DNA from: Candidatus Poribacteria bacterium
Lineage (GTDB): Bacteria > Poribacteria > WGA-4E > WGA-3G
Direction: 5' to 3'
NCBI GenBank assembly: GCA_003635255.1
Contig: PYJC01000170.1
Coordinates: forward strand, 2,500 to 66,499
DNA: 64,000 bases
Part shown: in pieces, positions 1 to 64,000 of the stretch
Layout of the letters: each line of letters begins with the position of its first letter
How positions within the stretch are numbered: the stretch's first letter is position 1
Notes under the pieces: model-generated
Told to the model about the DNA's origin: nothing
Seen by the model: the letters and a program-made list of their open reading frames with translations, nothing else
The model's database searches: none
Made by a program: the position numbers and the translations under genes

Positions 1-136
1 CGGGGATCGCACATTAGAAAGCCAAGATACCAAGCACGCTAACAGTCTTTTGATTGATGCACTTGACAAACAGATAATTGATGCAATCCAGAAACAGGTG
101 ATCCAAGCATTGATGAAACATATACACGTGTTCTGA
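1..136 (+). CDS. 3' end of an upstream gene (partial, C-terminus ...DALDKQIIDAIQKQVIQALMKHIHVF*)
   Basis: Open frame from the window edge to TGA at 134-136 with coding-like composition; no start codon in the window. Confidence 0.35.
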   Translation, partial: GDRTLESQDTKHANSLLIDALDKQIIDAIQKQVIQALMKHIHVF

Positions 137-144
137 GTTTTTTC

Positions 145-173
145 TTGAAAATATCGAAAAATTGTGATATACT
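145..173 (+). promoter_or_regulatory. Sigma70-type promoter for the BMC operon (TTGAAA-17 nt-TATACT with a TG extended -10)
   Basis: ttgaaa at 145-150, 17-nt spacer, tgatatact at 168-173; AGGAGG RBS before the ATG at 307. Confidence 0.5.
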
Positions 174-306
174 TTAAAAAAAGGCGTGGTGTTTAGCATT
201 TCGCTTGACTTCTCTCTGTTTTTTGTTTTTGCGCGAGGCACCTTTTACCGCACAATTATTTTTAAGTCGAAAACCTACTTTCGTTTAGGAGGCTATTAGA
301 ATTAGT

Positions 307-582
307 ATGACCGGAGATGCATTGGGTTTAGTTGAAACGCGAGGTTTAGTTGGAAGCATTGAAGCCGCTGACACAATGGTGAAAGCGGCGAATGTCCAAC
401 TTCTCGGTTACGAACAAGTTGGTGGGGGTTACGTGACTGTCATGGTTCGTGGTGATGTCGGCGCGGTGAAAGCCGCAACGGATGCCGGTGCTGAAGCAGC
501 CGCACGCGTCGGAGAAGTTGTTTCTGTTCACGTAATTCCGCGTCCACATGCTGAAGTCGAAACTCTCTTAAAGAAAGCGTAA
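307..582 (+). CDS. Bacterial microcompartment shell protein, BMC-H (PduA/EutM/CcmK family, Pfam PF00936)
   Basis: 91 aa; [51 protein letters not shown] is the canonical BMC-domain signature; AGGAGG RBS. Confidence 0.9.
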
Positions 583-655
583 GCTATTCGTAAGTGAATA
601 ACCACACGTTGTCTAAGAACGTTTGGAACATCCTAAGAAAAAAGGCGAACCATAG

Positions 656-1360
656 ATGCCAAACCGTGACCTTGTTGAGTTGATTACCCGCCGTGTTGTG
701 AACAGACTAACGACCAACCAAGCATGTAGCGGATGTGCTTTGAGAAGTTGTGATGCCGGAAACCGCGCATGTGACGTTGTCACACAACAACAACAGATCC
801 CCGTTGGGGTCTCAGCACGGCATGCCCATGTAACGCAGGAACACCTTGAGATTCTTTACGGTGCCGGGCACCAACTCACCGTCTACGCGCCTCTTTATCA
901 ACCGGAAGCATTCGCTGCGAACGAAACACTTACCATCGTCGGAAAACGGATGCGGGCTATTGAAGCCGTTCGCATTCTCGGACCTGTCCGGGATTACTCC
1001 CAAGTCGAAGTGGCACAAACCGAAGCAATTCGGCTCGGGTTAAGTCCTCCGATTCGAGACTCAGGTGATCTTGCTGGTGCGGAACCTATTACCCTCATCG
1101 GGCCCGCAGGAAGCGTCTATTTAGAGGAGGGTGCTATCTGCGCCACACGGCACATCCACATGACACCAAGTGATGCTAAGGCACTCAATATTCGCGAAGA
1201 AGACCTTCTAAAGGTATATTTCCCCGGTGAGCGTGCTTTGACTTTTGAAAATGTTCGTCCGAAAATTGATGAAAGTTACGTGCTTCAGATGCACTTAGAC
1301 ACCGATGATTCCAATGCCGCAGGTTTGAAGGGCGGCGAACCTGTTGAAATTGTGCGTTAG
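656..1360 (+). CDS. pduL: PduL-type phosphate propanoyl/acetyl-transferase (two PF06130 repeats)
   Basis: Two repeats each carrying an RHxH motif (GVSARHAHVTQEHL and ICATRHIHMTPSDA); about 230 aa; the N-terminal DLVELITRRVVNRL resembles an encapsulation-peptide helix. Confidence 0.8.
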   Translation: MPNRDLVELITRRVVNRLTTNQACSGCALRSCDAGNRACDVVTQQQQIPVGVSARHAHVTQEHLEILYGAGHQLTVYAPLYQPEAFAANETLTIVGKRMRAIEAVRILGPVRDYSQVEVAQTEAIRLGLSPPIRDSGDLAGAEPITLIGPAGSVYLEEGAICATRHIHMTPSDAKALNIREEDLLKVYFPGERALTFENVRPKIDESYVLQMHLDTDDSNAAGLKGGEPVEIVR

Positions 1361-1382
1361 GTGTCCTACATTTTGAACCGAC

Positions 1383-2117
1383 ATGAACCAAGAATTGATC
1401 AATCAGATTCGGAAAATCGTGGAGCAGGTCCTGGAGGCACAAGTATCTACCGCGACGCAACTTGTAGACGAAAAACAACTACTTGCTATCTTTGGCGCGA
1501 CGCAACTTGAATTGGACGAACCGCTCCAGCAACTCAGCACCTGTATACAAGACGGATGGAAAATTACAATAATTCTGTCCGATCTCGCAACTAAAACTAT
1601 AAACTTTGAACCGATCTATGCCGCAGTGGGTGAAGAAAACGTCCTGCAGGAGAATGCACTAACCGATATAGCAACTTTTGTGGATACCTATCAACAAATT
1701 GTGCTTCCCGTTTTTTCGCATCCAATGGCTGCAAAACTCGCCTTAAGGCTTGTAGACACGCCGTGTACCTATCTCGTGTTTGAAGCTCTCTCTCAAGGAA
1801 AACAGGTCATAGCGGTCTCTGACGCACTGAATCAAGGCGAAACTACGAAAAAAATTAACAATATTGAAGTCGAATATGTAAACCTTTTGTCTGAACTTGG
1901 CGTTCAATGGGTACCTATGATGCAAATCGCCGAGTTAGTGACGAAGAAAATGAACGACTCGCCCGAGAGTTTAGACAAACCTCTGATTAGCGCAACGACT
2001 ATTTCAAATCTGGAGGCAAACGTACAGGAGTTGGTTCACGTAAAATCAGCGATTATTACACCACTTGCCCGTGAGCACGCCAAAAAGAGAGGTATTAAAC
2101 TGATACCTAAAAGTTAA
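1383..2117 (+). CDS. Hypothetical BMC-associated protein with an N-terminal encapsulation-peptide-like amphipathic helix
   Basis: 244 aa; N-terminus ELINQIRKIVEQVLEAQ matches the pattern of BMC targeting peptides; co-operonic with BMC-H and pduL; no recognisable catalytic motif. Confidence 0.5.
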   Translation: MNQELINQIRKIVEQVLEAQVSTATQLVDEKQLLAIFGATQLELDEPLQQLSTCIQDGWKITIILSDLATKTINFEPIYAAVGEENVLQENALTDIATFVDTYQQIVLPVFSHPMAAKLALRLVDTPCTYLVFEALSQGKQVIAVSDALNQGETTKKINNIEVEYVNLLSELGVQWVPMMQIAELVTKKMNDSPESLDKPLISATTISNLEANVQELVHVKSAIITPLAREHAKKRGIKLIPKS

Positions 2118-2201
2118 GAAGTATTAGAGTTGTCGGTTTTCGTTAGCATTAACAGGAAATCTGCCCATCTTAAAGTTAAAGACGGAGTTGCGATAAGCAC
2201 A

Positions 2202-2355
2202 TCGGAACTATAGGTGAAAAAGATTGGAGTTATCGAAAGTATCAATTAACTTCGATTAATCCTTGACAATTTTTGCAGTCGGAACTATAGGTGAAAAAGA
2301 TTGGAGTTATCGAAAGTATCAATTAACTTCGATTAATCCTTGACAATTTTTGCAG
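2202..2355 (+). repeat. Perfect tandem duplication, 2 x 77 bp, each unit containing a TTGACA -35 box
   Basis: Unit tcggaactataggtgaaaaagattggagttatcgaaagtatcaattaacttcgattaatccttgacaatttttgcag at 2202-2278 and 2279-2355; the second copy is followed by a TATCAT -10 about 17 nt after TTGACA. Confidence 0.9.
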
Positions 2356-2481
2356 AAAATTGTATCATTTCCGTTAAATAAGAAAACTACCTTTAAGATT
2401 CACGAGGCACCGCGCACAACAGGTCTAAAAAACCCGTTGGCAACGCCAAATGAAGGAGATGTACTTAGAAGGAGATTTACC

Positions 2482-4161
2482 ATGAAAACCCGGATTTCGA
2501 TTTTAAGCGTAGTATGCCTCATCAGTTGTTTTGTAATCGCTGGGTTAGCAACCCCCGCGAATGCAGACCACGATTATTACGCAGACCGGCTGAGTCGCGA
2601 GCATCGCGTCGCAAGCGATGTTGATGAATGGATAGAGCGCGGGAACGCAACGATTACCGCCAGTCCCAGATTTGAGGATGGCGTTCGACTCACCGCCTGG
2701 GCAAGTGACACTCAGAACGCAGAAAACTACGAATTCGCAATTGCCAGCGCGGTATATCTTTTTGAAATTCCAGCAGGAACGCAGTATATTGAAGTTTTGG
2801 TGCGATACCGAGGCGAACCCCATCGACTCGAAATCGAAGATTACGATGAACCCATCGCCGGTCGCGCATGGATCCGCAATACTAAACGCGAGACAACACG
2901 TCGCGGCTATTACGACGAAAACGCTAAAGAGACACGTTACGGCGATACCTTTGTCCTCCGAGCAAAAAACCGCTCTGAACACATTAAGATCCCCGCCATC
3001 GGTCACGTCAAGGACGGATGGATGGAGCTGCATATTGTCGCTGAAGGTGGCGAACAGATTGACGTAGAATATCTTGAGGTCTCCACGTATCGTAGACAAC
3101 CGAAAGTTAGAGTGATTCAACGCTACACACCGACTTACCGGTGGCGCCCTTGGCACCGTTATACCTATCTTTACTTTTACGACGGTCCCATCTATTACGC
3201 GACGGACTACGACTACTATCTCCGATGGAGCTACCCCATCTACGATCACCACTATCTCTCAATCCGCTCGTATTACGGTGGGTACCTCGGACGCTACCGT
3301 GCCTACTATCCAAGTTCCTACTATCGCTGCTATTCACCATATTATTATAGCGGTTCAAGAAGTTACTACGGTGGTACGCCAAAAGTTTATCAGCGACGGA
3401 CGCAATTGAACCGGTGGAGTGCTAAGCATGAAACAACGCGCCGACAGTACAGTCGTAGCCGATTATCTGCTAACAATCAAAGCGGCAATCGAACAGCAGT
3501 ACGGAGAAGCGTCCGCACCACACTCGAAAATCATCGAAGACAGACACCTGCAACAACGGATCGGATTGCGCGCCAGTCTATTATCACGCAGAAACAGCGC
3601 GCCCGCGCTTCCACTTCAACGCTCCGCCAAAGCAAGGTAAGACAGAGCACTTACGCCTCCGAGAGCACAAGAAGTACAAGTACACTCAGTAAGCAGCGGC
3701 GTTACCCTGCGACTACAACACAAAGCGCGAACCGCTATAGCAGTTCAACACAGACACGACGGACGACGCCGCTTTATAGAAACTCAGCACAGACACAACG
3801 GACGACGCCGCTTTATAGACGTTCAACCTCTACTTCAAACCGATCGTTCTCGTCAAGCACAAGTAGTACCTCACGCCCGAAGTATAGAACCACTACTTCA
3901 AATTCGAGTTCGTCTCGCTCGCGATCAAGCATAAGCCGTTCATCCACAAGTTCATCGCGTGAGAGGTCAAGCGTGAGTCGTTCAAACTCGAGTTCAAGTT
4001 CGTCTCGTTCACGTACAAGTGTAAGCCGTTCTTCTTCCACAAAAACACGGACGCGTCCGACGACATCAAGCTCGAGTTCATCGCGTAGCAGCTCAAAGAG
4101 CAGCGACGATGACGATGACGATCGAAGCCGAACAACACAACGGACAAAACGGCGGCGTTAA
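2482..4161 (+). CDS. Secreted protein with a Tyr-rich segment and a long Ser/Arg/Thr-rich low-complexity C-terminus ending in D6
   Basis: GAAGGAG RBS 7 nt before the ATG at 2482; signal peptide MKTRISILSVVCLISCFVIAGLATPANA; YY-rich block; internal DNA repeats at 3760-3830 and 3900-4040; ends ...SSDDDDDDRSRTTQRTKRRR. Confidence 0.7.
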   Translation: MKTRISILSVVCLISCFVIAGLATPANADHDYYADRLSREHRVASDVDEWIERGNATITASPRFEDGVRLTAWASDTQNAENYEFAIASAVYLFEIPAGTQYIEVLVRYRGEPHRLEIEDYDEPIAGRAWIRNTKRETTRRGYYDENAKETRYGDTFVLRAKNRSEHIKIPAIGHVKDGWMELHIVAEGGEQIDVEYLEVSTYRRQPKVRVIQRYTPTYRWRPWHRYTYLYFYDGPIYYATDYDYYLRWSYPIYDHHYLSIRSYYGGYLGRYRAYYPSSYYRCYSPYYYSGSRSYYGGTPKVYQRRTQLNRWSAKHETTRRQYSRSRLSANNQSGNRTAVRRSVRTTLENHRRQTPATTDRIARQSIITQKQRARASTSTLRQSKVRQSTYASESTRSTSTLSKQRRYPATTTQSANRYSSSTQTRRTTPLYRNSAQTQRTTPLYRRSTSTSNRSFSSSTSSTSRPKYRTTTSNSSSSRSRSSISRSSTSSSRERSSVSRSNSSSSSSRSRTSVSRSSSTKTRTRPTTSSSSSSRSSSKSSDDDDDDRSRTTQRTKRRR

Positions 4162-4203
4162 TAGGAGTAGTACAATGGGTTTGGCACAACTTTTTTTCGA
4201 TGT

Positions 4204-4785
4204 GTGAAGCCCATATATCAAATGCGATTTTTGCTAATTATCTTATTACTGTTATTCAGCCTCCACGCCAGCTTTGCGCAGGAGGCTGAAAACAGCACAG
4301 AAGCCGAACAGCAAACGACAGAAACGGCGGAACAAGTTAAACTTGTTTCACCAATCGGTGCTATGGTGCGTTCTGCCGTTTTTCCGGGATGGGGACAGTT
4401 TTATAGTCGTAGTTACTTCCGAGGGAGCCTTACTGTCTTGGGAATAGGAGGTTCCGTTATCGGTGCTTTGTTGGCACAACAATCCTTTAGAAACCGGTAC
4501 GATGCTTATGAAGATCTGGTTTGGCAAGGTTTCCATAGTGAAGAAACAGTATTAGAAAGTTACGAGTATGCAAACCAGAGGTATAAACTCAGGACATTTT
4601 TTATGTATACTGGCATCGGTATTTGGCTTTATAGCCTTATCGATTCTTATGTGAGTGCCAACTTTCATAACGCAACTACCCTGATTCAGTCTATTGAACA
4701 GGATGTACAAGATTCCGAAAAATTTGGGATTGAAATGAGTGCAACCCCTTCACGTCTTTATTTTGGTATTGTTAAAACTTTTTGA
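4204..4785 (+). CDS. Exported or membrane protein with a PGWGQFY motif (DUF5683-like, name uncertain)
   Basis: GTG at 4204 or ATG at 4222; hydrophobic N-terminus and a later TM segment; motif VFPGWGQFYSRSY. Confidence 0.45.
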   Translation: MKPIYQMRFLLIILLLLFSLHASFAQEAENSTEAEQQTTETAEQVKLVSPIGAMVRSAVFPGWGQFYSRSYFRGSLTVLGIGGSVIGALLAQQSFRNRYDAYEDLVWQGFHSEETVLESYEYANQRYKLRTFFMYTGIGIWLYSLIDSYVSANFHNATTLIQSIEQDVQDSEKFGIEMSATPSRLYFGIVKTF

Positions 4786-4803
4786 AACGGGAGAGTGTTT
4801 ATT

Positions 4804-5373
4804 ATGTCCAAAACTTTTGCAAAAGTCAGCAGTGTCCTCATCTTACTCATCTTACTAGTAAGTTTTATGGGGTGTGGAGACGCTGATAAAGTCGGAGAAA
4901 TTCCAACTGAAGAACTCCTTCAAATTAGTAACGTCTTAGATCGATGGCGGGAAGGTTATGAAACAGAAGATGTTAACACCTACATTAACACCTTCTGGGA
5001 AGATGGCTTCCTTTATGTTTCGGATATGGGAACAGACGGCGATAAAACAGACGATGTAGAATTTGATGACATTCGGCAGGAACGAGCTGCCGCGACTCGG
5101 GTCTTTGAACGGTTTCAGGATATTGAGATAGAACTCTCTTCTCCGCCGGAAATTCAGATGAATGAAGATGGCACAGAGGCGGAAGTACGGAACCACTATA
5201 GAATCCAGTTTTTTGTATCAGATGGTCAAACGCTTGAAGGTGGATATACCGGGGCATACGCCGAAGGAGATAACCTCTTTATCTTTGAAAAAAGAAACGA
5301 GGAATGGCGCATAGCCGAGTGGCATGACGAAGCCTTTAACGAAGAAGAAATTCGCATTGCCAATAACTTATAG
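4804..5373 (+). CDS. Lipoprotein with an NTF2/SnoaL-like (DUF4440-like) fold
   Basis: Lipobox LVSFMGC; about 190 aa, acidic; the W/F/Y pattern is typical of NTF2-like proteins. Confidence 0.5.
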   Translation: MSKTFAKVSSVLILLILLVSFMGCGDADKVGEIPTEELLQISNVLDRWREGYETEDVNTYINTFWEDGFLYVSDMGTDGDKTDDVEFDDIRQERAAATRVFERFQDIEIELSSPPEIQMNEDGTEAEVRNHYRIQFFVSDGQTLEGGYTGAYAEGDNLFIFEKRNEEWRIAEWHDEAFNEEEIRIANNL

Positions 5374-5433
5374 GTTTAAGAATAAGGAGGGGCAATTTCT
5401 AGCCCAAGGGGCGGGCAGAAATACTGTACATTC

Positions 5434-6849
5434 ATGCCGCAACAGGAGGAACATCTACGTGATTATCTTCAACTCATCCGAAAGCATGACTTTACGATCT
5501 GCCTCAGTGTCCTACTGGTATTAGGAACCGCTCTCATTATCTCGCTCCGTCTACCTAAAACCTATGCCGCTTCAACCTTAATGTTATTCGTCCAACCCAG
5601 TGCTACATCTTCCCTGTCTTCCGCAAGCCTGTTTCAAAATGTCCTCTCTGGTGGTGTTGATCGACGAGAAATGGAAACAATCAGCACCCGATTTTCTACA
5701 GATTCAATGCTAAATATAGCAATCGAGAACCTTGAGGAGAATGGGCATGCAGAAGCAGTGACCCTTTTCCCACCAGTAGGTAAACTCAAACGAATGCTGA
5801 AGGCACAAGTCAACCCAGACTCCGATTATATTCATCTTTCGCTTGCCTTGGCTGAGGCAGAAGGTGGTGAACGGAATGCAGCACTCCTTGTCAACCAACT
5901 CGCAAGCGATATGCAAATGTTGCGACGTAGAGATAAAGAAACGAAACTCAAAAAACGCGTGGAGCTCATCGGAGATAAACAACAACAAGTCATATCGAAA
6001 TTGGAGAAAGAATCAGACGAACTGCTCAAATTCGTTCGCGAAAATGGAAGCCCAGAAACATGGGTGCCTATTCTGACTAATTTGCTCGAACGCCATGCCA
6101 ATGTCCAAGAAAAAATTGCGGTCAATCAACAGCAACTTTATGCAACGCGCGCCTATATTACACATCTACAAGACCAACTAAATCACTTACCTAAACAAGA
6201 ACAATTATCCGAAACCACTTCCCATAACCCCGTCTGGCTTTTTCAGCAGGAAAAACTCTTCAATCTTGAATCGCAGCGCGTCGCGGATAGAAAAAAAGTA
6301 GGTGCGAATCCATCAAAATTAGAAGGTCTCAACGCACAAATTGACGAAATAGAGAAAAAAAACAAGGATACCTCCCCTATAACTACCACCGCCACTGCCG
6401 GCATCTCCGCACATTATACCTATATACAGAATCAGTTAACAACATCTCTCCCCACCCTCTCAAGTTATGAAAATGCCGAAGAACACCTCAAACGGGAACT
6501 TGATAGCATAAAAACCCAACTGGCAAGGCTATTAATAGAGATCCCCGAAAACCATACGATCCTTACACAAATACAAACCAAGATTCAGAAAATGAATCTG
6601 GTCGCTGAAGAAATTGCTAAACGGTCACTTGAAGCAGAAATATTATATGCCGAATCTAAACTGCCAACCTCTCGTAATCAGATAGGTGGTATTGAAGTCA
6701 TCGACCGCGCCGCACCAAAGAAAATTCCTGTCACCCCGCAACTTAAACTTATTTTTCTTATCGCAGGAATCGCTGGTTTAACTTTAGGTGTTACAGCGGC
6801 TTTGTTCATCGAATATTTTAATAGGACTGTTGTGAACTTAAAAAACTGA
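5434..6849 (+). CDS. wzz: Polysaccharide co-polymerase / chain-length determinant (Wzz/GumC family, no kinase domain)
   Basis: N-terminal TM after the RKHDF region, a long coiled-coil periplasmic region and a C-terminal TM LIFLIAGIAGLTLGVTAALFIEYF; PCP topology. Confidence 0.65.
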   Translation: MPQQEEHLRDYLQLIRKHDFTICLSVLLVLGTALIISLRLPKTYAASTLMLFVQPSATSSLSSASLFQNVLSGGVDRREMETISTRFSTDSMLNIAIENLEENGHAEAVTLFPPVGKLKRMLKAQVNPDSDYIHLSLALAEAEGGERNAALLVNQLASDMQMLRRRDKETKLKKRVELIGDKQQQVISKLEKESDELLKFVRENGSPETWVPILTNLLERHANVQEKIAVNQQQLYATRAYITHLQDQLNHLPKQEQLSETTSHNPVWLFQQEKLFNLESQRVADRKKVGANPSKLEGLNAQIDEIEKKNKDTSPITTTATAGISAHYTYIQNQLTTSLPTLSSYENAEEHLKRELDSIKTQLARLLIEIPENHTILTQIQTKIQKMNLVAEEIAKRSLEAEILYAESKLPTSRNQIGGIEVIDRAAPKKIPVTPQLKLIFLIAGIAGLTLGVTAALFIEYFNRTVVNLKN

Positions 6850-6871
6850 ACATCCCATTCGGAAATATTTA

Positions 6872-6900
6872 AAGCCTCGATTTCGGTTCGAGGCTTTATT
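6872..6900 (+). terminator. Rho-independent terminator after wzz
   Basis: aaagcctcg-atttcggtt-cgaggcttt hairpin followed by an AT-rich run. Confidence 0.6.
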
Positions 6901-7328
6901 AATTTGATAACTTTGTAAAAAAAATGTCAATTTTTCTTAAAATGTAGTATAATATATATTACGCCCGTTGGCATTGTGAGGGTTCATAAATTTATAGCAA
7001 GGCTAGTCGATATTCTTGACTGATGCCTAAGAAAAAACTGATTCGTTATGAGTTGCTGCTGTTTTCAGGGAAACAGTAAATGGCACAAACTACCCACATA
7101 TTAAGGATATATCTCTGTTAGTGTTGCCGCCATTAGCACAATATCAGAAAAAATGTATAAGTAGATCATTTCCAGATTGCTACTTATCCTTAAAAAACAA
7201 AACGGGCGAAAAATCGAAAATGAATAGTACTGATATTAAACTTGAATATTAAACTTGAAAATATATTACGTTTGTGGTATGTTTATTTGAAATTCCACTC
7301 CAATGCGTGTGTTTTTTCTGTTAAAAAC

Positions 7329-7357
7329 TTGACAGAAATTCAAATCGGTGCTATTTT
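7329..7357 (+). promoter_or_regulatory. Candidate promoter (TTGACA-17 nt-TATTTT) giving a roughly 340-nt leader for the 7705 gene
   Basis: ttgacagaaattcaaatcggtgctatttt lies in an 850-bp AT-rich noncoding region. Confidence 0.3.
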
Positions 7358-7704
7358 AGATGCTTAAGAACAGTTTTACAGGCATTTTATTTCACATTTA
7401 TTGTAAATTTCTGTAAAACAAACCCTTAATTTGTTGGAAGGAGACTCGCTTTTTATACGCTTCGCGCGATATTCGCAATTTACGGAATATCCGTCCGGTA
7501 GTGACGAAAAGTAAAAAAATTGAACAAGTGTTACTTTATAACTAACGCAATTTTGGCACCTTTCGTTTACACGCAAAGCGGTTTTCATCCATTTCAAGGT
7601 TTTTGTCGGAAACCCAGGTAAGAGCGCGAATGACGAAATATTCGTGTCGCCGCTCGGTTACCTAAACATCCGATTCATTATCTCCAAGGAGGAAAAACAA
7701 AATA

Positions 7705-10700
7705 ATGAACAGGCTAAAACAATCAATTGATGTTTTACTTGTAGCGACCTGTATCCTGAGCGCTTTTGTGCTTTACGGTTGTGGGGCACAAAGCCTTGGT
7801 CCACAAGAACCCCTATTGCCAACGATTGAGGGGAGTTCTAAATTCTCAGCGCGTTTCCAGTTAGAAGAAGAACCCCAATTCTTCTATGACCTGTTTGGAA
7901 AAGAGCTGCTTGAAGGTAACGAGGTCTACAACTATCGCGAGCAGAAAGAGTTTGACCAGAACGGTGAATTGTTTGTTGGTTGGACAGGACAGCTGGATAG
8001 TGAAAGATTCTCGGCACAGCTCGATAGAACGGTCTTAACTGAAGACAGTTACCGTGGAAGATACACCGAATTTGCTATTGGCGACCATTTGCGCTTCAAG
8101 CCATCTACGTTATTCCCGAACCGTTACATCCTCTACAAAACAGAATTTGACGGACTTCGATGGGATATCTCTTTCGCGCAGGAGCGGCACCTTTTCACGC
8201 TTATCAATTCCCGTATTTCAAACCCCGTCCAATTGACAGATGCAGCGGCGAACCTCGCACCAACGCTCGGTCGTCGGAACGGTCTGAATGAGGACGCAGG
8301 CGTACGGCATATTGAAAACGCACGCCTCGTGGGTTTCCGAGCACAAGGGCTTTTAGGCGACATCTTCCGTGTCGGGTTCACTTATGTCAATCTTCATAAA
8401 GAACACCCGGAACGTGTTGAAAACCCACTCATGGGTACCGTAGCAAATACACCACCAGAATCAATCACAGTTGTCTTCCGCGATGATTCGCCCGAAGATA
8501 ATCATGGAACTGTCACCGTATTCTCAGGTTACGACCCGACATTACATGGCGATAATATTCAGGGCGGTGTCGGTGCAGCTTTCAAAACTATGAAAGTTAC
8601 AATTGTCACCCAAGGCTTGGAAGAGTTAACACCTGAAGACATTGAGGAAGGGGTCGAACCTAAGGCACTCCCTTCGGAAACCATAACTGAAACCCTGGAC
8701 GGCAGTAATGTAATCGCGATGCCTGTCGGTGGACTTCCTTCTGATATCCGAGATTCTGAAGATGGAGACGGGTGGAAAATCGTGGACGGCTTCAATAAGA
8801 TGAAAGTTGTTCTCGTTTTTGTGGATCCAGATGGTGCACCTTCTCCCGATGTCGCACAACTCCTTTCAGAAGGGGCATACCAAATTGATGCTGATCCCCG
8901 CACGGTTCAATCCGTCACCTTTGAGATGGTTGTAGCGGGCGATTATAACATTGCTATTATTGGAAACAGCCCTGCAAACAAAGCCGAATCAGACCCGGAA
9001 ATCCAAGAGTGGATTAAAACCGAAGATGGCCACATCCAGATGCCCTACCGTGATATTATTGAAGCACCCGGCAACTATGGGCAATCCTCAGATTACACCA
9101 GCAACCGAGCATCACTCAAAGACAAACCGAGTGAATGGACCGGTGAAGGTAGACCGCGTAAAGTCCGTTATCAATACGGTGCAGCACGCGCAGCACTCCT
9201 CTACGGGCTTGACTTAGAAGGCACTATCGGCAACGTTTTTGTCCGAGCTCACTATTCCATTAACGGTAAATATAAGCAATATCCCACCATTCCCAAAGAG
9301 CAGATTGGATTTAGCCGGCTCAAAACGACCATCCTAAGCGAAGATGGCGAAGAAGAAACCGGTATTTCCATCGACCCCGCAACAGGATTACCCTTAGATG
9401 CAAACGGAGTCCCCACATACTCTGAAACCGAGGGTGAACGATTTGAAGCCATGTTAGGTGGCGACGGAACCGATGAAAGCGGCGACGGAACAATGGGTAG
9501 AGAAACCGCATGGTTCGTCCAACTCAAATCTCGATTCGGGAAACTGTATCTTGAAGGGGTCTATTATCATATCGATCCCGGATACACAACAACCTATCTC
9601 AACTTCGGTTCTAATACTGATAGGGATCAGGAATACTCCTTAGAGCGGACACCCGCATCACAGGCAGAACAAGATCCATGGGATGAAGTCAATTACGCCC
9701 TCATTGAAGATGATGATGATGATGACGACTGGCCCGATGATGACGACTTCGACGGAGTCTTACCACGCGCTGATGACAGAGACCAGAACGGCGTTTTGGA
9801 TTTCCAAGAAGACTTCCTCATCTTTGATGCTGATCCGCCGGTCTTCACCGACCTTGTTGATCTGAACAACAACGGTACAATTGATTCTCTTGAGGACGAT
9901 TTTGAACCGCAGTATGAGTACGGAATAGACAGGGAAGGCTACCACGTTTTCGCCGAATATGACCTCCTTGATAACCTTTCACTTAAAGTCGGATGGCTTA
10001 ATGAAAACGAGGTCTCAAGTCGCCGGAAAAATGATTCCAAATACCTACATGTCACCTATCAGCGTGACATTCCAGACTTTGGAACAGTCCTCTTCCAAAA
10101 CCGATTTGTCCGAGTTCAAGACGATATCCCGGACTATACCATTACATTGCGTGTCGGTGAATTGGAACCCGTCCAAATTTCCGACGAACTTGATTTCTAC
10201 AATGCTCGTGTGAATACCACAACACTTCAGTTCCTTTATACCGCTGTTCCCAACCTCACACTTGAAGCCAAATTCCTCGTTGTACTGCAAAAACAGTTTG
10301 AGCAGGATGAGGAAGGGGCAATCTTCCTTGATGTTGAGGGATCAGGAGACGAAGGCGATCCACTCAACGCCGATCAACGTGTTGACTTTATGGTCCCCGT
10401 TGAACAGGTTCGGGCTGGTGGTGAAAGACGGGAATTCCCGTTCTATCCAGACCACGGGATTAACGCACTGGATCCCGAGGATCCCGGCTTAATCTATGAC
10501 CCCGAAAACTGGAAAAAGCGGCGTTATCCGGAACGCGATATTCGCAACCAGCAGACAATTCTCAAGGCGAGATACGAGATCCCACTCGGTGAACTCCCGT
10601 TCGTTGACAGAATCGGTGAAGATTTAACACTCACACCGATGGCGAAGTACATCTGGGATCGCGCATTTGACCGAGCATCTGAGGAAATTGGCGAAGCACT

Positions 10701-11085
10701 CAACCCACGTCAGTTCGTGCCTACTGATATCGAACCCGTCGAATACTTACGCTTCAATCGTAGAAGTCGTGAAGATGTACTCGGCGTACGGCTTGACTAT
10801 CAGTTCTCGCAAAGGATGAATATTCTTGGCGGTTTCCAATACCGGAAATTCACCAACCGGGATAATAATTTCAAAAATTATTTGACAAACTTCCCGGAAG
10901 ATGAAGATGTACCAGTCCTCTATCGACCGGACTTGAGAACTCGAATCTTTGAAGTTCAAGCGATCAACCGCGGTGAATGGCTTGGGTTCAACATCGTCAT
11001 CCTTGCTGGTTACCGGCGAACCACTATCTTGCTTGATCACACGACGAGTAACACTACCTTCGTGCGAGCAATGATGGGTTTCTAA
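7705..11085 (+). CDS. Large outer-membrane lipoprotein, predicted beta-barrel, with acidic thrombospondin-type-3/EF-hand-like calcium-binding repeats
   Basis: AGGAGG RBS; lipobox LYGC; D-rich blocks DDDDDDDWPDDDDFDG, DDRDQNGVLDF and DLNNNGTIDSLEDD; C-terminal ...VRAMMGF ends in Phe, as in OM beta-barrel signatures. Confidence 0.6.
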   Translation: MNRLKQSIDVLLVATCILSAFVLYGCGAQSLGPQEPLLPTIEGSSKFSARFQLEEEPQFFYDLFGKELLEGNEVYNYREQKEFDQNGELFVGWTGQLDSERFSAQLDRTVLTEDSYRGRYTEFAIGDHLRFKPSTLFPNRYILYKTEFDGLRWDISFAQERHLFTLINSRISNPVQLTDAAANLAPTLGRRNGLNEDAGVRHIENARLVGFRAQGLLGDIFRVGFTYVNLHKEHPERVENPLMGTVANTPPESITVVFRDDSPEDNHGTVTVFSGYDPTLHGDNIQGGVGAAFKTMKVTIVTQGLEELTPEDIEEGVEPKALPSETITETLDGSNVIAMPVGGLPSDIRDSEDGDGWKIVDGFNKMKVVLVFVDPDGAPSPDVAQLLSEGAYQIDADPRTVQSVTFEMVVAGDYNIAIIGNSPANKAESDPEIQEWIKTEDGHIQMPYRDIIEAPGNYGQSSDYTSNRASLKDKPSEWTGEGRPRKVRYQYGAARAALLYGLDLEGTIGNVFVRAHYSINGKYKQYPTIPKEQIGFSRLKTTILSEDGEEETGISIDPATGLPLDANGVPTYSETEGERFEAMLGGDGTDESGDGTMGRETAWFVQLKSRFGKLYLEGVYYHIDPGYTTTYLNFGSNTDRDQEYSLERTPASQAEQDPWDEVNYALIEDDDDDDDWPDDDDFDGVLPRADDRDQNGVLDFQEDFLIFDADPPVFTDLVDLNNNGTIDSLEDDFEPQYEYGIDREGYHVFAEYDLLDNLSLKVGWLNENEVSSRRKNDSKYLHVTYQRDIPDFGTVLFQNRFVRVQDDIPDYTITLRVGELEPVQISDELDFYNARVNTTTLQFLYTAVPNLTLEAKFLVVLQKQFEQDEEGAIFLDVEGSGDEGDPLNADQRVDFMVPVEQVRAGGERREFPFYPDHGINALDPEDPGLIYDPENWKKRRYPERDIRNQQTILKARYEIPLGELPFVDRIGEDLTLTPMAKYIWDRAFDRASEEIGEALNPRQFVPTDIEPVEYLRFNRRSREDVLGVRLDYQFSQRMNILGGFQYRKFTNRDNNFKNYLTNFPEDEDVPVLYRPDLRTRIFEVQAINRGEWLGFNIVILAGYRRTTILLDHTTSNTTFVRAMMGF

Positions 11086-11096
11086 ATGTTTTGTGT

Positions 11097-11129
11097 ATCG
11101 CTGGACACAACCTCGTGTCCAGCGATACC
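11097..11129 (+). terminator. Perfect 13-bp stem-loop immediately after the stop of the 7705 gene
   Basis: tatcgctggacac-aacctc-gtgtccagcgata. Confidence 0.5.
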
Positions 11130-11428
11130 GCGTTCAGTAATATCACCTATAATACCATTTTTTCTAACGCTTGCATAAAGCGCGTAACTTCTTAAGGACT
11201 CAAGTGTTTTTAATAGAAATGGTGTTATAACCCGTAAGGGCGATCTACAGATATAGACTTTAACTCCCAACCAGAAGAACCGTGTAGATGAAACACTCAC
11301 GTGTTAGTAAAATAAAATTAAGGTGTTAAGGTACGGTTTTCGTGCTTTATTTATACAACACTTTATGAGATGACTTGTAGTAACTTGCCAACACAATCGG
11401 CAAGTTAACCTAAGGAGGATCAGAACGA

Positions 11429-12427
11429 ATGATTCGTTTTAGTTTCGTTTTAATGCTAATTGCTTGTGTCGGTATGTCTACTGGCATCGCTTTTGCGCAA
11501 GATGATGCAAGTGGTGGAACCGTCCGAGGCAATATTGTTGACACAACCACAGCACAGAACCCGATTCCAGAGGTTCAGGTCAAGATCGTTGCTACAGGCG
11601 GGGAAGAATATGAGGCAATGACAGATGCCAATGGCGAATATGAAAAAACTGGTGTCCCCGCGGGCCGCTACCTTATCAGTATTTATAGAGAAGGATATGG
11701 CGACCGGCTCGGAAAACCTGTCACAGTCGTTAATGGCGGTGATCACTTCGTACCGCTCAAGATGACCAAAAAGGATAACATTGTTACCTTCTTCCAGAAG
11801 TTTGGATTCGTCTTCTGGCCACTCGCCCTCTGCTCTATCACGGCGTTAACCTTCATTATTGAAAGACTTTTCACCTTTGTCCGGAGTCGTTCCCGAATCG
11901 GAACTGAACAGTTCATCGCCAGTATCGCAGACTCATTGCGAAAAGAGAACATTATGGAAGCCGTCTCGACTTGTGAAGAAGCCGGCGGTCCACTTGCCAA
12001 TGTCCTTAAAGCCGGGTTACTGCGATACAGCCAAGCCCAGATCGAGGAACGCGATATTAGCAAAGAAGAAATTCAGGAAGCCATTGAGGAAGCAAGCCTG
12101 CTTGAAATCCCCGAACTGGAAAGAAATTTGCCGGTTCTCGGTACAGTCGCTGTTGTTTCGCCGCTGTTCGGTTTGCTCGGAACGGTTACAGGTATGATTA
12201 GTGCGTTTACCACAATCGCACTCGAAGGTACCGGTGACCCGCAGCAGCTCGCAGGTGGTATCTCACAGGCACTCCTCACAACTGCTGCTGGCTTGACAGT
12301 TGCTATCCCATGTTTGATTTTCTTCCAACTTTTTGATAGCTGGGTCAACAGACACATGGTTGAAATTTCACAGGTTTCTACCGAAATTGTCAATCAACTG
12401 ATTGTTGGTGAATCTGGCAACGCCTAA
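11429..12427 (+). CDS. exbB: ExbB/TolQ/MotA-family proton channel with an N-terminal signal peptide and a carboxypeptidase-regulatory-like (CarbopepD_reg) domain
   Basis: AGGAGG RBS; MotA_ExbB core ...VLGTVAVVSPLFGLLGTVTGMISAF...AGGISQALLTTAAGLTVAIP; the N-terminal roughly 110 aa beta-sandwich-like segment VRGNIVDTT...GRYLISIYREGYG. Confidence 0.8.
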   Translation: MIRFSFVLMLIACVGMSTGIAFAQDDASGGTVRGNIVDTTTAQNPIPEVQVKIVATGGEEYEAMTDANGEYEKTGVPAGRYLISIYREGYGDRLGKPVTVVNGGDHFVPLKMTKKDNIVTFFQKFGFVFWPLALCSITALTFIIERLFTFVRSRSRIGTEQFIASIADSLRKENIMEAVSTCEEAGGPLANVLKAGLLRYSQAQIEERDISKEEIQEAIEEASLLEIPELERNLPVLGTVAVVSPLFGLLGTVTGMISAFTTIALEGTGDPQQLAGGISQALLTTAAGLTVAIPCLIFFQLFDSWVNRHMVEISQVSTEIVNQLIVGESGNA

Positions 12428-12537
12428 CCTTGGAACAGAACGGCGGGTGATTTACACCCGCCTCTCCAATAGGTTTGTAGGGTGTTAGGTTCTCGAACCG
12501 CAGCCCTGGTCTCATTAACGAGAAAGGAGACTTTGAA

Positions 12538-12987
12538 ATGCAACAAGTCGGTGAAGCCAAATTGAGCCTGCTTGCAACCAAAATCAGGGAACGTAAGCCA
12601 CCAACGCTCAGTATGGCACCTATGATTGATTGTGTATTCCTGCTCCTGATTTTCTTCATGGTGTCAACAACCTTCTCGCCGATTCCCGGACTCCGGGTGC
12701 AGCTTCCCCCACCAGGGAAACCCTCGCCCGACAAACCGAAAGGGTTGACAGTCCGAATCGCGAACCCAGAACCCGGTGAGGATAGAGGCACTATGGTGTT
12801 GAACGATGCCGTTGTCCAGGTTGATGAAATGTTCAACCAGTTTATCAATGCACCGGACGAGGCAACGAACATGCTCATTATCCAATCCGAGCGGGAAGTA
12901 CTCCATGAACAGATCGTGCAGGTGATGGATATCGCAAAACAGGCAGGTATAGATAAAATCGGATTCGCTATCGTCGCAAGAGACTGA
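12538..12987 (+). CDS. exbD: ExbD/TolR biopolymer transport protein (paralog 1)
   Basis: LSMAPMIDCVFLLLIFFMVSTTF TM anchor; ExbD fold; about 150 aa. Confidence 0.85.
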   Translation: MQQVGEAKLSLLATKIRERKPPTLSMAPMIDCVFLLLIFFMVSTTFSPIPGLRVQLPPPGKPSPDKPKGLTVRIANPEPGEDRGTMVLNDAVVQVDEMFNQFINAPDEATNMLIIQSEREVLHEQIVQVMDIAKQAGIDKIGFAIVARD

Positions 12988-13039
12988 CAGTCCCACGCGA
13001 CAGCAGTAGTAATCTAATTTCTATAGAAGGAGAATTCTC

Positions 13040-13462
13040 ATGGCTTTAAACTTGGCTAAACGGCGGAAAAGAGAGGACGAGGACGACATTCCGATGGCAC
13101 CTATGATTGATTGTGTGTTCTTGTTGCTCATCTTCTTCATGGTATCTGCTGTCATGAAGGTTCCTCCGCCTTTTACTGTCACCTTACCCGATTCTGCAAC
13201 GAAGCACGAATTTACGCGAAAGAAATTCAACCTTTTCATTAACAGTGACGGACGTATTTCAATTGATGACCAAGAAATGCTAACACTGGAAGACATGGAA
13301 CTTTTCATCGCAGCACATGAAAACCAGATTACTACCTTGATTATCAAAGCAGACAAACGTGCCAAGCACGGGGATGTCATTGACGTGGTAGAACGAGCGA
13401 AAATGCGTTCCAGTAAAACGGAAGGGCTTGAAATCGCTTTCGCGGTGTCAGAAGAAGACTGA
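13040..13462 (+). CDS. exbD: ExbD/TolR biopolymer transport protein (paralog 2, divergent)
   Basis: PMAPMIDCVFLLLIFFMVSAV anchor; 140 aa. Confidence 0.85.
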   Translation: MALNLAKRRKREDEDDIPMAPMIDCVFLLLIFFMVSAVMKVPPPFTVTLPDSATKHEFTRKKFNLFINSDGRISIDDQEMLTLEDMELFIAAHENQITTLIIKADKRAKHGDVIDVVERAKMRSSKTEGLEIAFAVSEED

Positions 13463-13483
13463 GGAACACAACGGAACTAAAAA

Positions 13484-13510
13484 AGGCAGCATTCGCTGCC
13501 TTTTTTTTTG
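13484..13510 (+). terminator. Rho-independent terminator (aggcagc-attc-gctgcct followed by T9)
   Basis: 7-bp GC stem followed by nine T residues. Confidence 0.75.
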
Positions 13511-13608
13511 TCTCACAGCCAACTGCGAGATTGCTATAAACGAACGTGCGTAACTCCATACACTTTCAGGTGTTTTAAAACCAACAATAAATATGGAGGC
13601 ACATTCGC

Positions 13609-14052
13609 ATGAAACATCTGAAGAGACACAAACCACCTAAACTTAGCATGGCACCTATGATTGATTGCGTATTTCTGCTCCTGATTTTCTTCATGGTGTC
13701 AACAACTTTTGCCCCTATCCAAGGGCTTCGAGTGCAACTTCCTCCACCCCTTTCTCAACCCACGCCCGATGACTCACGCATTGTCATCATGATTGCCAAC
13801 CCTGTACCGGGTGAAACCGAAGGAGTCATCGTTATGCGTGAGGACAGTAGAGAAGAAATTGTGCAAACGGGAGATATGTTTAATTGGCTCATCAAGGCGC
13901 CTGAAGATGCCAAAAGAATGGTAACGATCCGTGCAGGTCGCGAGGTTCTCCATGAACAAATCGTCCATGTCATGGATATCGCCAAACAAGCGGGTATTGA
14001 TAGAATTGGATTCGCCCGCGCTGCTAATGCTACCGTTAGGCTCGATCGTTGA
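13609..14052 (+). CDS. exbD: ExbD/TolR biopolymer transport protein (paralog 3, near-duplicate of paralog 1)
   Basis: Same anchor and C-terminal ...REVLHEQIVHVMDIAKQAGIDRIGFA as paralog 1; own GGAGG RBS. Confidence 0.85.
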   Translation: MKHLKRHKPPKLSMAPMIDCVFLLLIFFMVSTTFAPIQGLRVQLPPPLSQPTPDDSRIVIMIANPVPGETEGVIVMREDSREEIVQTGDMFNWLIKAPEDAKRMVTIRAGREVLHEQIVHVMDIAKQAGIDRIGFARAANATVRLDR

Positions 14053-14128
14053 CAGTAACACGTACTGGATAAGATCGGTTTCACCGGCACCATTTGAAAA
14101 TGAAACCGCAGATGTCAACAAAATAGAA

Positions 14129-14170
14129 ACGCCGTGCTAACTGGATTCTACAGAAGCACGGCGTTGTTTA
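14129..14170. terminator. Bidirectional terminator between exbD3 and gltB
   Basis: acgccgtgct-(16 nt)-agcacggcgt, a 10-bp stem, then TGTTT. Confidence 0.55.
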
Positions 14171-14226
14171 ATAGGTATATTTCAGATTACGTGTAATTTC
14201 TAAAACTGTTCATCAGATCAGGATTT

Positions 14227-17200
14227 CTAACGCTTCTTCCGCTCCCTCCGAGTTGCAGCTCTCCTTTTCAGTTGGACAGGCGCCGGAAGGGGCGGTGGCG
14301 GTGGTGTTACAACCTTCCAAAAGTGCGGCAGGAACGCTTCCCAATTGGTGAGAATATTTTCGGCATGCTGACTCCCAGTATACGCTGCGTGGTTTTGTAT
14401 AAGTGCCATCAGGCTCTTAACATCTGCTTCACTCTTCACCTTTTCTATTTTCACCCAATCCGGATTGAATTTTTGCTCAAACTGCTGTTTCTCGTCCAGA
14501 ACATAGGCGGTCCCACCTGTCATCCCGGCTCCAAAGTTTCTACCCGTTTCACCGATAACCACAACTGTACCTGCGGTCATGTACTCACAGCCATGATCAC
14601 CGACACCCTCAACGATAGCAGTCGCGCCGCTATTTCGGACGCAGAACCGTTCACCAACTCTACCCGCTGCATAGAGGGTCCCGCCCGTTGCTCCATATAA
14701 GACCGTATTTCCAATGATCGCATTCTCACAAGTTTCAAACGATGCAGTTGACGCGGGTTTGATAATAAGTTCCCCGCCTGCCATACCTTTGCCAACATAG
14801 TCATTGGCTTCCCCTGTCAGCACGAATTGTACGCCACTGATACAGAAAGCACCGAAACTCTGTCCGGCACTTCCCTCAAAATTGCACTGAATTGTTCTAT
14901 CAGGTAAACCCGTATCGCCATAACGTCTCGCAATTTCACCAGATAACTTCGCCCCAACTGTCCGGTGCGTGTTCCGAATAGAATAAAAAAGTTGGACCGA
15001 TGTTTTCTGCGAGATTGCTTCCGCTGCATCCTCCAGAATCTGATCATCCAGCGGAATATCCTCCCGGTCATTCCGTTCCTGCAGATGATAGCGAGGTTGC
15101 GTACCGGTTGGATCGGCAGGTGTCAGAATTTCGCTCAAATCAAGTGTTGCAGCTTTTGGATAATCTGCGAGGTCAATCGGTTGCAGCAATTCGGGACGAC
15201 CAATAATATCGTTCAAGCATCTGTGCCCGAGATTCGCGAGAATCGCTCGAACCTCATTTGCGACCCCCAACATGAAGTTAATAACCATCTCAGGAGTCCC
15301 AGGATACTTCGCACGGAGTGCCGGATCCTGCGTGGCGACCCCAACAGGGCAAGTGTTCAGGTGGCATTGGCGCGCCATCACGCATCCGGTTGCTACCATC
15401 GCTATTGTGCCAAAACCGTATTCTTCTGCCCCTAACATAGCAGCGATGACAATATCACGTCCTGAACGCATTCCACCGTCTGCCCGCAACACAACGCGAT
15501 CTCGTAATTCGTTCTCCACGAGCGCACGCTGCGTTTCTGAAAGTCCGAGTTCCCAAGGTGTTCCTGCGTTCTTAATAGAACTCAGCGGTGAGGCACCTGT
15601 ACCCCCCTCATGTCCACTCACTTGGATGACATCGGCGTAGCCCTTTGCCACACCTGATGCAATGGTTCCAACCAAAAATTCAGACACAAGTTTCACAGCA
15701 ACCTTTGCCTGGGGATTCGCCTGCTTCAAATCATAGATGAGCTGTGCCAAGTCCTCAATAGAATAAATGTCGTGGTGCGGTGGCGGTGAAATCAACGGAA
15801 CTCCCGGCACAGAATGTCGGATAGAGGCGATTTCAGCGGTTACTTTGTGCCCCGGAATCTGTCCGCCCTCCCCAGGCTTAGATCCCTGCGCCATTTTGAT
15901 TTCCAATTCCTTCGCCGAAATCAGGTATGTTGGTGTGACACCGAAACGTCCGGATGCCACCTGTTTGATAGCACTCGAAGCAAGATCACCGTTCGGCTGT
16001 TCCTTGAAGCGAGTAGGACTTTCACCACCTTCTCCACTACCGGATTTTGCACCAAGGCGGTTCATCGCGATTGCCAAAGTCTCGTGTGTCTCACGGCTTA
16101 GTGCACCGAAAGACATACTTCCGGTTGTAAAACGCCGAACGATATCCTCCGCGGGTTCTACCGCCTCAATTGGGATAGGCGTGCTTGGCTTGAATGCAAC
16201 CAAATCACGTAAACTCGAAGGTTCACCGCTCTCAACAGCGTCAACATATTCCTCATAATCTTCCGACTTACCTGCCTTGACGAACTTGTGGAGTGATTTA
16301 AACACTGTCGGATTAAAGGCATGGAATTCGCCGTTTCTACGGAATCGGAAGTAGCCTGCTTCTTCAAGCGACGTGTCGTCTTCACTCCCTGAAAACGCTT
16401 TTGTGTGGAAATGCAGCGTCTCAGCAGCGATTTCAGCAAATCCGATACCACTTAATCGTGAAGTGGTCCCTGTAAAACACTTATCAATAACTGTAGCGTT
16501 GATACCGAGTGCCTCAAAAATCTGGGCACCCCGGTAACTTGATACCGTCGAAATCCCCATCTTCGCCATAATCTTCAAAATACCTTTTTCGACGGTTGCC
16601 TTATAGGTTTCGATCGCTTCCGCCGCTGTGAGTCCTGCAAGTTCATCATCCTCAGCGAGCTGAACAATCGTTGAAAGCGCGAGATAAGGATTGACCGCCG
16701 CTGCCCCATAGCCGATCAGGACAGCAAAATGGTGTTCTTCCCTCGCATCCCCGGTTTCAGCGATAAGGCTTACCCGCATCCGCTTTCCTTCTCGAATCAG
16801 GTGGTGATGGACAGCACCCACAGCAAGTGCCATCGGAATCGGTGCAGAATCAGGACTGACATCTTTATCGCTCAGCACGAGAAGCGTGATGCCTGCATCA
16901 ACTGCCTCGGAGGCACGCTGACATAACGCCTCCAGTGCGGTCTCCAAACCTTGTTTACCGGCGGACACTGCGAAACAGACAGAAAGTGTCGCTAGCTGAA
17001 AATCTGGTATATTGAGATCCCGTAATACTTGTAAATCTGCATTTGTTAGGACAGGTGAGGGAATCCGAATGAGTCGAGCGTGCGCTTCAGTTTCTGTGAG
17101 CAAACTATGCCGTCGTCCGAGGTAAGTTGTGAGGGACATCACTAAACGTTCACGGATTGAGTCAATAGGCGGATTTGTTACCTGCGCGAAGCGTTGTTTG

Positions 17201-18729
17201 AAGTAAGTGTAGAGCGATCGCGGGTGCCGAGAAATCACAGCAGGCGGCGTATCATCACCCATTGAACCGACCGCTTCCTTTGCTTCCGTTACCATGGGCT
17301 TGATAAACCGTTCCACATCCTCAGTCATATAGCCGAACGCTTTCTGGTACATCGGCAGCTGCTCAGGAACAGCATCCGTTGTAGCAGAAGCAGCATCTTT
17401 TTCGGTCGGAAGTGTCACGACCCCTTTCTGTACCCATTCGGCGTATGGTTTCTGCGCAGCAACACGATGCTTAATTTCCGAATCCTTCAGTAACTTTCCT
17501 TGTGCTGTATCGACAGCGATCATCTGCCCCGGTCCCAAACGCCCTTTTTCCACAACACAACTGTCGTCAAGTTCAATGATACCGACCTCAGAACCCATGA
17601 CAACGGTTCCATCTTCCGTGACTTTGTAGCGCGCAGGTCTTAAGCCGTTTCTATCCAGACTCGCGCCAACGACAACACCATCCGTAAACGCGACCGCCGC
17701 CGGTCCGTCCCAAGGTTCGCTGACACATGAAAGATACTCGTAACAGGCTTTAAGCACATTCGGCATATCCGGAATCTGTTCATACGCCTCCGGGATCAGG
17801 CACATCATGGCATGTAGGATATCGCGGTCAGAATGTGTTAATAACTCTAACACGTTATCCAAACTCATCGAATCGCTTCCGTGTTCATTGATTATGGGAA
17901 CAAGTTTTCGGATATGTTCGTTCCAGAGAGGTGACTGCAAATCGGCTTCGCGTGCCCGCATCCAATTTCGATTGCCCATTAAGGTGTTGATTTCACCGTT
18001 GTGTGCAAGCGTATGGAAGGGTTGAGCGAGCATCCACGTCGAGGAGGTGTTCGTACTATAACGCTGGTGGAAAACAGCAAGTGCTGCCTCAAAATCTGAA
18101 TCTTTTAAGTCCAGATAAAATTGCGCCAGCTGCGGTGCTACCAGCAACCCTTTGTAGACGACCGTCCGATGTGAAAAGGAGGCAATATGGAATTCATCAA
18201 GCCCCGCCGCTGTGATACGATGTTCTAACGCTTTACATATTAAATACAAACATCTCTCAAAGGCATCGTCTGTTAGTTGCTCCGGTCGCCCGACCAATAC
18301 CTGTTGAATTTCCGGCATTGTCTCTAAAGCTTTGGTCCCAAGCGCAGAAAGATCCAGAGGCACCGAACGCCATCCGAGGAGCGGAACACCGTACTGTTGT
18401 AAAGTCTTCTCAACAAGTGCACGTCCCTGTGCCAATGCCTTTTCGTCGTGTCGCGGGAGAAAAATCATCCCGACACCCATGTCATTTACCGAATCAAGGT
18501 GGACTCCGAGTTTCCCAAGTTCTTTTTGAAATAATTTTTCTGGAATTTGTGTTAAGATACCTGCCCCATCGCCTGTTTTCGCGTCCGCCGCCACCGCGCC
18601 TCGATGCGTTAAATTCGTGACCGCTTGCGTCGCCATTTTGATAATCTCATGGCTCCGACTTCCGAGGCGGTTCGCGACAAAACCTACACCACAGGCATCT
18701 TTTTCATTCACATTGTTGTACATTTGCAA
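14227..18729 (-). CDS. gltB: Glutamate synthase large subunit (GOGAT alpha: GATase-2, central FMN and GXGXG domains)
   Basis: 1500 aa; N-terminal Cys1 amidotransferase CGVGFVANRLGSRSHEI; overall GltB architecture; unusual C-terminal Pro-rich/basic tail; no gltD small-subunit gene adjacent. Confidence 0.92.
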   Translation of the reverse strand: MQMYNNVNEKDACGVGFVANRLGSRSHEIIKMATQAVTNLTHRGAVAADAKTGDGAGILTQIPEKLFQKELGKLGVHLDSVNDMGVGMIFLPRHDEKALAQGRALVEKTLQQYGVPLLGWRSVPLDLSALGTKALETMPEIQQVLVGRPEQLTDDAFERCLYLICKALEHRITAAGLDEFHIASFSHRTVVYKGLLVAPQLAQFYLDLKDSDFEAALAVFHQRYSTNTSSTWMLAQPFHTLAHNGEINTLMGNRNWMRAREADLQSPLWNEHIRKLVPIINEHGSDSMSLDNVLELLTHSDRDILHAMMCLIPEAYEQIPDMPNVLKACYEYLSCVSEPWDGPAAVAFTDGVVVGASLDRNGLRPARYKVTEDGTVVMGSEVGIIELDDSCVVEKGRLGPGQMIAVDTAQGKLLKDSEIKHRVAAQKPYAEWVQKGVVTLPTEKDAASATTDAVPEQLPMYQKAFGYMTEDVERFIKPMVTEAKEAVGSMGDDTPPAVISRHPRSLYTYFKQRFAQVTNPPIDSIRERLVMSLTTYLGRRHSLLTETEAHARLIRIPSPVLTNADLQVLRDLNIPDFQLATLSVCFAVSAGKQGLETALEALCQRASEAVDAGITLLVLSDKDVSPDSAPIPMALAVGAVHHHLIREGKRMRVSLIAETGDAREEHHFAVLIGYGAAAVNPYLALSTIVQLAEDDELAGLTAAEAIETYKATVEKGILKIMAKMGISTVSSYRGAQIFEALGINATVIDKCFTGTTSRLSGIGFAEIAAETLHFHTKAFSGSEDDTSLEEAGYFRFRRNGEFHAFNPTVFKSLHKFVKAGKSEDYEEYVDAVESGEPSSLRDLVAFKPSTPIPIEAVEPAEDIVRRFTTGSMSFGALSRETHETLAIAMNRLGAKSGSGEGGESPTRFKEQPNGDLASSAIKQVASGRFGVTPTYLISAKELEIKMAQGSKPGEGGQIPGHKVTAEIASIRHSVPGVPLISPPPHHDIYSIEDLAQLIYDLKQANPQAKVAVKLVSEFLVGTIASGVAKGYADVIQVSGHEGGTGASPLSSIKNAGTPWELGLSETQRALVENELRDRVVLRADGGMRSGRDIVIAAMLGAEEYGFGTIAMVATGCVMARQCHLNTCPVGVATQDPALRAKYPGTPEMVINFMLGVANEVRAILANLGHRCLNDIIGRPELLQPIDLADYPKAATLDLSEILTPADPTGTQPRYHLQERNDREDIPLDDQILEDAAEAISQKTSVQLFYSIRNTHRTVGAKLSGEIARRYGDTGLPDRTIQCNFEGSAGQSFGAFCISGVQFVLTGEANDYVGKGMAGGELIIKPASTASFETCENAIIGNTVLYGATGGTLYAAGRVGERFCVRNSGATAIVEGVGDHGCEYMTAGTVVVIGETGRNFGAGMTGGTAYVLDEKQQFEQKFNPDWVKIEKVKSEADVKSLMALIQNHAAYTGSQHAENILTNWEAFLPHFWKVVTPPPPPLPAPVQLKRRAATRRERKKR

Positions 18730-19104
18730 ACTATTTCTCCATACATTCTTCTATATTTCTTGTCCATTGGCGTTTTAAATCAAGTTGTTTATGCTTCGCC
18801 TTTTTATATTTAATCCGTGGGACGAGGTTCACGTGCCTTAACCCCACACCTTTTTATTAAGGTTACAAACAGATCGGAAAACGGACTTCGCTTTCAGGGC
18901 TGGGTCGGACGCTGACGACTCGTATCCTGCCGAAAATAGCGCGCCCCAAGGCAAGAGAGAGCCTTTGGAATCAACGGTGATTCGCGACCGGCTTGGTGGG
19001 CTTACGTGCTGCGGTCCGGTTCTTAATTTTTTACAACCAAAACCGCCTGTTAGTTTTAATTATACCTTAATTTAAGCCGAAAGTCAAAAAAAATCCCTCT
19101 CCTC

Positions 19105-20715
19105 TCAATAGCCAACCGCACATCCATCCCGTCTCGGATCCGAACCCGCGACAAGCGTGTCAAAAGCAGGATTGATAAAAATCGCTTGCCCGCCGCCAAA
19201 AAAAGTATCTCCCGGTATGATATGATGCCCCTTCTGTGCTAACGTGGCTTGCACATTCATTGGAATGCCTGCCTCCAGCATAATCCGAGAATCGTCCATC
19301 ACCCGAAACCGAGGCGCATCCAAGGCATTTTGAACATCCATCTTGAAGTCAATGAGATTGCACACAAACTGTAAATGTCCTTGTGTCTGCATCTGCCCGC
19401 CCATGACACCGAAGGTAACCAACGGCACCCCATTTTGGGCAATCATACCCGGGATAATCGTATGTAACGTCCGTTTATGCGGGGCGATACAATTCGCATG
19501 GTTCGGATCCAGCGAAAAACCTGCTCCCCGATTTTGCAACATGATCCCCGTCCCACCAGCAACTAAACCCGATCCAAAACCGGCAAAGAGACTGTTAATA
19601 AAAGAGACAACGTTTCGATCACTATCAACGGTACAAAGGTATACCGTATCACTTCCCATTGACGGAACACCCGCACTCGGTTCCATATTCGCCCGTTCTG
19701 GTGAGATACGTGAACGCTGACTTTCCGTATAGTCGTCAGAGAGCAGTCCCGCTACCGGTACATCTACAAATGCTGGATCTGTTACGTATTTGTAAAGATC
19801 CGCGAATCCCAATTTCATCGCCTCAATTGCATAGTGTAAATGCTCAGGACTGTTATGCTCCATTGCTCCGAGGTCGAATCCCTCAACAATATTGAGTGCG
19901 AGTAGTGCGGCAATACCTTGTCCATTCGGCGGAATTTCATAGACATCATAACCACGGTAATTCGTAGCAATCGGTTCAACCCAATCGGATTTATGGTCAG
20001 CGAAGTCTTGTCGGGTGAACAGTCCGCCATTCTCATCGGAAAATTGAACGATCTTATCAGCGATTTCGCCGTGATAAAAGGCATCACGTCCGCCTTCAGC
20101 AATCAGCCGTAACGTCCGTGCGAAGTTCGGTTGGTGAAAAATCTCACCCGGTTTTGGTGCCTTTCCGTTTCTGAGATAGGTCTTTGCCGTATCAGGATGC
20201 TGCGCTAACATCGCAGCACTGCCTTGCCACGCGAGGCTAATTTGTGGGCTAACCGGAAATCCGTTCTCCGCATAATCAATCGCGGGCTGAAGCACCTCTG
20301 CCAATGACATCGTCCCACATTCATCAAGGAGAGTCGCCCATCCGTCAATTGTACCCGGTACCGTAACAGGATACATACTCCCAAAAGCCGGAATGCTGCG
20401 TAATCCCTGCTTCGTAAAGAATTCCAGTTCTGCGGCGTAAGGTGCCCTACCACTCGCATTTAAGCCACGGATGACACCCTCTTTAGGCTGGTAAACCAGC
20501 ATGAACGCATCGCCACCGATGCCCGTTGACATCGGCTCGACGACATTGAGTATTGCAGCAGTCGCAACCGCCGCATCAACAGCATTTCCACCGTCCTTTA
20601 GAATCTGTAATCCACCCTGCGCAGCAAGCGGTTGACTCGTTGCAACTGCGCCATGTTGACAGATGACAGCAGAGCGTCCAGGTCCAAATTGGTTGGGGTA
20701 GTACCGATCAAACAT
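19105..20715 (-). CDS. ggt: Gamma-glutamyltranspeptidase (Ntn-hydrolase GGT family)
   Basis: 536 aa; GGNAVDAAVATAAILNVVEP and GGDAFMLVY motifs; a catalytic-Thr region; no signal peptide. Confidence 0.85.
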   Translation of the reverse strand: MFDRYYPNQFGPGRSAVICQHGAVATSQPLAAQGGLQILKDGGNAVDAAVATAAILNVVEPMSTGIGGDAFMLVYQPKEGVIRGLNASGRAPYAAELEFFTKQGLRSIPAFGSMYPVTVPGTIDGWATLLDECGTMSLAEVLQPAIDYAENGFPVSPQISLAWQGSAAMLAQHPDTAKTYLRNGKAPKPGEIFHQPNFARTLRLIAEGGRDAFYHGEIADKIVQFSDENGGLFTRQDFADHKSDWVEPIATNYRGYDVYEIPPNGQGIAALLALNIVEGFDLGAMEHNSPEHLHYAIEAMKLGFADLYKYVTDPAFVDVPVAGLLSDDYTESQRSRISPERANMEPSAGVPSMGSDTVYLCTVDSDRNVVSFINSLFAGFGSGLVAGGTGIMLQNRGAGFSLDPNHANCIAPHKRTLHTIIPGMIAQNGVPLVTFGVMGGQMQTQGHLQFVCNLIDFKMDVQNALDAPRFRVMDDSRIMLEAGIPMNVQATLAQKGHHIIPGDTFFGGGQAIFINPAFDTLVAGSDPRRDGCAVGY

Positions 20716-21080
20716 CCACTTTCTCCTACTTACAGACTGCTATCACTATAGCACGCCTCGCCCTTTTTGTCAAATTTAGCATTAATGCAGAGTGTGTAAG
20801 GTTTTGACGCGCGATTATGAAAAGTGCCCCTTGTAGCACAGACTGTATGAAGTTTAAGAAAATATTTCGGTAATTCTATATTTTCCCCAGGTCCGGTAGG
20901 TTCGGTTTCCTAACCGAACCGGACTTCACCAAGAAATTACCGAATTTAAAAATTGATCTTCATTTAGTCTGTGCATAGTATAATCCAAGCTGCAAAATCC
21001 GTGTCATTCCTGAAAACCTGTTATTCAAACAACAATCAACAAAATATTTACACATCCACGGATGCATCACTGATTTTTAT

Positions 21081-21109
21081 TTGAAAATTAGAGAAAGGTC
21101 AGATATAAT
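21081..21109 (+). promoter_or_regulatory. Consensus sigma70 promoter TTGAAA-17 nt-TATAAT upstream of the parA-like gene
   Basis: ttgaaa at 21081-86, 17-nt spacer, tataat at 21104-09. Confidence 0.55.
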
Positions 21110-21213
21110 AGACTAAGAGTAGCCTCCCATTTATTCGGGATGGCACTTCTAAAAGATGAGTGTTCACATCTCGTGTAACAATGATAGGTGGATGACGAAT
21201 TAGAGGACATAAC

Positions 21214-22338
21214 ATGGCCAAACAGATTGCACTTTTCAACCACAAAGGCGGCGTGGGCAAGACAACAATGACCTTCAATCTCGGCTGGATGTTGGCAAAG
21301 AAAGGAAAGAAAGTCATCATCGTTGATTGTGATCCGCAGTGTAACCTCACCGGCATGGTGCTTGGCTTCAAGGATGCTAAACGTTTTGAATCAATGTACA
21401 AGTCAGTTGGTGTAACGAATATTCGCGAGGGTCTCGCGCCTGCTTTTGAATCGCGTCCCGCCCCCATCAAACCAGTGAACTGCGAATCCATCCGCGGACG
21501 TATGGAAATGCCTTCGCTACTGCACTTGTTACCAGGACATATTGGACTCGCCGAATACGAGGTGCCCCTGGGAGTCGCACAAGCACTGTCGGGTTCATTG
21601 GTAACGCTCCAGAATTTGCCCGGGTCCTTGCATAACCTTTTTTCTAAAACTGCTGACAAATACAACGCTGATTTTATTTTAGTAGATATGAGCCCAAGTT
21701 TGGGACCGATTAACCAAAACTTGCTTATGACGAGCGACTACTTCATTGTTCCGATGTTTCCGGACTACTTCTCAGCAATGGCGACGGAGAGTCTTGCCTC
21801 AATTTTACCGAAATGGTCGGGGTGGGCAAAGCAAGCCAAAAAGTCGCCGCTTCTACAAGAGGCTATTTATCCTTTTCCTGATAAGGATCCCAAATTTCTT
21901 GGAACTATAGTTCAGAATTATAGAGTTAGGGACGGAGAACCTGCTAAAGCCTTCGGAGAGTGGATTGAGCAAATAAAAATAGGCGTTGAGGAAAAACTCA
22001 TACCAGTCTTACGCGAAAACGATATGCTGCTTCCAGACGAATCTTATATAAAGACAAGGGCACTTGAATCGCATCAGCATCGATTTAATTTTATTAACCC
22101 AGATTTTGTAAATGACCAACTCATAAGTCAACCTCTTCTCCAAGTATCAGACTTCAATAGTCTGATTGCTCTCTCACAGAAACATAAAGTCCCAGTTTTT
22201 GATTTGACAGACGATCAGATTGGTCAAGCAGGTGTGATACTTGAAAGCACTAAGAGATCCATGGAACGCTTTCGGGACTTATTTTCTGATGGTGCGGAGC
22301 AGATAATTACACTTACCGAGAATGCTGAGTCTTATTGA
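21214..22338 (+). CDS. ParA/MinD-family P-loop ATPase with a roughly 120-aa C-terminal extension
   Basis: Deviant Walker A KGGVGKTT; the IVDCDPQ motif; 374 aa; it sits in a defense-gene context rather than a partition context. Confidence 0.8.
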   Translation: MAKQIALFNHKGGVGKTTMTFNLGWMLAKKGKKVIIVDCDPQCNLTGMVLGFKDAKRFESMYKSVGVTNIREGLAPAFESRPAPIKPVNCESIRGRMEMPSLLHLLPGHIGLAEYEVPLGVAQALSGSLVTLQNLPGSLHNLFSKTADKYNADFILVDMSPSLGPINQNLLMTSDYFIVPMFPDYFSAMATESLASILPKWSGWAKQAKKSPLLQEAIYPFPDKDPKFLGTIVQNYRVRDGEPAKAFGEWIEQIKIGVEEKLIPVLRENDMLLPDESYIKTRALESHQHRFNFINPDFVNDQLISQPLLQVSDFNSLIALSQKHKVPVFDLTDDQIGQAGVILESTKRSMERFRDLFSDGAEQIITLTENAESY

Positions 22339-22422
22339 ACAACTTCGTGAAAACATGGTAGGTGTCCGAATTTGGGCGGATTGCATTAGGCATTTGACCA
22401 ACAGACCACCCCCGCTGTAGAT

Positions 22423-22929
22423 TTGAGTGATCTTCTACGCGTGCAGATTGTCATGATTGTCAGTGCGCTTGACCATTATATCCACGAAATCACGAGAGTC
22501 GGGATGTTAGAAGTCTATGACAGAAAACGTCCACAGACGAATGCCTCCTTGCGTTTCCAAGTAACTATGGAGGCAACAATGACGGGAATTTCCAAACCGA
22601 GTGAAAACGACTGGTTTGACAGAGAAATTCGAGACAAGCATGGATACCAAGCCTTCCAACATCCGGATAACATAGCCAACGCAGTACGGCTTTTCTCATC
22701 CTGTGAATTGTGGAGAGCCGTTGCTTCGGAACTTAATCTAACCGATCAAGACGTAAAAAATCGACTTCGCGCTATAGTTAACCGTCGAAATCAAATTGTT
22801 CATGAAGCCGATTTAGATCCAAGTTATCCAGGGACCGGAAACCGTTGGCCCATTTCTCCTGCGGATGTGACAAGTGCCTCAGATTTCATTCAGGACGTTT
22901 GCGAAGCAATTCACACCGTCGTCAATTAA
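22423..22929 (+). CDS. HEPN-like protein (Rx4H motif), putative abortive-infection RNase
   Basis: C-terminal LRAIVNRRNQIVHEADLD contains R-x4-H; all-helical composition; start is TTG 22423 or ATG 22453. Confidence 0.5.
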   Translation: MSDLLRVQIVMIVSALDHYIHEITRVGMLEVYDRKRPQTNASLRFQVTMEATMTGISKPSENDWFDREIRDKHGYQAFQHPDNIANAVRLFSSCELWRAVASELNLTDQDVKNRLRAIVNRRNQIVHEADLDPSYPGTGNRWPISPADVTSASDFIQDVCEAIHTVVN

Positions 22930-22981
22930 GATAGACTGCTGTTTGATGCCATAGTATTTGCCGTGCATGGAGGTAATTAGG

Positions 22982-23293
22982 ATGGCAAGACAAAGAATCG
23001 TCAAATATCCGCCTAAGCGAGGGAAACTCTCAAAATCAAAAATTGAACGAGCCGTAAAGGAGGTCCTTGAGGCGAGAGGGGTCCCTATAGAGCCTAAACG
23101 TGATACCTACAAATACCATCTGAAGCGCGGTAATAAAGTTATCCGTAGCGGAATCACGAACAACTTAGACCGCCATGAAAAGGAACACCAGCGGAACTAC
23201 GGTAAAGATGTCCATGTTCAACAGGTTGGAAATCGGACAACGCGAGAAGGTGCGAGAGAATGGGAAAAGAAGCAACGGCGTAGCACGTCTTAG
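22982..23293 (+). CDS. Minimal GIY-YIG domain nuclease (about 103 aa)
   Basis: GGAGG RBS 8 nt upstream; YKYHLKRGNKVIRSGITNNLDRHEKEH matches the GIY...YIG..T.NL..R...H pattern. Confidence 0.55.
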   Translation: MARQRIVKYPPKRGKLSKSKIERAVKEVLEARGVPIEPKRDTYKYHLKRGNKVIRSGITNNLDRHEKEHQRNYGKDVHVQQVGNRTTREGAREWEKKQRRSTS

Positions 23294-23385
23294 TTTTTGA
23301 ATCCTTTTGTTGCCTTTTTAGAAAAAGAAAGTGGTATCGACCTATCCATAGATCAATACCCGATAAATGTATTCAACTTTCCCAT

Positions 23386-24537
23386 TCACTCCTCACTTTG
23401 AGACTTCTCTTTTGAACGCTCAGGATCTATTGCATACTCATAAAATCCATAAAGAATAGTGTTACGATAATATCTAAAGAACAAATGGTAAAGATGAACA
23501 AATATAGGACATAAACTCGCACTAACGCAATAGCACACAAATAAGTTGTTCAAATCCAGAGTATCCCCAATAGGAATTCTTGTTGGTATGCCTCCAATAA
23601 TTAGATTGCTGTAACTGGCACTATAGTCAATTTTGAATTCAAGACAAAATCCTGCTATTAAACCAAGCACTACTATAACTATTCCATAAGAAAGTCCTAA
23701 ACGAATTTCTTTCTTCGTCGTATTTTCATTGTTTTTTTTACAGTCTTCTCGATTTTCATTTTTACTTTGTGTCCAAAGTTTTTTTATACGACTCCAAATA
23801 TTTTTTTCAAGCCAAAGAAAAAACTTTCCTACAATAATCAAGCAAGAGCAAAGAAACCCAACAGCAAAAATAGGAACTATGACTACTATCCACATGTTTT
23901 GAAATAATTTCTCAGAAATAACTATTCTCAGAGAAAAGCCAACAGCTGCTAAACAAAAAATGACTGCTAACAACTTGGCAGAATTGTATAGAGACAGGAG
24001 CCGAGAAGCTCTTGGATAGAGATATGGACTGTGCTTCATGAAACTTGTACGACAGAGATGGAAAATTTCCGTATACTTTACATCTGTCTTAACGTCTGCA
24101 GCTTCGCATTGTATCTTTGATACTTTAATGTCAAAGACTTTTCTAATCTGGTATCTCAATTTATGCACAAATTGGTCCGAATACGGATAATAATCTTCAG
24201 GATACGATCTACATTCAAAGTCGAATAACTCCTTTTCAAACACCCCGTGATCTGAATAATATCTTTTGAAAGGATCCCATATAGTTGAAAAAACTCTAAA
24301 CATCCAATTAATAAACCCATGACTCGCGAGACCAACAACATAACAAGCAACCACATAGAAAATTCCTTGGGTTATCGTAGGACGCAGATACTTTGGCAAT
24401 TCGTCATCGGTACTCTTGAGTTGATCTATTAAATCCGTCGGTAATGTCGGATTTATCAGAATAGTTCCGACAATTATTATCATCAAACCGGGTAGACTAT
24501 AACCCAAAAAATCATAAACTCCAAATGAAAATTTCAT
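23386..24537 (-). CDS. Polytopic membrane protein of unknown function, markedly AT-rich
   Basis: GGAGA RBS before the ATG at 24537; at least 8 predicted TM helices; codon usage and GC clearly lower than the flanks; 20 nt downstream of the methyltransferase gene. Confidence 0.6.
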   Translation of the reverse strand: MKFSFGVYDFLGYSLPGLMIIIVGTILINPTLPTDLIDQLKSTDDELPKYLRPTITQGIFYVVACYVVGLASHGFINWMFRVFSTIWDPFKRYYSDHGVFEKELFDFECRSYPEDYYPYSDQFVHKLRYQIRKVFDIKVSKIQCEAADVKTDVKYTEIFHLCRTSFMKHSPYLYPRASRLLSLYNSAKLLAVIFCLAAVGFSLRIVISEKLFQNMWIVVIVPIFAVGFLCSCLIIVGKFFLWLEKNIWSRIKKLWTQSKNENREDCKKNNENTTKKEIRLGLSYGIVIVVLGLIAGFCLEFKIDYSASYSNLIIGGIPTRIPIGDTLDLNNLFVCYCVSASLCPIFVHLYHLFFRYYRNTILYGFYEYAIDPERSKEKSQSEE

Positions 24538-24572
24538 CAAATTTGTCTCCAATAAACGAATTCAACCGTCTC

Positions 24573-27500
24573 CTACACCTCCATGCCCGCATCTTGATAT
24601 GTCTGCTTAATCAATTCAACTTCCGCATCGGTTAAGCCATACAACTGATACACCAATTCGTCTATCTTCTGCTCAATATCACGCACGCCATCGCTTTCCG
24701 GGGCTGCTAATATCTGTTCAACAAGACGCGACAATTCTGCTTTCTGTGCTGCAGTCCGATCCGCTATTGGAACCTTCTCCATGTATTGAGCGAAAAACTG
24801 CAATCTACCACCCTCCCATGGATCATTGAGGTTATAAAATTTGTGTCGCGCATACCAATCAAAGAGTCGACTATTCAATACAGCAAGTAATGAAAGATCA
24901 CGAGTAGGTATGAAGTATACGTTGTTTAACCCAAATGTCCCCGCTGTATCGTAGCAACCATAGAGAGCCTTTGCTGTCTGTGGATAGATAACTTTCGGTT
25001 TTTTAAATTCGGCATAATAGACACACGAACGAAGTTCCCAATAAAACATACCTTGGTCGCCCCGGGCAATCAATTGATCTCGATAACCCTTCAGATGATT
25101 ATAGACCGCTGGATAGGTTTCGGCGAAAATTTGCTCCGCTTCTGAGGTGTTTCTGGCATCCGACCAGGGCCACTCCCTGTTAGCACTGCTTGCAATAACT
25201 ATCAGGTACTCATTTGTCGAATTTGCTTTCCATCTGCGAAGATTTCGCCCTCTCAATACCGGTTTTATAAGTTCACCGCTCCTTGCGTTCTCAGCAATCA
25301 ACTTCTGGCACACAGGCTTATCAATGATAAATGCATCGTTACATCCAGTCTTCACACCCATGTAGAAACCTCCATCTACATATTCCTCCAATGGTGTTCC
25401 GATCTGTTGTAATCTTGCAAGCAGCCTAAGCACCTCTGACGATGTTAATGCCCATCCATCTGGGGACAAGTCGCGAGAGTCCATGGAAAAAGACTTTTCT
25501 CGAAACGCTTCTGAAAGACGAGGAATATCGGCTTTATCACGAAAGGTTGCAGCGAAAAAAGCCTTGTCCGCTGGCGGTGCACTTTCAGCAAGTAGGATAC
25601 AAGTATCCACGTGCGCCTTAAAAACCGGAACGTTCCCAAAATCAAGTAGTCTGTGAAGTTTCACTCTGTTAGTAAAGAAAGATCGGAGTTTCTTGCCGTA
25701 TGCTACCCGTAGGAAATTATTAGAAGAGATGTAACTGAGAACCCCACCTGTCCGAAGCAATTCAGCCCCGCGTTTGTAGAAGTAGACATATAGGTCTGCA
25801 GTACCTGTAAAAACTTCAGGAAATAATTGTTCTAAAACCGGTTTAATTGGAATGATGTTTTCCTGTCGTACATAAGGTGGATTGCCGACAATAATATCAA
25901 ATCCACCCTCTTGGAATACCTCTGAAAACTCAACCTGCCAGACAAACACATCGGCGTTCGCTTGCCATCCCTGAAGGCTTTCCTTGAGTTCAGCGATCAC
26001 CTCCCGGAGTCTCTGTTTCTCTGGGTCAGTATGGGTAACCAAATATTCCGCTTGATGTTCCTGAATCTGTTGAATCAAGTCAGCCTCAAGACCAATCTGT
26101 TCTGGTGCGGGACCAGTCAAACTATCTCCTGCTGCGACTTTGTAGTCCAAATTGGGCAGTGGTTCTGGTGTGTCACCTTCGTAATCGACGGCAAGACTCA
26201 ACCACAAACGGAGCATGGCAATATTAACAGCAAACTCATCCTTGTCCACGCCGTAGAGGTTTTTCTGAATGATGTCAAGTTTACGTTGATAGATTATTGG
26301 AGAATCAATCTGATTGCTTTGAAAAAGTGCTTCTCGCAAGCGGAGCAACTCACCCATCATGCCGAGTAGATAGGCACCACTGCCACAGGCTGGATCACAT
26401 ATTCGCAATGTCTGCAGGACTTGTAACACTCTCTCTGGATTCCGAATTTTGGTTGCATCACCATCATCAATAAATGCTTGAAGGATTTCTGGTGTCTCAT
26501 CGGTTTTATTTTGGAGGCAGATTTTTAGGCTCTCTCGGCACATGAAGGAAACAACTGGGCGCGGTGTGTAGTAGCTGCCGGTGTCGTGTCTACCGGTAAC
26601 GAGTTCCTCAAACACTTTTCCGAGCATCTCTGGATCGACTGCTACCTCAATATCAAGTGGGGTTGATTCGGTCACAGTGAAATTGTATCGTTCAAAGAGT
26701 TCCAAGATCTCGGCAAATTTGTCGTTAGGAATATGGACAGCATTCTGCACATCGTCCTTCTGCATTTCAAAGAGTCCACCGTTGAGAAACGGCACTCCTC
26801 CCCGACGTTCAACGGCTGCAGATGATTCCTCTGGTTGGTCCGCAGCATTACCGAGTCCATGAAAGAATGCCCAATAGAGCCGGTCGTTGAGAAAATTTTC
26901 ATCGGTTCCTGATTCTGTTGCATCGAAGAGGACACGGAGGTAATCGCGATTACCGTTGTAAGTGAGCCATCCTTTTTTCTCAATAAAGCGCAGGAACATC
27001 AGTCGGTTAAAGAGGCGTTGTGTATAGAGTCGGCGCGCTTCTGTCTCATCTTCTGGAATGCCTTTGACTGCTTTTTCAACCTGTGCAAAGACACGTTGGT
27101 AATCAGCAAAGAATTTATCGGTGACCGCCTCTACATCAAATGCTTCTTGCCATGCTTTTAGCCATGCCTTGTCATCTGAAAAGCCATCGCTTGGAAAGGC
27201 GAGTGCGGGTAGGTTATATTCACAGAGCGTACGGATGTGGGTATCGCCCTGTTCCCAAGAGAAGATCGAAAGCACAGCACGTCGCCAGTTTTCGTTGGAC
27301 GCGAAGTGGGCAAAAGCGAAACGTTGAAAGTCGGTTGTGGTACAGATAAAGAGAAGGTGGTCGTGTTTCCAAGTGGGGAGACTTGAATTTCGATCGCGTC
27401 TTTCAACAAGTCCGCGGAGCACACGACGCAGTGCAGTTCGATAGATGTCCTCGCTGTTGAATTGAAGGAAAAAGATACCCCACGGCTGCGTATCCTCAAA

Positions 27501-27728
27501 AATTCCAAGTGTGGGTTGACTGGGAGGGAATGGTGGTAGCTGCCAGTAGTCACCAATCCGATCTTGCGTCAATTCATCAAGATCAAGCTCTTCAGCAGAT
27601 AAAGAATAGGCTACGTCTTCAAATTCAACGTCTTCGGGGATGTGCCAACCGAATTTCTCGCGCAGAAAGTCTAAGAGGGTGTCAAAGTCATGGATGTTGT
27701 GAATATCGTTTGGTGTTATGTGGGGCAT
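24573..27728 (-). CDS. Gamma-class N6-adenine DNA methyltransferase (Eco57I/PglX/type IIG-like) with a roughly 330-aa N-terminal domain and a C-terminal putative target-recognition region
   Basis: Motif I ICDPACGSGAYLLG precedes motif IV IVGNPPYV; 1051 aa. Confidence 0.85.
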   Translation of the reverse strand: MPHITPNDIHNIHDFDTLLDFLREKFGWHIPEDVEFEDVAYSLSAEELDLDELTQDRIGDYWQLPPFPPSQPTLGIFEDTQPWGIFFLQFNSEDIYRTALRRVLRGLVERRDRNSSLPTWKHDHLLFICTTTDFQRFAFAHFASNENWRRAVLSIFSWEQGDTHIRTLCEYNLPALAFPSDGFSDDKAWLKAWQEAFDVEAVTDKFFADYQRVFAQVEKAVKGIPEDETEARRLYTQRLFNRLMFLRFIEKKGWLTYNGNRDYLRVLFDATESGTDENFLNDRLYWAFFHGLGNAADQPEESSAAVERRGGVPFLNGGLFEMQKDDVQNAVHIPNDKFAEILELFERYNFTVTESTPLDIEVAVDPEMLGKVFEELVTGRHDTGSYYTPRPVVSFMCRESLKICLQNKTDETPEILQAFIDDGDATKIRNPERVLQVLQTLRICDPACGSGAYLLGMMGELLRLREALFQSNQIDSPIIYQRKLDIIQKNLYGVDKDEFAVNIAMLRLWLSLAVDYEGDTPEPLPNLDYKVAAGDSLTGPAPEQIGLEADLIQQIQEHQAEYLVTHTDPEKQRLREVIAELKESLQGWQANADVFVWQVEFSEVFQEGGFDIIVGNPPYVRQENIIPIKPVLEQLFPEVFTGTADLYVYFYKRGAELLRTGGVLSYISSNNFLRVAYGKKLRSFFTNRVKLHRLLDFGNVPVFKAHVDTCILLAESAPPADKAFFAATFRDKADIPRLSEAFREKSFSMDSRDLSPDGWALTSSEVLRLLARLQQIGTPLEEYVDGGFYMGVKTGCNDAFIIDKPVCQKLIAENARSGELIKPVLRGRNLRRWKANSTNEYLIVIASSANREWPWSDARNTSEAEQIFAETYPAVYNHLKGYRDQLIARGDQGMFYWELRSCVYYAEFKKPKVIYPQTAKALYGCYDTAGTFGLNNVYFIPTRDLSLLAVLNSRLFDWYARHKFYNLNDPWEGGRLQFFAQYMEKVPIADRTAAQKAELSRLVEQILAAPESDGVRDIEQKIDELVYQLYGLTDAEVELIKQTYQDAGMEV

Positions 27729-27743
27729 TCGGTAGTTTCCAAA

Positions 27744-28148
27744 TCAGGTGGAATGTGATTCAGAGACTGGCTCTGTGCTTGTCTCTAACGGCGCGTTTGA
27801 TGGCGTTAAGTGTTCACTTGCGAGTTCGCTGCTATTCCCCTCTGCTAATAGCGGTTCGATTGAGAGCTGCCATCCAAGTGCCTTGAGAACGGCATTCAGG
27901 GTACCAAGATGCAGTGGGTCTCCGCTGTATAGAAATTCTGAGAGGACTTTCGGGGTGATGCCGGCTTGCTTGGCAATTTTGGAAGTCCCGCCTTGGGCTT
28001 CTACAACATTCCGGATCCCCTTTAGAAAAAAGGGTGTGTCTCCATCAACAAGATATTCTTCCAATGAAACCTGGAGGTAACTCATCGCTTCCTCTCGGTT
28101 AGCGAGTTTTTCAATTAGGAATTCGTGCCATGTTGTTAGTTTTTCCAT
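27744..28148 (-). CDS. higA: HigA-type antitoxin (addiction-module antidote protein with HTH, TIGR02684-like)
   Basis: ...FLKGIRNVVEAQGGTSKIAKQAGITPKVLSEFL HTH; overlaps the higB stop by about 13 nt. Confidence 0.7.
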   Translation of the reverse strand: MEKLTTWHEFLIEKLANREEAMSYLQVSLEEYLVDGDTPFFLKGIRNVVEAQGGTSKIAKQAGITPKVLSEFLYSGDPLHLGTLNAVLKALGWQLSIEPLLAEGNSSELASEHLTPSNAPLETSTEPVSESHST

Positions 28149-28483
28149 CGTTGTGTCTCCTTGTATTGCGACCAATATTCCTTTGCTCGCTGAATGTCCC
28201 TTGCCTGCGACGACTTGTCGCCTGCACAGAGGAGAAGAACAATTGTATTTTCGACTTCAGCAAAATAAATACGATAGCCTGCACCGAAGTGGGAACGTAA
28301 CTCAAATACACCTTCCCCGACAGATTTAGAATCTCCGAAATTGCCATCTTCAAGTCTGTCAAGCCGTTTTTGAATTCTGCTTCGCACGCTTCGATCTTGA
28401 ATTGTGTTATACCACTCGATAAAAGGCATTCTCCCGTTGGGTGTTCGATAAAATTTTAGTTCTCTTGGCTGTGTATAGCGCAT
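28136..28483 (-). CDS. higB: HigB/RelE-like toxin (addiction-module killer protein, TIGR02683-like)
   Basis: About 115 aa; ...MPFIEWYNTIQDRSVRSRIQKRLDRLEDGNFGDSKSVGEGVFELR...YRIYF is typical of this family. Confidence 0.7.
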   Translation of the reverse strand: MRYTQPRELKFYRTPNGRMPFIEWYNTIQDRSVRSRIQKRLDRLEDGNFGDSKSVGEGVFELRSHFGAGYRIYFAEVENTIVLLLCAGDKSSQARDIQRAKEYWSQYKETQRWKN

Positions 28484-28611
28484 TGATAATATCTTGTTCT
28501 TATCCAAGCGATATATTTCTAAAGTATATCACAAGTTCGGCAGAAAATCAAAGGGTGATGTGAGAAAAGTCGGGATTATAAACCCCTCCCACAAGTATTA
28601 GATAGATGGTT

Positions 28612-29181
28612 TCAGGCATCCAACTTGAAATGGACGAGCGAGATATATTCATCAACAATAGGTCGGCTTTTTCTCCCGCTGAAGCATGCAAAGCCGATGC
28701 TTTGGAAGTTGGTGGTTGTGCAGATAAAGAGAAGTTTATCGTGCTGCCAAAAAGGGAGTGAAACACTACGCCCGTGCCTGTCAACAAGCCCTCGCAGAAC
28801 TTGACGCAAGAGTGTCCTGCAGGCATCAAGTTCCACGTTATCATCAAACTGGATAAAGAAGATACCCCACTGTTGTTGGTTCTCCAGTGAATCTAAATCT
28901 AAAAGTTGCAGCTGCTGATAGGTCTGGGTGTTAGCATTGGATTTACGCGTCACCGCAGACAAATCAAATTCAACATCGTAAAGCTGCAGTTGCCGACAAC
29001 TAACAATTCGGGCTTGAGTGTCAGGATTAAGTTCAAGGTCACTTGCAGACCAGTCATAGGTAATTTCTTCAAACTTCAGACCTTCGTCCGGAATGGGCCA
29101 ATTGAGGCTATCCCGCAAAAAGTCAACCAAGGATTCAAAGTTGTGAACCTCCTGAATTTTGGGTGAAAATTCGTTGCGCAT
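28612..29181 (-). CDS. Stand-alone paralog of the methyltransferase N-terminal domain (190 aa)
   Basis: AGGAG RBS; alignable to residues about 10-190 of the 1051-aa methyltransferase (shared blocks include ...VDFLR..., WGIFF(L/I)QF, LLRQVLRGLV.R, HD.LLFICTTT.FQ); located 35 nt after the helicase stop. Confidence 0.65.
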   Translation of the reverse strand: MRNEFSPKIQEVHNFESLVDFLRDSLNWPIPDEGLKFEEITYDWSASDLELNPDTQARIVSCRQLQLYDVEFDLSAVTRKSNANTQTYQQLQLLDLDSLENQQQWGIFFIQFDDNVELDACRTLLRQVLRGLVDRHGRSVSLPFWQHDKLLFICTTTNFQSIGFACFSGRKSRPIVDEYISLVHFKLDA

Positions 29182-29215
29182 TTCGTTGCTATAGTCTCCT
29201 TGTCGGAAATTGATT

Positions 29216-32200
29216 TCAGGAAATCTCCATCCATGCGATGAGTTTAGGTTTAGCCCCCATAGGTGCTTGTATCTGCATGAGATACTTGCGTATGTGGCGT
29301 TCAATTTTTTTGCGCGCATCCACAAGACCACCCGGGCCGTTTTCTGTCCAGCGCGTGGTATTCTCGCCACATCGGATTTCGGGCCAGATATCCTCAACGT
29401 TCCCAATCACTTCATCTACGTCAGCATCATAGAAGTACCATTTAATTTCACCGTTTGGCATCTCGTAACAACAGAAAACTCCCGCGTCTCCGACGCGATC
29501 AAGCGGAATCGGTTCACCATCGCGATTGAGAAATGGTGGTGGCTCGTCGTCTACATCTTTGCCGGAAAAAAGTCGCATTGGGAGGTCAGGAAGCCGCCGC
29601 CACAACTCAGGGCTGGATTCAGAAATACGTTGACGTTCAAGGTTCATCAGTTCCTCAATGCTTTCTCTACCCTCATAATGCTCATTGAAAAGGCGAAGGG
29701 TTTCATCGTCATCATCGGGTGAAACGAACTTCCCTTCAATACCGAGGGTTCGACTAATACGGAGGATTTTACCATCAACGCGTTTTCGGAGTTTGAGGAT
29801 GTCGTCAAGCTCCGCCGGAGGAAGGAAATTCCAGACGTGAACAGTCGGATTTGTGCGATTAAGTTGCACCTCAATTTCTGCGTCAAGTCGTCGGTCTAAT
29901 CTACCAATACGTTGCATGAGACGGACAGGGTTCCAATGCAGGTCGTAATTGACGATGATGGACGCGTCTTGCAAGTTAAGCCCTTCGGCAAGGACATCCG
30001 TTGTGATGAGTGTCTGAACCGGCACAACACTTTCAAGAGACTTTCCGTTATAACATGGTGAAAAGCGTTCAATAATCTCCTCACGGTTTACTTTACGTCG
30101 GCTATCAATTTGTTCTATATCCTTGAAACCTGTCTGCTGCAGCTGGGTGTAGAGATAACGAGCGGTGTCGCAGAATTCCGTAAAAATAAGCAACTTCTCA
30201 TTTGGATGCTTTTTCAATAGGTTTAGCAGCTGCTGGAGTTTGTCATCTTGCTCTGTAGCAGGTTCACTTGCCAACTGGTCAGCATAGAAAAGCCGATAGA
30301 TTCGACTAAGAAGTGCTGTTAAGAAATTCATATCGTCGACAACATCGTCAAACAATCTGTCCACATCATGGTCTTCTGGCACAAAAACGTCTTCGGGTTC
30401 AATGGAAGCGAGGTCGTCCTCTTCTTCAGACGGATTGGATACTATAGCGCGTTGTAGGTTTTCTGAGGCATGTTGTGATGAAACTCCATCCTCTTGCAGT
30501 CGTTCTAAGATGTGCTCCTGCACAACGCGCCACCATCTCCGATTTGTGCCTTCCCACATTTCAAAACGTTCAGGGGCGTGTTTTTTAAGCCAGTCCGCCA
30601 TTTTGAGGAGCAGATTTTCAATAGTTGCTTCAAATGCTCGCCATGAACTTTCTAAGCGTTTGAGCACAAGCGTCCGGATGAGACCTATAACTTGCTTTTC
30701 ACGCTGTTCAATCCGTCTCTCTGGCTTTTTGTGATACTTGACAGTGTTGTAGATTGCCAGATTAAGAAACGGGTTATGTCGGTCGAAGGCAGCTTGCAGT
30801 TCGTCGTAGAGTGTCCGATAGACTCGACGAAGTGAGTAGTCTACGGTTGGTTCAATAACGCGCTCTGGAAAGAGGATATCTGTCCCTGATTTCTGCTCTG
30901 CATCTTTGATGTATTTACGGCTCCTCTGAATCAACACCTGTTTCAGAAGTGGGTCTTGGCGCAAAAAGTCATCTTCTTCAACCTGACCGGCAATCTCGGT
31001 GGTTTCATCCTCAAGCTGTCTTTCCATGTCGCGAAAGTATTTACGGAAATCATGCATACCGATGCTGGAGAAATGCCTTCTATTGCTCTGCGCGAAATAG
31101 TTAATCAGATGATAGATATCGTCCAAGCTGTTATTGATTGGTGTGGCGGTGAGGAGATAGAGTGTTTTGTTCTGTGCGAGTTCCATCAGAAGTCTACCGC
31201 GATTGGAACTCGGGTTCCGAAAATGGTGTGCTTCGTCTATAATAATAACGTCTTTGTGTTCTCGAAAGTATTCAAGATCATCATCGCTGATTCCGCCCCT
31301 GCGGCCAAGGTCAGTATGCAGCTTGATATCGTAGTGTTCGCGGAGCAGTCGGCCGTATTTTGATCGGAGTTGACGGTTCACTTGGCTGTTCCAAACGCTC
31401 TCTGCTATCGATTTAGGCGTAATGAGTAGGACGCGTTTGTTTTCCCTAAGATAGCGTTCAAGCAGCATCAAGCCAATATAGGTTTTACCGCTACCGACAC
31501 CATCGCAGATCAGCGCGCCATTCCATGTATCTGCTATCTGGAGCGCGGCGTGGTAACCATCTTTTTGGTACTGTGAAAGCGTTCCGTAAATTATCGACTC
31601 TTTTTCTTCCCACTCGTCAGCGGGTTTTTCGCGGCCTCTAAAGTAGGTGTGGAGTGATTTTGCGTAAACAGTAAATGGTGGGTACTCCTTAAGGTGCCGT
31701 TGAATCGTGCGAAGCAGTTCCTCCTTTACTTCAGAGGCTTCCTCCCAACGGGCATCGTACCAATCACCAAGTTTTTCAATATGTGTTGCATCCGTGATGA
31801 AGGAATTTAACTCAACGTTTTGGGTGAGGCCTGGGCGGGTGAAGTTGGAACTGCCGACAGTGGCGAAGTCAACCGGACTTGAATTTTGGGCGTGCATCAA
31901 GTTAAGTTTCGCATGAAACTTGGCTTTATCATAAACGCGCACAGCAATTTTCCCACGGCGAATTGCGTCTCGGACAGCGGCAAGCCCCCGGAGGGTGTCG
32001 TCCTGTTCTTTTTCGGATTCAATATTGGTATCAGTGGTTTCTTGTAAGGCTCTGATGAGATGATCTTTTGTGCGCCGTGTGGTCTCGTCACCCATCAGGA
32101 GACGGATGCCATCCAAGTGCTGCCATGTCTCTCCGAGTGATAGAAATGCCCCAATTTCAAACGTGCCGGTTGCTATATCTAAACTGACACTTTTCATGAG

Positions 32201-32266
32201 AAGGCTTTCAAGGACTTTTTGGAGGGTGTTGCCTTCCACATTGTCAATGAGTGTCGGAATCTGCAT
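29216..32266 (-). CDS. Phospholipase-D-family nuclease fused to an SNF2/DEAH superfamily-2 helicase
   Basis: N-terminal HKD motif HAKLNLMH...VGSSNFT; helicase motif I DGVGSGKT, motif II IIIDEAHHFRN, motif VI QRIGRLDRR; 1016 aa. Confidence 0.85.
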   Translation of the reverse strand: MQIPTLIDNVEGNTLQKVLESLLMKSVSLDIATGTFEIGAFLSLGETWQHLDGIRLLMGDETTRRTKDHLIRALQETTDTNIESEKEQDDTLRGLAAVRDAIRRGKIAVRVYDKAKFHAKLNLMHAQNSSPVDFATVGSSNFTRPGLTQNVELNSFITDATHIEKLGDWYDARWEEASEVKEELLRTIQRHLKEYPPFTVYAKSLHTYFRGREKPADEWEEKESIIYGTLSQYQKDGYHAALQIADTWNGALICDGVGSGKTYIGLMLLERYLRENKRVLLITPKSIAESVWNSQVNRQLRSKYGRLLREHYDIKLHTDLGRRGGISDDDLEYFREHKDVIIIDEAHHFRNPSSNRGRLLMELAQNKTLYLLTATPINNSLDDIYHLINYFAQSNRRHFSSIGMHDFRKYFRDMERQLEDETTEIAGQVEEDDFLRQDPLLKQVLIQRSRKYIKDAEQKSGTDILFPERVIEPTVDYSLRRVYRTLYDELQAAFDRHNPFLNLAIYNTVKYHKKPERRIEQREKQVIGLIRTLVLKRLESSWRAFEATIENLLLKMADWLKKHAPERFEMWEGTNRRWWRVVQEHILERLQEDGVSSQHASENLQRAIVSNPSEEEDDLASIEPEDVFVPEDHDVDRLFDDVVDDMNFLTALLSRIYRLFYADQLASEPATEQDDKLQQLLNLLKKHPNEKLLIFTEFCDTARYLYTQLQQTGFKDIEQIDSRRKVNREEIIERFSPCYNGKSLESVVPVQTLITTDVLAEGLNLQDASIIVNYDLHWNPVRLMQRIGRLDRRLDAEIEVQLNRTNPTVHVWNFLPPAELDDILKLRKRVDGKILRISRTLGIEGKFVSPDDDDETLRLFNEHYEGRESIEELMNLERQRISESSPELWRRLPDLPMRLFSGKDVDDEPPPFLNRDGEPIPLDRVGDAGVFCCYEMPNGEIKWYFYDADVDEVIGNVEDIWPEIRCGENTTRWTENGPGGLVDARKKIERHIRKYLMQIQAPMGAKPKLIAWMEIS

Positions 32267-32374
32267 ACTTATCTAAATTTTCTTTCTATAGAGTTTATTT
32301 AAGCATACCATAGTCAAAAGAAATTTTCAATTTTTCCTATAAAAAAGCAGTTTTTAATCTTTTTCGTAATAAAA

Positions 32375-32407
32375 ATGTAAAAATTATGTAAAAATTATGT
32401 AAAAATT
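32375..32407. repeat. 3 x 11-bp perfect direct repeat (atgtaaaaatt) abutting a TTGACA box in the divergent intergenic region
   Basis: Lies between the start of the helicase operon (minus strand) and the STAS gene (plus strand). Confidence 0.8.
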
Positions 32408-32568
32408 TGACATTTGCTATTAACTTTTTCAGTTTCATCCTTATAATTAATGCAGTGGATATTTGCATGTATCATCATGCAAAATCTCATGTCCCATTTA
32501 TGAAGGAAACCGAAGGTATATTTTAAGGTTGACGGCTCCGAAAAAAAATAATAATAAAGGAGAAACCC

Positions 32569-32916
32569 ATGAAAACGATGACGCGTCTGAAAAATGGTAT
32601 TCCGATTTTGGAACCCCACGGTAAAATTGTCGGTCCTGCGGTATCGGAATTGCGAGAGAAACTCGCGTTAGAGTTATTAGACGCTTCCGATACACCCTGC
32701 TTTCTCATCAATTTCGAGCATGTTCACAAGATAGATAGTTCCGCGCTCGGCATGCTGGTAAATGTACATGTTATCGCGGCGCAGATGAATAGTCGTATCG
32801 GTATTATCAATATTGGGCGACACATTAAGAATTTACTCGTCCTAAGTCGGCTTGTGAGTATTTTTGAACATTTCGAGAGCGAGGATGCTGCGGTTTCGGC
32901 ATTCACCAGGGACTGA
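32569..32916 (+). CDS. Anti-sigma-factor antagonist (STAS/SpoIIAA-like), paralog 1
   Basis: 115 aa; conserved DSSALGMLV phospho-Ser region; GGAGA RBS. Confidence 0.8.
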   Translation: MKTMTRLKNGIPILEPHGKIVGPAVSELREKLALELLDASDTPCFLINFEHVHKIDSSALGMLVNVHVIAAQMNSRIGIINIGRHIKNLLVLSRLVSIFEHFESEDAAVSAFTRD

Positions 32917-32942
32917 GGACAGGAAACCGTTTAAATTCGATA

Positions 32943-33023
32943 GTCCGCCACCCCATTTAGAAACACAATGCTCGACGATGTCGGTGAAGACGCGAGCATT
33001 GGAAATGTGTGGGTGTGGCGGAC
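32943..33023 (+). other. Nested inverted repeats (9-bp outer and 9-bp inner stems) forming a candidate structured RNA element after the STAS gene
   Basis: gtccgccac at 32943-51 pairs with gtggcggac at 33015-23; caatgctcg at 32966-74 pairs with cgagcattg at 32993-33001. Confidence 0.35.
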
Positions 33024-33129
33024 AACAACAGGAAATCTGGTTTGAATGATGCCCCATTGTATCAGACAGATTGGCGAGGGTTCTTTATATTAGTTTTATG
33101 TTGACACTATTTCAAAAGGAACCATTACA

Positions 33130-33987
33130 ATGAAAAGCGGAATCTACTTTATGACATTTGCGATAATCATCGGTATTTTCTCACTCAATACGGCACATGC
33201 ATCTATTGTAACAGATGGGCTTGTCAGCTATTGGACCTTTGATAAAGGATACATTATTAAGAAAACAGCAAAAGATGTATGGGGTGACAACGACGGTACA
33301 ATCAGTGGAAATCCTAAAGTTGTTCCCGGTAAGGTAGGAGAGGCACTTGAATTTGACGGTTCTGGCGATCTTGTTAACCTAACCACACTCGGAGATTTTG
33401 GCAGGCAGATTGGGACGGCTTCGTTTGAAGCATGGATCAAAACCAGTAATACGACGCGTTGGATGACGTTAATCAATACGCATGGCGCGGAATGTCCTTA
33501 TTGGGGAATAGAATTCAATGGGAAAAATAAAAAAGATAGATTTGAGATTATCGAGAGAACTCTTTGGTATTACTTTAGCGTTGGCGGTCCAAGATCATGT
33601 GGCACGGTTGGTAGCGGAAGAAGTGTAGGTATTTTTGATGGAGAATGGCATCACATTGTTTATACAAGTGACTATGCGATAGCGGAGGGGGCAGGCGGAA
33701 GTGGCAAAAAAGTCATGTATATAGACGGTGCATCCGGTTATCCGGACAATCATTCATTTAGTGGTAACAGAGCATTTTCGCCATTTACAGCACCTGTAAC
33801 CCTTGGTGCCAGAAAATTTCCCGGGAAATCACAAGGTCACTTCATGGGTATGATTGATGAGGTTCGTCTTTACGCGCGTCCGCTCACAGCAGCTGAGGTA
33901 TATCAGAACTTTGTATCAACCCAACCTTATAACGTTGTGTCGAAAGGAAAGTTGTCTACTGTCTGGGCAACATTGAAGAGAAAATGA
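33130..33987 (+). CDS. Secreted LamG/concanavalin-A-like lectin domain protein (Laminin_G_3-like)
   Basis: Signal peptide; ...LVSYWTFD...GNPKVVPGKVGEALEFDGSGDLVNL...FEAWIKT pattern typical of the LamG jelly-roll. Confidence 0.65.
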   Translation: MKSGIYFMTFAIIIGIFSLNTAHASIVTDGLVSYWTFDKGYIIKKTAKDVWGDNDGTISGNPKVVPGKVGEALEFDGSGDLVNLTTLGDFGRQIGTASFEAWIKTSNTTRWMTLINTHGAECPYWGIEFNGKNKKDRFEIIERTLWYYFSVGGPRSCGTVGSGRSVGIFDGEWHHIVYTSDYAIAEGAGGSGKKVMYIDGASGYPDNHSFSGNRAFSPFTAPVTLGARKFPGKSQGHFMGMIDEVRLYARPLTAAEVYQNFVSTQPYNVVSKGKLSTVWATLKRK

Positions 33988-34349
33988 TAGCGTTCCCTAC
34001 ATCTAAATTGTAGCAATAGTGAGTTTTGAAGGAAAATAGAAAAAATATGGGAGCAAAACGTGTTTTATAAGAATTTTTATTAAATTTATTTGCTTTTTTC
34101 CCTAAAAATACTATATAATAGCAGTTGGATACAGGCTTTATAATTTTATATTTGAAATAATAACAAGAATTGACGATTTATAACCCAAGTTGCGGGTTGT
34201 CCGTCTAAGCGAAACCCAACGTCTCACTTTTATCAAACTCACGTATAATCAAGAACAATAAGCAGATTCTTGGTAACCAGTCCAACAAATGCAAGCTGGC
34301 AACGTAGTATATCGTAAGTCAAGGGCTTGCTTTCATGGAGGACAAATTT

Positions 34350-35000
34350 ATGAAATTGAGATGTCAATTGAAAGGCATAAAATGTCCACATTATAAGCAT
34401 CAGGGGGTTTTCCATCCTGATGACGAAACGGTAAAACGGCTGCTGCCGGATTTGAATTGGTGTGCTGACTGTATGGCGCATGCTACCCCGCAGTACCCTG
34501 ATATTCGGGATGATTTGCTGCAGATTGCCTCCGTTGTACTCGTCGAAAAGGGACCTAAGTTCAATTCGACACATCGGAGTGGCGCGAGTTTTGGCACCTT
34601 CATCCGCCCACAAATCTGTGGAACTTTGAGAAACGCAAAAGAGAAGGAACTCTTACACAACAGGCGTGAACTGCCCCATGCTGATGACGGGTGGGATTCA
34701 TACGGAGATGCGGATGCTGAACCCAATCGGGATGCCGGATGGTGGCACGAGGTTTTAGACTTGCACGCTGAATTTGAGGATAAACTCGTGCGAGACATCA
34801 GTTTTCAAGAGGCCTTACCGGAACTCCTACAAACGTTGACAGCGCGTGAACGCGAGGTTTTCGCTTGCCTTCGTGAGAATCAGCAGAATCACGAAATTGC
34901 TGAGGCGTTGAAACTTTCTGAAGCGCGCGTCAGCCAACTGGTGAAAACGGTAACGCTGAAACTGACACATGCGGGACAAAGGCTCGGTCTATCAGAATAA
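34350..35000 (+). CDS. Sigma-70-family (ECF-like) sigma factor with an N-terminal Cys/His-rich extension
   Basis: GGAGG RBS 8 nt before the ATG at 34350; region 2 DLLQIASVVLVEKGPKFN...FGTFIRPQICGTL; region 4 LTAREREVFACLRENQQNHEIAEALKLSEARVSQL; N-terminal C-x6-C-x-H-x2-H and C-x2-C-x2-H. Confidence 0.65.
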   Translation: MKLRCQLKGIKCPHYKHQGVFHPDDETVKRLLPDLNWCADCMAHATPQYPDIRDDLLQIASVVLVEKGPKFNSTHRSGASFGTFIRPQICGTLRNAKEKELLHNRRELPHADDGWDSYGDADAEPNRDAGWWHEVLDLHAEFEDKLVRDISFQEALPELLQTLTAREREVFACLRENQQNHEIAEALKLSEARVSQLVKTVTLKLTHAGQRLGLSE

Positions 35001-35188
35001 CTATTTTAGGGAGGTCACTTTTGGAGATACCTACACTTCAAACATAGCGGCGATTGTAGATACCGGTAATGATACTGGCCTGCAATCGCCCTTTTATTTT
35101 TTTCTCAACTTGAAACTGAACATTTTGAACTTGACAGTCCTCCACCTTTGTGATAAAATTCTACGCATTCTACAAGACAGGAGTCGTT

Positions 35189-36577
35189 ATGTCTACGTAT
35201 GATGTCGGAATTATCGGTGGGGGACCTGGTGGGTATGTCGCCGCTATTAAAGCGGCACAACTCGGTGGCAGCGTCTGCCTCATAGAAAAAGGTGAGTGGG
35301 GCGGTACCTGCCTGAATCGGGGTTGCATCCCGACGAAAACCCTTTTTGCTGTTGCCAATCTCGCAACGCAGGTTCAAGATGCATCTGACTTCGGTGTGCA
35401 TATCAGCGGTGAAGCAACAATTGACTACCCGCAGGTATTAGCGCACAAAACCTCGGTGATTGAACAGCTCACGGGTGGTATCGCACAACTACTGAAAGCG
35501 AACGGCGTTGATACCCTCAATGGAACAGCAACGCTGACCGATAGAAACACAATTATCGTCAACAAACCTGATGGTACAACCGAGCAGTTGCATGCGGAAA
35601 ATATAATTATCGCCACAGGTTCCGAACCCGCAGAGCCACCTATCTTTGAAATTGATGAGACCCAAGTCTTGACGACAACAGGCATTCTCAACCTCACAGA
35701 GCTCCCCGAAAGCCTGCTGATTGTAGGCGGTGGCGTTTCGGGATGCGAGTTTGCTTCAATCTTCAACGCGCTCGGTTGCCAAGTGACCGTGTTAGAACTC
35801 CTTCCGACAATTTTGGCGACCGAGGATGTCCAAGTCATCCGACACATCCAACTTTTTATGAAGCGAAAGGGGATCACTATCCATACGGGTGCGAAACTCA
35901 CACACGTCAAGAAATCGGATATGGATGTCACGGCAGTGCTTGAATCCGCCGAAGAGATCACAGCAGAAAAAATGCTCGTCTCAATTGGGAGACGTTACAA
36001 CACTGAGAACATAGGATTAGAAAAGATTGGCGTTCGCACAGAGAACGGAAAAATCGTCGTGGATACACGGATGCAAACGAATGTGACCGGTATCTACGCC
36101 GTAGGGGATGTCGCCAGTCGGTATCTATTAGCACACGTCGCATCGGCAGAAGGAAAGGTTGCGGCACAAAACTGTCTCGGTAACCCTATTGAGATGGATT
36201 ACCAAGTCATTCCGTGGTGTGTTTTTACCTTACCCGAAATTGGACATGTCGGCATGACGGAAAAAGAGGCGACAGATGAAGGCTACGAGGTAAAAGTAGG
36301 ACGGTTCCCCTATGCAGCAAACGGGAAGGCGTTGGGACTACGCGAGACGGATGGGTTTGTTAAGACCGTCTCGGATGCCGATAGCGGGGATATTCTTGGT
36401 GTTCATATCGTCGGTGCACAGGCTTCAAACCTTATCCATGAAGCCGCTGTCGGGGTGCGTCTCGGCGCAGCTGCAGTAGATATAGCACACACTGTTCACG
36501 CGCATCCGACGCTTTCAGAAATGGTGATGGAATCCGCAGAAGCAGCGTACGACAGAGCGATTCACAGTCTACACTAA
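35189..36577 (+). CDS. lpd: Dihydrolipoyl dehydrogenase (E3)
   Basis: FAD motif GGGPGGYVAAIKAAQLG; redox disulfide GGTCLNRGCIPTK; C-terminal HAHPTLSE. Confidence 0.92.
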   Translation: MSTYDVGIIGGGPGGYVAAIKAAQLGGSVCLIEKGEWGGTCLNRGCIPTKTLFAVANLATQVQDASDFGVHISGEATIDYPQVLAHKTSVIEQLTGGIAQLLKANGVDTLNGTATLTDRNTIIVNKPDGTTEQLHAENIIIATGSEPAEPPIFEIDETQVLTTTGILNLTELPESLLIVGGGVSGCEFASIFNALGCQVTVLELLPTILATEDVQVIRHIQLFMKRKGITIHTGAKLTHVKKSDMDVTAVLESAEEITAEKMLVSIGRRYNTENIGLEKIGVRTENGKIVVDTRMQTNVTGIYAVGDVASRYLLAHVASAEGKVAAQNCLGNPIEMDYQVIPWCVFTLPEIGHVGMTEKEATDEGYEVKVGRFPYAANGKALGLRETDGFVKTVSDADSGDILGVHIVGAQASNLIHEAAVGVRLGAAAVDIAHTVHAHPTLSEMVMESAEAAYDRAIHSLH

Positions 36578-37479
36578 AAACGGGCAGCTTCCTGAAGTTC
36601 TTGATACCGAGATGAAATCTCGGAAAATGCTACACGCTTTTGCCGCTCGACGCTAAAATCTTCAATGTTAAAAGAGGCGACAACCGCTCCATATACCATA
36701 GCACTGCGTATCGTTGCCTCCGATGTATCCCCAACGGAAGCAAGGTAACCCATCATCCCACCCGCAAAACTATCGCCAGCACCTGTCGGGTCGGTTACTT
36801 GCGTAAGCGGATACGCTGGGGCATTGAAGAAGGACGATTTGGTGATACTTATGGCACCATGCTCCCCTTTTTTGACGATAACCCGCGTTGGACCATAGTG
36901 CAGAATCGTTTCTGCAGCACGCACCAAGTTAGCATCCCCCGTCAGCAGTCGCGCTTCACTATCATTCAAAATAAGAACATCTACACGTGCTAAGAGTGCC
37001 TCTAACGCCTCTCGTTCCTCGTTAATCCAAAAATCCATCGTATCACAGACGATCAGTTTCGGATTTGCCGCCTGTTCAATGATACTCAGCTGCAGCACCG
37101 GCGAGTTATTCGCCAAAAAAAGATAGGGCGCATCTTTGTACGCTTCGGGCAAAACGGGCTGAAAATCTTCAATAACATTCAACTCTGTGAAGAGGGTATC
37201 ACGCACGTTAAAGTCTTCAGTATAACGACCACCCCATCGAAACGATTTACCACCTTCAACCCGCTCTAATCCTTGGAGATCAATGCCCCGCGTTGCGAGG
37301 AAATCCGTGTACACATGCGGAAAATCAGCACCGACAACACCGATGAGCTGAACAGTGTTCCCAAAAAAACTTGCGGCGACAGCAGCATAAACGCCAGAAC
37401 CACCAAGAACATCCTCAACGCGTCTATTTGGTGTTTCTACCGTATCTAAAGTAACCGTTCCAACGACTAAAATTCCCAT
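36574..37479 (-). CDS. PfkB-family carbohydrate/nucleoside kinase (possibly adenosine kinase)
   Basis: DPTGAGDSFAGG anion-hole motif; ribokinase-like; sits downstream of ahcY in the methyl-cycle cluster. Confidence 0.75.
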   Translation of the reverse strand: MGILVVGTVTLDTVETPNRRVEDVLGGSGVYAAVAASFFGNTVQLIGVVGADFPHVYTDFLATRGIDLQGLERVEGGKSFRWGGRYTEDFNVRDTLFTELNVIEDFQPVLPEAYKDAPYLFLANNSPVLQLSIIEQAANPKLIVCDTMDFWINEEREALEALLARVDVLILNDSEARLLTGDANLVRAAETILHYGPTRVIVKKGEHGAISITKSSFFNAPAYPLTQVTDPTGAGDSFAGGMMGYLASVGDTSEATIRSAMVYGAVVASFNIEDFSVERQKRVAFSEISSRYQELQEAARF

Positions 37480-37531
37480 ACACTAAAACCTATCTTCCAA
37501 ATACATTGTGTACACCCAATTCCGTTTAGGA

Positions 37532-37762
37532 TTAAAAAGGGCCAGGTCTATTTTTATTTTCGCGGAACGCGCGGATAACCCGCCGCAGTCGGCGAATAAA
37601 AATCACACTGAGTACGATAACTAATGGATACTGCAAGAAACTCAGCACTCTTACCATCGGCGGCGGGAATTGTATTGCCTGAGAAGATGCTGCCCAGATC
37701 AGTAACAATAACACCGCCGACAGGAGTATTATCATACCTTCCAAAATTTCTGATTTCTTCAT
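37532..37762 (-). CDS. Small 2-TM membrane protein (hypothetical)
   Basis: GAGGGG RBS; two hydrophobic helices; lies between ahcY and the kinase gene. Confidence 0.35.
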   Translation of the reverse strand: MKKSEILEGMIILLSAVLLLLIWAASSQAIQFPPPMVRVLSFLQYPLVIVLSVIFIRRLRRVIRAFRENKNRPGPF

Positions 37763-37904
37763 AAGCACCCCTCACAAAGCGAAATGCTAAGCCTTCTAAA
37801 AAACTAACGAGGTTTAAAACCTCGTTAGCAAAACCAATAGTTGAACCGATAAAGGTAGAGGCACGTCACGACAATATATGAATTGTGCCAACGGAGAAGC
37901 AACA

Positions 37905-39167
37905 CTAAGTTCCCATCTCCCACGAGTTGAGATATTTCTCTTGCTCCGCGGTGAGTATGTCAATTTCAACGCCAAACGCTTCCAACTTCAACTGTGCCAC
38001 AGTCTCATCAATGGATTTAGGAACATCATACACCCGATTCTCAAGCTGATCACCGTTTTTAGCGATGTATTCAAGAGAGAGTGCTTGGTTGGCAAAACTC
38101 ATATCCATAACACTCGCCGGATGTCCTTCCGCAGCAGCAAGGTTCACCAACCGACCTTCACCGACAAGGTAGAGTTTCCTACCATCTTCAAGGGTATATA
38201 CGTCTACATAGGGACGGGCATTTCCCGTATCAACACTCAATTCCTCAAGCGCAGGAATGTCGATCTCGACATTGAAATGACCAGAATTCGCAATAATCGC
38301 GCCATCTTTCATCGCTTCAAAATGTTCCTTACGCAAGACATGAATATCCCCGGTGAGTGTAACAATCAGATCCGCTTCCTGAACCGCTTTCTGCATCGGC
38401 ATGACTCGGAAACCATCCATTACTGCTTCCAGCGCTCTCAAAGCGGTAACCTCGGTTACGATGACGTTCGCGCCTAAACCGCGTGCGCGACTTGCGACAC
38501 CTCTGCCGCACCATCCATAACCCGCCACAACAACCGTCGCGCCAGCAATCAATAGGTTCGTCGCCCTGATAATACCGTCCAGTGTGCTTTGCCCAGTGCC
38601 GTATCTATTATCAAAAAAATGCTTTGTCTGTGCGTCGTTCACAGCGATAATCGGGTATTTCAGCACGCCTTCATTTGCCATACTTTTGAGTCTGATCACC
38701 CCTGTTGTTGTCTCTTCCGTTCCCGCAACGACCTGCTCGACTAAGGCAGGATTTGTCTCTTCAGAATGAAGTCTCGAAACGAGATCAGCACCGTCATCCA
38801 TAGTGATAGTCGGTTGTAAATCAAGCGTTGCATCAATGTGTTTGTAATAGGTTTCTGTATCTTCCCCGTTAATAGCAAAAACACCGATCTCCTCGTCAAC
38901 GACAAGGGATGCGGCGACATCGTCCTGTGTACTGAGCGGGTTTGACGCACAGACAACGGCTTCCGCACCACCGGCTTTCAGCGTCTTCATCAAGTTTGCT
39001 GTTTCAGTTGTGACGTGTAGACACGCAGCCACCCTTAATCCTTCTAAAGGACGCTCATTTTGGAATCGCTCACGGATGGAATCTAAAACAGGCATGAATC
39101 GATTTGCCCAATCAATACGTTGTTTACCATCCGAGGCAAGCGCTGTTGTTTTTATATCGTAGTTCAT
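37905..39167 (-). CDS. ahcY: Adenosylhomocysteinase
   Basis: 420 aa; NAD-binding GYGWCGRG motif; full-length SAHH architecture. Confidence 0.92.
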
Positions 39168-39208
39168 TTATTTCCTTTTGTGTGCCGGTATTTTTGAATA
39201 GATCCATT

Positions 39209-40339
39209 CTACCGGAGTTTTTCGACGTAATCGGTCTCTTCCCAAGTAAACCCAGGTTCCTCGCGCCCAAAATGCCCATACGCAGCAGTATTCTGATAGA
39301 TAGGTTGACGTAATTTCAGGCGTTCAATGATACCAACTGGCGTTAAATCGAAGTGCGTGTTGATAAGTTTCGTGAGTGCTTCTTCATCACCAGTGCCAAA
39401 CGTATCTACCATAACAGAAATAGGTTCACTTCTACCAATCGCATAAGAGATTTGAATTTCACACCGCTCTGCAAGCCCAGCGGCAACAAGATTTTTGGCG
39501 ACATGACGCGCAGCATAAGTTGCACTCCGGTCCACTTTAGTCGGGTCTTTTCCTGAGAGCGCGCCACCGCCGTGTCGTCCCATACCTCCGTATGTATCAA
39601 CAATAATTTTCCGACCCGTTAATCCAGCATCCCCTTGCGGGCCCCCAGTAACAAAACGTCCCGTCGGATTGATATGATATTTAATGTCCGGACTTTGGAG
39701 ATTTTCAGGGATGATCTCTTTGATGACCCCTTCAATAATTGCTTCTCGCAATTCAGTATCCGCAACATCAGGATCGTGTTGTGAAGAGATAACAACTGTG
39801 GTCACCGCTTTAGGTGTGTTGTCAACATATTCAACGGTCACCTGAGATTTTCCATCGGGTCGGATAAACGGGAGGGTACCATCTTTACGTACTTTAGCCA
39901 ACTGCCGTGTCAATTGATGGGCAAGGGTAATCGGCATTGGCATCAATTCTGGGGTTTCGGTGCACGCATATCCAAACATTAACCCTTGATCTCCAGCACC
40001 CCCGGGGTTTACACCCATTGCAATATCGGGAGACTGCTTATCAATGATACTCAATACGGCACTTCGCTCGGCATCAAAACCGTATTCAATATCGGTGTAA
40101 CCGATATCGGTAAGCACTCTTCGGGCAATCTGTTGCGCATCATAGTTCGCCGTAGTAGTGATCTCACCCGTAATAACAGCAAGTCCAGTTGTAACCAAGG
40201 TTTCACAGGCAACTCTACCCATCGGGTCTGTTGTGAATATGGTATCAAGGACCGCATCCGAGATTTGGTCCGCAATCTTGTCCGGATGTCCTTCAGTGAC
40301 AGATTCGGACGTAAACAGAAAATTCTTGCTCAATTCCAC
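39209..40339 (-). CDS. metK: S-adenosylmethionine synthetase
   Basis: [16 protein letters not shown] and [16 protein letters not shown] motifs. Confidence 0.95.
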
Positions 40340-40493
40340 CTCTCCTACTCTACGTATCTACTTCCACCCTGTTTTCGGACAGCGTCTCAGTGGCTTTTCA
40401 AGGCTTTGCCCACGAGACAATGGGTGGGTACATGTACCCACCCGTACAGTTGCAATAACAAAAGCATGATTCTGAGATCAAGAAGTGAAAATG

Positions 40494-42854
40494 CTAATTT
40501 TTCGAGTCTTCCGCGTTCTCAGGATTTTCCGAACTTTCGGAATTATCAGCATCTTCGACGCTCTCAGCACTTTCAGCACTCTCAACGTCTTCAACGCTCT
40601 CAGCATCTTCAACAACCTCGACACTTTCAACACTTTCAGCATCTTCAACAACCTCGACGCTTTCAACGCTCTCAGCACTTTCAACGTTCTCGGCGTTTGA
40701 CTTACCCATCTCCTCTTTGAGCAAGGCACCCAACGTAGTGACCGTCTCTTCCGGCTGCAACTGGCGTCGCGGTTCCCGTTCTCGCCGTGAGCGAGATGGA
40801 CGTTCAGGACGCGCTTTGGACGGCTTTTCTTCTTCTTCAGGTGCGGCGGCGCGTTCTTGCTCGGCAAGAAGAGCCTTTAAACTCAGCCCGATACGCCGAT
40901 CTTTCGGCGATAGGTTGATCACTTTTAAGTCCAACTCGTCACCCACGGAGACGATCTCCTCCGGCTTTTCAATTCGCCGGTCAGCAAGTTCAGAGATGTG
41001 AATTAAGCCCTCAATACCTTCTTCAAGTTTAGTGAACGCCCCAAAACTTGTGAGATTGACCACTGTACCACGCACGACAGAACCGACCTTATACTTCTCG
41101 GGTACTTCTGCCCACGGATCAGGCTGGGTCTGTTTGAGCCCTAATGAGACCCGACGTTCAGCCGCGTCAATCTGTAGAACGACTACCTCAATTTCGCTGC
41201 CTTCCTTAAGGGCATCGTTGGCAGCTGCGCCGCGTTTCGTCCACGAGAGGTCAGAAGTATGAATTAACCCATCAATTCCCGGCTCAATTTCAACAAACGC
41301 ACCAAAACTGGTCAAGTTGCGGATACGCCCCGTGATCTTGCTACCGACAGGTGATCTTTGTTCTAAGAGTTCCCAAGGATTCTGCTGTAGCTGCTTGAGT
41401 CCAAGTGAAATGCGCTTGTCTTCCCTTGAGATTTCAAGCACAACCGCTTCAATCTCATCACCTTTATTAACGATGCGTGAAGGGGCGACATTGCGACGTG
41501 TCCACGCCATTTCAGAGACATGAATCAGACCTTCAACGCCTTCTTCCAACTGTAAAAACGCACCGTAGTTCACAATGTTGACAACAACCCCACGAACCGT
41601 AGAACCAACTGGATATTTATCCTCAATGTTCGCCCATGGATCGGGAGTCATCTGTTTCAAACCCAACGAAATTTTCTCGTTTTCTTGACCGATACCAATA
41701 ACCTGGACTTCAATCTCATTACCGACTGAGACAACTTCGGATGGATGATGGATACGCTTCCATGCCATATCCGTTTTATGGAGTAAACCATCAACACCGC
41801 CAAGATCAACAAACGCACCAAAAGCGGTAATATTCTTCACCACACCTGTGACATGTTGACCGACTTCAAGTGTGTTGAGAATTTCTGATCGTTTTTGGAC
41901 AAGTTCAGCTTCCAACCAAGCACGACGAGATAAAACGATGTTATGCCGCCGCTTACTTAGGCTGATAACTTTCATATCAAGCGTCTGTCCTACATACTGC
42001 TCAAGGTTCTGGATAGGACGCAACTCAACTTGTGAAGCCGGTAAAAAGCCTCGCAGGGACCCGACGCTTACCCGTAGCCCCCCCTTAATCCGTTCAGTAA
42101 TACGACCTTGCACAGGCGTACCAGCCTCATGCGCAGTCGCTATCTCGTCCCAAATGAGGGTCTGATCGGCTATCTTCTTCGAAAGGACTATCTGTCCTTC
42201 GGAGTCCTCACGCCGCACGATATAGACATCAATTTCATCGCTAACCTGTACAGCGGGCAAGCCGTCTTGCCCAGGTTCAAATTCGGAGGCAGGGATATAA
42301 CCTTCCGACTTAAAGCCGATATCAATCATCACCTCATCACGATTGACATCTACGACAACTCCTTTGACAATCTCTCCGTCTGTAAATGCCTTTATTGAAT
42401 TATCATACGCTTCCTCAAGAGATTCCGGACTCATTGCCTCCGATGGTTCTTCTGTCGCAGCAGTTTCTTCAGGTGCCACCTCATCAGTAGGCACCGCCGC
42501 CTCCTCAGCCTCAGCAACAACTTCTGTCATCTCCTCAGGCGCGGTCTCATCGGTAAGTGCTACCGCTTCCTCTTCGGAATCAGCCTCGTTAGCAGCCGTT
42601 TCTACTGTCTCTTCCGGATTCGTCTCATCAACTTGTTCAGGATCCGTATCGCCAGTAGGCACTTCCTCTTCACTACTCGTGACTTCTTCTTGCTCCTCAA
42701 CATCTGCGTCTGTTGCTGAAGCTGCTTCCGCAGCTTCTGGAGCCTCTGTTTCGCTCACTACTTCCTGATTCACCTCAGCCGATCCCTCAGCTGTGTGTTT
42801 TTCTTCTTCCACATCAACGGTGGACGCATTCATATTTGCCTGTTCGTTGTTCAT
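40494..42854 (-). CDS. rpsA: 30S ribosomal protein S1 with long acidic N- and C-terminal low-complexity extensions
   Basis: Six S1 domains; 786 aa; the C-terminal VE(D/S)AESVE repeats are encoded by tandem DNA repeats at 40500-40700. Confidence 0.85.
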   Translation of the reverse strand: MNNEQANMNASTVDVEEEKHTAEGSAEVNQEVVSETEAPEAAEAASATDADVEEQEEVTSSEEEVPTGDTDPEQVDETNPEETVETAANEADSEEEAVALTDETAPEEMTEVVAEAEEAAVPTDEVAPEETAATEEPSEAMSPESLEEAYDNSIKAFTDGEIVKGVVVDVNRDEVMIDIGFKSEGYIPASEFEPGQDGLPAVQVSDEIDVYIVRREDSEGQIVLSKKIADQTLIWDEIATAHEAGTPVQGRITERIKGGLRVSVGSLRGFLPASQVELRPIQNLEQYVGQTLDMKVISLSKRRHNIVLSRRAWLEAELVQKRSEILNTLEVGQHVTGVVKNITAFGAFVDLGGVDGLLHKTDMAWKRIHHPSEVVSVGNEIEVQVIGIGQENEKISLGLKQMTPDPWANIEDKYPVGSTVRGVVVNIVNYGAFLQLEEGVEGLIHVSEMAWTRRNVAPSRIVNKGDEIEAVVLEISREDKRISLGLKQLQQNPWELLEQRSPVGSKITGRIRNLTSFGAFVEIEPGIDGLIHTSDLSWTKRGAAANDALKEGSEIEVVVLQIDAAERRVSLGLKQTQPDPWAEVPEKYKVGSVVRGTVVNLTSFGAFTKLEEGIEGLIHISELADRRIEKPEEIVSVGDELDLKVINLSPKDRRIGLSLKALLAEQERAAAPEEEEKPSKARPERPSRSRREREPRRQLQPEETVTTLGALLKEEMGKSNAENVESAESVESVEVVEDAESVESVEVVEDAESVEDVESAESAESVEDADNSESSENPENAEDSKN

Positions 42855-43155
42855 TAAGATACCTGGTCCATTTAAAAACGCGTAACCGCGTTAATCCGCC
42901 AGTTCCTCCTTATATTCAAAGTGCTTTGAACACTTTCAAATCGGTTACGCAATAGTATATCACAAATGCACAAGAAAAGCAACAAGAATTTTTCTATCCG
43001 TATGATTTAACTTTTGGATAGACTTCCCATCGTTCAAAATTTCCTTAACCAGCCCTGCATCGAAGAATTTTCGTTTGACTTTTTTATCTATCTGAGATAA
43101 AATTAAAAAGGTTCCCAGTACCGTAACTAACTTCAATCTATAAGAGGTAATTCCT

Positions 43156-43500
43156 ATGGATTCGACAAAATTAATGAAGCTCCGAGAAGAGTCTGGAATC
43201 AAAATCCTTGAGATAAAAACAGACTTGAGTAGTTACGCAGCATCTGATTTACGGAAGGTACTTGAAGATCTCTTAGCAGAGAAAGTCGAGAGAGTTGTGG
43301 TCAACCTCAGTCAGGTGAGTCATATCAACAGTACGGCTGTTGGTGCCCTTGTAGGTGTTGCAAAACGACTTCGCCAAAGCGGTGGTGACCTTAAAATTTG
43401 CGCGCTTGAGGACAACCTGACGCGCACTTTTAATCTGATCGGCGCTTCCAGTGTCGTCGAAATTTATGAGTCAGAAAACAGTGCCCTTGCCGCATTTTAA
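43156..43500 (+). CDS. Anti-sigma-factor antagonist (STAS), paralog 2 (RsbV-like)
   Basis: ...VSHINSTAVGALVG... phospho-Ser region; directly upstream of the RsbW-like kinase. Confidence 0.8.
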   Translation: MDSTKLMKLREESGIKILEIKTDLSSYAASDLRKVLEDLLAEKVERVVVNLSQVSHINSTAVGALVGVAKRLRQSGGDLKICALEDNLTRTFNLIGASSVVEIYESENSALAAF

Positions 43501-43517
43501 AATCAAGCAAATTTTAC

Positions 43518-43973
43518 ATGGAAAACTCAGACATCAAACTTAAAATTCCGAGTGCCAACTTCTATATAGAACCTACTCGGGCATTTATTGGAAACCTCGC
43601 ACAAAGCCTCGGATTCTCCAGAAAACGTGTGGCAGACATCCAACTGGTGCTTGATGAAATCTGCAGCAACGCAGTACACCACGGCTCGGTTGACGCTACG
43701 GTCGGCGTTAAATTACGAATCAGGATTGATACTAATTCGCTTGAAATTTTAGTGAGGGATACCGGCTCAAGGCATACAGGGGAAAAAAACTGGTTAACGC
43801 ATGAAAGACTCTCAGAAATTGAAGCAAATCGTTCCCCATGCAGTGAGAGCGGACACGGTATTTTCATCGCAAAATCGCTCGCGGATACTTATGAGATGCA
43901 ACCCAACGCGGCAGGTGGAACAGATGTTCGAGTCGTTTTTGGACGCCTAAAACCCAGCGATCTTAAACTTTAG
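43518..43973 (+). CDS. Anti-sigma factor serine kinase (RsbW/SpoIIAB-like, HATPase_c_2)
   Basis: N-box LVLDEICSNAVHHG; G-box GHGIFIAKSLAD; 151 aa. Confidence 0.75.
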   Translation: MENSDIKLKIPSANFYIEPTRAFIGNLAQSLGFSRKRVADIQLVLDEICSNAVHHGSVDATVGVKLRIRIDTNSLEILVRDTGSRHTGEKNWLTHERLSEIEANRSPCSESGHGIFIAKSLADTYEMQPNAAGGTDVRVVFGRLKPSDLKL

Positions 43974-45157
43974 CCTTCCACAACCTCAATAGCAATGAGT
44001 GTCAGATCGTCTTCTTTAGGGCAGGTATCCGTGAAAACATCAATAGCTTCTGAGATGTTAGCAATAAGTTTCGCAGCAGGCTGCCTCGTGCAAGCGCACA
44101 CTAATTTTTCGAGCCGTTCCACTGTAAACTCCTCACCTTGCGGGTTTTTCGCTTCATAAACACCATCTGTATAGAGAAACACCCTACTGGATCGGTCAAA
44201 CGGATAGCGCATAGTTTCATAAACCGATTCCTGCCAAATTCCCAACCCATTTCCCGTATTTTTATCGCCAATGGTCTGATATGTCTGTTGGTCCTCATGA
44301 TACAAAAGCGGGAATGAGTGCCCCGCATTCGCGCAAACGAGTTCCCCTTTGTTCAGATTAATGATACCGCAGAAGGCTGTTGCAAACATAAACAGCCGTG
44401 AACTAATCAAATCGTTGAAACGCGTATTTAATATTTCAAGAAGGGCCCCTGGATTATCCTCTATCTGTTGCTGGAATTCCGCCAAAATCGTTTTGATGAA
44501 AACCGTTACGAAAGCCGCTGAAACACCGTGTCCCATAACATCAGAAATAAAAACGCCGAGTCGGTTCGGCGCAATTTCCCAGATATCAAAAAAATCTCCA
44601 CCAACCGCCATTTCAGGACAGCAGCGGGAAGCAATGCGAAATCCCGATAACTCCTGCACCCCATCCTGAGGAATCAGTATTTCCTGAATGCTCCGTGCCA
44701 TTTGGAGTTCTTCTTCCAAGCGGGCATTATGTTTCGCAAGCGTGTCTTGGTACTGTTTAATGCGCAAAAGGGATCGGACCCGTGCCAGGACTTCCAAACT
44801 ATCAAAAGGCTTCTCAATAAAATCGTCCGCACCTGCCTCAATAGACTTAATCCGATTTTCGCGTGTGTCGCGCAGTGCCGTTATCATTACAATCGGAATA
44901 AATTCAGTCGCTTCATTTGTTCGAATGCGTTTGACGACTTCAAAACCGTCCATCTTCGGCATGTTGATATCCAATAAAATGAGATCTGGCATCTCTTTTT
45001 CTACAACATCAAGTGCCTCAAGGCCATCTGCAGCTGTGTAGACCGTGTATCCTCGCGCATTTAACTGAATTTGGAGAATTTTGACATTTCGCGGTTCATC
45101 ATCAACAACAAGGATTTTCGCCATTTCTTGCTGTTCAGAAGTCATTTCATCGTTCAT
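43970..45157 (-). CDS. Response-regulator receiver fused to a PP2C/SpoIIE phosphatase (RsbY/RsbU-like)
   Basis: REC ILVVDDEP...DLILLDINMPKMDG...; PP2C GGDFFDIW...LYTDGV. Confidence 0.8.
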   Translation of the reverse strand: MNDEMTSEQQEMAKILVVDDEPRNVKILQIQLNARGYTVYTAADGLEALDVVEKEMPDLILLDINMPKMDGFEVVKRIRTNEATEFIPIVMITALRDTRENRIKSIEAGADDFIEKPFDSLEVLARVRSLLRIKQYQDTLAKHNARLEEELQMARSIQEILIPQDGVQELSGFRIASRCCPEMAVGGDFFDIWEIAPNRLGVFISDVMGHGVSAAFVTVFIKTILAEFQQQIEDNPGALLEILNTRFNDLISSRLFMFATAFCGIINLNKGELVCANAGHSFPLLYHEDQQTYQTIGDKNTGNGLGIWQESVYETMRYPFDRSSRVFLYTDGVYEAKNPQGEEFTVERLEKLVCACTRQPAAKLIANISEAIDVFTDTCPKEDDLTLIAIEVVEG

Positions 45158-45573
45158 GTTTCCGTCCTACTGAGATGGGTTTCTACACGCTCAACCAGTA
45201 TGTTGATGTCAATTGGCTTACTGAGATAATCATCGCAGCCCGCTTTGAGGATCCGTTCCCTGTCGCCAGACATCGCTGCAGCGGTCAGCGCGATAATTGG
45301 TATATCCACCCACGCCAGATTCGCTTTGATCCGCCTTGTTAAATCCTCGCCGCTTTGTCCGGGTAAGGCAATATCCATAAGAATTAACTGTGGCATTGTA
45401 TCTTCCAAACTGGCGAGTGCCTCCGCAGCATCAGTCGCTTCCACAACTGTATAGCCTTTTGATTGTAGGACAATCCGCACAACTTTTCGGTTCAACTCTT
45501 GGTCTTCAATTACCAAGATCCGCTTTGGTGTTTCTACCTGTTCTTCGGATGGAGGTGGTTTTTCAGTTTTCAC
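45154..45573 (-). CDS. Stand-alone CheY-like response-regulator receiver
   Basis: ILVIEDQELN...LILMDIALPGQSG...KPI. Confidence 0.8.
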   Translation of the reverse strand: MKTEKPPPSEEQVETPKRILVIEDQELNRKVVRIVLQSKGYTVVEATDAAEALASLEDTMPQLILMDIALPGQSGEDLTRRIKANLAWVDIPIIALTAAAMSGDRERILKAGCDDYLSKPIDINILVERVETHLSRTET

Positions 45574-45632
45574 AGGTTGCCCTCGTTCAAAATAGCAGTG
45601 GCACAGTGCTAAACCGCTATGCCCCAGCCGCT

Positions 45633-47981
45633 CTACGCTGCTTTATCAGATCCAGTATCATCAATGTTACGCTTCAATTGTTGTAGAGGGATTCTCAAAG
45701 TAAAATTGCTTCCTTTTCCCTCTCGGCTTTCGACGCTAATTTCACCGCCATGCAACATGATGAGTCTGTGTGTTAATGCCAAACCGAGCCCAGTTCCCCC
45801 ATAACGTCGGGATTTCGACGTATCAATCTGTGTAAACGGCGCAAAAAGTTTCGCCTGATCCGCATCGGAAATGCCTATGCCTGTATCAATAACCTCGGCG
45901 CGAAGTTCCGTATCGCTGATTTCCAGATGCGTCGCAACCTTACCACCTTCTGGGGTAAACTTTACCGCATTGGACAATAAATTGTAGAAGACTTGCTTAA
46001 ATTTAACACGGTCGGCTTCAATCACGCAATTCCGGTTGTAGTCCAAGGTGAGCTCCAAATCCTTTTTTACGGCGAGCGCAGTAATAATCGCGTTCACTTC
46101 CTCGACAGCCTCCACAACGGAGAATTCCTCCAATTGTAGCACCATTTTTCCCGCTTCAATCTTTGAAAGGTCAAGAATATCGTTAATCATCTCAAGAAGA
46201 TGTTGACCACTAATATGGATGTCGCTGACACACTCTCGCTGCTCAGCATTGATTTCTCCAACAAGCTCATCTCGTAGGATTTCGGCGAACCCGATGATCG
46301 CATTCAAAGGTGTGCGCAGTTCATGACTCATATTCGCAAGGAAATCGCTTTTCGCACGACTCGCGTATTCAGCCGTCTCCTTCGCTTGCTGCATCGCTTT
46401 TTGCGTTTTTATCCGTTCTGTAATATTCAGTGCCATACTAATGCCAAGCTGTCTCTTATCCGGAAGTGTCCCAAGCAACGACGAACTAAACTCCCAAACC
46501 TGCCTTTCACCGGACTGGGTAATAATTACATACTCACCCTCCGCTACACGCTCCGTGGAACGGTACAACTGGGCAAGATGTGCTTTGACTTCCTCAGCTT
46601 CTTGGCTATGCGCTTGCGCCAGCCATTTTGAGATTGTCGGTATATCTTCGAGTGTGTAGCCTGTTAATTCTGTCCATGCCCGACTAATTTGCAGGACTTC
46701 ACCATCTTCAGCATGAATCATGATAGGCAGTGGCGCGTTCAGGACCGCGCGACGGAAACGTTCTTCACTATGTTGTAACTCAACTTCCGCTTGCTTTCGG
46801 TCCGTGATATTCGTTGATGCCATCACGAACCCAATGAGCTCACCGTCCTGTTGAATAGGACCGATACAGGAGGCATACCAATATCCACTTATCAGTCCCT
46901 GAACTTCATAGGTAGCTGGTTCACCAGTTTCAATTACCTTTGCGCAGGCTTCCTTGATGCGTTGGTGATGTTCTTCAGGCAGAAAATCAAAAACGCTTTT
47001 TCCAACGAGATCTTCAGGTTTTAATTCGAGGGTAGGGGGCAGTCGGTTGACAAATTGAAGGCGATAATCCAGATCGAGCGTTGAGATAATATCAGGTACG
47101 CTTTCAACAAGGGAACGCCAATTCGCCTCGGAATCCCGAACTGCTTGTTGCGCACGATAGTACTCGGTGATGTCCCTTGAAACGCCGCACGTGCCAATAA
47201 TACGACCCTCTCTATCGCGAATTGGCACTTTCGTTGTTGACACCCACGTATCTTGTTCATCGGGCCACGTCTCTTTCTCCTGTATCCCTTCAATCGGTTT
47301 CCCAGATGCGATAAGGTTTTGTTCGTCCTGGTACGCCTGTTGCGCATGCTCACGCGTAAAGAAATCAAAATCTGTTTTTTGAACTGCGTCCGCCGGATTT
47401 TTTAATCCGAACCGGGCTGCTAAAGAACGGTTGATTCGGATGAATCGACTCTCTGTGTCTTTAAAATAAATATGGTCCGGGGTGTTTTCCATTAGGGTAT
47501 GTAACAAATCCGCCTCTTGAACATGTTTCGCTGCCAACTGTTGGAAACGAGCTTCACTCTCTTTCAACTTTGCTTCCAACCGCCTTTGTCGACTAATATC
47601 CGTTGCAACGACGTAACAAAACTGTTTTTGAGGTGCCTTTGTGGCGCGCCATCTTAACCACTTGTAAGATTCATTCTTGCACTGAAAGCGGTTTTCAAAG
47701 GTAACACTATCGCGTTCACCCGTTTCGACCCCCTCAATTTTGGCACGCGCATCCTGTCTGTCTTCTGGATGTATAAACGCATACCACGGCTGATTTTGGA
47801 GTTCCAACTCGGTGAATCCGACGGTATCTTCCCACGCGGCATTGAGAGGGACGAAGCCACCGTCACAACTGATACACCCAAACATATCTGTGGAAATCTC
47901 CAGAAAACAGTGAGAATCAATGGACGCCTCTGATAATATGTGCTTGTGAGTTGTGTCCTTAAGCGTCATGTCTGCCTCCAC
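45633..47981 (-). CDS. Cytoplasmic multi-PAS sensor histidine kinase (RsbK-like, no receiver domain)
   Basis: About 4-5 PAS repeats; HisKA MSHELRTPLNAIIGFAE; HATPase GGTGLGLAL. Confidence 0.85.
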   Translation of the reverse strand: MEADMTLKDTTHKHILSEASIDSHCFLEISTDMFGCISCDGGFVPLNAAWEDTVGFTELELQNQPWYAFIHPEDRQDARAKIEGVETGERDSVTFENRFQCKNESYKWLRWRATKAPQKQFCYVVATDISRQRRLEAKLKESEARFQQLAAKHVQEADLLHTLMENTPDHIYFKDTESRFIRINRSLAARFGLKNPADAVQKTDFDFFTREHAQQAYQDEQNLIASGKPIEGIQEKETWPDEQDTWVSTTKVPIRDREGRIIGTCGVSRDITEYYRAQQAVRDSEANWRSLVESVPDIISTLDLDYRLQFVNRLPPTLELKPEDLVGKSVFDFLPEEHHQRIKEACAKVIETGEPATYEVQGLISGYWYASCIGPIQQDGELIGFVMASTNITDRKQAEVELQHSEERFRRAVLNAPLPIMIHAEDGEVLQISRAWTELTGYTLEDIPTISKWLAQAHSQEAEEVKAHLAQLYRSTERVAEGEYVIITQSGERQVWEFSSSLLGTLPDKRQLGISMALNITERIKTQKAMQQAKETAEYASRAKSDFLANMSHELRTPLNAIIGFAEILRDELVGEINAEQRECVSDIHISGQHLLEMINDILDLSKIEAGKMVLQLEEFSVVEAVEEVNAIITALAVKKDLELTLDYNRNCVIEADRVKFKQVFYNLLSNAVKFTPEGGKVATHLEISDTELRAEVIDTGIGISDADQAKLFAPFTQIDTSKSRRYGGTGLGLALTHRLIMLHGGEISVESREGKGSNFTLRIPLQQLKRNIDDTGSDKAA

Positions 47982-48020
47982 AAAGGACGAGGTAGGCGTA
48001 TTTTGCGACTTGCACGTGAT

Positions 48021-48782
48021 TTAACTTGTTACCAAAACTGCACGGTTCGCGAGTTTGACAACGGTCTGTGTCGTACTTTGAAAAACAAGTTCGTACAACC
48101 TACCGTGATGGCTTGCACTTAACGCGATGAGATCGCAATCATTTTCCTCGGCGTTTTCCAAAATATTCGCTACCGTAAAACCCCGAGCGGTAAGGAAATC
48201 GGTTTGAACGTCATAGTATTTCAAATAGGCTTCCATCTGCTGCTTAATCTGTGTCGCTTCTGGCTGTGTACTTGAGAGGGCAAGTCCAAGGATACCCGCC
48301 TTGGTCAATTCTCCAATCTCCGCGACAAGCCCCAAAGCATGGTCAGAATAGGTATCTCCGTGATGGACAGCGAGAATTTTACGCAAAAGTGTACACTGTT
48401 CATGCACTACGATGATGGGTCTTGTGATATGCTGTAGAACATCGTCAATTTGGTTCTGAATAAGTTTGAGTCGACGTTTTCTGACATCTTCTGGAAGTCC
48501 AACAACAACAAGGTCAGCGGAATGCGCCTGTTCACAAATCATCTGCCGTGGGTTGCCCGCAATCGCCTCAACGTGGTAATCAAGAAAATCATAGAGCGAG
48601 CATTCCGCTTCCGTTCGACGGATAACAGTCGCTGCAACATCAGCATTTCCCCCATGGCTGCTGTCTTGAAAGAAAACGCACGATAGATGTGTACCTAAAA
48701 GCACTGCCAATTGACCAGCGTACTCAAAGGCATTTTTTTCGTAATCCGTATCGCCAATGGCAACGAGGATATTTTTAATCAT
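48021..48782 (-). CDS. Tandem universal stress protein (UspA x2)
   Basis: AAGGGG RBS; two Usp domains (ILVAIGD... and ILAVHHGD...). Confidence 0.75.
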   Translation of the reverse strand: MIKNILVAIGDTDYEKNAFEYAGQLAVLLGTHLSCVFFQDSSHGGNADVAATVIRRTEAECSLYDFLDYHVEAIAGNPRQMICEQAHSADLVVVGLPEDVRKRRLKLIQNQIDDVLQHITRPIIVVHEQCTLLRKILAVHHGDTYSDHALGLVAEIGELTKAGILGLALSSTQPEATQIKQQMEAYLKYYDVQTDFLTARGFTVANILENAEENDCDLIALSASHHGRLYELVFQSTTQTVVKLANRAVLVTS

Positions 48783-48881
48783 GAGACATCCCCTTATAGG
48801 TGCGAGGTAACCACACAATGCTGACAGGCTATCCACATCCCTTTAACACAAGGCACCTCGCGAACACGCTACAATCATAAA

Positions 48882-49232
48882 CTATGGATGGCGCAGCAAG
48901 GCGACAACAGCATCATCTTCGCTCTCAAAACTTTTGAAGACGGTGATTAATCGCGCCATGACAATCAAGTTTTTGACATGTTTGTTCACATTAATCACCG
49001 CAATCTTCCCTCCATGCGGATGAATCTCGGAATAAACTTTCATGAGTGCGCCGAGCCCAGAACTATCCATTCCGGTTACCCCTTTAAAGTCAAACACCAG
49101 TCTCGGTGGCGAGGTAAGCATCGCAAGCGTCTCCTCCACGGTTTTCGAGACTTCTTCAATACCCGGGGAGATAATCCTACCGCTCAGCCTAAAAATAACG
49201 ACCCCTTCTCTCTCAGACACGGTGATTGCCAT
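48882..49232 (-). CDS. Anti-sigma-factor antagonist (STAS), paralog 3
   Basis: ...GMDSSGLGALMKV...; 116 aa. Confidence 0.8.
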   Translation of the reverse strand: MAITVSEREGVVIFRLSGRIISPGIEEVSKTVEETLAMLTSPPRLVFDFKGVTGMDSSGLGALMKVYSEIHPHGGKIAVINVNKHVKNLIVMARLITVFKSFESEDDAVVALLRHP

Positions 49233-49365
49233 AATGCATGTACTGTTCCTAAAAACCTATGCTTTTCGGTACATATCTATGGAAAGCAATAGACTTTTAG
49301 AGGGATCCTACCCCCTGTTACGAACACCGTCGTGTTCTAAGCCTGCCTACATCCAACTCAACCTG

Positions 49366-50592
49366 CTACGTCGCAGAAGATGTAAACGACTTACTTGCAC
49401 CAGGGTCCACGGTGCAAGGACGAACCGTCAAAGCACGCGCGACATTCTTAATGAATATCCCACGTGCGCCGTTCAAATCCCTATCCATACGATGACCTTC
49501 CGATGACTTGATAACCTTTGAACCCCCAAGGTTTGTGATAAGTTCGCCAGTCCAAGACACTGTTTTGGAAGTATACGCTTCACACACATCTATCACTTCA
49601 ACACCATATTCTTTCGCTTTCTGTTTCAAGAAAACTTTGAAACGATAATGTGAAAGGGTCAGCATCTGTCTAACAGATTTCTTTCGCAACTTCCGGGCAC
49701 CTCGCTTTGTCATCCGCTTCGTCTGAAAAGTTGGAAGCAGGATGATGTCAAAGTTTGTAACAAGAAAGTGTGCGACCTTCTTGTGAAGTTCATCGATAAG
49801 ATTACGGATTTTTACCTTTATTCTATTCGCGGCTTTACGCAAAACACGCCGTAGCGGGCGTTTCTCTTGCGTCGCACGCGATAAGAGATTATCGCAGTGT
49901 TGACAAAGCCTTTGAATGCGGTTGATACACTGCATACCTAACCAACCGAAGCAATCTTCACAGAAAAACGTCATAAAATCACGAACACCGGGGTCAAGTG
50001 CTACTATTCTAACGCTTGGTTCTCGCGTCTTTTTCTTCTCAACATACGGAACACAGAGAAAATAGCGTCCGTTTTCAAATACGAGTTGAGAATCCTTGAC
50101 CTCTGCATCTGTATCACGTTCTGAAACCTTACCTTTTCCTTGAGGTTTCGCTGGTAAAGGTTCTGACAGTTTCATCTCGCCTAAGAATCGGGTATAGAAC
50201 CCATTTTCTTTCAGAGAGTCCGCACGCAGATAAAGCGTCTGTTTGCGTTTTCTTGACCGAAACGAAACCTTTTGAAACTCACCCGTTTCTTTACATTTGA
50301 CTTTAGCACTTTTGACCGCCTGACACGCATCCATCACCGCTCCCACTTTTATCTGGCGTGGCGTTTCCGCGTGCCAGCCAGGGAGTTCGTCAAACACAAG
50401 GGGCACAAGCTTCTTGAAACTTCTTGGTGTGTCTTTTCGATCCAATAAACTCACTGAAGCGTTATACACATACCTTGAAGTCCCAAACCATTTACGAAGA
50501 ATCGCCTTCTGTTCCACTGTCGGAAAGATTTCTATCTTCTTTGATTTGGTCACGGTATCGCCGGAGTCCGGACATTCTACAGGAAAAGACAT
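49366..50592 (-). CDS. tnpB: TnpB-like (OrfB) RuvC-fold protein of the IS607 element
   Basis: IEIFPTVEQKAILRKWFGTSRYVYN N-terminus; RuvC-I ALDPGVRDF; RuvC-III MDRDLNGARGIF; the usual C-terminal CxxC...CxxC and the RuvC-II Glu are not evident (noted in findings). Confidence 0.7.
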   Translation of the reverse strand: MSFPVECPDSGDTVTKSKKIEIFPTVEQKAILRKWFGTSRYVYNASVSLLDRKDTPRSFKKLVPLVFDELPGWHAETPRQIKVGAVMDACQAVKSAKVKCKETGEFQKVSFRSRKRKQTLYLRADSLKENGFYTRFLGEMKLSEPLPAKPQGKGKVSERDTDAEVKDSQLVFENGRYFLCVPYVEKKKTREPSVRIVALDPGVRDFMTFFCEDCFGWLGMQCINRIQRLCQHCDNLLSRATQEKRPLRRVLRKAANRIKVKIRNLIDELHKKVAHFLVTNFDIILLPTFQTKRMTKRGARKLRKKSVRQMLTLSHYRFKVFLKQKAKEYGVEVIDVCEAYTSKTVSWTGELITNLGGSKVIKSSEGHRMDRDLNGARGIFIKNVARALTVRPCTVDPGASKSFTSSAT

Positions 50593-51100
50593 GCAGAATT
50601 GCGAGGAGATCGGCAGTAAGTTCTTCCTCTGGGGAACCGAAAACAGTTTCGTCGAGAACCACGACTTCTCCACCGTTTTGTTCGACCAAGAACTGTATGA
50701 CTTCGCCGCCGAATCGGGCGAGTCGATCCCGATGGGCAACAACAAGGCGGAGTTTATCACCTCGCAAGATGCGTTCCAGTAAGGTTCTAAGCCCTTTTCG
50801 TTTGAAGTTGATACCGCTACCGAAGTCTTTGATGATTTCTGCTTCCGGGTAGTGTTTTTGCAAGTGTGCCACTTGGGACGCAAGATCGTCTGATTGTCCT
50901 TTTCCACTAACCCTGCAATATCCAATGGTAGTAATATCTGTTCGGGTTTGTGCATCTATAAAACTTTGGACATCATATCTACGATGTCCGCCTCCTGTTC
51001 TTATGCAGGTGATTGCTCCGGCACGTTCCATCCGACGCAGATGGTCTACTGTTATTCCGAGCGTCTGCGCTGCTTCTCGTGGGGATTTATAGTTTTTCAT
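50492..51100 (-). CDS. tnpA: IS607-family TnpA serine recombinase with an N-terminal MerR-like HTH
   Basis: HTH PREAAQTLGITVDHLRRMERAG; catalytic Ser region GYCRVSGKGQSDDL; 202 aa. Confidence 0.8.
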   Translation of the reverse strand: MKNYKSPREAAQTLGITVDHLRRMERAGAITCIRTGGGHRRYDVQSFIDAQTRTDITTIGYCRVSGKGQSDDLASQVAHLQKHYPEAEIIKDFGSGINFKRKGLRTLLERILRGDKLRLVVAHRDRLARFGGEVIQFLVEQNGGEVVVLDETVFGSPEEELTADLLAILHVFSCRMSGLRRYRDQIKEDRNLSDSGTEGDSS

Positions 51101-51233
51101 ACCCTAATTATACCACATAAAAACAGATTTATCAAGTTTTATCTATATTTATCAAGTTTTAGAAGTGTTTAGGAACTGCTCCTCAATACTACAGTCGGCT
51201 TCGATCATAGGCGCGTTCTCTTAATTTTGCTGA

Positions 51234-51581
51234 TCAACTCTCATTTGATAACCCAGAAACCGCCTCGTCCTCGTTTTCAAAATGCTCAAAAATACTGACG
51301 AGCCGGCTCCGGACAATCAGATTTTTGATGTTTTTTCCAACATGGATGACACCGATACGACCGTTCTTACGCGTCGCAGCGACATGCGCACCCATCAGGG
51401 TCCCAAGACCAGAACTGTCCATCATCGTGACACGCTCGAAATTGATGAGGATACGCGGCGCATCAGAAGCATCAATCTGAGACGTGATAACGTCTCGTAA
51501 CTCTGATACGGAAGACCCCATTATTTTCCCATTCGGTTCCAAAATCGCAACGCCATCTTTTTGGCGAATCGTAGTTGCCAT
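51234..51581 (-). CDS. Anti-sigma-factor antagonist (STAS), paralog 4 (closest to paralog 1)
   Basis: AAGGAGA RBS; MATTIRQKDGVAILEPNGKIMGSSVSELR...DSSGLGTLMG. Confidence 0.8.
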   Translation of the reverse strand: MATTIRQKDGVAILEPNGKIMGSSVSELRDVITSQIDASDAPRILINFERVTMMDSSGLGTLMGAHVAATRKNGRIGVIHVGKNIKNLIVRSRLVSIFEHFENEDEAVSGLSNES

Positions 51582-52014
51582 GAATTTTCTCCTTACTTTA
51601 TTGTTAGAAAATTGAGTATACCAATCCACTCTCCTAATTTTATACTATTTTCAAACTATTTGTCAACCTGCAATTTTTAAGTGAGTGCAATATTTCGGTA
51701 ACTGGTTGTCAGAACCGGGATTTTCAGCCGGATGTCAAGCAGAAAGAATTGAAACGTGTATGTAGTTAAAACATTGCGGTAGGACAGTAGAAAGTGGTTT
51801 AATATTCGTTAAGTATCCTCATGAAAAACGGCACTTTATCGATAAAAATGGGCTTCGAGGTATGATTCCCGTTTATGTCTTATCAATCTGGGTTGGCATT
51901 TGCTTTACCGGATGTAGTATAATCGTACTGAGAGTGAAACTTGTCGGATTAGTTAATTTCTCATAGATTTTCGTTCAACTCACCTTGATACTAATTAGAA
52001 CAGGAAGGTAGGCA

Positions 52015-54291
52015 ATGTTTTCAGGAGTCATAACAGAAATTTACAAAAAAGTTTGTGAATCAACTGAGAAAAAACACTACGAGTTAAAAGCAGACATCGG
52101 AAATGCTTCTCACGAGTACAATAAGAACTACAGAGAGCGTCATGGACAGGTCAAAGTCTTCTGTGTAGGGATGCGGAAACCTATACCGCTTGACGATGTT
52201 TATGTTGGAGTTCAGTTTTTAGATGAGCACACGGCATCACGATATAGGTCGCCTGAAGAAGTTGAGCAAGAGTTCCGAGACAGAAGTTGGTGGCATTTCG
52301 CTTTAACTTCGGATGAACGCCAAGATGGAAAACAAGTTGCCAATGACGAACAGTATCTAATGTTGCTCGGTGGGCCTGGTGTTGGAAAATCAACTTTTCT
52401 CCGAAAAGTCGGACTTGAATCCTTAAAAGGAAAAGATGGGAGTTTTGCACACGAATGCATCCCGGTCTTCCTTGAACTAAAGCGATTCACGGAAGAGCAA
52501 ATTGATATTGAAGTCCTGATTACCCAGGAGTTTGAGACATGTGGTTACCCTTATCCCGATCATCTGGCGAACGCTGCGTTGAAATCCGGTAAACTCTTAA
52601 TACTCTTTGATGGGCTTGACGAAGTGCCAACGGCGAATGTTGACAACGTTATTCGTAAAATTGGAGATTTCGTCGATCAGTATAGCCAAAACCGCTTTAT
52701 TGCTTCATGCCGTACAGCAATATATAGAGGAGGGTTCACACGGTTTACAGAGGTAGAGATGGCAGACTTTGATGATTCACAGATTGAGACATATATCAAA
52801 AATTGGTTTGATTCAACCCCTCATCAATATCGGTATCAACTTGACAAGGAAATGAAAACTGCCGAACAGTGCTGGAAGGCATTGAACACAATAGGACATC
52901 ACGCGACAAAAGAGTTGGCACGTAATCCGTTATTGCTCACGCTTCTGTGTATGGTTTACGACAACTCACAAAACTTCCCGCAAAATCGGGCGGATCTCTA
53001 CGAAAAGGCACTCAGCATATTTATCGAGGAATGGGCGGCTGAAAAGCGAATCCGTCGAGAAGAATCAATCAGTCAGTATCTGGACATTGCGGCTGAAAAG
53101 CGAATGCTTTCTGAAATTGCGGCGAAAAATTTTGAAGTAGACCGTCTTTTTTTCGGTGAAGGCGAAATCCTTGCACAGATTCGAGAATTCGGTAAAGGGA
53201 ATGCCAATACACCCCCAACGTTTAATGCCTCTAAAATCTTGGAGACAATCCTTGTTGATCAAGGACTTTTTGTCGAGAGAGTCAGAGGTTCTTACTCTTT
53301 CTCTCATTTGACGTTTCAGGAGTATTTAACGGCGAATTATATTGTGAGGGATACGCGATCTATTAGAGGATTGGTAAAGAAGCATTTACATAATGAACAG
53401 TGGAGAGAAGTCTTTTTGCTGACATCCGGTCTGATGCATGAGGCAGACGATTTGCTTGTGGCGATGGAAGCGGAAGCCGCTAAATCCATAAATACCGATG
53501 ATAAAATCAAATTGTTGTTGCGCTGGGCAGAACGGATCACAGACACCACAGACAACCAACATAGTGGACTCGACCAGCGCGCCTTTGCAATCAATCAATA
53601 TCTTGTTCTGAACCAACTGAATAAGTTCCATGAAAAGGTTAAGTATAAAACTGAACAATCTCAAGACTCTGATCTTGGCGAAGTCTCTTACAACTTCCAT
53701 GGAAACCTCAACTACCTCTCCTCTGACTTCTATATCTATGACATCTACGGAGACATCAGTTCCTCCGTTGACATTTACAAGGACCTCCTCCACTACCGAG
53801 ACCTTTACCCTGACCTTTACCTCTATTGCAACCAAGCCCATTCCTTTGATGCCGTTCTACTTTCCTATTATGATTTTTACCATTACTTGGATGTGGCTTT
53901 CCACTCCTCTAACTTCTCTAAATTTGGAGAAAAGTTCGACAGGGAATTGAGCAAACGGATAAAAGTTGTCAGATATATAAAGGAAACAAAAATTTTTGAA
54001 GGCGTAGATTTACAGCGGATGGTTCAACGGTTTAATGAAGAGCAGGAATTCATCAAAGCAGCAGGTGAAAGGAAATCTGTTAAACCGCCAGCGGAGTCTA
54101 TTCACGACACATGGCTTTCTGTTTTGGGTATTACCAACGACATGCTCATAATTTCAGACGAGGAGTTGGAGAGTTGTCTTCGGTATCTCCGCGCAGTAAA
54201 ACTCATCGTTGCGTGTAAAGAAGCAGCTGGGCGTGTTTCACCTAAAGTATGGCAGAAAATTGAGGAGAAACTTCTGGTTTCAAGGACATAA
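52015..54291 (+). CDS. NACHT-family STAND NTPase (bacterial NACHT, likely antiviral) with a C-terminal D-x-Y-rich repeat region
   Basis: Walker A LLGGPGVGKST; Walker B LLILFDGLDEV; the C-terminal IYDIYGDISSSVDIYKDLLHYRDLYPDLYLY region. Confidence 0.75.
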   Translation: MFSGVITEIYKKVCESTEKKHYELKADIGNASHEYNKNYRERHGQVKVFCVGMRKPIPLDDVYVGVQFLDEHTASRYRSPEEVEQEFRDRSWWHFALTSDERQDGKQVANDEQYLMLLGGPGVGKSTFLRKVGLESLKGKDGSFAHECIPVFLELKRFTEEQIDIEVLITQEFETCGYPYPDHLANAALKSGKLLILFDGLDEVPTANVDNVIRKIGDFVDQYSQNRFIASCRTAIYRGGFTRFTEVEMADFDDSQIETYIKNWFDSTPHQYRYQLDKEMKTAEQCWKALNTIGHHATKELARNPLLLTLLCMVYDNSQNFPQNRADLYEKALSIFIEEWAAEKRIRREESISQYLDIAAEKRMLSEIAAKNFEVDRLFFGEGEILAQIREFGKGNANTPPTFNASKILETILVDQGLFVERVRGSYSFSHLTFQEYLTANYIVRDTRSIRGLVKKHLHNEQWREVFLLTSGLMHEADDLLVAMEAEAAKSINTDDKIKLLLRWAERITDTTDNQHSGLDQRAFAINQYLVLNQLNKFHEKVKYKTEQSQDSDLGEVSYNFHGNLNYLSSDFYIYDIYGDISSSVDIYKDLLHYRDLYPDLYLYCNQAHSFDAVLLSYYDFYHYLDVAFHSSNFSKFGEKFDRELSKRIKVVRYIKETKIFEGVDLQRMVQRFNEEQEFIKAAGERKSVKPPAESIHDTWLSVLGITNDMLIISDEELESCLRYLRAVKLIVACKEAAGRVSPKVWQKIEEKLLVSRT

Positions 54292-54321
54292 AGAACACGC
54301 GAAGTTCTCACATCCGAAATA

Positions 54322-55713
54322 TCAAGGCACCCACAAAACAGATTCCAACCAACCAATAGCCGTCTGTTCGTCTTGTTCAATGGCGATTTCGACTGCCCGC
54401 TTTGCACATTCCAAAAGGTCTTTAGCGTGCTTGCGTAAGTTAAAGGATTCGACGACTTTTTGTCGGATTTCATACTGCTTATCGGTTGTGATGAATGGGA
54501 TAACGATTCTACTGAATTCCTCCCTATTGATTGCTGTAAGGATTGTTCCGCTACACCCTTTCTTGAGTTGTAACTGACCTACGCTACTTTTCAAAAACAC
54601 CAATAAAGTTTCCGAATTAAGTACATCCGAATGGATAGCATGGAATCCAGTTGAACATAGGGCATTATCATATTCCTCTGTTACCAAGGCTATACTTTCC
54701 AGTGAACCTTCAACAGATGAAGCAATAACATCTCCTGTGTTCACCTTACATCGCGCTCTACTTGGCAAGTCTTGTCCTTGTGCTACCATACAATCCTTTA
54801 TTTCTCCACTGCTCCCAATATCGGCAAGTTCAATATACTTGTATTCCGTTTCAGGTTTAGGTTTGAAATTGCTATCTTTTAAATGGACTTGATTCGCAAC
54901 CGTGCCCCAACCCCCCGGATAACTTTTAATGGCACTGATAATATCATCGTATCTTGGCTGGAAGTAATCTGCGTCAATGCGCTCTGCGCGTTGCATGCTT
55001 GCATAATCCGTGGCAAAGGCTAATCTGTGCTTCGGTTGCCAATCGGCGAGTCCGAGTTCGCTAAGGAGAAGGGTTTGGGTTTCGGCATACCGCGTCTTTG
55101 ATAATTCCATTAGTTCTTTTGATCGGAGATAGGCTTTCTCTATCTTCGTTTGAAGGTCTTCCCAACTCGGTACAGGAATTTGATACAAAAAAGCCGGAGC
55201 AATATGAGGTTGTGCACTACCATATTTTCCTCTCTCTACTAATGCCTCACCATACTTAGTATTAAGGAAAATAGTGAGAAAGAAAGGGTTTAAGTTTCGG
55301 CTCCGGATAATAAGGGTATCGGACATTGATATAGCAGGATTATTTTCAAGATAGATTGCACATTGACCTACATTTGCGCCGGATCGCATTATCAGAATAT
55401 CTTTGTAATGTATCGTGTTTTCCTTCAAACGTTCTGCGTCTTCTTCCGATATATAGACCGGATTCGCTGTCAGATCAATGGAGAGCGGACGCACATTTTG
55501 CCCTCTTAATAACAGTACGCCATTCTCCACATAATTTCGCTTGATCTCTTTAGGGTGTCTGATGTTGACCTGAAAATCAATGAGTTTGCGCGAACCAATT
55601 GCTTCAAGTCGGCGTCGAATCGCTAAATAATCAGGTCGAAAAAACTCCGCATCAAACCGCAGAGAATGGGAGGCATCCACTATAGATTGGTAATCAACGG
55701 TAGAATACTGCAT
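54322..55713 (-). CDS. hsdS: Type I restriction-modification specificity subunit (two target-recognition domains)
   Basis: 463 aa; duplicated TRD/conserved-repeat architecture; start overlaps the stop of the upstream gene. Confidence 0.75.
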   Translation of the reverse strand: MQYSTVDYQSIVDASHSLRFDAEFFRPDYLAIRRRLEAIGSRKLIDFQVNIRHPKEIKRNYVENGVLLLRGQNVRPLSIDLTANPVYISEEDAERLKENTIHYKDILIMRSGANVGQCAIYLENNPAISMSDTLIIRSRNLNPFFLTIFLNTKYGEALVERGKYGSAQPHIAPAFLYQIPVPSWEDLQTKIEKAYLRSKELMELSKTRYAETQTLLLSELGLADWQPKHRLAFATDYASMQRAERIDADYFQPRYDDIISAIKSYPGGWGTVANQVHLKDSNFKPKPETEYKYIELADIGSSGEIKDCMVAQGQDLPSRARCKVNTGDVIASSVEGSLESIALVTEEYDNALCSTGFHAIHSDVLNSETLLVFLKSSVGQLQLKKGCSGTILTAINREEFSRIVIPFITTDKQYEIRQKVVESFNLRKHAKDLLECAKRAVEIAIEQDEQTAIGWLESVLWVP

Positions 55714-56375
55714 TATTGTGTTTTACCATCCCGTTTTTCTATTTTTTCTTTATCTTTTTCAGGAAGATTATCGTAGTGTTCTTGAATTTGGTTAGGTTGT
55801 GTAATCAAGACAATAGTAATCATATTGATTAGGGTAAAAAGTGCTTGAACATCGGTAGTATCGTCAAATATGATCTCACCAGGGTGGACAGCATGATTGC
55901 CTGTCACTCGAACAATATCAAGTGCTTGCTGAATTTGCTGACTAATACCTTCTTTTACAAGATTCTTTATATTGGTATTGAGATCCCCGGTCCTACCGCA
56001 ATGTTCAAGAAGCATCTCTATAGCTAATCTCAACAAAGCACAAGCGGCACGCGGAGATTGCTCCGCTATAGTATCGGCTTCGTCATAAACTTGTTTTATA
56101 TCCTCCGGTAAATCACTATTGGCTGGCGGAGCTGTGCGCGGGGCAGGATAGATAATATTTTCAGCCAGCCAAAATGTTTTCTCCTTACAGTGTAAACAAA
56201 TAGAGATTTCTACTTCTCCTTGCTCAAGAGAAATTGGACCATCTGGTGTATACGTCCTTTCTGTATCACTTTTATTATATTCGGATATGTGATTCCAACT
56301 TTGATGGGCATAAACATCGCAATACGGACAATTAAATGTACCACTTCTATGTTTAGGTGGGTAATATTTGGACAT
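55713..56375 (-). CDS. DUF4145-like protein embedded between hsdM and hsdS
   Basis: 220 aa; N-terminal C-x2-C...C-x2-C; a typical genomic position for DUF4145. Confidence 0.5.
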   Translation of the reverse strand: MSKYYPPKHRSGTFNCPYCDVYAHQSWNHISEYNKSDTERTYTPDGPISLEQGEVEISICLHCKEKTFWLAENIIYPAPRTAPPANSDLPEDIKQVYDEADTIAEQSPRAACALLRLAIEMLLEHCGRTGDLNTNIKNLVKEGISQQIQQALDIVRVTGNHAVHPGEIIFDDTTDVQALFTLINMITIVLITQPNQIQEHYDNLPEKDKEKIEKRDGKTQ

Positions 56376-56378
56376 GTT

Positions 56379-58460
56379 TTATCTCCAAAAACTTAAGTTT
56401 TCACTTTTTGCCCATTCAATAAAGGCTTCCGCAATCCCGTCAGGGAGCTCCTCATTGTGGTTATGTAGATCGTGATCAACAATCAGGTGCCCGTTTTTGT
56501 CCAGTTTGTGCTGCCCATCACTATTTTCAAGAAAAATATAATCGCCAGAACTATCCTTACCACCCTTCTCACTCACTGCCAAAAAGACGGAGTAGTTGTC
56601 AACTTTTCGACAGAGGGGCCCCACGCTTGGATCATCGTTCCATTTTTGCACAAACAGAACGCTCGTTTTCGTGCCGGTATGCGGTTTGAAGGTATTCCCG
56701 TGCAAACTGACGATAGCCAAAATACGGGCACGTTCCGCGATAAATTCACGGACGTATTGGTCAGATGTGTTGTTAAATCTGCCTTGCGGTAGCACAATCG
56801 CCATGCGCCCCCCGGGTTTGAGGAAATCAAGATTGCGTTCAATGAACAGAATATCGCGCCCGACTTTGGTGTGTGCTTTGCCGTTCTGCTTAAAGGTGAG
56901 ATTGTATTGATGGAGGATACGGCTCTCCTTGATGTCCCCGGCAAAAGGTGGATTCGCCATCAGAATATCAAAACCGAATGATTTGTTCTCGTTTTGTTCC
57001 ATCCTTAACGCTTTAAGGCGATCAAAACCGTCGCCATAAGTGCGTACCCATCTGTTATTTCTCTCTGTACTGTCTTCCCACCGCTCATAGTCCAGTGTGT
57101 TGAGGTGCAAGACATTCGTTTCACCGTCTCCTGCGATCAGATTGAGGGTTCTCGCTACCCGAACGGTCTTTTCGTCGAAATCGATTCCAAACACCTTGAG
57201 GACGTGTTCTTTGTCTTCTGCTGGGATTGCCGCATTCGTGAAAAGTGTCCCTGTCAGTTTGAAAATGGTATGCACCGGAAAGCCGCAGCTCCCCGCGGCG
57301 GTGTCAATCATATATTCCCCTGGCTGCGGATTGAGCATCTTGACACACATATCTATGACGTGGCGTGGTGTGAAGTATTGCCCCTTTTCGCCTTTCGCAG
57401 ATTTGCTCACCAGATATTCAAATGCTTCATCAACAACTTGTAAATTGGAGTTGAACAACTTTATATCCTGCAAACTTGAAACGCAGACTGCGAGGTGGCT
57501 GTCAGAGAGTTCAAACGTTGAATGTTCCGGAAAAACGTCTCTCCACTGGTCTCTTGCCTCGTCAAACAGTCGCTGAATTTTAGTTTTGAGTTCGGTATCG
57601 GTTTGACCCGTGTTTCTAAATGCCATGACTCGAAATCCATCATCCGAAATATCTTCCGCTCTCAGTCGAATAATATCATAATCCGATTCATAGGTTACGC
57701 CGGTTCTGTGTTCCTTGTGGGTATTTTGTGTCTGACGAACAAAATAATCAATAATTCCTTTGTCTTTATAACTGAGTGCTTCATCATAGAGTTTAGTAAA
57801 GATGAGTTTGAAGACTTCTTCAAAGACATCTACGCCTGCATTAGCGAGTACCTCATCCTCTAATTCCAAAATAATGTCTTTTAAGGATTTCCGTTCTGTA
57901 ACGAGTTTGTCCTTAAGTATGAGGTCCTTAAGGGTAAAACGTTCGCTGAGGATATCCGCCAAAGTCTGATCAGCGTTAGGAATATCGGTAATATCTTCAA
58001 AGTAGTTCGGATCTCTCCGGTGGTAGTGCGAAATCTGTTGTCCGTTTGTCCATACAGCAATGGGCGCGCCAGTGGCGTTGCAGTAGGAACGGAGTTGTGC
58101 CTTGCCATCTTGGAGTTTCGGCTTTTTGACTTCAACGATAATATAGGGGGTATCGGCTCTGTCTTTGTCAAGGATAACAATGTCAGCGCGTTTCTTTTCC
58201 CTACCAAAGTTGACGAGGTGTTCAAACCGGACACGTTCTCGCGGATAGTGGTATCGCTTCAGGAGCCGTGCAGCGTAAAGTTGACGGATGAGTTCTTCGG
58301 GTTTTAGCTGGACTGGTTTTTTGCGGATCGCGCAGTAGGTGAAGGGTTTTTCGGTGCCTTCTATCTTTTGGCGTAGGTCTTGGATTTCGGATTCGTCGAA
58401 CAGGTCGAGGTGGTAGTTGCTGTCTCTGAGTATCGTTTGGATGATGTCCGGTTGGGTCAT
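56379..58460 (-). CDS. hsdM: Type I restriction-modification N6-adenine DNA methyltransferase subunit
   Basis: Motif I IDTAAGSCGF and motif IV ILMANPPFAG; GGAG RBS before the ATG at 58460. Confidence 0.85.
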   Translation of the reverse strand: MTQPDIIQTILRDSNYHLDLFDESEIQDLRQKIEGTEKPFTYCAIRKKPVQLKPEELIRQLYAARLLKRYHYPRERVRFEHLVNFGREKKRADIVILDKDRADTPYIIVEVKKPKLQDGKAQLRSYCNATGAPIAVWTNGQQISHYHRRDPNYFEDITDIPNADQTLADILSERFTLKDLILKDKLVTERKSLKDIILELEDEVLANAGVDVFEEVFKLIFTKLYDEALSYKDKGIIDYFVRQTQNTHKEHRTGVTYESDYDIIRLRAEDISDDGFRVMAFRNTGQTDTELKTKIQRLFDEARDQWRDVFPEHSTFELSDSHLAVCVSSLQDIKLFNSNLQVVDEAFEYLVSKSAKGEKGQYFTPRHVIDMCVKMLNPQPGEYMIDTAAGSCGFPVHTIFKLTGTLFTNAAIPAEDKEHVLKVFGIDFDEKTVRVARTLNLIAGDGETNVLHLNTLDYERWEDSTERNNRWVRTYGDGFDRLKALRMEQNENKSFGFDILMANPPFAGDIKESRILHQYNLTFKQNGKAHTKVGRDILFIERNLDFLKPGGRMAIVLPQGRFNNTSDQYVREFIAERARILAIVSLHGNTFKPHTGTKTSVLFVQKWNDDPSVGPLCRKVDNYSVFLAVSEKGGKDSSGDYIFLENSDGQHKLDKNGHLIVDHDLHNHNEELPDGIAEAFIEWAKSENLSFWR

Positions 58461-58640
58461 AGGTTTCTCCATTGTGTTTTTTGGATGGAATTTTACCATG
58501 AAGTAGAGAAGTTGTCAAAGAAAATTTTAATGAAATAAGTTTGATTTCTACTTGCTTATATGTCATACTATAATTAATCTTTGTTATAAGATTTCAACAC
58601 GTCGTGAGAAGTGATCCTTCCGCGGATAGGAGGTAATATT

Positions 58641-59585
58641 ATGCCTGCCAAAAGACACCATTTTTTACCACAATTCTACTTACGCGGTTTCTTAAAACAC
58701 AATAGAAATCAACTGACTGTAATTAAAATGGACAACGGAGATTTTTTTAAAACCGACACCAAAAACGTAGGACTTGAAACAGATTGGAATCGAGTGGGTG
58801 ACGACAGATCTTCCACAGAAGAGCATTTTGCAAAAATAGACGGTCAAACTTCGCGACTATTGAGCAAAATAGATCATGATGAAACACTGCCAACAGATGT
58901 AGATGATATATCTTTGCTATTCTATTTTATTGCAAGATTATCTGTTCATAATCCTTCTCTAAGAGATCGTCTGCGAAAAGATAGGATAAACCATTTAAAA
59001 CATGTCGGCAGATGGCAAACTTCAAGCCCCGGTATTTATTATGAGGCTAACAAGGATAAAGATATAGATAAATTGGCACCATACGAACGCGTGAAAAAAG
59101 CGGTAGAGAATTTAGTAGATGGCAAATATAAAATTAGTTTTGGACACGGTTATTTTCTTCAGCATGAAACCAAATTTATAGAACAAGATCTAATTCCTAT
59201 ATTTTGTGACTTACACTGGTCGCTTTTAATAGCGAAAGATCCGACAGAAAGTTTTGTATGCTCAGATCATCCTGTTTTCATGAATACAGGGCTTACTGAA
59301 CTCTCTGGAGAAACAGAATTAATTCCCAGCGTAGCATTTTCACTACCTTTGAACCGACGGATATGCTTGTATGCTCATAGTATCGGTTTTTTGCCCGAAA
59401 TCTACTATATTTCTAAAGAAAATTGGATGGGTAATTCAATGTTAAGTGTCCCTCATCTTAATAGCAGAACAATATATAGGGCAAAACGCCATGTATATGC
59501 TGGAGACTTAAATTGGGAAATTGCAACGGCGAGCGGAGAAAAGAGAAATGCTAATTCTCTGATTGGTAAAAGATTAAGGATATAG
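58641..59585 (+). CDS. DUF4238 protein (defense-island-associated, Abi-like)
   Basis: AGGAGG RBS; hallmark N-terminal HHFLPQFYLRGF. Confidence 0.65.
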   Translation: MPAKRHHFLPQFYLRGFLKHNRNQLTVIKMDNGDFFKTDTKNVGLETDWNRVGDDRSSTEEHFAKIDGQTSRLLSKIDHDETLPTDVDDISLLFYFIARLSVHNPSLRDRLRKDRINHLKHVGRWQTSSPGIYYEANKDKDIDKLAPYERVKKAVENLVDGKYKISFGHGYFLQHETKFIEQDLIPIFCDLHWSLLIAKDPTESFVCSDHPVFMNTGLTELSGETELIPSVAFSLPLNRRICLYAHSIGFLPEIYYISKENWMGNSMLSVPHLNSRTIYRAKRHVYAGDLNWEIATASGEKRNANSLIGKRLRI

Positions 59586-59940
59586 TAGATACTTGGTATA
59601 AACAGTATCACTTTGAAGACAATTCTTTGAAAAACTTAGCACTTGATACAGTTCGCTCTTAGGTTGCTATGAAAGTGTGTACGGCACGCGGTGCATGCCT
59701 ACTACTTTTGATTTAGTTCCGGTTTGCTATGTTTGATATGCGTTGGGATTTCTTTTTGACTTGACCGGTGAGGGTTTTGGCGGTGGTTGTGAGCTGCTTT
59801 ACGTCTTCAGCGGTGATTTCAATTCCCGAAAAGTTTCCTTTCAAAAAATGGCTCTGCCTGACAATCAGATTTCGCTTGTCTTAATTCCGAAAAATCGCTA
59901 TAATTTCTGCTAAATTCTCCATTAGACGGAAAGGAATCCA

Positions 59941-60696
59941 ATGTCTAACGAATACCGCTCCGTGCGAATTAAGGACCTGCCCGAAAATGAACGCCCGCGG
60001 GAAAGGCTTCATAAACACGGGCCAGAGATTCTCAAGGACTCAGAATTATTAGCGATCATTCTCAAGAGTGGTTTCAAAGGAACAACTGCCATTCAACTCG
60101 GTGAACAGATCCTGATAGCACTTGAAGGCGATCTCAAACGGATGGCTGATTACAAATCCAAGCAATTTGAAAAGATCAAAGGTGTCGGCGAAGCGAAAGC
60201 CGCACAGATCGTCGCAGCGTTTGAACTCGGAAAACGACTGGCACGGTTCCACGCCGACCGAGATAAGATTACCTCACCCAGCGATGTCGCCGACTTGATG
60301 ATGTCCAAAATGCGTTATCTACATAAAGAAATCGTTTGCGTCCTATGCCTCGACACCAAGGGCGGGGTCACAACCAAGGGCCTCGGCGGAGACGCTGAAG
60401 CTTTGGAGGCACTAACTTGGGGAAAAAGGTTAGGAGAAGAAACCGTCTTTGAAGGCACACTCAACGCCAGCGTCTTCCACCCACGCGAAATTTTTCGATT
60501 CGCCATCGAAGAATCCGCAAATTCAATCGTCCTTGTTCACAACCATCCATCCGGCGATCCACAGCCGAGTCAGGAAGACATTCGCGCAACAAAACAATTG
60601 ATTGAGGCTGGAAACCAAATCGGGATTAAAGTATTGGATCACATCGTCATCGGTGACGGAATCTTCGTCAGTCTAAAGGAAGAGGGATTCATTTGA
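59941..60696 (+). CDS. radC: RadC-like JAB/MPN domain protein (UPF0758)
   Basis: HhH N-terminus; JAMM motif HNHPSGDPQPSQED. Confidence 0.85.
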   Translation: MSNEYRSVRIKDLPENERPRERLHKHGPEILKDSELLAIILKSGFKGTTAIQLGEQILIALEGDLKRMADYKSKQFEKIKGVGEAKAAQIVAAFELGKRLARFHADRDKITSPSDVADLMMSKMRYLHKEIVCVLCLDTKGGVTTKGLGGDAEALEALTWGKRLGEETVFEGTLNASVFHPREIFRFAIEESANSIVLVHNHPSGDPQPSQEDIRATKQLIEAGNQIGIKVLDHIVIGDGIFVSLKEEGFI

Positions 60697-61441
60697 AGGG
60701 TTCCTTTGCACCACGTTGCCGAAGTACCTCATATAGCAGGACACCCGCCGCAACTGAAACGTTGAGCGACTCAATGTTTCCTAACATCGGCAGATGCACG
60801 AGATAGTCACATTTTTCTTTCACGAGCCGTCGGATGCCTTCCCCTTCGCTCCCTAATACGAGACACAACGGAATGTTAAAATCCGCATCGGTGTACAGAC
60901 ACGGGGCATCTCCAGTAGTACCAGCGACCCAGATACCAGCCTTTTTAAGAGCGTCTATGGTCCGAGCAAGGTTCGTGACTTTAACGATAGGAATATAGGC
61001 AGATGCACCCGCTGACGCTTTATGAACAGCAGTAGTAATCCCGACAGCACTGTTCTTTGGAATGATAACAGCATCGGCGTTCGCAGCATCAGCAGTCCGG
61101 AGAATTGCCCCAAGATTTCTGGGGTCCTGAACACCATCTAACATGATTAACAGTGCGTTGTGTTCACTACACTGTATTTTCGCGAGTATTGACGACAGGT
61201 CCGTATAATGCGGAGACCTGATAACGGCAATAACACCTTGGTGTGGAACGGAGGGTTCAAGTCTATCTAATTCGCGGCGTGTGCAGTGTTTTATAGGGAT
61301 GCCTGCCCGTTCTCCCATAGTGATAATTTCGCGGATACGCGAGTGTGTACTCCCTTCAGCGATACAGATATTTTCTACATCCTGAGACGCACGCCGTAGC
61401 CGTTCTATCACTGGATTCCTGCCAACGATGTATTCAGACAT
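60689..61441 (-). CDS. rlmB: SpoU/TrmH-family RNA 2'-O-methyltransferase (RlmB-like)
   Basis: SPOUT motifs ...LDGVQDPRNLGAILRTA... and LVLGSEGEGI... Confidence 0.8.
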   Translation of the reverse strand: MSEYIVGRNPVIERLRRASQDVENICIAEGSTHSRIREIITMGERAGIPIKHCTRRELDRLEPSVPHQGVIAVIRSPHYTDLSSILAKIQCSEHNALLIMLDGVQDPRNLGAILRTADAANADAVIIPKNSAVGITTAVHKASAGASAYIPIVKVTNLARTIDALKKAGIWVAGTTGDAPCLYTDADFNIPLCLVLGSEGEGIRRLVKEKCDYLVHLPMLGNIESLNVSVAAGVLLYEVLRQRGAKEPFK

Positions 61442-61484
61442 GTTAAATATAATAGGGCGGATAAAGATATCCCCCCTTTTAAAG

Positions 61485-61724
61485 TTAACCACCACGGACG
61501 AATTTAATATCAGGTCCACGCGGCGTGATCTTGATGTCCTCATCCGCCTCTTGGCATTGGACACAAGTGATGTCGCCAACGTTTGCGGTTTCCATCCGCG
61601 GCGCGAGTTTGCCTAATTTAAATACAAATCCCAAAATGTCATCTGCCGGGATTTTCCTATCACACGCGCCGCAAGGGACCGCTTCCCCCGACTTGACTTT
61701 CGCTAATAGTTCTGAAGCCTTCAT
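61485..61724 (-). CDS. Small zinc-ribbon protein (hypothetical)
   Basis: 79 aa; CGAC...(about 40 aa)...CVQC; GGAAGGGG RBS. Confidence 0.35.
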   Translation of the reverse strand: MKASELLAKVKSGEAVPCGACDRKIPADDILGFVFKLGKLAPRMETANVGDITCVQCQEADEDIKITPRGPDIKFVRGG

Positions 61725-61760
61725 AATCAGTCCCCTTCCGTTTCAAAGTAACTGAATTGT

Positions 61761-63626
61761 CTATAGGAAGTAACGTTCCTTCTGCTTATCCAATTCGTAT
61801 TCCTTGTACGCCTCTTGTGCGGAGTCCACTTCAGAGACTTCGGCGATAGGCACATCCCACCAAGATTCGTAGCGCGGAACCCCTTCGTAGTAGTCTACAT
61901 CAATCTTTACAACGGTTGTGTGTTCCGCTTCGCGTGCCTCATGCAAGGCAGCTTTCAGACTTTGCAACGTTGTCGCTTCAATCACTTTAGCACCGAGACT
62001 CGCGGCATTCGCTGCAAGATCCACCGGTAAAAAATCGCCTGAGAGTTCGCCGGTTTCTTCTTCACGGTAGCGGAAACGGGTAGCAAACCCTTGTGCACCC
62101 GTTGCTCGCGATAACCCACCGATGCTACTATGCCCCTCATTATTGACAAGTACAATAATCAGTTTATAGCCTTCCTGGATCGATGTAATAATTTCCTGCG
62201 CTAACATCAGATATGAACCGTCACCTACCATAACATAGACATCACGACTCGGATCTGCCATTTTGATGCCTAACCCACCGGCGATTTCATATCCCATACA
62301 GGAGTAGCCGTATTCTAAGTGGTACTGCTTCGGATTACGCGTTCGCCATAACTTATGCAGATCACCCGGCATGCTGCCCGCGGCACAAACCATAACATCT
62401 TCAGGACGTGAGAATTCATTAACCACGCCGATAACTTCGCTCTGACTCGGCAAAGGACTATGACCGAGGTGGTAAAGTCGATCTACTTCTTCCTCCCATT
62501 CATTACGATATTTCTCAATCTGCGCAGCATAAGATGCATCAACGCGATAGTCGCCTACGGCGGTAGCAAGTTCCGCAAGCGTGACACGTGCGTCTGCAAC
62601 GAGCGGTAGCGCAGCGTGTTTATAAGCATCGAATTCAGCGACATTGATATTGATAAAACGGACATCAGGATTCTGGAAAGCAGTTTTGGAAGCAGTCGTG
62701 AAATCACTCAAGCGCGTCCCAATAGCAATAACCAAATCCGCCTCCCGCGCCGTTATATTCGCCCCGGGTGTACCGGTCGCGCCTATCGCGCCAAGATTCT
62801 GCGGATGATTATAGGGTAGCGACCCTTTACCGGCGAAAGTTTCACCGACAGGAATACCCGTCTGCTCCACAAATTCAGCGAGTTGCGCTGTGGCTTCGCT
62901 ATAGATAACACCACCACCGGCGATAATTAATGGGCTTTTGCTCTCACGAATCCATGCCGTCGCCCGATTCAACAGACCTGCGTCTGCACGAGGACGCGAT
63001 ATAGTATAGACCCGTTTCTCAAAAAGCTGTGAGGGATAATCATACGCCTCGGCTTGAACATCTTGAGGGAGTGCTAAAGTTACGGCACCCGTTTCCGCCT
63101 GAGATGTCAGCACCCGCATCGCCTCCGGCAACGCTGTGATGATCTGTTCTGGACGGTTAATGCGGTCCCAGTAGCGTGAAATCGGCTTGAAGCAATCGTT
63201 CACCGAATAATCTTGTGAATTCGGGGACTCCAGCTGCTGCAAAACCGGAGCGACTAAACGGGTCGAAAAGATGTCACCCGGTAGCAAGAGAACAGGTAAT
63301 CGATTAATTGTCGCGCCCGCTGCACCGGTAATCATGTTCGTCGCCCCTGGTCCGATAGAGGTCGTGCAAGCAAAGACACGCAAACGATTATTCATCTTCG
63401 CAAATGCAGCGGCAGTATGCACCATCGACTGTTCATTCCGGGTCTGATAGAAGCGAAAGGTATCAGAATACTGGTGCAACGCTTGCCCAATCCCGGCAAC
63501 ATTGCCATGACCAAAGATGCCGAACATCCCAGCGAAAAATTGAATCTCGTTCCCGTCTCTTTCAACGTATTGTTGTCGAAGAAATTGAACGATGGCTTGT
63601 CCCATCGTAAGTTTTTGTGTTTGCAT
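61761..63626 (-). CDS. iolD: Thiamine-diphosphate enzyme, 3D-(3,5/4)-trihydroxycyclohexane-1,2-dione hydrolase
   Basis: GGAGG RBS; N-terminus MGQAIVQFLRQQYVERDGNEIQFFAGMFGIFGHGNVAGIGQAL is IolD-like; TPP-binding GDGS region. Confidence 0.7.
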   Translation of the reverse strand: MQTQKLTMGQAIVQFLRQQYVERDGNEIQFFAGMFGIFGHGNVAGIGQALHQYSDTFRFYQTRNEQSMVHTAAAFAKMNNRLRVFACTTSIGPGATNMITGAAGATINRLPVLLLPGDIFSTRLVAPVLQQLESPNSQDYSVNDCFKPISRYWDRINRPEQIITALPEAMRVLTSQAETGAVTLALPQDVQAEAYDYPSQLFEKRVYTISRPRADAGLLNRATAWIRESKSPLIIAGGGVIYSEATAQLAEFVEQTGIPVGETFAGKGSLPYNHPQNLGAIGATGTPGANITAREADLVIAIGTRLSDFTTASKTAFQNPDVRFININVAEFDAYKHAALPLVADARVTLAELATAVGDYRVDASYAAQIEKYRNEWEEEVDRLYHLGHSPLPSQSEVIGVVNEFSRPEDVMVCAAGSMPGDLHKLWRTRNPKQYHLEYGYSCMGYEIAGGLGIKMADPSRDVYVMVGDGSYLMLAQEIITSIQEGYKLIIVLVNNEGHSSIGGLSRATGAQGFATRFRYREEETGELSGDFLPVDLAANAASLGAKVIEATTLQSLKAALHEAREAEHTTVVKIDVDYYEGVPRYESWWDVPIAEVSEVDSAQEAYKEYELDKQKERYFL

Positions 63627-63684
63627 AAAAATTAACCTCCAGGTCCCGTAGGTTCGATATCCCAAGAACAACGGATAATCGCGT

Positions 63685-64000
63685 TTACCAGCCGCCGCGT
63701 TCAGCGACAAATTCATCAACTTCGGGCATTGTTGGCATAAAGTTCGCACAACCGTGCCGTGTTACAACAATGGCACCCGTTGCATTGCCAAGACGTGCAG
63801 ATTTTTCCCAACCCCAACCGCTGAGATTACCGTAAATAAAACCACTCGCGAATGCATCTCCAGCACCGAGAGTATTGTAGACTTCAACGGGAAAAGGTGC
63901 TGCATGAATGACCTCATCACTCGCCAGATGGATGTCTGCCCCTTCAATGCCACGTTTCACTATTAATGCCGCTGGACCAGCACTTAAAAGCGTTTGAATA
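63685..64000 (-). CDS. iolC: PfkB-family sugar kinase, C-terminal part (5-dehydro-2-deoxygluconokinase-like); gene continues beyond the window
   Basis: GAGDAFASGF anion-hole motif; frame is open to the window edge. Confidence 0.6.
   Translation of the reverse strand, partial: IQTLLSAGPAALIVKRGIEGADIHLASDEVIHAAPFPVEVYNTLGAGDAFASGFIYGNLSGWGWEKSARLGNATGAIVVTRHGCANFMPTMPEVDEFVAERGGW

Follow-up and report, generated by a model that had tools for sequence, protein, structure and literature searches.

A flavoprotein-fold, PduM-like protein in the poribacterial BMC-A gene cluster and its candidate role as a core–shell tether

What can a gene cluster with a single shell protein build, and what does the third of its genes encode? 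These questions are raised by three plus-strand open reading frames near the start of the window (the whole 64-kb stretch of DNA that we analyzed), which comes from the genome of a Candidatus Poribacteria bacterium, a sponge symbiont. The frames encode a BMC-H shell protein (307–582), a PduL-type phosphotransacylase (656–1360), and a protein of 244 amino acids (1383–2117). This gene content had been proposed in an earlier reading of the DNA without database searches (the sequence-only reading), and it was borne out by the frame coordinates and by Pfam and NCBIfam assignments. The cluster is the orthologue of the poribacterial BMC-A region (Kamke et al., 2014, PMC3909097; Jahn et al., 2016, PMC5087111); the corresponding contig of SAG WGA-3G encodes proteins that are 96, 91, and 76% identical to the BMC-H, PduL, and 244-amino acid proteins, respectively. 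The locus itself is nothing new, having been discussed for a decade as evidence of compartments in Poribacteria, and since it was published in 2014–2016, novelty is confined to the family to which the third protein is assigned.

A conserved trio with one shell protein

The BMC-H protein (91 amino acids; 307–582, +) resembles PduA, PduJ, and EutM and matches PF00936 at an E-value of 2.7e-31 (107.8 bits against a gathering score of 24.5). Membership was judged by the presence of one BMC domain above the Pfam threshold and of the residues used in tiling, namely the edge Lys and the Arg of the PRPH motif. The protein has a single BMC domain, is 65, 68, and 72% identical to E. coli EutM, PduA, and PduJ, respectively, and retains K26, K55, D59, and R79, of which K26 and R79 are the same in all four aligned proteins. 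Across most of the 27 Poribacteria species that have the BMC-H gene on the contig, the identity is 87–97%.

The second gene (656–1360, +) encodes a PduL-type phosphotransacylase of 234 amino acids with an N-terminal extension. Residues 49–225 match PF06130 at 1.9e-65 (220.4 bits against 25) over profile positions 1–176, corresponding to a full-length PTAC domain, and the protein also scores above the cut-off of the NCBIfam phosphate propanoyltransferase model NF011652 (228.1 against 209 bits). The extension of 48 residues contains the sequence DLVELITRRVVNRL (residues 5–18; 668–709, +), an encapsulation-peptide-like helix with a pattern that is conserved in all Poribacteria PduL proteins and that is similar to the one at the N-terminus of PduL in E. 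coli and Pelosinus. The hydrophobic moment of this helix was by itself not significant (0.52, a value reached by 38% of shuffled sequences). Thus, of the earlier claim that PduL carries an encapsulation peptide, the extension and its conserved pattern stand, but the amphipathic moment does not add to them. Between helix and catalytic domain lies a Cx2Cx4Cx6C insert (residues 24–39; 725–772, +), the four cysteines of which are kept in every Poribacteria locus examined, including those of the deep lineages L006, L009, and L012. The PduL proteins of E. coli, Pelosinus, and L013 lack the insert.

The trio is preceded by a sigma-70-like promoter (145–173, +) consisting of TTGAAA, a 17-nucleotide spacer, and TATACT with an upstream TG (extended −10); the site matched 10 of 12 positions in a consensus scan. 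In 11 Poribacteria loci the −35 box (CTTGAA) and the extended −10 box (TGTGATATACT) show little or no variation, unlike the flanking sequences. The 5′ leader (174–306, +) ends in an AGGAGG ribosome-binding site that is invariant in the Poribacteria alignment. Within the leader, GTGTTTAGCATTTCGCTTGAC forms a partly conserved block. We considered a riboswitch or another known RNA in the 127-nucleotide leader, but an Rfam search at E ≤ 1 found none.

Sponge metatranscriptomes show high transcription of the orthologous BMC-H gene, and the published FPKM values for the SAG 3G orthologues are 1047 for BMC-H, 324 for PduL, 205 for the orthologue of the 244-amino acid protein, and 883 for the next gene. 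The gradient over the trio fits a low-abundance product of the third gene. The gene after the trio has its own promoter-like site (2340–2368; TTGACA-17-TATCAT, 11 of 12), and this site together with the drop and subsequent jump in FPKM agrees with the earlier proposal that the first promoter drives only three genes. The intergenic region contains an exact tandem duplication of 77 bp (2202–2355, +; 2.0 copies with 100% match in TRF) that carries the −35 box of the second site; in L001 and L002, two near-identical assemblies, the unit occurs once.

Downstream lies a conserved envelope block (2482–13462, +), which by Pfam assignment encodes a Tyr-rich and Ser/Thr/Arg-rich secreted-looking protein, DUF5683, SnoaL_4, and Wzz/GNVR proteins, a protein of 1126 amino acids without a Pfam match, ExbB, and two ExbD proteins. 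We treat the block, which agrees with the published BMC-A region, as a neighbor, with no implication of operon membership. Trio and envelope block follow each other in the same order in 27 species, and also in deep lineages with only 29–39% identity in the PduM-like protein. At the other end of the cluster, the amphipathic C-terminus of a membrane-anchored TPR protein (window positions 2–136) was considered as a C-terminal encapsulation peptide or membrane tether; this reading was rejected because the tail is completely different between Poribacteria species.

The trio of BMC-H, PduL, and PduM-like genes is itself conserved in 27 Poribacteria species; the search for related loci with the single 244-amino acid protein as query returned Poribacteria only. 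A non-functional remnant was rejected in view of this conservation and of the transcription of the orthologues. In one deep lineage (L009), the PduL and PduM-like genes occur without an adjacent BMC-H gene.

We screened for missing shell and enzyme genes with BMC-P and aldehyde dehydrogenase sequences from other microcompartment loci as queries. We found no BMC-P, second BMC-H, or aldehyde dehydrogenase in the 64-kb window, in 10 kb upstream, or, for 27 Poribacteria species, at distances of up to 10 kb from the cluster; the statement of the sequence-only reading that BMC-P, aldehyde dehydrogenase, and a signature enzyme are absent nearby holds for the window and these species. Axen et al. (2014, PMC4207490) define a satellite locus by an insufficient shell complement (PF00936 or PF03319 only), contiguous shell genes, and at least one main locus elsewhere. 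With one BMC-H gene and, over the 64-kb window and the 10-kb surroundings in the 27 species, no BMC-P gene, the shell complement of the present cluster is insufficient in this sense. The poribacterial literature reports only further scattered shell-poor loci, a BMC-P pair and a single BMC-P, and in each of the SAGs 3G and 4E, three PF03319 genes and one or two PF00936 genes are spread over separate loci. Since only shell-poor loci have been reported for Poribacteria, Axen et al. (2014, PMC4207490) classed the poribacterial BMC-A as satellite-like, the term used here. The earlier suggestion of a satellite locus stands as far as a shell-poor, satellite-like cluster with one BMC-H is concerned, but not as a new observation. 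A larger main locus elsewhere in the genome is doubtful, and the pattern of scattered shell genes is closer to the fragmented FRAG type than to a satellite accompanying a main locus. According to Axen et al. (2014, PMC4207490), an aldehyde dehydrogenase is encoded in some loci of Poribacteria or BRC1.

Family and architecture of the 244-amino acid protein

The product of the third gene (1383–2117, +) had no match above the family cut-off in Pfam or NCBIfam. At E ≤ 1e-3, 240 clusters (50% identity) match it, nearly all of them full-length and 220–300 amino acids long. The protein is a divergent member of a widespread family of microcompartment loci with a length of about 250–290 amino acids and three parts: an N-terminal amphipathic helix with a linker, a flavoprotein fold of the EpiD/UbiX type, and a C-terminal module of approximately 45 amino acids. 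Among 50 aligned members, PF02441 was found in 43, TIGR02536 in 49, and the PduM model in 24. The query itself gave no PF02441 match at E ≤ 1, and its match to TIGR02536 ("eut_hyp") was confined to residues 133–240 with 29.2 bits, below the cut-off of 152.6 bits; judged from the best E-value of 1.9e-16, none of the 50 members reaches this cut-off. The sequence-only reading had seen in this protein a new, family-less cargo. That view cannot be upheld, given a widespread microcompartment family that is remotely homologous to PduM and EutQ and that occupies the pduM slot of PDU operons.

The structure prediction called for by the earlier reading was run with AF2 and gave a model (pLDDT 90.8) with a helix at residues 3–27, a low-confidence linker (pLDDT 64), a Rossmann domain, and a small C-terminal domain. 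The helix (1389–1463, +), followed by a variable linker, is a candidate encapsulation peptide, as had been proposed from its amphipathic pattern. The hydrophobic moment of residues 3–16, 0.73, is the highest of all 14-residue windows in the protein and was reached by only 1 of 1000 shuffled sequences. Residues 3–20 are among the best-conserved positions in 120 homologues (mean entropy 0.42), and the linker (residues 21–31) is variable (1.15). HFCD structures align only from about profile position 29–47, at residues 6–17 of their chains, and since these homologues from outside microcompartments begin there, the helix is an extension. The protein thus has a terminal amphipathic helix, for which encapsulation peptides set a length of about 15–20 residues, a poorly conserved linker, and no counterpart of the helix in non-microcompartment homologues, features from which we infer that it is encapsulated. 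In PduM, residues 1–23 are an experimentally proven signal sequence that targets GFP to the Pdu core.

The central Rossmann-like domain (residues 32–191; 1476–1955, +) has the HFCD flavoprotein fold of the EpiD/UbiX/AtHAL3/DmrB type with degenerate flavin motifs. Foldseek matched the model to UbiX (E-value 8e-7, TM about 0.6) as well as to EpiD, AtHAL3, and DmrB, with E-values from 8e-7 to 1e-4 and target TM scores of 0.52–0.72 over the four, and a family profile search of PDB sequences found EpiD at 3.7e-7. The family consensus retains TGG, LSxxA, and PxLTxNxAAKxAxGIxD motifs. The poribacterial clade keeps LSxxA and AAKxA…D(T), but FGAT replaces FTGG and PVFSHP replaces PxLTxN. In addition, the active-site His of EpiD falls in an insertion relative to the family profile. 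Judging from these motifs, flavin binding may have been lost in the 244-amino acid protein.

The C-terminal β-α module (…IITPLAREHAKKRGIKL, residues 199–243; 1977–2111, +) also occurs at the C-terminus of PduM and at the N-terminus of EutQ. Its entropy in the 120 homologues is 0.43, and T226 and A229 are invariant in the family. With hhalign, the family alignment matched 14 PduM sequences at 94.4% (E-value 9.5e-8; 108 columns, PduM 54–162) and residues 2–52 of E. coli EutQ at 93.7% (E-value 1.9e-7). The homology to PduM covers only the second half of the 244-amino acid protein, which scores below the curated PduM cut-offs (16.4 against 50 bits for TIGR04493 and 13.9 against 27 bits for PF15953). 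An AF2 model of E. coli PduM had a pLDDT of 72 with the C-terminal 45 residues below 50, and a Foldseek search with this model gave no significant match (best E-value 0.2). HFCD proteins came up repeatedly among its weak matches, to which we attach no weight.

Gene context points to the same relationship. In five PDU operons of other bacteria, a family member lies between pduL, with or without a EutJ-like gene, and pduN or pduO, the slot that pduM occupies in E. coli. At the present locus the gene directly follows pduL and no pduN is found downstream. Family members also occur in a locus with an aldolase, a BMC-P triplet, and aldehyde dehydrogenase, and in another BMC-H/PduL triad.

A PduM-type tether and competing explanations

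On balance we favor, with some confidence, the explanation that the cluster represents a satellite-like part of a fragmented metabolosome and that the 244-amino acid protein is a PduM-type tether between core and shell. The conserved, strongly matching promoter would transcribe the BMC-H, PduL, and PduM-like genes. PduL, with its targeting-type N-terminal helix, would regenerate free CoA from acyl-CoA inside the metabolosome, and vertex proteins would be supplied from elsewhere, possibly from the three BMC-P genes known in published poribacterial single-cell genomes. By analogy, the 244-amino acid protein most likely plays the part of PduM and would be an encapsulated tether that, like PduM of Salmonella, is a low-abundance structural factor joining cargo core to shell. 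Loss of PduM partly separates core from shell. The N-terminal amphipathic helix would insert the protein into the cargo core, and the C-terminal module would bind BMC-H, a shell-binding activity suggested by its homology to the N-terminus of EutQ. Residues 1–100 of EutQ are required to bind the BMC-H protein EutM, a requirement mapped to this segment as a whole and not to the module in common with the family. The degenerate flavoprotein-fold domain would then provide oligomerization and valency rather than redox chemistry.

The fold itself, that of FMN-binding HFCD proteins, raises the alternative of an active encapsulated flavoenzyme or electron shuttle that, for example, recycles redox cofactors in the lumen. 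Flavin-associated families including PF02441 are frequent in microcompartment loci, for which a redox role has been suggested (Axen et al., 2014, PMC4207490), and PF02441 is found in the 43 relatives mentioned above. Because most members keep the flavoprotein motifs (TGG, LSxxA, and PxLTxNxAAKxAxGIxD in the consensus), a redox role is conceivable for the family, but for the poribacterial protein we consider it unlikely. Its FGAT and PVFSHP motifs are degenerate, the catalytic His of EpiD lies in an insertion, and the best-conserved segments are the two terminal modules and not the core. Moreover, PduM, with its 160 amino acids, aligns only to the second half of the Rossmann-like domain and yet functions in assembly; since a protein too short for the whole domain is functional, the conserved role of the family need not involve flavin. 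A different objection concerns the compartment rather than the protein. Jahn et al. (2016, PMC5087111) found the BMC-H signal at the cell membrane and not as cytoplasmic polyhedra, and their immunolabeling also placed ExbD there; they proposed membrane-proximal BMC-H sheets that work with the downstream envelope block instead of a closed polyhedral organelle. The single BMC-H gene near the cluster with no BMC-P and the order of trio and envelope block, conserved into the deep lineages, are in line with such sheets, as is the overlap of the L009 PduM-like gene with both neighbors, which suggests translational coupling. However, all syntenic lineages are apparently Poribacteria or close relatives, so shared ancestry may explain the synteny. 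Outside this group the family occurs in ordinary microcompartment operons without envelope genes. A separate promoter-like site precedes the next gene, whose expression is 4.3-fold higher. Signal-peptide-like or membrane-protein features mark the downstream proteins, whereas the trio is cytoplasmic, and Poribacteria do encode three BMC-P genes. We therefore also regard membrane sheets as improbable.

Least probable is a self-sufficient minimal microcompartment made by the three genes with no need for another locus. In its favor are the compactness of the operon, its own conserved promoter, and the ability of some BMC-H proteins to self-assemble alone. Nevertheless, there is no BMC-P for vertex closure, BMC-P genes are present elsewhere in poribacterial genomes, and in the metabolosome core model PduL needs an aldehyde dehydrogenase partner that produces acyl-CoA (Axen et al., 2014, PMC4207490). 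A broader reading, which we offer as a long shot, joins several of these elements. The PduM-like proteins would be an ancient tether family across microcompartment types, derived from HFCD proteins and built from an N-terminal encapsulation helix, an oligomerizing flavoprotein-fold body, and a shell-binding module in common with EutQ; enterobacterial PduM would be a truncated offshoot. In Poribacteria, a constitutively expressed module close to the membrane would be made up of the tether, the single BMC-H, and the Cys4-bearing PduL; rather than being a classical free polyhedral organelle, it would be co-inherited and functionally coupled with the ExbB/ExbD and exopolysaccharide-type block.

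The analysis adds an annotation for a gene of the BMC-A region that has long been called hypothetical. If the link to the PduM family is true, it provides a testable model of how cargo core and shell are tied together in many compartment types, candidate engineering parts in the form of the targeting helix and the shell-binding module, and a sharper question as to what the scattered poribacterial shell genes build.

Comparison with known systems

The BMC-A region has an identical gene order (BMC-H, PduL, hypothetical, further hypothetical, exopolysaccharide-type genes, ExbB, ExbD), the difference being that the present window comes from another species or MAG. In the BMC-A papers the third gene was left as a hypothetical protein, and its family, fold, and relationships to PduM and EutQ are not described there. 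With the FRAG type (Sutter et al., 2021, PMC8217296), as outlined in the main text of that study, the poribacterial loci have in common dispersed shell genes, a BMC-P triplet, few proximal enzymes, and occurrence in candidate phyla; this main text does not name Poribacteria, and the likeness is drawn from the published SAGs.

Among proteins, the HFCD flavoproteins (EpiD, Dfp/CoaC, AtHAL3, UbiX, DmrB/AfpA, and DpaB) resemble the 244-amino acid protein in the fold of residues 32–191 at 9–17% sequence identity but lack the N-terminal helix and the C-terminal module. The 244-amino acid protein, in turn, has degenerate flavin motifs and no residue aligned with the catalytic His of the cysteine decarboxylases. 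Much closer in architecture are the PDU flavoproteins (PF02441 and TIGR02536) of Negativicutes and Firmicutes, which have the same three parts in 245–273 amino acids, are encoded next to pduL, and align full-length with 21–25% identity. These proteins keep FTGG and LTxN and sit in complete PDU loci, whereas the poribacterial clade has degenerate motifs and an isolated triad. In EutQ, residues 2–52 are homologous to the module at approximately 199–243, but there the module stands at the N-terminus, ahead of a cupin domain, and the 244-amino acid protein has no EutQ-type cupin.

PduM of Salmonella and E. coli (TIGR04493, PF15953) is likewise encoded right after pduL and begins with an amphipathic helix; homology extends over the second half of the body and the C-terminal module, and both proteins are apparently low-expression products. 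At 160–163 amino acids, PduM is too short for a complete Rossmann-like domain. A 2025 study described PduM as having no known homologues outside Pdu compartments. From the sequence relationships described here, PduM appears to be a shortened relative of a widespread flavoprotein-fold family that has a module in common with EutQ.

The BMC-H, PduL and 244-aa genes

The three forward-strand open reading frames of the sequence-only reading were confirmed at 307–582, 656–1360 and 1383–2117. The first encodes a canonical 91-aa hexamer shell protein, BMC-H (PF00936, 2.7e-31), whose identity to the E. coli proteins EutM, PduA and PduJ is 65%, 68% and 72%, respectively; Lys26 and Arg79, the residues used in tiling, are invariant in this comparison, as are Lys55 and Asp59. 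The second encodes a PduL of 234 aa that matches PF06130 across residues 49–225 (1.9e-65) and scores above the NCBIfam phosphate propanoyltransferase cut-off (228 vs 209 bits). The third product, of 244 aa, falls below every curated Pfam and NCBIfam threshold, with sub-threshold matches to TIGR02536 'eut_hyp' (6.5e-7), PduM (0.006) and the EutQ N-terminus (0.047). It is identical to protein C6499_20665 of a Candidatus Poribacteria metagenome-assembled genome (MAG; 571,667-bp scaffold), and orthologues turned up in 27 Poribacteria species when species-representative genomes were scanned. In the single-cell genome (SAG) WGA-3G, the BMC-H, PduL and 244-aa orthologues are 96, 91 and 76% identical.

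A promoter-like site (TTGAAA-17-TATACT, TG upstream) lies on the forward strand at 145–173. Both boxes are invariant or nearly so among 11 related loci while the DNA around them varies, which is stronger evidence for a promoter than the consensus match alone. The 127-nt leader matched no Rfam family. A leader block 3' of the promoter, GTGTTTAGCATTTCGCTTGAC (183–250), is common to most aligned Poribacteria loci and could be an operator or leader element. On the forward strand 3' of position 2117 no terminator-like site was found; a separate promoter-like site for the next gene lies at 2340–2368 (forward strand). The proposal that the first promoter drives only three genes agrees with published transcript levels from SAG 3G, where mean FPKM values are 1047 for BMC-H, 324 for PduL, 205 for the 735-nt orthologue of the 244-aa gene and 883 for the next downstream gene (Jahn et al. 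2016, supplementary table, PMC5087111). The drop along the trio and the jump at the following gene are consistent with a unit of three genes.

Both the locus and its satellite-like character are already in print. Kamke et al. (2014, PMC3909097) described the locus as the 'BMC-A genomic region', in which a shell protein is followed by PduL and then by hypothetical and exopolysaccharide genes. Jahn et al. (2016, PMC5087111) reported high BMC-H transcription from this region and BMC-H and PduL on one polycistron, and proposed 1,2-propanediol metabolism for it. Axen et al. (2014, PMC4207490) labelled all poribacterial loci 'satellite-like', several of them with PduL or aldehyde dehydrogenase.

The trio was also correctly described as lacking a vertex protein (BMC-P) or aldehyde dehydrogenase beside it. 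Using tblastn with real sequences from other loci, no BMC-P, PduN or aldehyde dehydrogenase was detected in the 64-kb window. The same queries found none up to 10 kb away from the trio in the 27 species, and an initial screen with approximate BMC-P query sequences was negative for the window plus 10 kb upstream. The remaining window genes are unrelated and include glutamate synthase, gamma-glutamyltranspeptidase, SAM-cycle enzymes, ribosomal protein S1, restriction-modification and other defence-type genes, a two-component system, TnpB and a NACHT NTPase. SAGs 3G and 4E have three PF03319 (BMC-P) genes, two in tandem and the third alone at another locus (Kamke et al. 2014, PMC3909097). We infer that one or two BMC-H genes and a BMC-P triplet, scattered in this way, are closer to the FRAG types (Sutter et al. 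2021, PMC8217296) than to a main locus with a satellite.

A flavoprotein-fold family with terminal extensions

The 244-aa protein, put forward as a candidate new cargo or assembly factor, is a member of a family that can be recognised and does not represent a novel type of cargo. Exhaustive searching with phmmer through 1.84 billion cluster representatives returned 240 clusters at E ≤ 1e-3, nearly all of them full-length matches of 220–300 aa. When the query was aligned with 49 diverse family members, TIGR02536 was matched by 49 of the 50 sequences (best 1.9e-16), PF02441 Flavoprotein by 43 (best 1.2e-14), the PduM model by 24 (best 7.4e-6) and the EutQ model by three. The confident AlphaFold2 model (pLDDT 90.8) has three parts: an N-terminal helix (residues 3–27) followed by a low-confidence linker, a Rossmann-like domain (residues 32–191) and a small beta-alpha domain (residues 201–243) that is set off by another low-confidence linker. 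The central domain has the EpiD/UbiX-type (HFCD) flavoprotein fold, as Foldseek matched it to UbiX, EpiD, AtHAL3 and DmrB (8e-7 to 1e-4), in agreement with a profile search of PDB sequences that retrieved EpiD at 3.7e-7.

The N-terminal helix bears out the suggestion of an encapsulation-peptide-like sequence by the usual bioinformatic measures. Residues 3–16 form the most amphipathic window of the protein, with a hydrophobic moment of 0.73 that was reached by 1 of 1000 shuffles. Entropy across 120 poribacterial homologues is low in the helix (0.42) and C-terminal module (0.43), intermediate in the core (0.58) and high in the linker after the helix (1.15). Flavoproteins that are not associated with microcompartments align from the first beta-strand only, so the helix is an extension; its pattern in the family consensus is LxxxIxxEVxxxL. 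In PduM, residues 1–23 have been verified by experiment as a signal sequence for the Pdu core, and loss of PduM leads to partial separation of core and shell (2025 study).

For PduL the corresponding claim held in part: its 48-residue N-terminal extension carries an encapsulation-peptide-like pattern that is conserved across Poribacteria, but the hydrophobic moment alone is not significant. PduL also has a Cx2Cx4Cx6C insert at residues 24–39 (725–772), between the N-terminal helix and the catalytic domain. All four cysteines are kept at all Poribacteria loci examined, the deep lineages L006, L009 and L012 among them, and the insert is not present in PduL from E. coli, Pelosinus or the JGI metagenome contig L013. 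It could be a metal-binding or redox element.

The downstream block and other neighbours

The 27 Poribacteria species share the gene order of a downstream block (2482–13462), as do deep lineages with a PduM-like protein of only 29–39% identity. The first gene of the block encodes a 559-aa protein. Its N-terminus resembles a signal peptide, and it also has a Tyr-rich region and a Ser/Thr/Arg-rich tail that terminates in DDDDDD; within this tail a 39-bp tandem repeat (3745–3819; 1.9 copies, 94% match) encodes a TQRTTPLYR-type peptide repeat. DUF5683, SnoaL_4, Wzz/GNVR, a 1126-aa protein with no Pfam match, ExbB with a CarboxypepD_reg domain and two ExbD follow in that order. An exact 77-bp tandem duplication (2202–2355) sits in the intergenic region 3' of the 244-aa gene and bears the TTGACA −35 box of the next promoter-like site. 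The assemblies L001 and L002, which are near-identical (~99.8% identity), contain one copy each, and the duplication is therefore either a strain polymorphism or an assembly artefact.

In L009 the PduM-like gene overlaps both neighbours, and in the marine-metagenome lineage of L009/L010 (1–1326) no BMC-H gene lies directly upstream of PduL and the PduM-like gene, with the rest of the block kept. In Poribacteria chromosome OZ244821.1 the trio is split by ~4.4 kb inserted between BMC-H and PduL (L041, 4847–9274), which contains several forward-strand ORFs of up to 616 aa, some lipoprotein-like. Upstream of the trio (2–136; L001 7945–8745) lies the gene of a 266-aa TPR protein with an N-terminal transmembrane helix; its C-terminal tail is amphipathic in this genome, but is probably not a targeting peptide, as it differs wholly between species. 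Two defence/mobile-type stretches, near which GC falls to about 0.40–0.42, encode an Eco57I/MmeI-type methylase-endonuclease (1051 aa) and an SNF2/PLD helicase (1016 aa) (23386–32266), and a TnpB-like protein (529 aa), a NACHT NTPase (758 aa) and an HSDR_N/N6_Mtase fusion (706 aa) (49366–58499).

Proposed role and relationship to PduM and EutQ

We propose that the trio would contribute the facets of a shell through BMC-H, the recycling of CoA through PduL and a PduM-like tether; the metabolosome served by these would have its vertex proteins and aldehyde dehydrogenase encoded at other loci. The N-terminal helix of the tether would join the cargo core, its degenerate flavoprotein-fold body would give oligomeric valency, HFCD proteins being as a rule trimers or dodecamers, and, by analogy with EutQ, of which residues 1–100 are required for EutM binding, its C-terminal module may bind BMC-H. 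The family consensus has the flavin motifs FTGG, LSxxA and PxLTxNxAAKxAxGIxDT; the poribacterial counterparts are FGAT, LSDLA and PVFSHPMAAKLALRLVDT. The changes in the first and third motifs make flavin binding doubtful, and we consider an active flavoenzyme improbable despite the fold. We give similarly little weight to a non-polyhedral, membrane-proximal assembly that cooperates with the downstream envelope block. Synteny of trio and block is phylum-wide and BMC-H immunolabel was found near the cell membrane (Jahn et al. 2016, PMC5087111), but the synteny may reflect shared ancestry, the next gene has a separate promoter-like site and the family occurs elsewhere in ordinary operon contexts.

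In five PDU operons of other bacteria, among them Pelosinus and a Sporomusaceae MAG, a family member directly follows pduL or pduL plus an EutJ-like gene, and the gene 3' of it is pduN in four and pduO in one (L004). In E. coli this slot is occupied by pduM. Other members lie in a second BMC-H/PduL triad and at a locus that also encodes a class II aldolase, two BMC-H, three BMC-P and an aldehyde dehydrogenase. In L013 (5146–8341) a member with a clear PF02441 match comes after PduL and a radical-SAM/SPASM gene, not far from genes for Fe-ADH, PfkB and DeoC; no shell gene was found within about 7–10 kb, and the neighbourhood may represent a sugar-phosphate-type system. From the PDU, aldolase, triad and radical-SAM contexts, the family is an accessory of several microcompartment types, with PduL its usual partner.

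Profile-profile comparison of the 50-sequence alignment with 14 enterobacterial PduM sequences gave 94.4% probability (9.5e-8, 108 columns), PduM residues 54–162 aligning to the second half of the Rossmann-like domain and the C-terminal module. That module alone matched E. coli EutQ residues 2–52 (93.7%, 1.9e-7). The 244-aa protein is a remote PduM homologue that scores below the curated PduM cut-offs, and by those it does not belong to the PduM family. On the structural side, Foldseek gave no significant match for a predicted PduM model (best E 0.2). In pdu operons of Listeria and Limosilactobacillus reuteri, the gene in the pduM slot presumably already carries the label 'pduM', and this equivalence of position may therefore be familiar to annotators. 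The incremental insight added here consists of the three-part architecture of the family and a link that joins the long flavoprotein-fold proteins to PduM and to the N-terminus of EutQ. No statement of this link was found in the searchable literature, and it runs counter to a 2025 study according to which PduM has no homologues outside Pdu compartments.

Follow-up and report, generated by a model that had tools for sequence, protein, structure and literature searches.

What might a poribacterial protein do that appears to be exported, carries a stretch very rich in Tyr and ends in a long, basic tail? The question is raised by a gene in the window (the whole 64-kb stretch of Candidatus Poribacteria DNA that was analysed), where an open reading frame (ORF) on the forward strand at 2482–4161 was read from the sequence as 559 amino acids plus a stop codon (4159–4161). 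The product of this complete CDS is 100% identical to C6499_20670, which NCBI lists as a hypothetical protein of Candidatus Poribacteria. The signal peptide, Tyr-rich stretch, Ser/Arg/Thr tail, run of six Asp residues and basic tip that an earlier, sequence-only reading had described at these positions were all found within it. A Shine-Dalgarno sequence, AAGGAG, can be read directly at 2469–2474 (+), 7 nt before the ATG at 2482. Further upstream, a sigma-70-like promoter candidate (2340–2368, +) consists of TTGACA, a 17-nt spacer and TATCAT, with 11/12 matches. The TTGACA box ends both copies of a 77-nt unit in perfect tandem duplication (2202–2355, +; copies at 2202–2278 and 2279–2355, 100% identical), and the same unit is single-copy in related genomes (L002, L005, L018, L021 and others), located ~125–200 nt upstream of the start codon. 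An Rfam scan of the 5' region (2050–2600) gave no match.

Searches assigned the protein to no established family. The full-length sequence matched no Pfam family at E ≤0.1, 24 diverse members of its own family likewise had no Pfam match, NCBIfam returned no match to the protein, and no PDB sequence was found either by single sequence or by profile. In the literature on Poribacteria and Planctomycetes, we found no specific description of a polycationic exported protein of this kind. By these comparisons, the protein is the founder of what appears to be an uncharacterised and undescribed bacterial family, comprising 93 clusters at 50% identity from Poribacteria, Planctomycetota and other lineages. 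Poribacteria and Planctomycetota are the taxa named among the family matches, and pelagic (Tara) Poribacteria and Planctomycetota metagenome-assembled genomes also carry the family. A scan of genome contigs recovered 160 relatives, the best 80 of which were all from Poribacteria. In an index of 5.8 billion proteins, a profile built from full-length distant members gave 20 matches, swamped by low-complexity words, and a profile of the trimmed domain matched mainly short or partial proteins.

A total of 317 close homologs were found, and each species representative recovered had one copy of the gene. In the 81 representatives of poribacterial species, the ORF was always intact (516–572 aa) and had both the Asp run and the Lys/Arg tip, and across these 81 species-level assemblies the differences in length stem from in-frame indels only. 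The head is better conserved than the neighbouring genes. The dN/dS ratio rose from 0.05 in the jelly roll through 0.08 in the aromatic subdomain to ~0.18 in the tail (segments described below). The sequence-only reading had named a frameshift and an unconserved tail as the results that would speak against it; given the retention of the tail in 81/81 orthologs and its dN/dS of ~0.18, neither was observed.

AF2 modelling indicated that residues 35–355, including the Tyr-rich block, likely form one folded unit made of a CBM-like beta jelly roll, an aromatic subdomain and two helices. The model of residues 1–335 had a pLDDT of 85.5 and a pTM of 0.83, and the full-length model was ordered to approximately residue 355 and disordered beyond. 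The predicted jelly roll (residues 35–214; 2584–3123, +) had pLDDT values mostly of 85–98. Foldseek against the PDB matched it to CBM6/61/15/11/27/86, Eph ligand-binding domains and Cry domain III (E ~1e-4, probability 1.0, target-normalised TM-score 0.5–0.6), with CBM6, 61, 15, 11, 27 and 86 among the top matches (E 7.5e-5 to 1.5e-3). Identity to the CBMs was ~10%, and the likeness is at the level of the fold only. The window protein resembles these jelly rolls in its predicted fold, its probable extracytoplasmic location and its richness in aromatic residues. Unlike CBMs, it falls outside every CBM Pfam family, also when the family was tested member by member, has an extra Tyr/Trp-rich subdomain and two helices, and continues, with no catalytic domain, into a polycationic disordered tail.

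The aromatic subdomain (residues 215–285; 3124–3336, +) carries the motif W.PW..YTY.YFY.GP.YY and was modelled as helices and strands (H224–232, E237–249 and H256–275; pLDDT 80–95) packed on the beta-sandwich. Tyr makes up 33% of residues 215–300 and 27–37% of 30-aa windows within this stretch, and Y229 and Y233 are nearly or fully invariant family-wide. Two conserved helices (residues 314–353; 3421–3540, +; L.RW[ST]..HE..R..Y.R.R and VR..L..HR; pLDDT 74–94) close the folded core, and the shortest family members end there. The sequence-only reading had described a domain of ~220 aa followed by a separate Tyr-rich block. Both are present, but the model joins them into one fold to about residue 355, and a low-complexity nature of the Tyr-rich block is contradicted by its pLDDT of 80–95 and by its dN/dS, which indicates a conservation surpassed only by that of the jelly roll. 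A charge-hydropathy (Uversky) classification was discarded, as the Tyr/Arg content made even the folded core score as disordered; boundaries between order and disorder were instead taken from AF2 confidence.

The tail has ~200 aa and a net charge of ~+35. Its main part (residues 357–541; 3550–4104, +) is a polycationic Ser/Arg/Thr segment predicted to be disordered, with pLDDT <50 and no secondary structure. Residues 357–559 contain 33% Ser, 18.2% Arg, 18% Thr, 5% Gln, 3.4% Lys and 5.9% hydrophobic residues, and all six Ser codons are in use. The claim that the tail is made almost only of Ser, Arg, Thr and Gln thus describes a composition that is extreme and genuinely coded, and no other ORF of at least 100 aa in the 64-kb window has a 60-aa stretch with at least 60% Ser/Arg/Thr. 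Short motifs are conserved within the tail (KQRRYP, TTPLYRR and STKTRTRPTT), and the protein has no canonical Cardin-Weintraub heparin-binding motif. The internally repeated DNA reported earlier is real. A 39-nt tandem duplication occupies 3736–3813 (+; YSSSTQTRRTTPL / YRNSAQTQRTTPL) and was seen, among 15 aligned sequences, in the window protein and P0003 only, and a degenerate unit of ~45 nt occurs three times at 3898–4034. The minus-strand ORF at 3813–4040, previously described as an echo of the coding strand, is indeed not a gene but a by-product of the Ser/Arg/Thr codon composition, as its 114 open antisense codons compare with 87 ± 26 in shuffles of the tail codons.

As had been noted from the sequence, the tail closes with an Asp6 run (residues 542–547; 4105–4122, +; codons (GACGAT)x3) and a basic tip (residues 548–559; 4123–4158, +; RSRTTQRTKRRR), so that the C-terminal end reads ...SSSKSSDDDDDDRSRTTQRTKRRR. 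In the poribacterial orthologs, TKRRR is present in 62/81 and a Lys/Arg-rich final pentapeptide in 81/81. An acidic run of at least three residues was found in 81/81 of these orthologs vs 19/62 full-length family representatives. Among the latter, tail length ranges from ~0 to >500 aa and bulk composition varies between Ser/Thr, Pro/Ala, Gln and Gly. The tail was nevertheless net positive in 61/62, the final residue was Arg in 44/62, and at least two of the last five residues were Lys or Arg in 57/62. As tails can be Pro/Ala-, Gln- or Gly-rich and are yet almost always net positive and Arg-terminated, charge rather than Ser/Arg chemistry is likely the selected property.

Export of the protein, as claimed in the sequence-only reading, is supported by a predicted signal peptide (residues 1–28; 2482–2565, +). 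The pattern is of the Sec type, with a basic n-region (MKTR), a 19-residue hydrophobic core (ISILSVVCLISCFVIAGLA) and an A-x-A site (TPANA/D), and AF2 placed a helix at residues 4–22 followed by a low-confidence segment at 24–30. The pattern is kept in homologs, with A28 and D29 invariant. C12, S15 and C16 are invariant among close orthologs, and the lipobox-like LISC (residues 13–16) provides an alternative cleavage site; putative lipobox-like Cys signals also occur at the N-termini of the distant family members P0169, P0174, P0183 and P0189. Sec translocation of a tail carrying ~+35, as we assume here, would be unusual. Domain scans of the protein and its neighbours revealed no secretion-system gene nearby and no export signal beyond Sec. 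The last 200 aa are 5.9% hydrophobic, have no hydrophobic stretch and are predicted to be disordered. They thereby differ from PEP-CTERM, LPXTG, MYXO/GlyGly-CTERM and T9SS CTD sorting signals, which combine a C-terminal motif with a hydrophobic helix and a basic cluster or form a folded beta-sandwich CTD of ~80 aa, and the basic cluster is the only sorting-signal feature present. The only other ORF in the window with such a tip encodes a cytoplasmic glutamate synthase, leaving a general role of the tip in sorting unsupported.

In Poribacteria, the gene is probably the first of an operon that ends in a Wzz/GNVR polysaccharide chain-length protein. Three genes identified by domain matches follow on the same strand (4204–6849) and are probably co-transcribed, i.e., a DUF5683 membrane protein (4204–4785), a SnoaL-like protein (4795–5373) and a Wzz/GNVR chain-length-determinant-like protein (5434–6849). 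Their order is kept in 76–79 of the best 80 poribacterial loci, and a terminator-like hairpin (11 bp) with a T-run lies after the Wzz-like gene (6870–6898, +). Genes for BMC-H, PduL and a PduM-like protein are directly upstream in 78/80 poribacterial loci (best 80 of 160). At nine loci outside Poribacteria (Planctomycetota and other lineages), there were neither BMC nor DUF5683/SnoaL/Wzz neighbours, and the gene stood alone among unrelated genes. We therefore rejected gene context as a functional clue for the family as a whole, the linkage being confined to Poribacteria.

In three metatranscriptomes of Xestospongia testudinaria (PMC5087111 supplement), the ortholog in the single-cell genome SAG 3G (IMG 2265142948; 1596 nt, equal to the L006 ORF) reached a transcript level of 882.6 FPKM, or 1.13x the mean of housekeeping genes. 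Its level is 4-fold above that of the upstream gene (883 vs 205 FPKM), which supports independent expression from the promoter candidate.

Given these patterns, the explanation we favour, with a probability of roughly 0.42, is that the protein is abundant in the cell envelope or extracellular matrix, where its head would bind a glycan and its polycationic tail would bind polyanions. The head would dock on a glycan, which may be part of the envelope or exopolysaccharide of the cell itself or a polysaccharide from its surroundings, with surface aromatics supplying the stacking contacts typical of carbohydrate-binding modules. The tail would act as an electrostatic tether or glue for polyanions, for which acidic or sulfated polysaccharides, extracellular DNA, anionic lipids and mineral surfaces are candidates. 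The terminal acidic and basic patches may let tails zip to one another or to the ligand, and the richness in Ser/Thr may be the poribacterial way of making a flexible hydrophilic spacer rather than a functional determinant. The generic roles proposed in the sequence-only reading, i.e., matrix, mineral or nucleic-acid binding and adhesion, are plausible for such a protein. Against this explanation, the likeness to CBMs is one of fold only and no canonical Cardin-Weintraub motif was found. The jelly-roll fold is also known from lyases, hydrolases, lectin-like receptors and capsid proteins, and other readings have to be weighed.

A more specific role in binding or templating a mineral (silica or calcium), with the zwitterionic C-terminus (Ser run, Asp6 and Arg-rich tip) coating or anchoring the cell, appears unlikely. 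It would draw on the C-terminal module, kept in 81/81 Poribacteria, and on the high expression of the ortholog in Xestospongia testudinaria, a siliceous sponge. The module can be likened to poly-Asp/phospho-Ser mineral-binding proteins or to the C-terminal tail of CotB1 of Bacillus cereus (PMC11818168, citing Motomura et al. 2016). [quoted passage not shown] Both proteins are bacterial and, by prediction for ours, extracytoplasmic, and both have an Arg/Ser-rich cationic C-terminus after acidic residues, suited to electrostatic interaction. The window protein has a zwitterionic end of this type with an Arg/Ser-rich cationic peptide (DDDDDDRSRTTQRTKRRR), present in 81/81 orthologs, as a compositional match only. 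No homology to CotB1 emerged from the searches run, among them a Pfam scan that gave no family of any kind. CotB1 also differs in its tail of 30 aa vs ~200 aa here, as well as in head domain, organism and compartment. The likeness to silica-binding tails weighs little, because any polycation binds silica in vitro.

The earlier comparison with diatom silaffins, which are likewise secreted, Ser-rich, cationic and possibly zwitterionic, does not hold for lysine. Silaffins are rich in Lys and require both phospho-Ser and Lys that is modified with polyamines (PMC11818168), whereas Lys-rich KxxK repeats are absent here and the key residue, Lys, makes up 3.4% of the tail against 18.2% Arg. Moreover, the small share of family representatives with an acidic run (19/62), the occurrence of the family in pelagic (Tara) Poribacteria and Planctomycetota metagenome-assembled genomes and the lack of silicon-related genes nearby all speak against a mineral function. 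A broader proposal, also improbable at present, is that of a widespread exported family of "Arg-tailed jelly rolls" whose zwitterionic or polycationic disordered tails would, on poribacterial and planctomycetotal cells, drive surface coacervation or mineral (e.g., silica) deposition or capture polymers that are sulfated or acidic. If true, bacteria would have a functional counterpart to silaffin/CotB1-type proteins or to the adhesive proteins of mussels and sandcastle worms, and would make it inside sponges at the abundance of housekeeping products.

It is doubtful, to a similar degree, that the head is an enzyme, be it a small jelly-roll lyase or hydrolase of polysaccharides or a catalytic domain of another kind, and that the cationic tail would only keep it at the cell surface or on a substrate that is anionic. 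Lyase and hydrolase families do exist among jelly-roll folds, the head is under very strong selection (dN/dS 0.05), and very distant members share near-invariant polar residues (R42, S61, R69, E182, H184, D194, Y109, Y229 and Y233). However, the 50 Foldseek matches listed were led by non-catalytic binding modules and had no lyase among them, the glycoside hydrolases listed aligned over the same ~150–190 columns, corresponding to one jelly-roll module, and no enzyme family was matched by sequence. Sulfatase, GH16 and alpha-L-fucosidase genes adjoin some distant loci, but these glycan-degrading neighbours are encoded on the other strand and their association with the gene is not conserved.

The compositional resemblance to RS domains raises the idea of a eukaryote-like effector that is directed at the host, with a tail mimicking RS domains and KRRR serving as a nuclear localisation signal, to target sponge nuclei or RNA processing; we regard this as very unlikely. 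The C-terminal TKRRR resembles a monopartite nuclear localisation signal, and the gene is highly expressed inside the host. Like the tails of eukaryotic SR proteins, the tail is Ser/Arg-rich, disordered by prediction and basic. Taking an RS domain as at least 50 aa with >40% RS content and consecutive RS/SR dipeptides, one 50-aa window reached 44% RS/SR coverage. Coverage of the whole tail, however, was 18%, and the longest alternating run had 5 residues. Unlike SR proteins, which have one or two RRM domains at the N-terminus, the window protein is bacterial and probably exported, has Thr as common as Arg and has a predicted beta jelly roll at its N-terminus, and the Pfam scan detected neither an RRM nor any other eukaryotic domain. 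Its counterparts in the family, moreover, are not Ser-rich. The eukaryote-like RS domain suggested earlier appears to be a likeness of composition only. Sponge symbionts are known for eukaryote-like proteins (PMC3909097), but the same architecture, with tails that are not Ser-rich, occurs in pelagic (Tara) Poribacteria and in Planctomycetota metagenome-assembled genomes, and the domain scans showed no secretion-system gene or signal beyond Sec.

Less probable still is a component of a "BMC-A" microcompartment or of propanediol metabolism, or a signalling protein of the RhoGEF type. The first would be in line with the position directly after the BMC-H, PduL and PduM-like genes in 78/80 poribacterial loci (best 80 of 160), but a protein that bears a signal peptide cannot be packaged into a microcompartment of the cytoplasm, the gene has its own promoter-like site and a transcript 4-fold above that of the upstream gene, and BMC genes are absent at the nine loci examined outside Poribacteria. 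The second stems from published labels, as the ortholog POR3G_00343 was listed as COG5422 RhoGEF (Kamke 2014 Table S2) and termed an "outer membrane-predicted RhoGEF" (Jahn 2016). RhoGEF/DH, PH and other Pfam domains were all absent at E ≤0.1, NCBIfam gave no match, and a jelly roll is predicted rather than the helical DH fold; the two proteins share only Ser-rich low complexity. COG5422 derives from a yeast protein in which long regions are rich in Ser. The match is for that reason most likely compositional, and the label on the SAG 3G ortholog probably arose as an artefact of low complexity. Finally, there is a negligible chance that the tail itself is spurious, created by a frameshift or misassembly or by translating low-complexity DNA that is non-coding, since its frame is held to the same C-terminal motif in 81/81 independent assemblies, it is under purifying selection with conserved short motifs and the SAG 3G ortholog is transcribed, although two metagenome-derived cluster representatives that stop early inside the tail (P0067, 441 aa, and P0072, 444 aa) suggest that the region is prone to error or mutation.

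Among the uncultivated symbionts of sponges, Poribacteria rank with the most abundant, yet this gene has been annotated only as "hypothetical" or, misleadingly, as "RhoGEF". [quoted passage not shown] As a putative envelope or matrix protein that binds glycans and polyanions, it represents a testable candidate for how these bacteria may adhere to anionic polymers of the envelope or matrix, arrange them or harvest them.

The gene at 2482-4161 (+) runs from an ATG at 2482 to a stop codon at 4159-4161 and encodes 559 aa. A Shine-Dalgarno AAGGAG is located 7 nt before the ATG, and a strongly matching sigma-70-like promoter candidate (TTGACA-17 nt-TATCAT; 2340-2368, +) ~110 nt before the gene. The TTGACA box closes each copy of a 77-nt unit perfectly duplicated in tandem just 5' of the gene (2202-2355); this unit is single in related poribacterial genomes, so the promoter-region duplication is recent and belongs to this lineage. 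The proposed signal peptide was recovered as a textbook Sec-type N-terminus, read from the sequence (MKTR, a 19-residue hydrophobic core and P-A-N-A↓D). A lipobox-like L-I-S-C within it (2518-2529, +; aa 13-16) may provide lipoprotein processing as an alternative: C12, S15 and C16 are invariant in 15 aligned sponge-poribacterial sequences while the remaining core is variable, and more distant members lack this Cys and have plain A-x-A sites instead.

The sequence-only reading had described a ~220-aa domain followed by a Tyr-rich block. The Tyr richness is real (33% of aa 215-300, +), but AlphaFold2 placed both parts in one folded head rather than a domain plus a separate low-complexity block. 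The model of aa 1-335, built with a 57-sequence family alignment (pLDDT 85.5, pTM 0.83), contains a beta-sandwich at aa 36-214, and the Tyr-rich block was modeled with pLDDT 80-95 as helix 224-232, strand 237-249 and helix 256-275. A full-length model added two confident helices (314-328 and 334-353), whereas aa 357-559 had pLDDT <50 and no secondary structure. The head is thus predicted to be a single unit of CBM-like jelly roll, aromatic subdomain and closing helices, with predicted disorder limited to the last ~200 residues. Foldseek against PDB matched CBM6, 61, 15, 11, 27 and 86, Eph ligand-binding domains and Cry toxin domain III (E ~1e-4, target-normalised TM-score 0.5-0.6), a similarity to carbohydrate-binding modules in fold at ~10% identity.

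The tail (aa 357-559, +) has the S/R/T/Q composition first noticed (Ser 33%, Arg 18%, Thr 18%, Gln 5%; hydrophobic 5.9%), and such S/R/T richness was absent from every other ORF of at least 100 aa in the window. The repeated DNA was also confirmed, as a 39-nt unit x2 (3736-3813, +) and a degenerate ~45-nt unit x3 (3898-4034, +), as was the Asp6 run ((GACGAT)x3; 4105-4122, +) followed by the basic C-terminal RSRTTQRTKRRR. The minus-strand ORF at 3813-4040, suspected of being an echo of composition, is one: the antisense open stretch is 114 codons, compared with 87 ± 26 in codon shuffles.

The protein matches a Candidatus Poribacteria hypothetical protein at 100% identity and has 317 close homologs, and the tail, D-run and TKRRR end were all retained in an alignment reaching down to 79% identity. 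Orthologs were extracted from 80 species-level poribacterial genomes (the best 80 of 160 relatives), giving 81 sequences with the window. All 81 have an intact ORF (516-572 aa, varying by in-frame indels), an acidic run and a K/R-rich pentapeptide as the C-terminus, which is TKRRR in 62. Nei-Gojobori dN/dS was 0.05 for the jelly roll, 0.08 for the aromatic block, 0.12 for the helical linker and 0.18 for the tail. The tail employs all six Ser codons and is therefore no slippage-driven microsatellite. Together, the intact ORFs, the tail dN/dS and the codon usage refute a frameshift or artefact origin, and the non-conservation that had been suggested as a test was not observed. Two metagenome-derived representatives, P0067 (441 aa) and P0072 (444 aa), end early within the tail in unrelated residues (...FFVWYQ and ...LLFEHE), which points either to frameshifted assemblies of a low-complexity stretch or to alleles that really are truncated.

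An exhaustive HMMER search with aa 30-335 across 1.84 billion cluster representatives recovered 93 clusters at 50% identity; identity falls to 27%, and lengths span 290-810 aa. Members begin with a signal peptide, replaced in some by a lipobox-like Cys signal, and share the head motifs DEW.ERG.A.VT.SP.F..G.RL.AW, YGDTF.L and LE.H..A..GQ..DV.Y and the aromatic motif Y.YTY.YYY.GP.Y. Tails vary strongly in length and composition: those of Poribacteria are S/R/T, and other members have P/A/R, Q-rich or G-rich ones. The shortest members end directly after the closing helices. Among 62 full-length representatives, 61 have a net positive tail, 57 have K/R at two or more of the last five positions and 44 end in Arg; only 19 have an acidic run near the end. 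Sources include sponge Poribacteria and Planctomycetota metagenome-assembled genomes, and in one cluster a Candidatus Poribacteria MAG is grouped with a Tara ocean sequence. Pfam, NCBIfam and PDB sequence searches gave no match for the protein, 24 diverse members or a profile. By sequence, this is an uncharacterised, unnamed family spanning at least two phyla.

The gene lies in the published BMC-A microcompartment region of poribacterial single-cell genomes (Kamke et al. 2014; Jahn et al. 2016). In Poribacteria it is preceded, in fixed order, by the published core (307-2117): BMC-H shell protein (307-582, +), PduL phosphotransacylase (656-1360, +) and a 244-aa PduM-like protein (1383-2117, +) weakly similar to PduM and TIGR02536. 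No further microcompartment enzymes were seen within the first 12 kb of the window. DUF5683, SnoaL-like, Wzz/GNVR, a large unknown protein and TolQ/ExbB follow in fixed order, and the promoter-like site before the gene and a hairpin after Wzz suggest a four-gene operon ending with Wzz/GNVR. Extra DNA interrupts this order in three genomes: it separates the gene from DUF5683 at loci L024 (~0.9 kb) and L078 (~2.3 kb), and DUF5683 from the SnoaL-like gene at L044 (~1.3 kb). Outside Poribacteria the homologs are monocistronic with unrelated neighbours (four Planctomycetota loci and five of other lineages); the context therefore offers, at best for this one lineage, a hint at exopolysaccharide or envelope biology, and it does not support a microcompartment role. 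PGA_cap (CapA-like poly-gamma-glutamate capsule) genes lie immediately 3' of the distant, Q-rich-tailed member P0151 (L091, 10015-11397); poly-gamma-glutamate is a polyanion, yet this single case may be coincidence.

Farther downstream, a 1126-aa protein (7705-11085, +) whose N-terminus resembles that of a secreted protein or lipoprotein and which contains a long acidic segment (EDDDDDDDWPDDDDFDG...) had no Pfam or NCBIfam match and is 71-99% identical across the 67 poribacterial loci extending that far. A TolQ/ExbB-like gene (11429-12427) follows directly, and the protein may be the outer-membrane partner of this energy-transducing system. In the glutamate synthase large subunit (14227-18729, -), the GATase_2, Glu_syn_central, Glu_synthase and GXGXG domains are joined by an unusual C-terminal extension that is rich in Pro and polybasic (...PPPPPLPAPVQLKRRAATRRERKKR).

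The ortholog in single-cell genome 3G (POR3G_00343, IMG 2265142948; 1596 nt, exactly the ORF at L006 10001-11596, 531 aa plus stop) was entered as hypothetical with a COG5422 RhoGEF match (Kamke et al. 2014, Table S2) and later termed an 'outer membrane-predicted RhoGEF' (Jahn et al. 2016), a label that passed into the functional model of the region. A Pfam scan detected neither a RhoGEF nor any other domain in the protein and the predicted fold is a beta-sandwich; neither domain nor fold evidence supports a RhoGEF identity, and the label most plausibly arose from a low-complexity match. Mean FPKM across three Xestospongia testudinaria metatranscriptomes (Jahn et al. 2016 supplement, PMC5087111) was 882.6 for the ortholog, 1.13x the housekeeping mean (780), compared with 205 for the upstream PduM-like gene, 436 for DUF5683 and 646 for SnoaL-like, indicating strong expression in the host from its own putative promoter.

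The protein is thus abundant and, judging from its N-terminus, exported; its aromatic-rich, CBM-like head is strongly constrained, and its disordered tail conserves positive charge and a basic C-terminus. We suggest, at a probability of roughly 40%, that the head docks on glycan while the tail would bind polyanions electrostatically; the candidates are acidic or sulfated polysaccharides, DNA, anionic lipids and mineral surfaces. The poribacterial D-run and K/R tip may in addition bring about zwitterionic self-association. A mineral- or silica-binding role, by analogy with CotB1 (PMC11818168), appears unlikely, and we are similarly doubtful of a catalytic head tethered by the tail. A host-directed SR/NLS mimic is improbable, since members also occur in Tara/pelagic samples and Planctomycetota and no RRM was found; the eukaryote-like character is superficial, although the protein is indeed unusual. 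A BMC or RhoGEF role is still harder to credit, and an artefactual tail has next to no chance of being correct. The evidence so far points to no new kind of mechanism; the protein joins known elements, a jelly-roll binding module with a disordered polycationic tail, in a new architectural variant. It yields a hypothesis that is clear and testable, and a published annotation that needs correcting.

Follow-up and report, generated by a model that had tools for sequence, protein, structure and literature searches.

What does a giant outer-membrane protein do beside ExbB and ExbD genes that have no tonB next to them? The question arises from a 64-kb stretch of DNA from Candidatus Poribacteria, a sponge symbiont (hereafter, the window), whose region has been published as the "BMC-A region" of Poribacteria (Jahn et al. 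2016, PMC5087111). The published region and the window share a BMC shell gene, PduL, hypothetical proteins, an exopolysaccharide-related protein, an ExbB with a carboxypeptidase-regulatory-like domain, and ExbD genes. Jahn et al. proposed that the motor belongs to a TonB-dependent vitamin B12 import route serving the adjacent BMC/PduL genes; in their account the large gene is simply hypothetical, and neither the barrel family nor its cross-phylum linkage to a motor is described there (PMC5087111). Here, we arrive at a different reading, to which we assign a probability of roughly one half: the locus encodes two separately transcribed parts of one envelope system, a plug-less giant barrel and a dedicated ExbB/ExbD motor.

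Gene layout and the upstream Wzz-like gene

The open reading frames of the barrel, ExbB and three ExbDs are all present at the positions given in Table 1. Most Poribacteria loci have the DUF5683 gene upstream of the barrel, although L086 lacks it. Its product belongs to a protein cluster (c13) encoded directly 3′ of a TPR gene in eight related loci, and it also adjoins barrel-family members in Latescibacterota and Gemmatimonadota; the window copy matches that of L011 with a pairwise E of 0.001.

Table 1. Features of the barrel-motor locus (positions within the window)
Feature	Position	Strand	Evidence
DUF5683 membrane protein	4204..4785	+	PF18935, 46.6 bits
Wzz/GNVR-like polysaccharide co-polymerase-like protein, two transmembrane helices	5434..6849	+	GNVR 29.9 bits, Wzz 22 bits
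Terminator-like hairpin, end of Wzz-like gene	6870..6898	+	11-bp stem, then T-rich tail
Sigma-70-type promoter-like site, barrel gene	7329..7357	+	TTGACA, 17 nt, TATTTT, extended TG
Conserved ~345-nt 5′ leader, barrel gene	7358..7704	+	Conserved sequence blocks
1126-aa outer-membrane beta-barrel (predicted), unannotated family	7705..11085	+	No sequence match; AF2 model
Acidic segment, residues 664–742, two EF-hand-type 12-residue loops	9694..9930	+	Family-wide motif
ExbB/TolQ-type proton-channel subunit with CarboxypepD_reg Ig-like domain	11429..12427	+	Pfam matches
ExbD type 1 (position-1 paralog)	12538..12987	+	PF02472, 81.7 bits
ExbD type 2 (position-2 paralog)	13040..13462	+	PF02472, 85.6 bits
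Terminator-like hairpin 3′ of ExbD2	13479..13506	+	12-bp stem, then T run
ExbD3	13609..14052	+	PF02472, 70.6 bits; 62% identical to ExbD1

An earlier note on this DNA placed the barrel downstream of a Wzz-like gene and suggested a link to polysaccharide export. The position is correct, and the upstream product exceeds the cut-off for GNVR, but it falls below that for Wzz and far under that for TIGR03007 (42.8 bits against 278.85). The barrel nonetheless forms a separate transcription unit: a terminator-like hairpin follows the Wzz-like gene, and the 855 nt between the two genes hold a promoter whose TTGACA and −10 region are kept in six of the seven Poribacteria loci (the window, L001, L082, L083, L085, L086 and L087). 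The barrel leader has an MFE z-score of −3.27, a weak consensus structure and no Rfam match.

Were export the function, exopolysaccharide would cross the envelope through a conduit made of the co-polymerase and the giant barrel, possibly with energy from the motor. The co-polymerase-like gene does lie upstream in six of seven Poribacteria loci, and Jahn et al. list its product as an uncharacterised protein of exopolysaccharide synthesis (PMC5087111). However, the terminator and conserved promoter stand between the two genes, and in L086 unrelated genes take the place of the co-polymerase while barrel and motor stay. Moreover, none of 80 loci of other phyla has a GNVR-like neighbour, and the window lacks Wza/OPX, Wzx/Wzy, flippase, ABC exporter and glycosyltransferase genes. 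We regard this function as very unlikely and the suggested link as weak; the Wzz-like gene is probably context only and not part of the barrel-motor unit.

On its other side, the barrel gene is followed by a perfect 14-bp inverted repeat directly 3′ of its stop codon, and 343 nt separate it from exbB. That barrel and motor are thus separate transcription units in Poribacteria was counted against our main reading. In sponge tissue, ExbB-ExbD-ExbD forms its own highly expressed transcript flanked by zero read coverage, and ExbD is located at the cell membrane (Jahn et al., PMC5087111). The ExbD3 gene sits past the hairpin that follows ExbD2.

A giant barrel without a predicted plug

The N-terminus of the 1126-aa protein reads MNRLKQSIDVLLVATCILSAFVLYG up to the cysteine (Cys26) of a lipobox-like LYGC, and the protein ends in AMMGF, with a C-terminal Phe. 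Within the barrel family, the lipobox is confined to Poribacteria. The earlier note had called the protein a lipoprotein; the lipobox, the terminal Phe and an acidic segment with calcium-type loops are indeed there, but it is an integral beta-barrel that also bears a lipobox, not a classical lipoprotein.

Profile and sequence searches found no Pfam, NCBIfam or PDB match to the barrel, and neither the barrel nor any of 10 distant relatives matches Plug or TonB_dep_Rec. AF2 modelling gave a pLDDT of 70.9 and pTM of 0.74 for the window barrel, and 83.5 and 0.85 for the homolog P0157, whose model has about 26 long strands; neither model has an N-terminal plug domain. Because Plug and TonB_dep_Rec matches are absent, the models are plug-less and the strands number about 26 and not 22, we conclude that the large protein is a predicted plug-less barrel and not a TonB-dependent receptor, in agreement with the earlier note, which saw no plug motif.

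Foldseek searches with the models returned generic barrels only (TM ≤ 0.36). The best match of both is Deinococcus SlpA, the 30-strand trimeric barrel of the S-layer deinoxanthin-binding complex (E 7.6e-12 and 3e-10). SlpA has a similar barrel size, and the Pfam family SlpA_C weakly matches one barrel-family member (E 3e-4). However, the TM-scores to SlpA are no more than about 0.2, both an SLH domain and a coiled-coil stalk are missing from the barrel here, and no ExbB/ExbD motor is linked to SlpA.

Residues 661–745 of the barrel are 38% aspartate plus glutamate. This region contains two canonical 12-residue loops of the EF-hand type, DRDQNGVLDFQE (nt 9775–9810) and DLNNNGTIDSLE (nt 9859–9894), with checked translations, and the motif LVDDNDDxDxxPD...DxNNNGxIDxREND..PDYPY runs across the barrel family. 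Of 148 family barrels, 76 contain the EF-loop pattern in its strict form, versus 0 matches in 237,690 aa of neighbour proteins. The loops of the acidic insert probably bind Ca2+.

A fused ExbB, two ancient ExbD types and no TonB in the locus

The motor would be of the proton-motive-force type, of the ExbB/TolQ-ExbD/TolR (5:2 stator) class, and dedicated to this system. Its ExbB has a cleavable signal peptide, a periplasmic CarboxypepD_reg domain (PF13620, 47.5 bits, residues 31–105, nt 11519–11743) and a MotA_ExbB domain (PF01618, 111.5 bits, residues 188–313, nt 11990–12367), as expected of the domain-fused ExbB described earlier. All 120 listed homologs carry the same fusion, and every named one is from Poribacteria; in the main reading, the ExbB of this phylum has acquired its own periplasmic Ig-like domain. 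The window ExbB scores 100–128 bits to barrel-linked ExbBs of other phyla versus 51–57 bits to solved ExbB/TolQ proteins. This was counted for the main reading; that the similarity may reflect phylogeny only was counted against it.

Each of the three ExbDs keeps the transmembrane Asp (MAPMIDCVFLLL). ExbD1 and ExbD2 are 30% identical. Against the barrel-linked operons of other phyla, ExbD1 scores best with the first ExbD, which ExbD3 matches too, and ExbD2 with the second; this correspondence was also counted for the main reading. Five related Poribacteria loci reach beyond the second ExbD (L083 ends inside exbB), and four of them (L001, L082, L085 and L086) lack ExbD3; the fifth, L087, has a third ExbD of 111 aa. 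The three ExbD paralogs reported earlier are real genes, but the conserved motor unit is one ExbB with two ancient ExbD types, and ExbD3 is a recent, lineage-specific duplicate of ExbD1.

Could the motor instead stand in for TolQR in a Tol-Pal-like envelope-integrity system, using the barrel to tether or remodel the outer membrane? NCBIfam ranks TolQ (106.5 bits) over ExbB (73 bits) for the window ExbB and TolR over ExbD for the window ExbDs, and the linked TPR protein of other phyla has repeated YbgF/CpoB-like and BamD-like TPR units. However, all of these NCBIfam scores lie far below the equivalog cut-offs of 221 and 127 bits, the window ExbB falling short of both the TolQ and the ExbB cut-off, and TolA, TolB and Pal genes are absent from the window and not regular in related loci. 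Such a role is highly improbable.

As noted previously, no TonB/TolA-like gene is evident: no ORF scanned across the entire window matches TonB_C, TolA, Plug or TonB_dep_Rec. TonB_C and TolA are likewise missing from L084 and, in 19 ExbB/D-containing loci of other phyla, from the 52 neighbours that had no other assignment. The absence of TonB is valid for these loci only. A TonB-annotated transcript is found elsewhere in the Poribacteria single-cell genome 3G (Jahn et al. 2016, PMC5087111), and the possibility that the motor is therefore a housekeeping Ton motor was also counted against the main reading.

Linkage of barrel and motor across phyla

The barrel belongs to an uncharacterised family of at least 286 clusters at 50% identity, all of whose members are named "hypothetical". 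Its members come from Poribacteria and from FCB-group (Fibrobacteres-Chlorobi-Bacteroidetes) phyla; Latescibacterota and Gemmatimonadota carry several copies, and Ignavibacteria have the family as well. In all seven Poribacteria loci the barrel is followed by ExbB-ExbD-ExbD (in L083 up to the locus end inside exbB), including L086 with its completely different upstream context. The closest non-Poribacteria relative of the window barrel (32% identity) comes from an Ignavibacteria MAG and lies in a tight co-directional cluster: ExbB-ExbD-ExbD-(discoidin+CHU_C protein)-small barrel-barrel-TPR-DUF4159-DUF4159. Among Latescibacterota and Gemmatimonadota, an ExbB lies within 10 kb of the barrel in 17 of 81 loci, usually in the order small barrel-barrel-TPR-ExbB-ExbD-ExbD-lipoprotein-PPIase-membrane protein. 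The linkage is thus kept across phyla despite differing gene order. Because the same pairing recurs in three other phyla, barrel and motor are probably one machine.

In the operons of other phyla, a TPR protein of ~1050–1090 aa always adjoins the barrel, and DUF4159 proteins, a small barrel of PorV/PorP-like type and proteins whose C-terminal domains (CTDs) are T9SS-like also occur. All four kinds of partner are missing at the Poribacteria locus, a point counted against the main reading. Three further observations were counted in the same way: L085 has a 439-aa gene inserted between barrel and motor, most Latescibacterota copies (about 80% of loci) lie away from any motor, and the window barrel shows no particular closeness to the motor-adjacent subtype of the family.

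The same linkage bears on a more conventional explanation, an ordinary Ton system with an unrelated large porin as its neighbour, in which a general Ton motor serves canonical receptors with a TonB encoded elsewhere and the barrel acts as a passive channel or as a structural protein of the outer membrane. The separate, highly expressed motor transcript and the TonB annotation in 3G are consistent with it (PMC5087111), as is the one-ExbB, two-ExbD layout, the usual one for Ton motors of the FCB type (PMC6851124). In addition, the Ignavibacteria family carrier has a canonical CarboxypepD_reg-Plug-TonB_dep_Rec receptor 3 kb away, and Ton-type receptors therefore coexist with the family; passive giant barrels (SlpA, MtrB) are among the top structural matches. 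However, chance proximity does not explain a barrel-motor adjacency found in every Poribacteria locus and in rearranged operons of at least three other phyla. All these operons lack TonB, which in this bacterial group is normally adjacent to ExbD, as in the Fibrobacter Ton cluster, where it directly follows ExbD-ExbD (FSU_2400-2403, PMC6851124). The window has neither TonB-dependent receptor nor B12 genes. The locus shares with Ton systems the MotA_ExbB and ExbD Pfam families, the ExbD aspartates and a large outer-membrane barrel alongside, but this barrel has no N-terminal globular domain, and the CarboxypepD_reg domain is part of ExbB here, whereas SusC/Oar-type receptors carry it ahead of their plug. 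We consider an ordinary Ton system unlikely, though still to be reckoned with.

The partner genes elsewhere invite comparison with the Type IX extended translocon (SprA-PorV-PPI-SprE with a GldLM motor). Here, the barrel would be the outer-membrane core of a T9SS-like or gliding-like machine that secretes or moves surface proteins with T9SS-type CTDs. The small barrel would serve as shuttle or anchor, the TPR protein as SprE/PorW-like scaffold and the PPIase as chaperone, with ExbB-ExbD-ExbD replacing GldLM (or resembling AglRQS) and the Poribacteria version reduced. The related-phyla operons share with the translocon a giant barrel, a small barrel of ~290–310 aa (PorV/PorQ match, 45.9 bits), a TPR lipoprotein-like scaffold (PorW/SprE match, 117.8 bits), a PPIase, a 5:2-class motor and proteins (cluster c1) that begin with a signal peptide and have a FlgD_ig/CHU_C/Por_Secre_tail-like domain strictly at the C-terminus. 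However, every T9SS-family match is below curated cut-offs, TPR matches are promiscuous, and the CTD proteins may be cargo of a canonical T9SS, which has been reported for some FCB phyla (PMC11285876). Foldseek does list SprA, but with a TM of about 0.1–0.17; the barrel is less than half as large as SprA and does not match it in sequence. The motor consists of ExbB and ExbD and not of GldLM, and no such accessory gene occurs at the Poribacteria locus. Such a machine is improbable.

The Agl-Glt gliding and Nfs spore-coat machines of Myxococcus, whose motor is AglR/AglQ/AglS, likewise combine one TolQ/ExbB-like with two different TolR/ExbD-like subunits, a make-up that would also fit a gliding-like machine. 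They share outer-membrane beta-barrels and very large TPR proteins (here in related phyla). However, no Glt or Nfs homologs were detected, apart from a 20.8-bit GltC match in the TPR protein, and Glt differs in having TonB-like GltG/J and barrels (GltA/B/H) far smaller than the one here.

We return to a plug-less barrel and a dedicated motor as parts of one envelope system. The suggestion of a non-canonical, proton-motive-force-driven outer-membrane machine gains from a barrel that is not a TonB-dependent receptor, from loci without TonB or TolA and from a conserved barrel-motor pairing; functional coupling is likely, and physical coupling is what we infer. Proton flow through ExbB/ExbD would move the periplasmic domains of ExbD, and this motion would reach the barrel, or proteins docked on it, by a link other than canonical TonB. 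Candidate links are the TPR protein, the DUF4159 proteins or the small barrel in other phyla and the ExbB-fused Ig-like domain in Poribacteria. The energy would serve to gate the barrel or to carry cargo or surface proteins through it or along it. Together, the barrel and its TonB-less motor probably constitute an undescribed energised envelope machine.

Sequence family and predicted fold of the giant barrel

The 1126-aa protein forms part of a large family that has escaped annotation. Searches of Pfam, NCBIfam and PDB sequences return no match for it, and homologs at 73-92% identity come from Candidatus Poribacteria MAGs, every one named 'hypothetical'. An exhaustive HMMER search over 1.84 billion representative sequences yields at least 286 family clusters at 50% identity, most of them 850-1030 aa long and 25-35% identical to the window protein over several matching stretches across the full length; all members are called 'hypothetical protein' in their sources. 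An alignment of the acidic motif (A2), run against one genome per GTDB species, recovers over 544 relatives. Latescibacterota supply most of the best 77 distinct loci, the remainder coming from Gemmatimonadota, Handelsmanbacteria, Planctomycetota and other groups, and some Latescibacterota genomes hold at least five family loci each.

The protein begins with MNRLKQSIDVLLVATCILSAFVLYGC, a signal peptide with a lipobox-like LYGC, and ends in ...AMMGF. The earlier note had described a lipoprotein with a C-terminal Phe and calcium-binding-like acidic repeats. The terminal Phe, the lipobox-like LYGC and the acidic Ca2+-type loops stand, but the lipoprotein assignment is less secure: the Tyr at position -2 is atypical of the [LVI][ASTVI][GAS]C pattern that closes a signal peptide, and LYGC, kept in all Poribacteria orthologs, gives way to ordinary signal peptides without a lipobox in relatives from other phyla.

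AF2 models of the window protein (pLDDT 70.9, pTM 0.74) and of P0157, a leaner Gemmatimonadota relative (pLDDT 83.5, pTM 0.85), each form one giant beta-barrel with ~26 long strands by our count from DSSP strings. Neither model has a plug domain, since the 30-50 residues past the signal peptide are disordered (residues 24-56 in the window protein and 16-65 in P0157) and lead directly into barrel strands. Two long insertions break up the modelled window barrel: a beta-rich domain (residues ~290-455) and an acidic segment (664-742) predicted at pLDDT 75-88 without regular secondary structure. By our strand count each insertion falls between an odd and an even strand, which would place both at one face of the barrel, presumably extracellular or lumenal.

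Foldseek searches of PDB with both models return only generic barrels (TM <= 0.36; <= 0.32 to TBDT barrels), with Deinococcus SlpA and MtrB first, followed by porins, TBDT barrels, LptD, ushers and SprA. SlpA and MtrB have 30 and 26 strands, respectively. Although SlpA is the top match, its TM is only ~0.2, and it combines an SLH domain and a coiled coil with its 30-strand SlpA_C barrel, whereas the window protein has no SLH or SlpA_C match. These generic matches indicate a barrel that is not a TonB-dependent receptor and lacks a close solved relative. Sequence searches agree. Neither Plug (PF07715; Pfam/NCBIfam at E <= 0.1) nor TonB_dep_Rec (PF00593) is matched in the window barrel or in 10 distant relatives, where the only Pfam domain is one weak SlpA_C match in a single relative (E 3e-4); no TonB box is recognisable in the window barrel; and the sole match of a 73-member family profile to PDB, EcoR124 (E 0.02), was judged spurious. 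We thus rejected a TonB-dependent receptor identity, as the earlier note had anticipated.

A family-wide acidic motif reads LVDDNDDxDxxPD...GVFPGxDEDxDGxPDxNxNxNxxPDYxEPFLxY..DPxxFxYGxDxNNNGxIDxRENDxxPDYPY. In the window protein, two 12-residue loops match the EF-hand type exactly, DRDQNGVLDFQE and DLNNNGTIDSLE (residues 691-702 and 719-730), both missing the flanking EF-hand helices. A strict 12-residue pattern (D1, D/N3, D/N5, G6, I/L/V8, D9, E12) matches 77 times in 142,964 aa of family barrels (76 of 148 barrels) and not once in 237,690 aa of proteins neighbouring them. Because the loops are exact and enriched in the family relative to its neighbours, it is reasonable to infer that they bind Ca2+.

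The motor and its pairing with the barrel in Poribacteria

Gene calls and Pfam agree with the ORFs first described: the 1126-aa protein, a domain-fused ExbB and three ExbDs. All three ExbDs carry a transmembrane Asp motif, MAPMIDCVFLLL, which together with the MotA_ExbB channel subunit predicts a 5:2-class motor. Because the ExbB N-terminus faces the periplasm, the extra Ig-like (CarboxypepD_reg) domain would be periplasmic; domains of this type usually occupy the periplasmic N-terminus of SusC/Oar-type receptors. Equivalog scores fall under their cut-offs both for ExbB (TolQ, TIGR02796, 106.5 vs 221 bits; ExbB, TIGR02797, 73 vs 206.2) and for the ExbDs (TolR, 47-54 bits, cut-off 127.3).

Features of the window discussed in the text (+, forward strand)
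Positions	Feature	Details
307-582	BMC shell protein	
656-1360	PduL phosphate propanoyltransferase	
1383-2117	244-aa protein	no family match
2350-4161 (+)	603-aa secreted protein	no Pfam/NCBIfam match
4204-4785	DUF5683 protein	
5434-6849 (+)	Wzz/GNVR-like gene	
6870-6898	terminator hairpin	3' end of Wzz-like gene
7329-7357	promoter-like site, sigma-70-like	TTGACA-17-TATTTT (/TATTAT); kept in 6/7 Poribacteria loci
7705-11085 (+)	giant barrel	1126 aa
11429-12427	ExbB	332 aa; cleavable signal peptide, CarboxypepD_reg (PF13620, 47.5 bits, residues 31-105), MotA_ExbB (PF01618, 111.5 bits, residues 188-313)
12538-12987	ExbD1	PF02472 (70.6-85.7 bits over the three ExbDs)
13040-13462	ExbD2	PF02472
13479-13506	terminator-like hairpin	between ExbD2 and ExbD3
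13609-14052	ExbD3	PF02472
21214-22338	ParA-like ATPase	KGGVGKTT motif
22423-22929	HEPN RiboL-PSP protein	
24573-27728	Eco57I/MmeI-type fused restriction-modification enzyme	
27744-28175	antidote-like protein	
29216-32266	PLD-SNF2 helicase	
49366-50955	TnpB/Cas12f-like protein	
52015-54291	NACHT NTPase	
54322-55713	463-aa protein	no match
55713-56375	DUF4145 protein	
56379-58499	HSDR_N + N6_Mtase/Eco57I-type enzyme	

Three ExbD genes are indeed present, but the conserved motor is ExbB with two ExbDs. ExbD1 and ExbD2 are 30% identical. ExbD3 is 62% identical to ExbD1 and missing from four other Poribacteria loci (L001, L082, L085 and L086), and is thus a recent, lineage-specific duplicate of ExbD1; a further Poribacteria locus, L087, has a 111-aa third ExbD (its positions 11879-12214).

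All seven Poribacteria loci share the order barrel, domain-fused ExbB, ExbD, ExbD and convergent gltB, except that L083 ends inside exbB and shows the barrel-exbB adjacency only. At L086, unrelated opposite-strand genes take the place of the upstream DUF5683, SnoaL-like and GNVR genes, and at L085 a 439-aa gene without a Pfam match (9642-10961) is inserted between the barrel gene and exbB. Because the pairing survives both changes, the conserved unit is barrel and motor, not Wzz-like gene and barrel. The earlier note had offered polysaccharide export as one example of a possible link. The upstream gene is Wzz/GNVR-like by Pfam (GNVR 29.9 bits) and provides a PCP-like protein, but no Poly_export (OPX), Wzy, Wzx or glycosyltransferase match occurs anywhere in the window and, with the L086 replacement, an export role becomes very unlikely.

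The 855 nt between the Wzz-like and barrel genes contain a promoter-like site, and the ~345-nt 5' leader of the barrel gene (to 7704) is conserved and may have a regulatory role. Its MFE z-score is -3.27, but its consensus fold over seven sequences is weak, with only two short hairpins, and Rfam and tRNA scans of the window returned no matches. Between the barrel gene and exbB lie 343 nt, with a perfect 14-bp inverted repeat just past the stop codon of the barrel. Separate transcription of barrel and motor in Poribacteria speaks against their functional coupling.

These motor genes have been described before. In sponge tissue, Jahn et al. (2016) found high transcription of an ExbB carrying a carboxypeptidase-regulatory-like domain and of two ExbDs, the three genes forming a single polycistron with zero read coverage on either side, and they localised ExbD to the cell membrane (PMC5087111). 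They also reported a TonB-annotated gene transcribed elsewhere in the genome, and took the motor as part of TonB-dependent B12 import; the large gene stayed a hypothetical protein (PMC5087111). Both the locus and the motor genes are therefore already in print, together with data on expression and localisation. In the papers and databases searched we found no description of the barrel family, the fold predicted for it, the EF-hand-type insert or the cross-phylum link to TonB-less ExbB-ExbD-ExbD operons, and no account of a barrel-motor system in the literature on DUF4159, on Latescibacteria with T9SS or on ExbD with PorP.

Within the 64-kb window, Pfam searches of essentially all sizeable ORFs gave no TonB_C, TolA, Plug or TonB_dep_Rec match, which bears out the earlier note on this point. 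A Tol-Pal-like role for the motor is most improbable: tolA, tolB and pal are likewise missing from the window, and a single PD40 (TolB-like) match turned up among 52 neighbours at related loci.

Several other features of the window are of separate interest. The BMC shell and PduL genes at its start identify the locus as the published BMC-A genomic region (PMC5087111). The 603-aa secreted protein has a globular N-terminal half, whereas its C-terminal half is a low-complexity tail, extremely rich in Tyr, Ser, Thr and Arg, that ends in a poly-Asp run and a basic tip; this gene may be the one that Jahn et al. named outer-membrane-predicted 'RhoGEF (COG5422)' (PMC5087111). An ORF of 523-541 aa without a Pfam match, similar in size, lies upstream of DUF5683 in five of the six other Poribacteria loci. 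Positions 21214-32266 form an apparent defence or mobile island, and 49366-58499 a second defence-like cluster.

Barrel neighbourhoods in other phyla

ORFs were called in 81 related loci and clustered by all-against-all BLAST. Family barrels number 163 in 80 of these loci, frequently as tandem pairs or triplets. The triplets, common in Latescibacterota and Gemmatimonadota (e.g. L011, L015, L022 and L029), consist of three distinct paralogs of ~900, 930 and 1050 aa, preceded by two proteins with T9SS-like C-terminal domains (CTDs) that end differently (...TFLK vs ...VAVVY) and followed 3' by TPR, DUF5683, small lipoprotein and DUF4159 genes; they may point to hetero-oligomeric barrels. Homology between phyla was tested for the small lipoprotein after DUF5683 and was not found.

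Cluster c1, upstream in 60 of 81 loci, groups proteins with a Sec signal peptide and a FlgD_ig/CHU_C/Por_Secre_tail-like domain strictly at the C-terminus. In 56 loci the barrel is directly followed by a ~1090-aa TPR protein, a ~260-aa lipoprotein of no named family occurs in 40, and DUF4159 proteins in 37. ExbB is present in 17 loci and ExbD in 14, mostly as two copies. A small barrel of ~290 aa, whose PorV/PorQ match is sub-threshold, and a SurA/PpiD-like PPIase are each found in 14 loci, and DUF5683, the family also encoded in the window, in eight. A long operon recurs in the order CBM9-like lipoprotein, barrel, lipoprotein, lipoprotein, CTD protein, small barrel, barrel, TPR, ExbB, ExbD, ExbD, lipoprotein, PPIase and polytopic membrane protein.

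The closest relative of the window barrel outside Poribacteria (32% identity) is encoded at L084, in an Ignavibacteria MAG. Here a tight operon runs ExbB, ExbD, ExbD, a discoidin+CHU_C protein, small barrel, barrel, TPR, DUF4159 and DUF4159, so that the motor is again linked to the barrel, at a position unlike that in the recurrent long operon. A canonical CarboxypepD_reg-Plug-TonB_dep_Rec receptor (L084 1-2184, minus strand) lies 3 kb from this operon; classical TonB-dependent receptors therefore coexist with the barrel-motor system. The Ig-like domain that is fused to ExbB in Poribacteria sits on the receptor in L084.

Fibrobacter encodes an FCB-type Ton cluster with TonB directly after ExbD-ExbD (FSU_2400-2403, PMC6851124). 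By contrast, TonB_C and TolA have no match in 52 otherwise unassigned neighbours from 19 motor-containing loci, nor in L084. The protein in the 'TonB position' after ExbD-ExbD (cluster c3, ~255 aa) was rejected as a TonB, being a lipoprotein without a Pfam/NCBIfam match.

The accessory genes in other phyla suggest a T9SS-like or gliding-like surface machine, gliding being the second link raised in the earlier note. The matches behind this reading all lie under threshold, however (PorV_fam 45.9 vs 90; PorW/SprE 117.8 vs 250; Por_Secre_tail 17.8 vs 23), and no window protein matches a T9SS family in Pfam or NCBIfam (SprA/Sov, GldKLMN, PorV, PorU). We regard it as improbable.

Proposed coupling of barrel and motor

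The window motor resembles the barrel-linked motors of other phyla. ExbD1 and ExbD3 match the first ExbD of their operons and ExbD2 the second, and the window ExbB scores 100-128 bits to barrel-linked ExbBs vs 51-57 bits to solved ExbB/TolQ. These similarities are consistent with a shared origin, although phylogeny alone could explain them too.

The simplest interpretation couples the barrel family functionally to the TonB-less ExbB-ExbD-ExbD motor, and we assign it a probability of roughly 0.5. The non-canonical, PMF-coupled machine of the earlier note gains a TonB-less motor linked to the barrel across phyla, but loses ground to the separate transcription units and to the absence of a motor at most barrel loci elsewhere. 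Also against coupling are the lack of accessory partners at the Poribacteria locus, the TonB annotated elsewhere in Poribacteria, and the lack of any special affinity of the window barrel to the motor-adjacent subtype (median 67 vs 71 bits). The main rival, a housekeeping Ton motor beside an unrelated giant porin, would leave the recurrent linkage to TonB-less motors as coincidence; we think it rather unlikely.

If coupled, barrel and motor would form a variant of Ton/Tol/Agl in which the outer-membrane component is new and force passes through a link other than canonical TonB. Outside Poribacteria, the giant TPR protein, DUF4159 or the small barrel could be that link; in Poribacteria, the Ig-like domain fused to ExbB is a candidate. 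More tentatively, the family could be the outer-membrane core of a distinct, so far undescribed PMF-driven trans-envelope machine with this motor, one that is not Ton, Tol-Pal, Agl-Glt or T9SS. Such a machine would include, outside Poribacteria, the ~1050-1090-aa TPR protein, DUF4159, the PorV/PorP-like small barrel and CTD surface proteins; it would occur widely across Latescibacterota, Gemmatimonadota, Ignavibacteria and Poribacteria, and the locus in Poribacteria would represent the minimal form.

To our knowledge, ExbB/ExbD-class 5:2 motors power few envelope processes: Ton uptake, Tol-Pal, Agl-Glt gliding, GldLM/T9SS and flagella. A conserved pairing of this motor class with a giant barrel of a new family, at a locus that lacks TonB, would, if true, add one more client and a further route by which force reaches the outer membrane. 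The family abounds in little-studied, ecologically important phyla and is everywhere annotated 'hypothetical'; its carriers include polysaccharide degraders of sediments and soils and dominant sponge symbionts. On the present analysis, the published view that the locus serves TonB-dependent B12 import is revised. In sponge tissue the motor genes rank among the most strongly expressed genes of Poribacteria (PMC5087111), so the barrel-motor system is probably central to the envelope physiology of Poribacteria symbionts.
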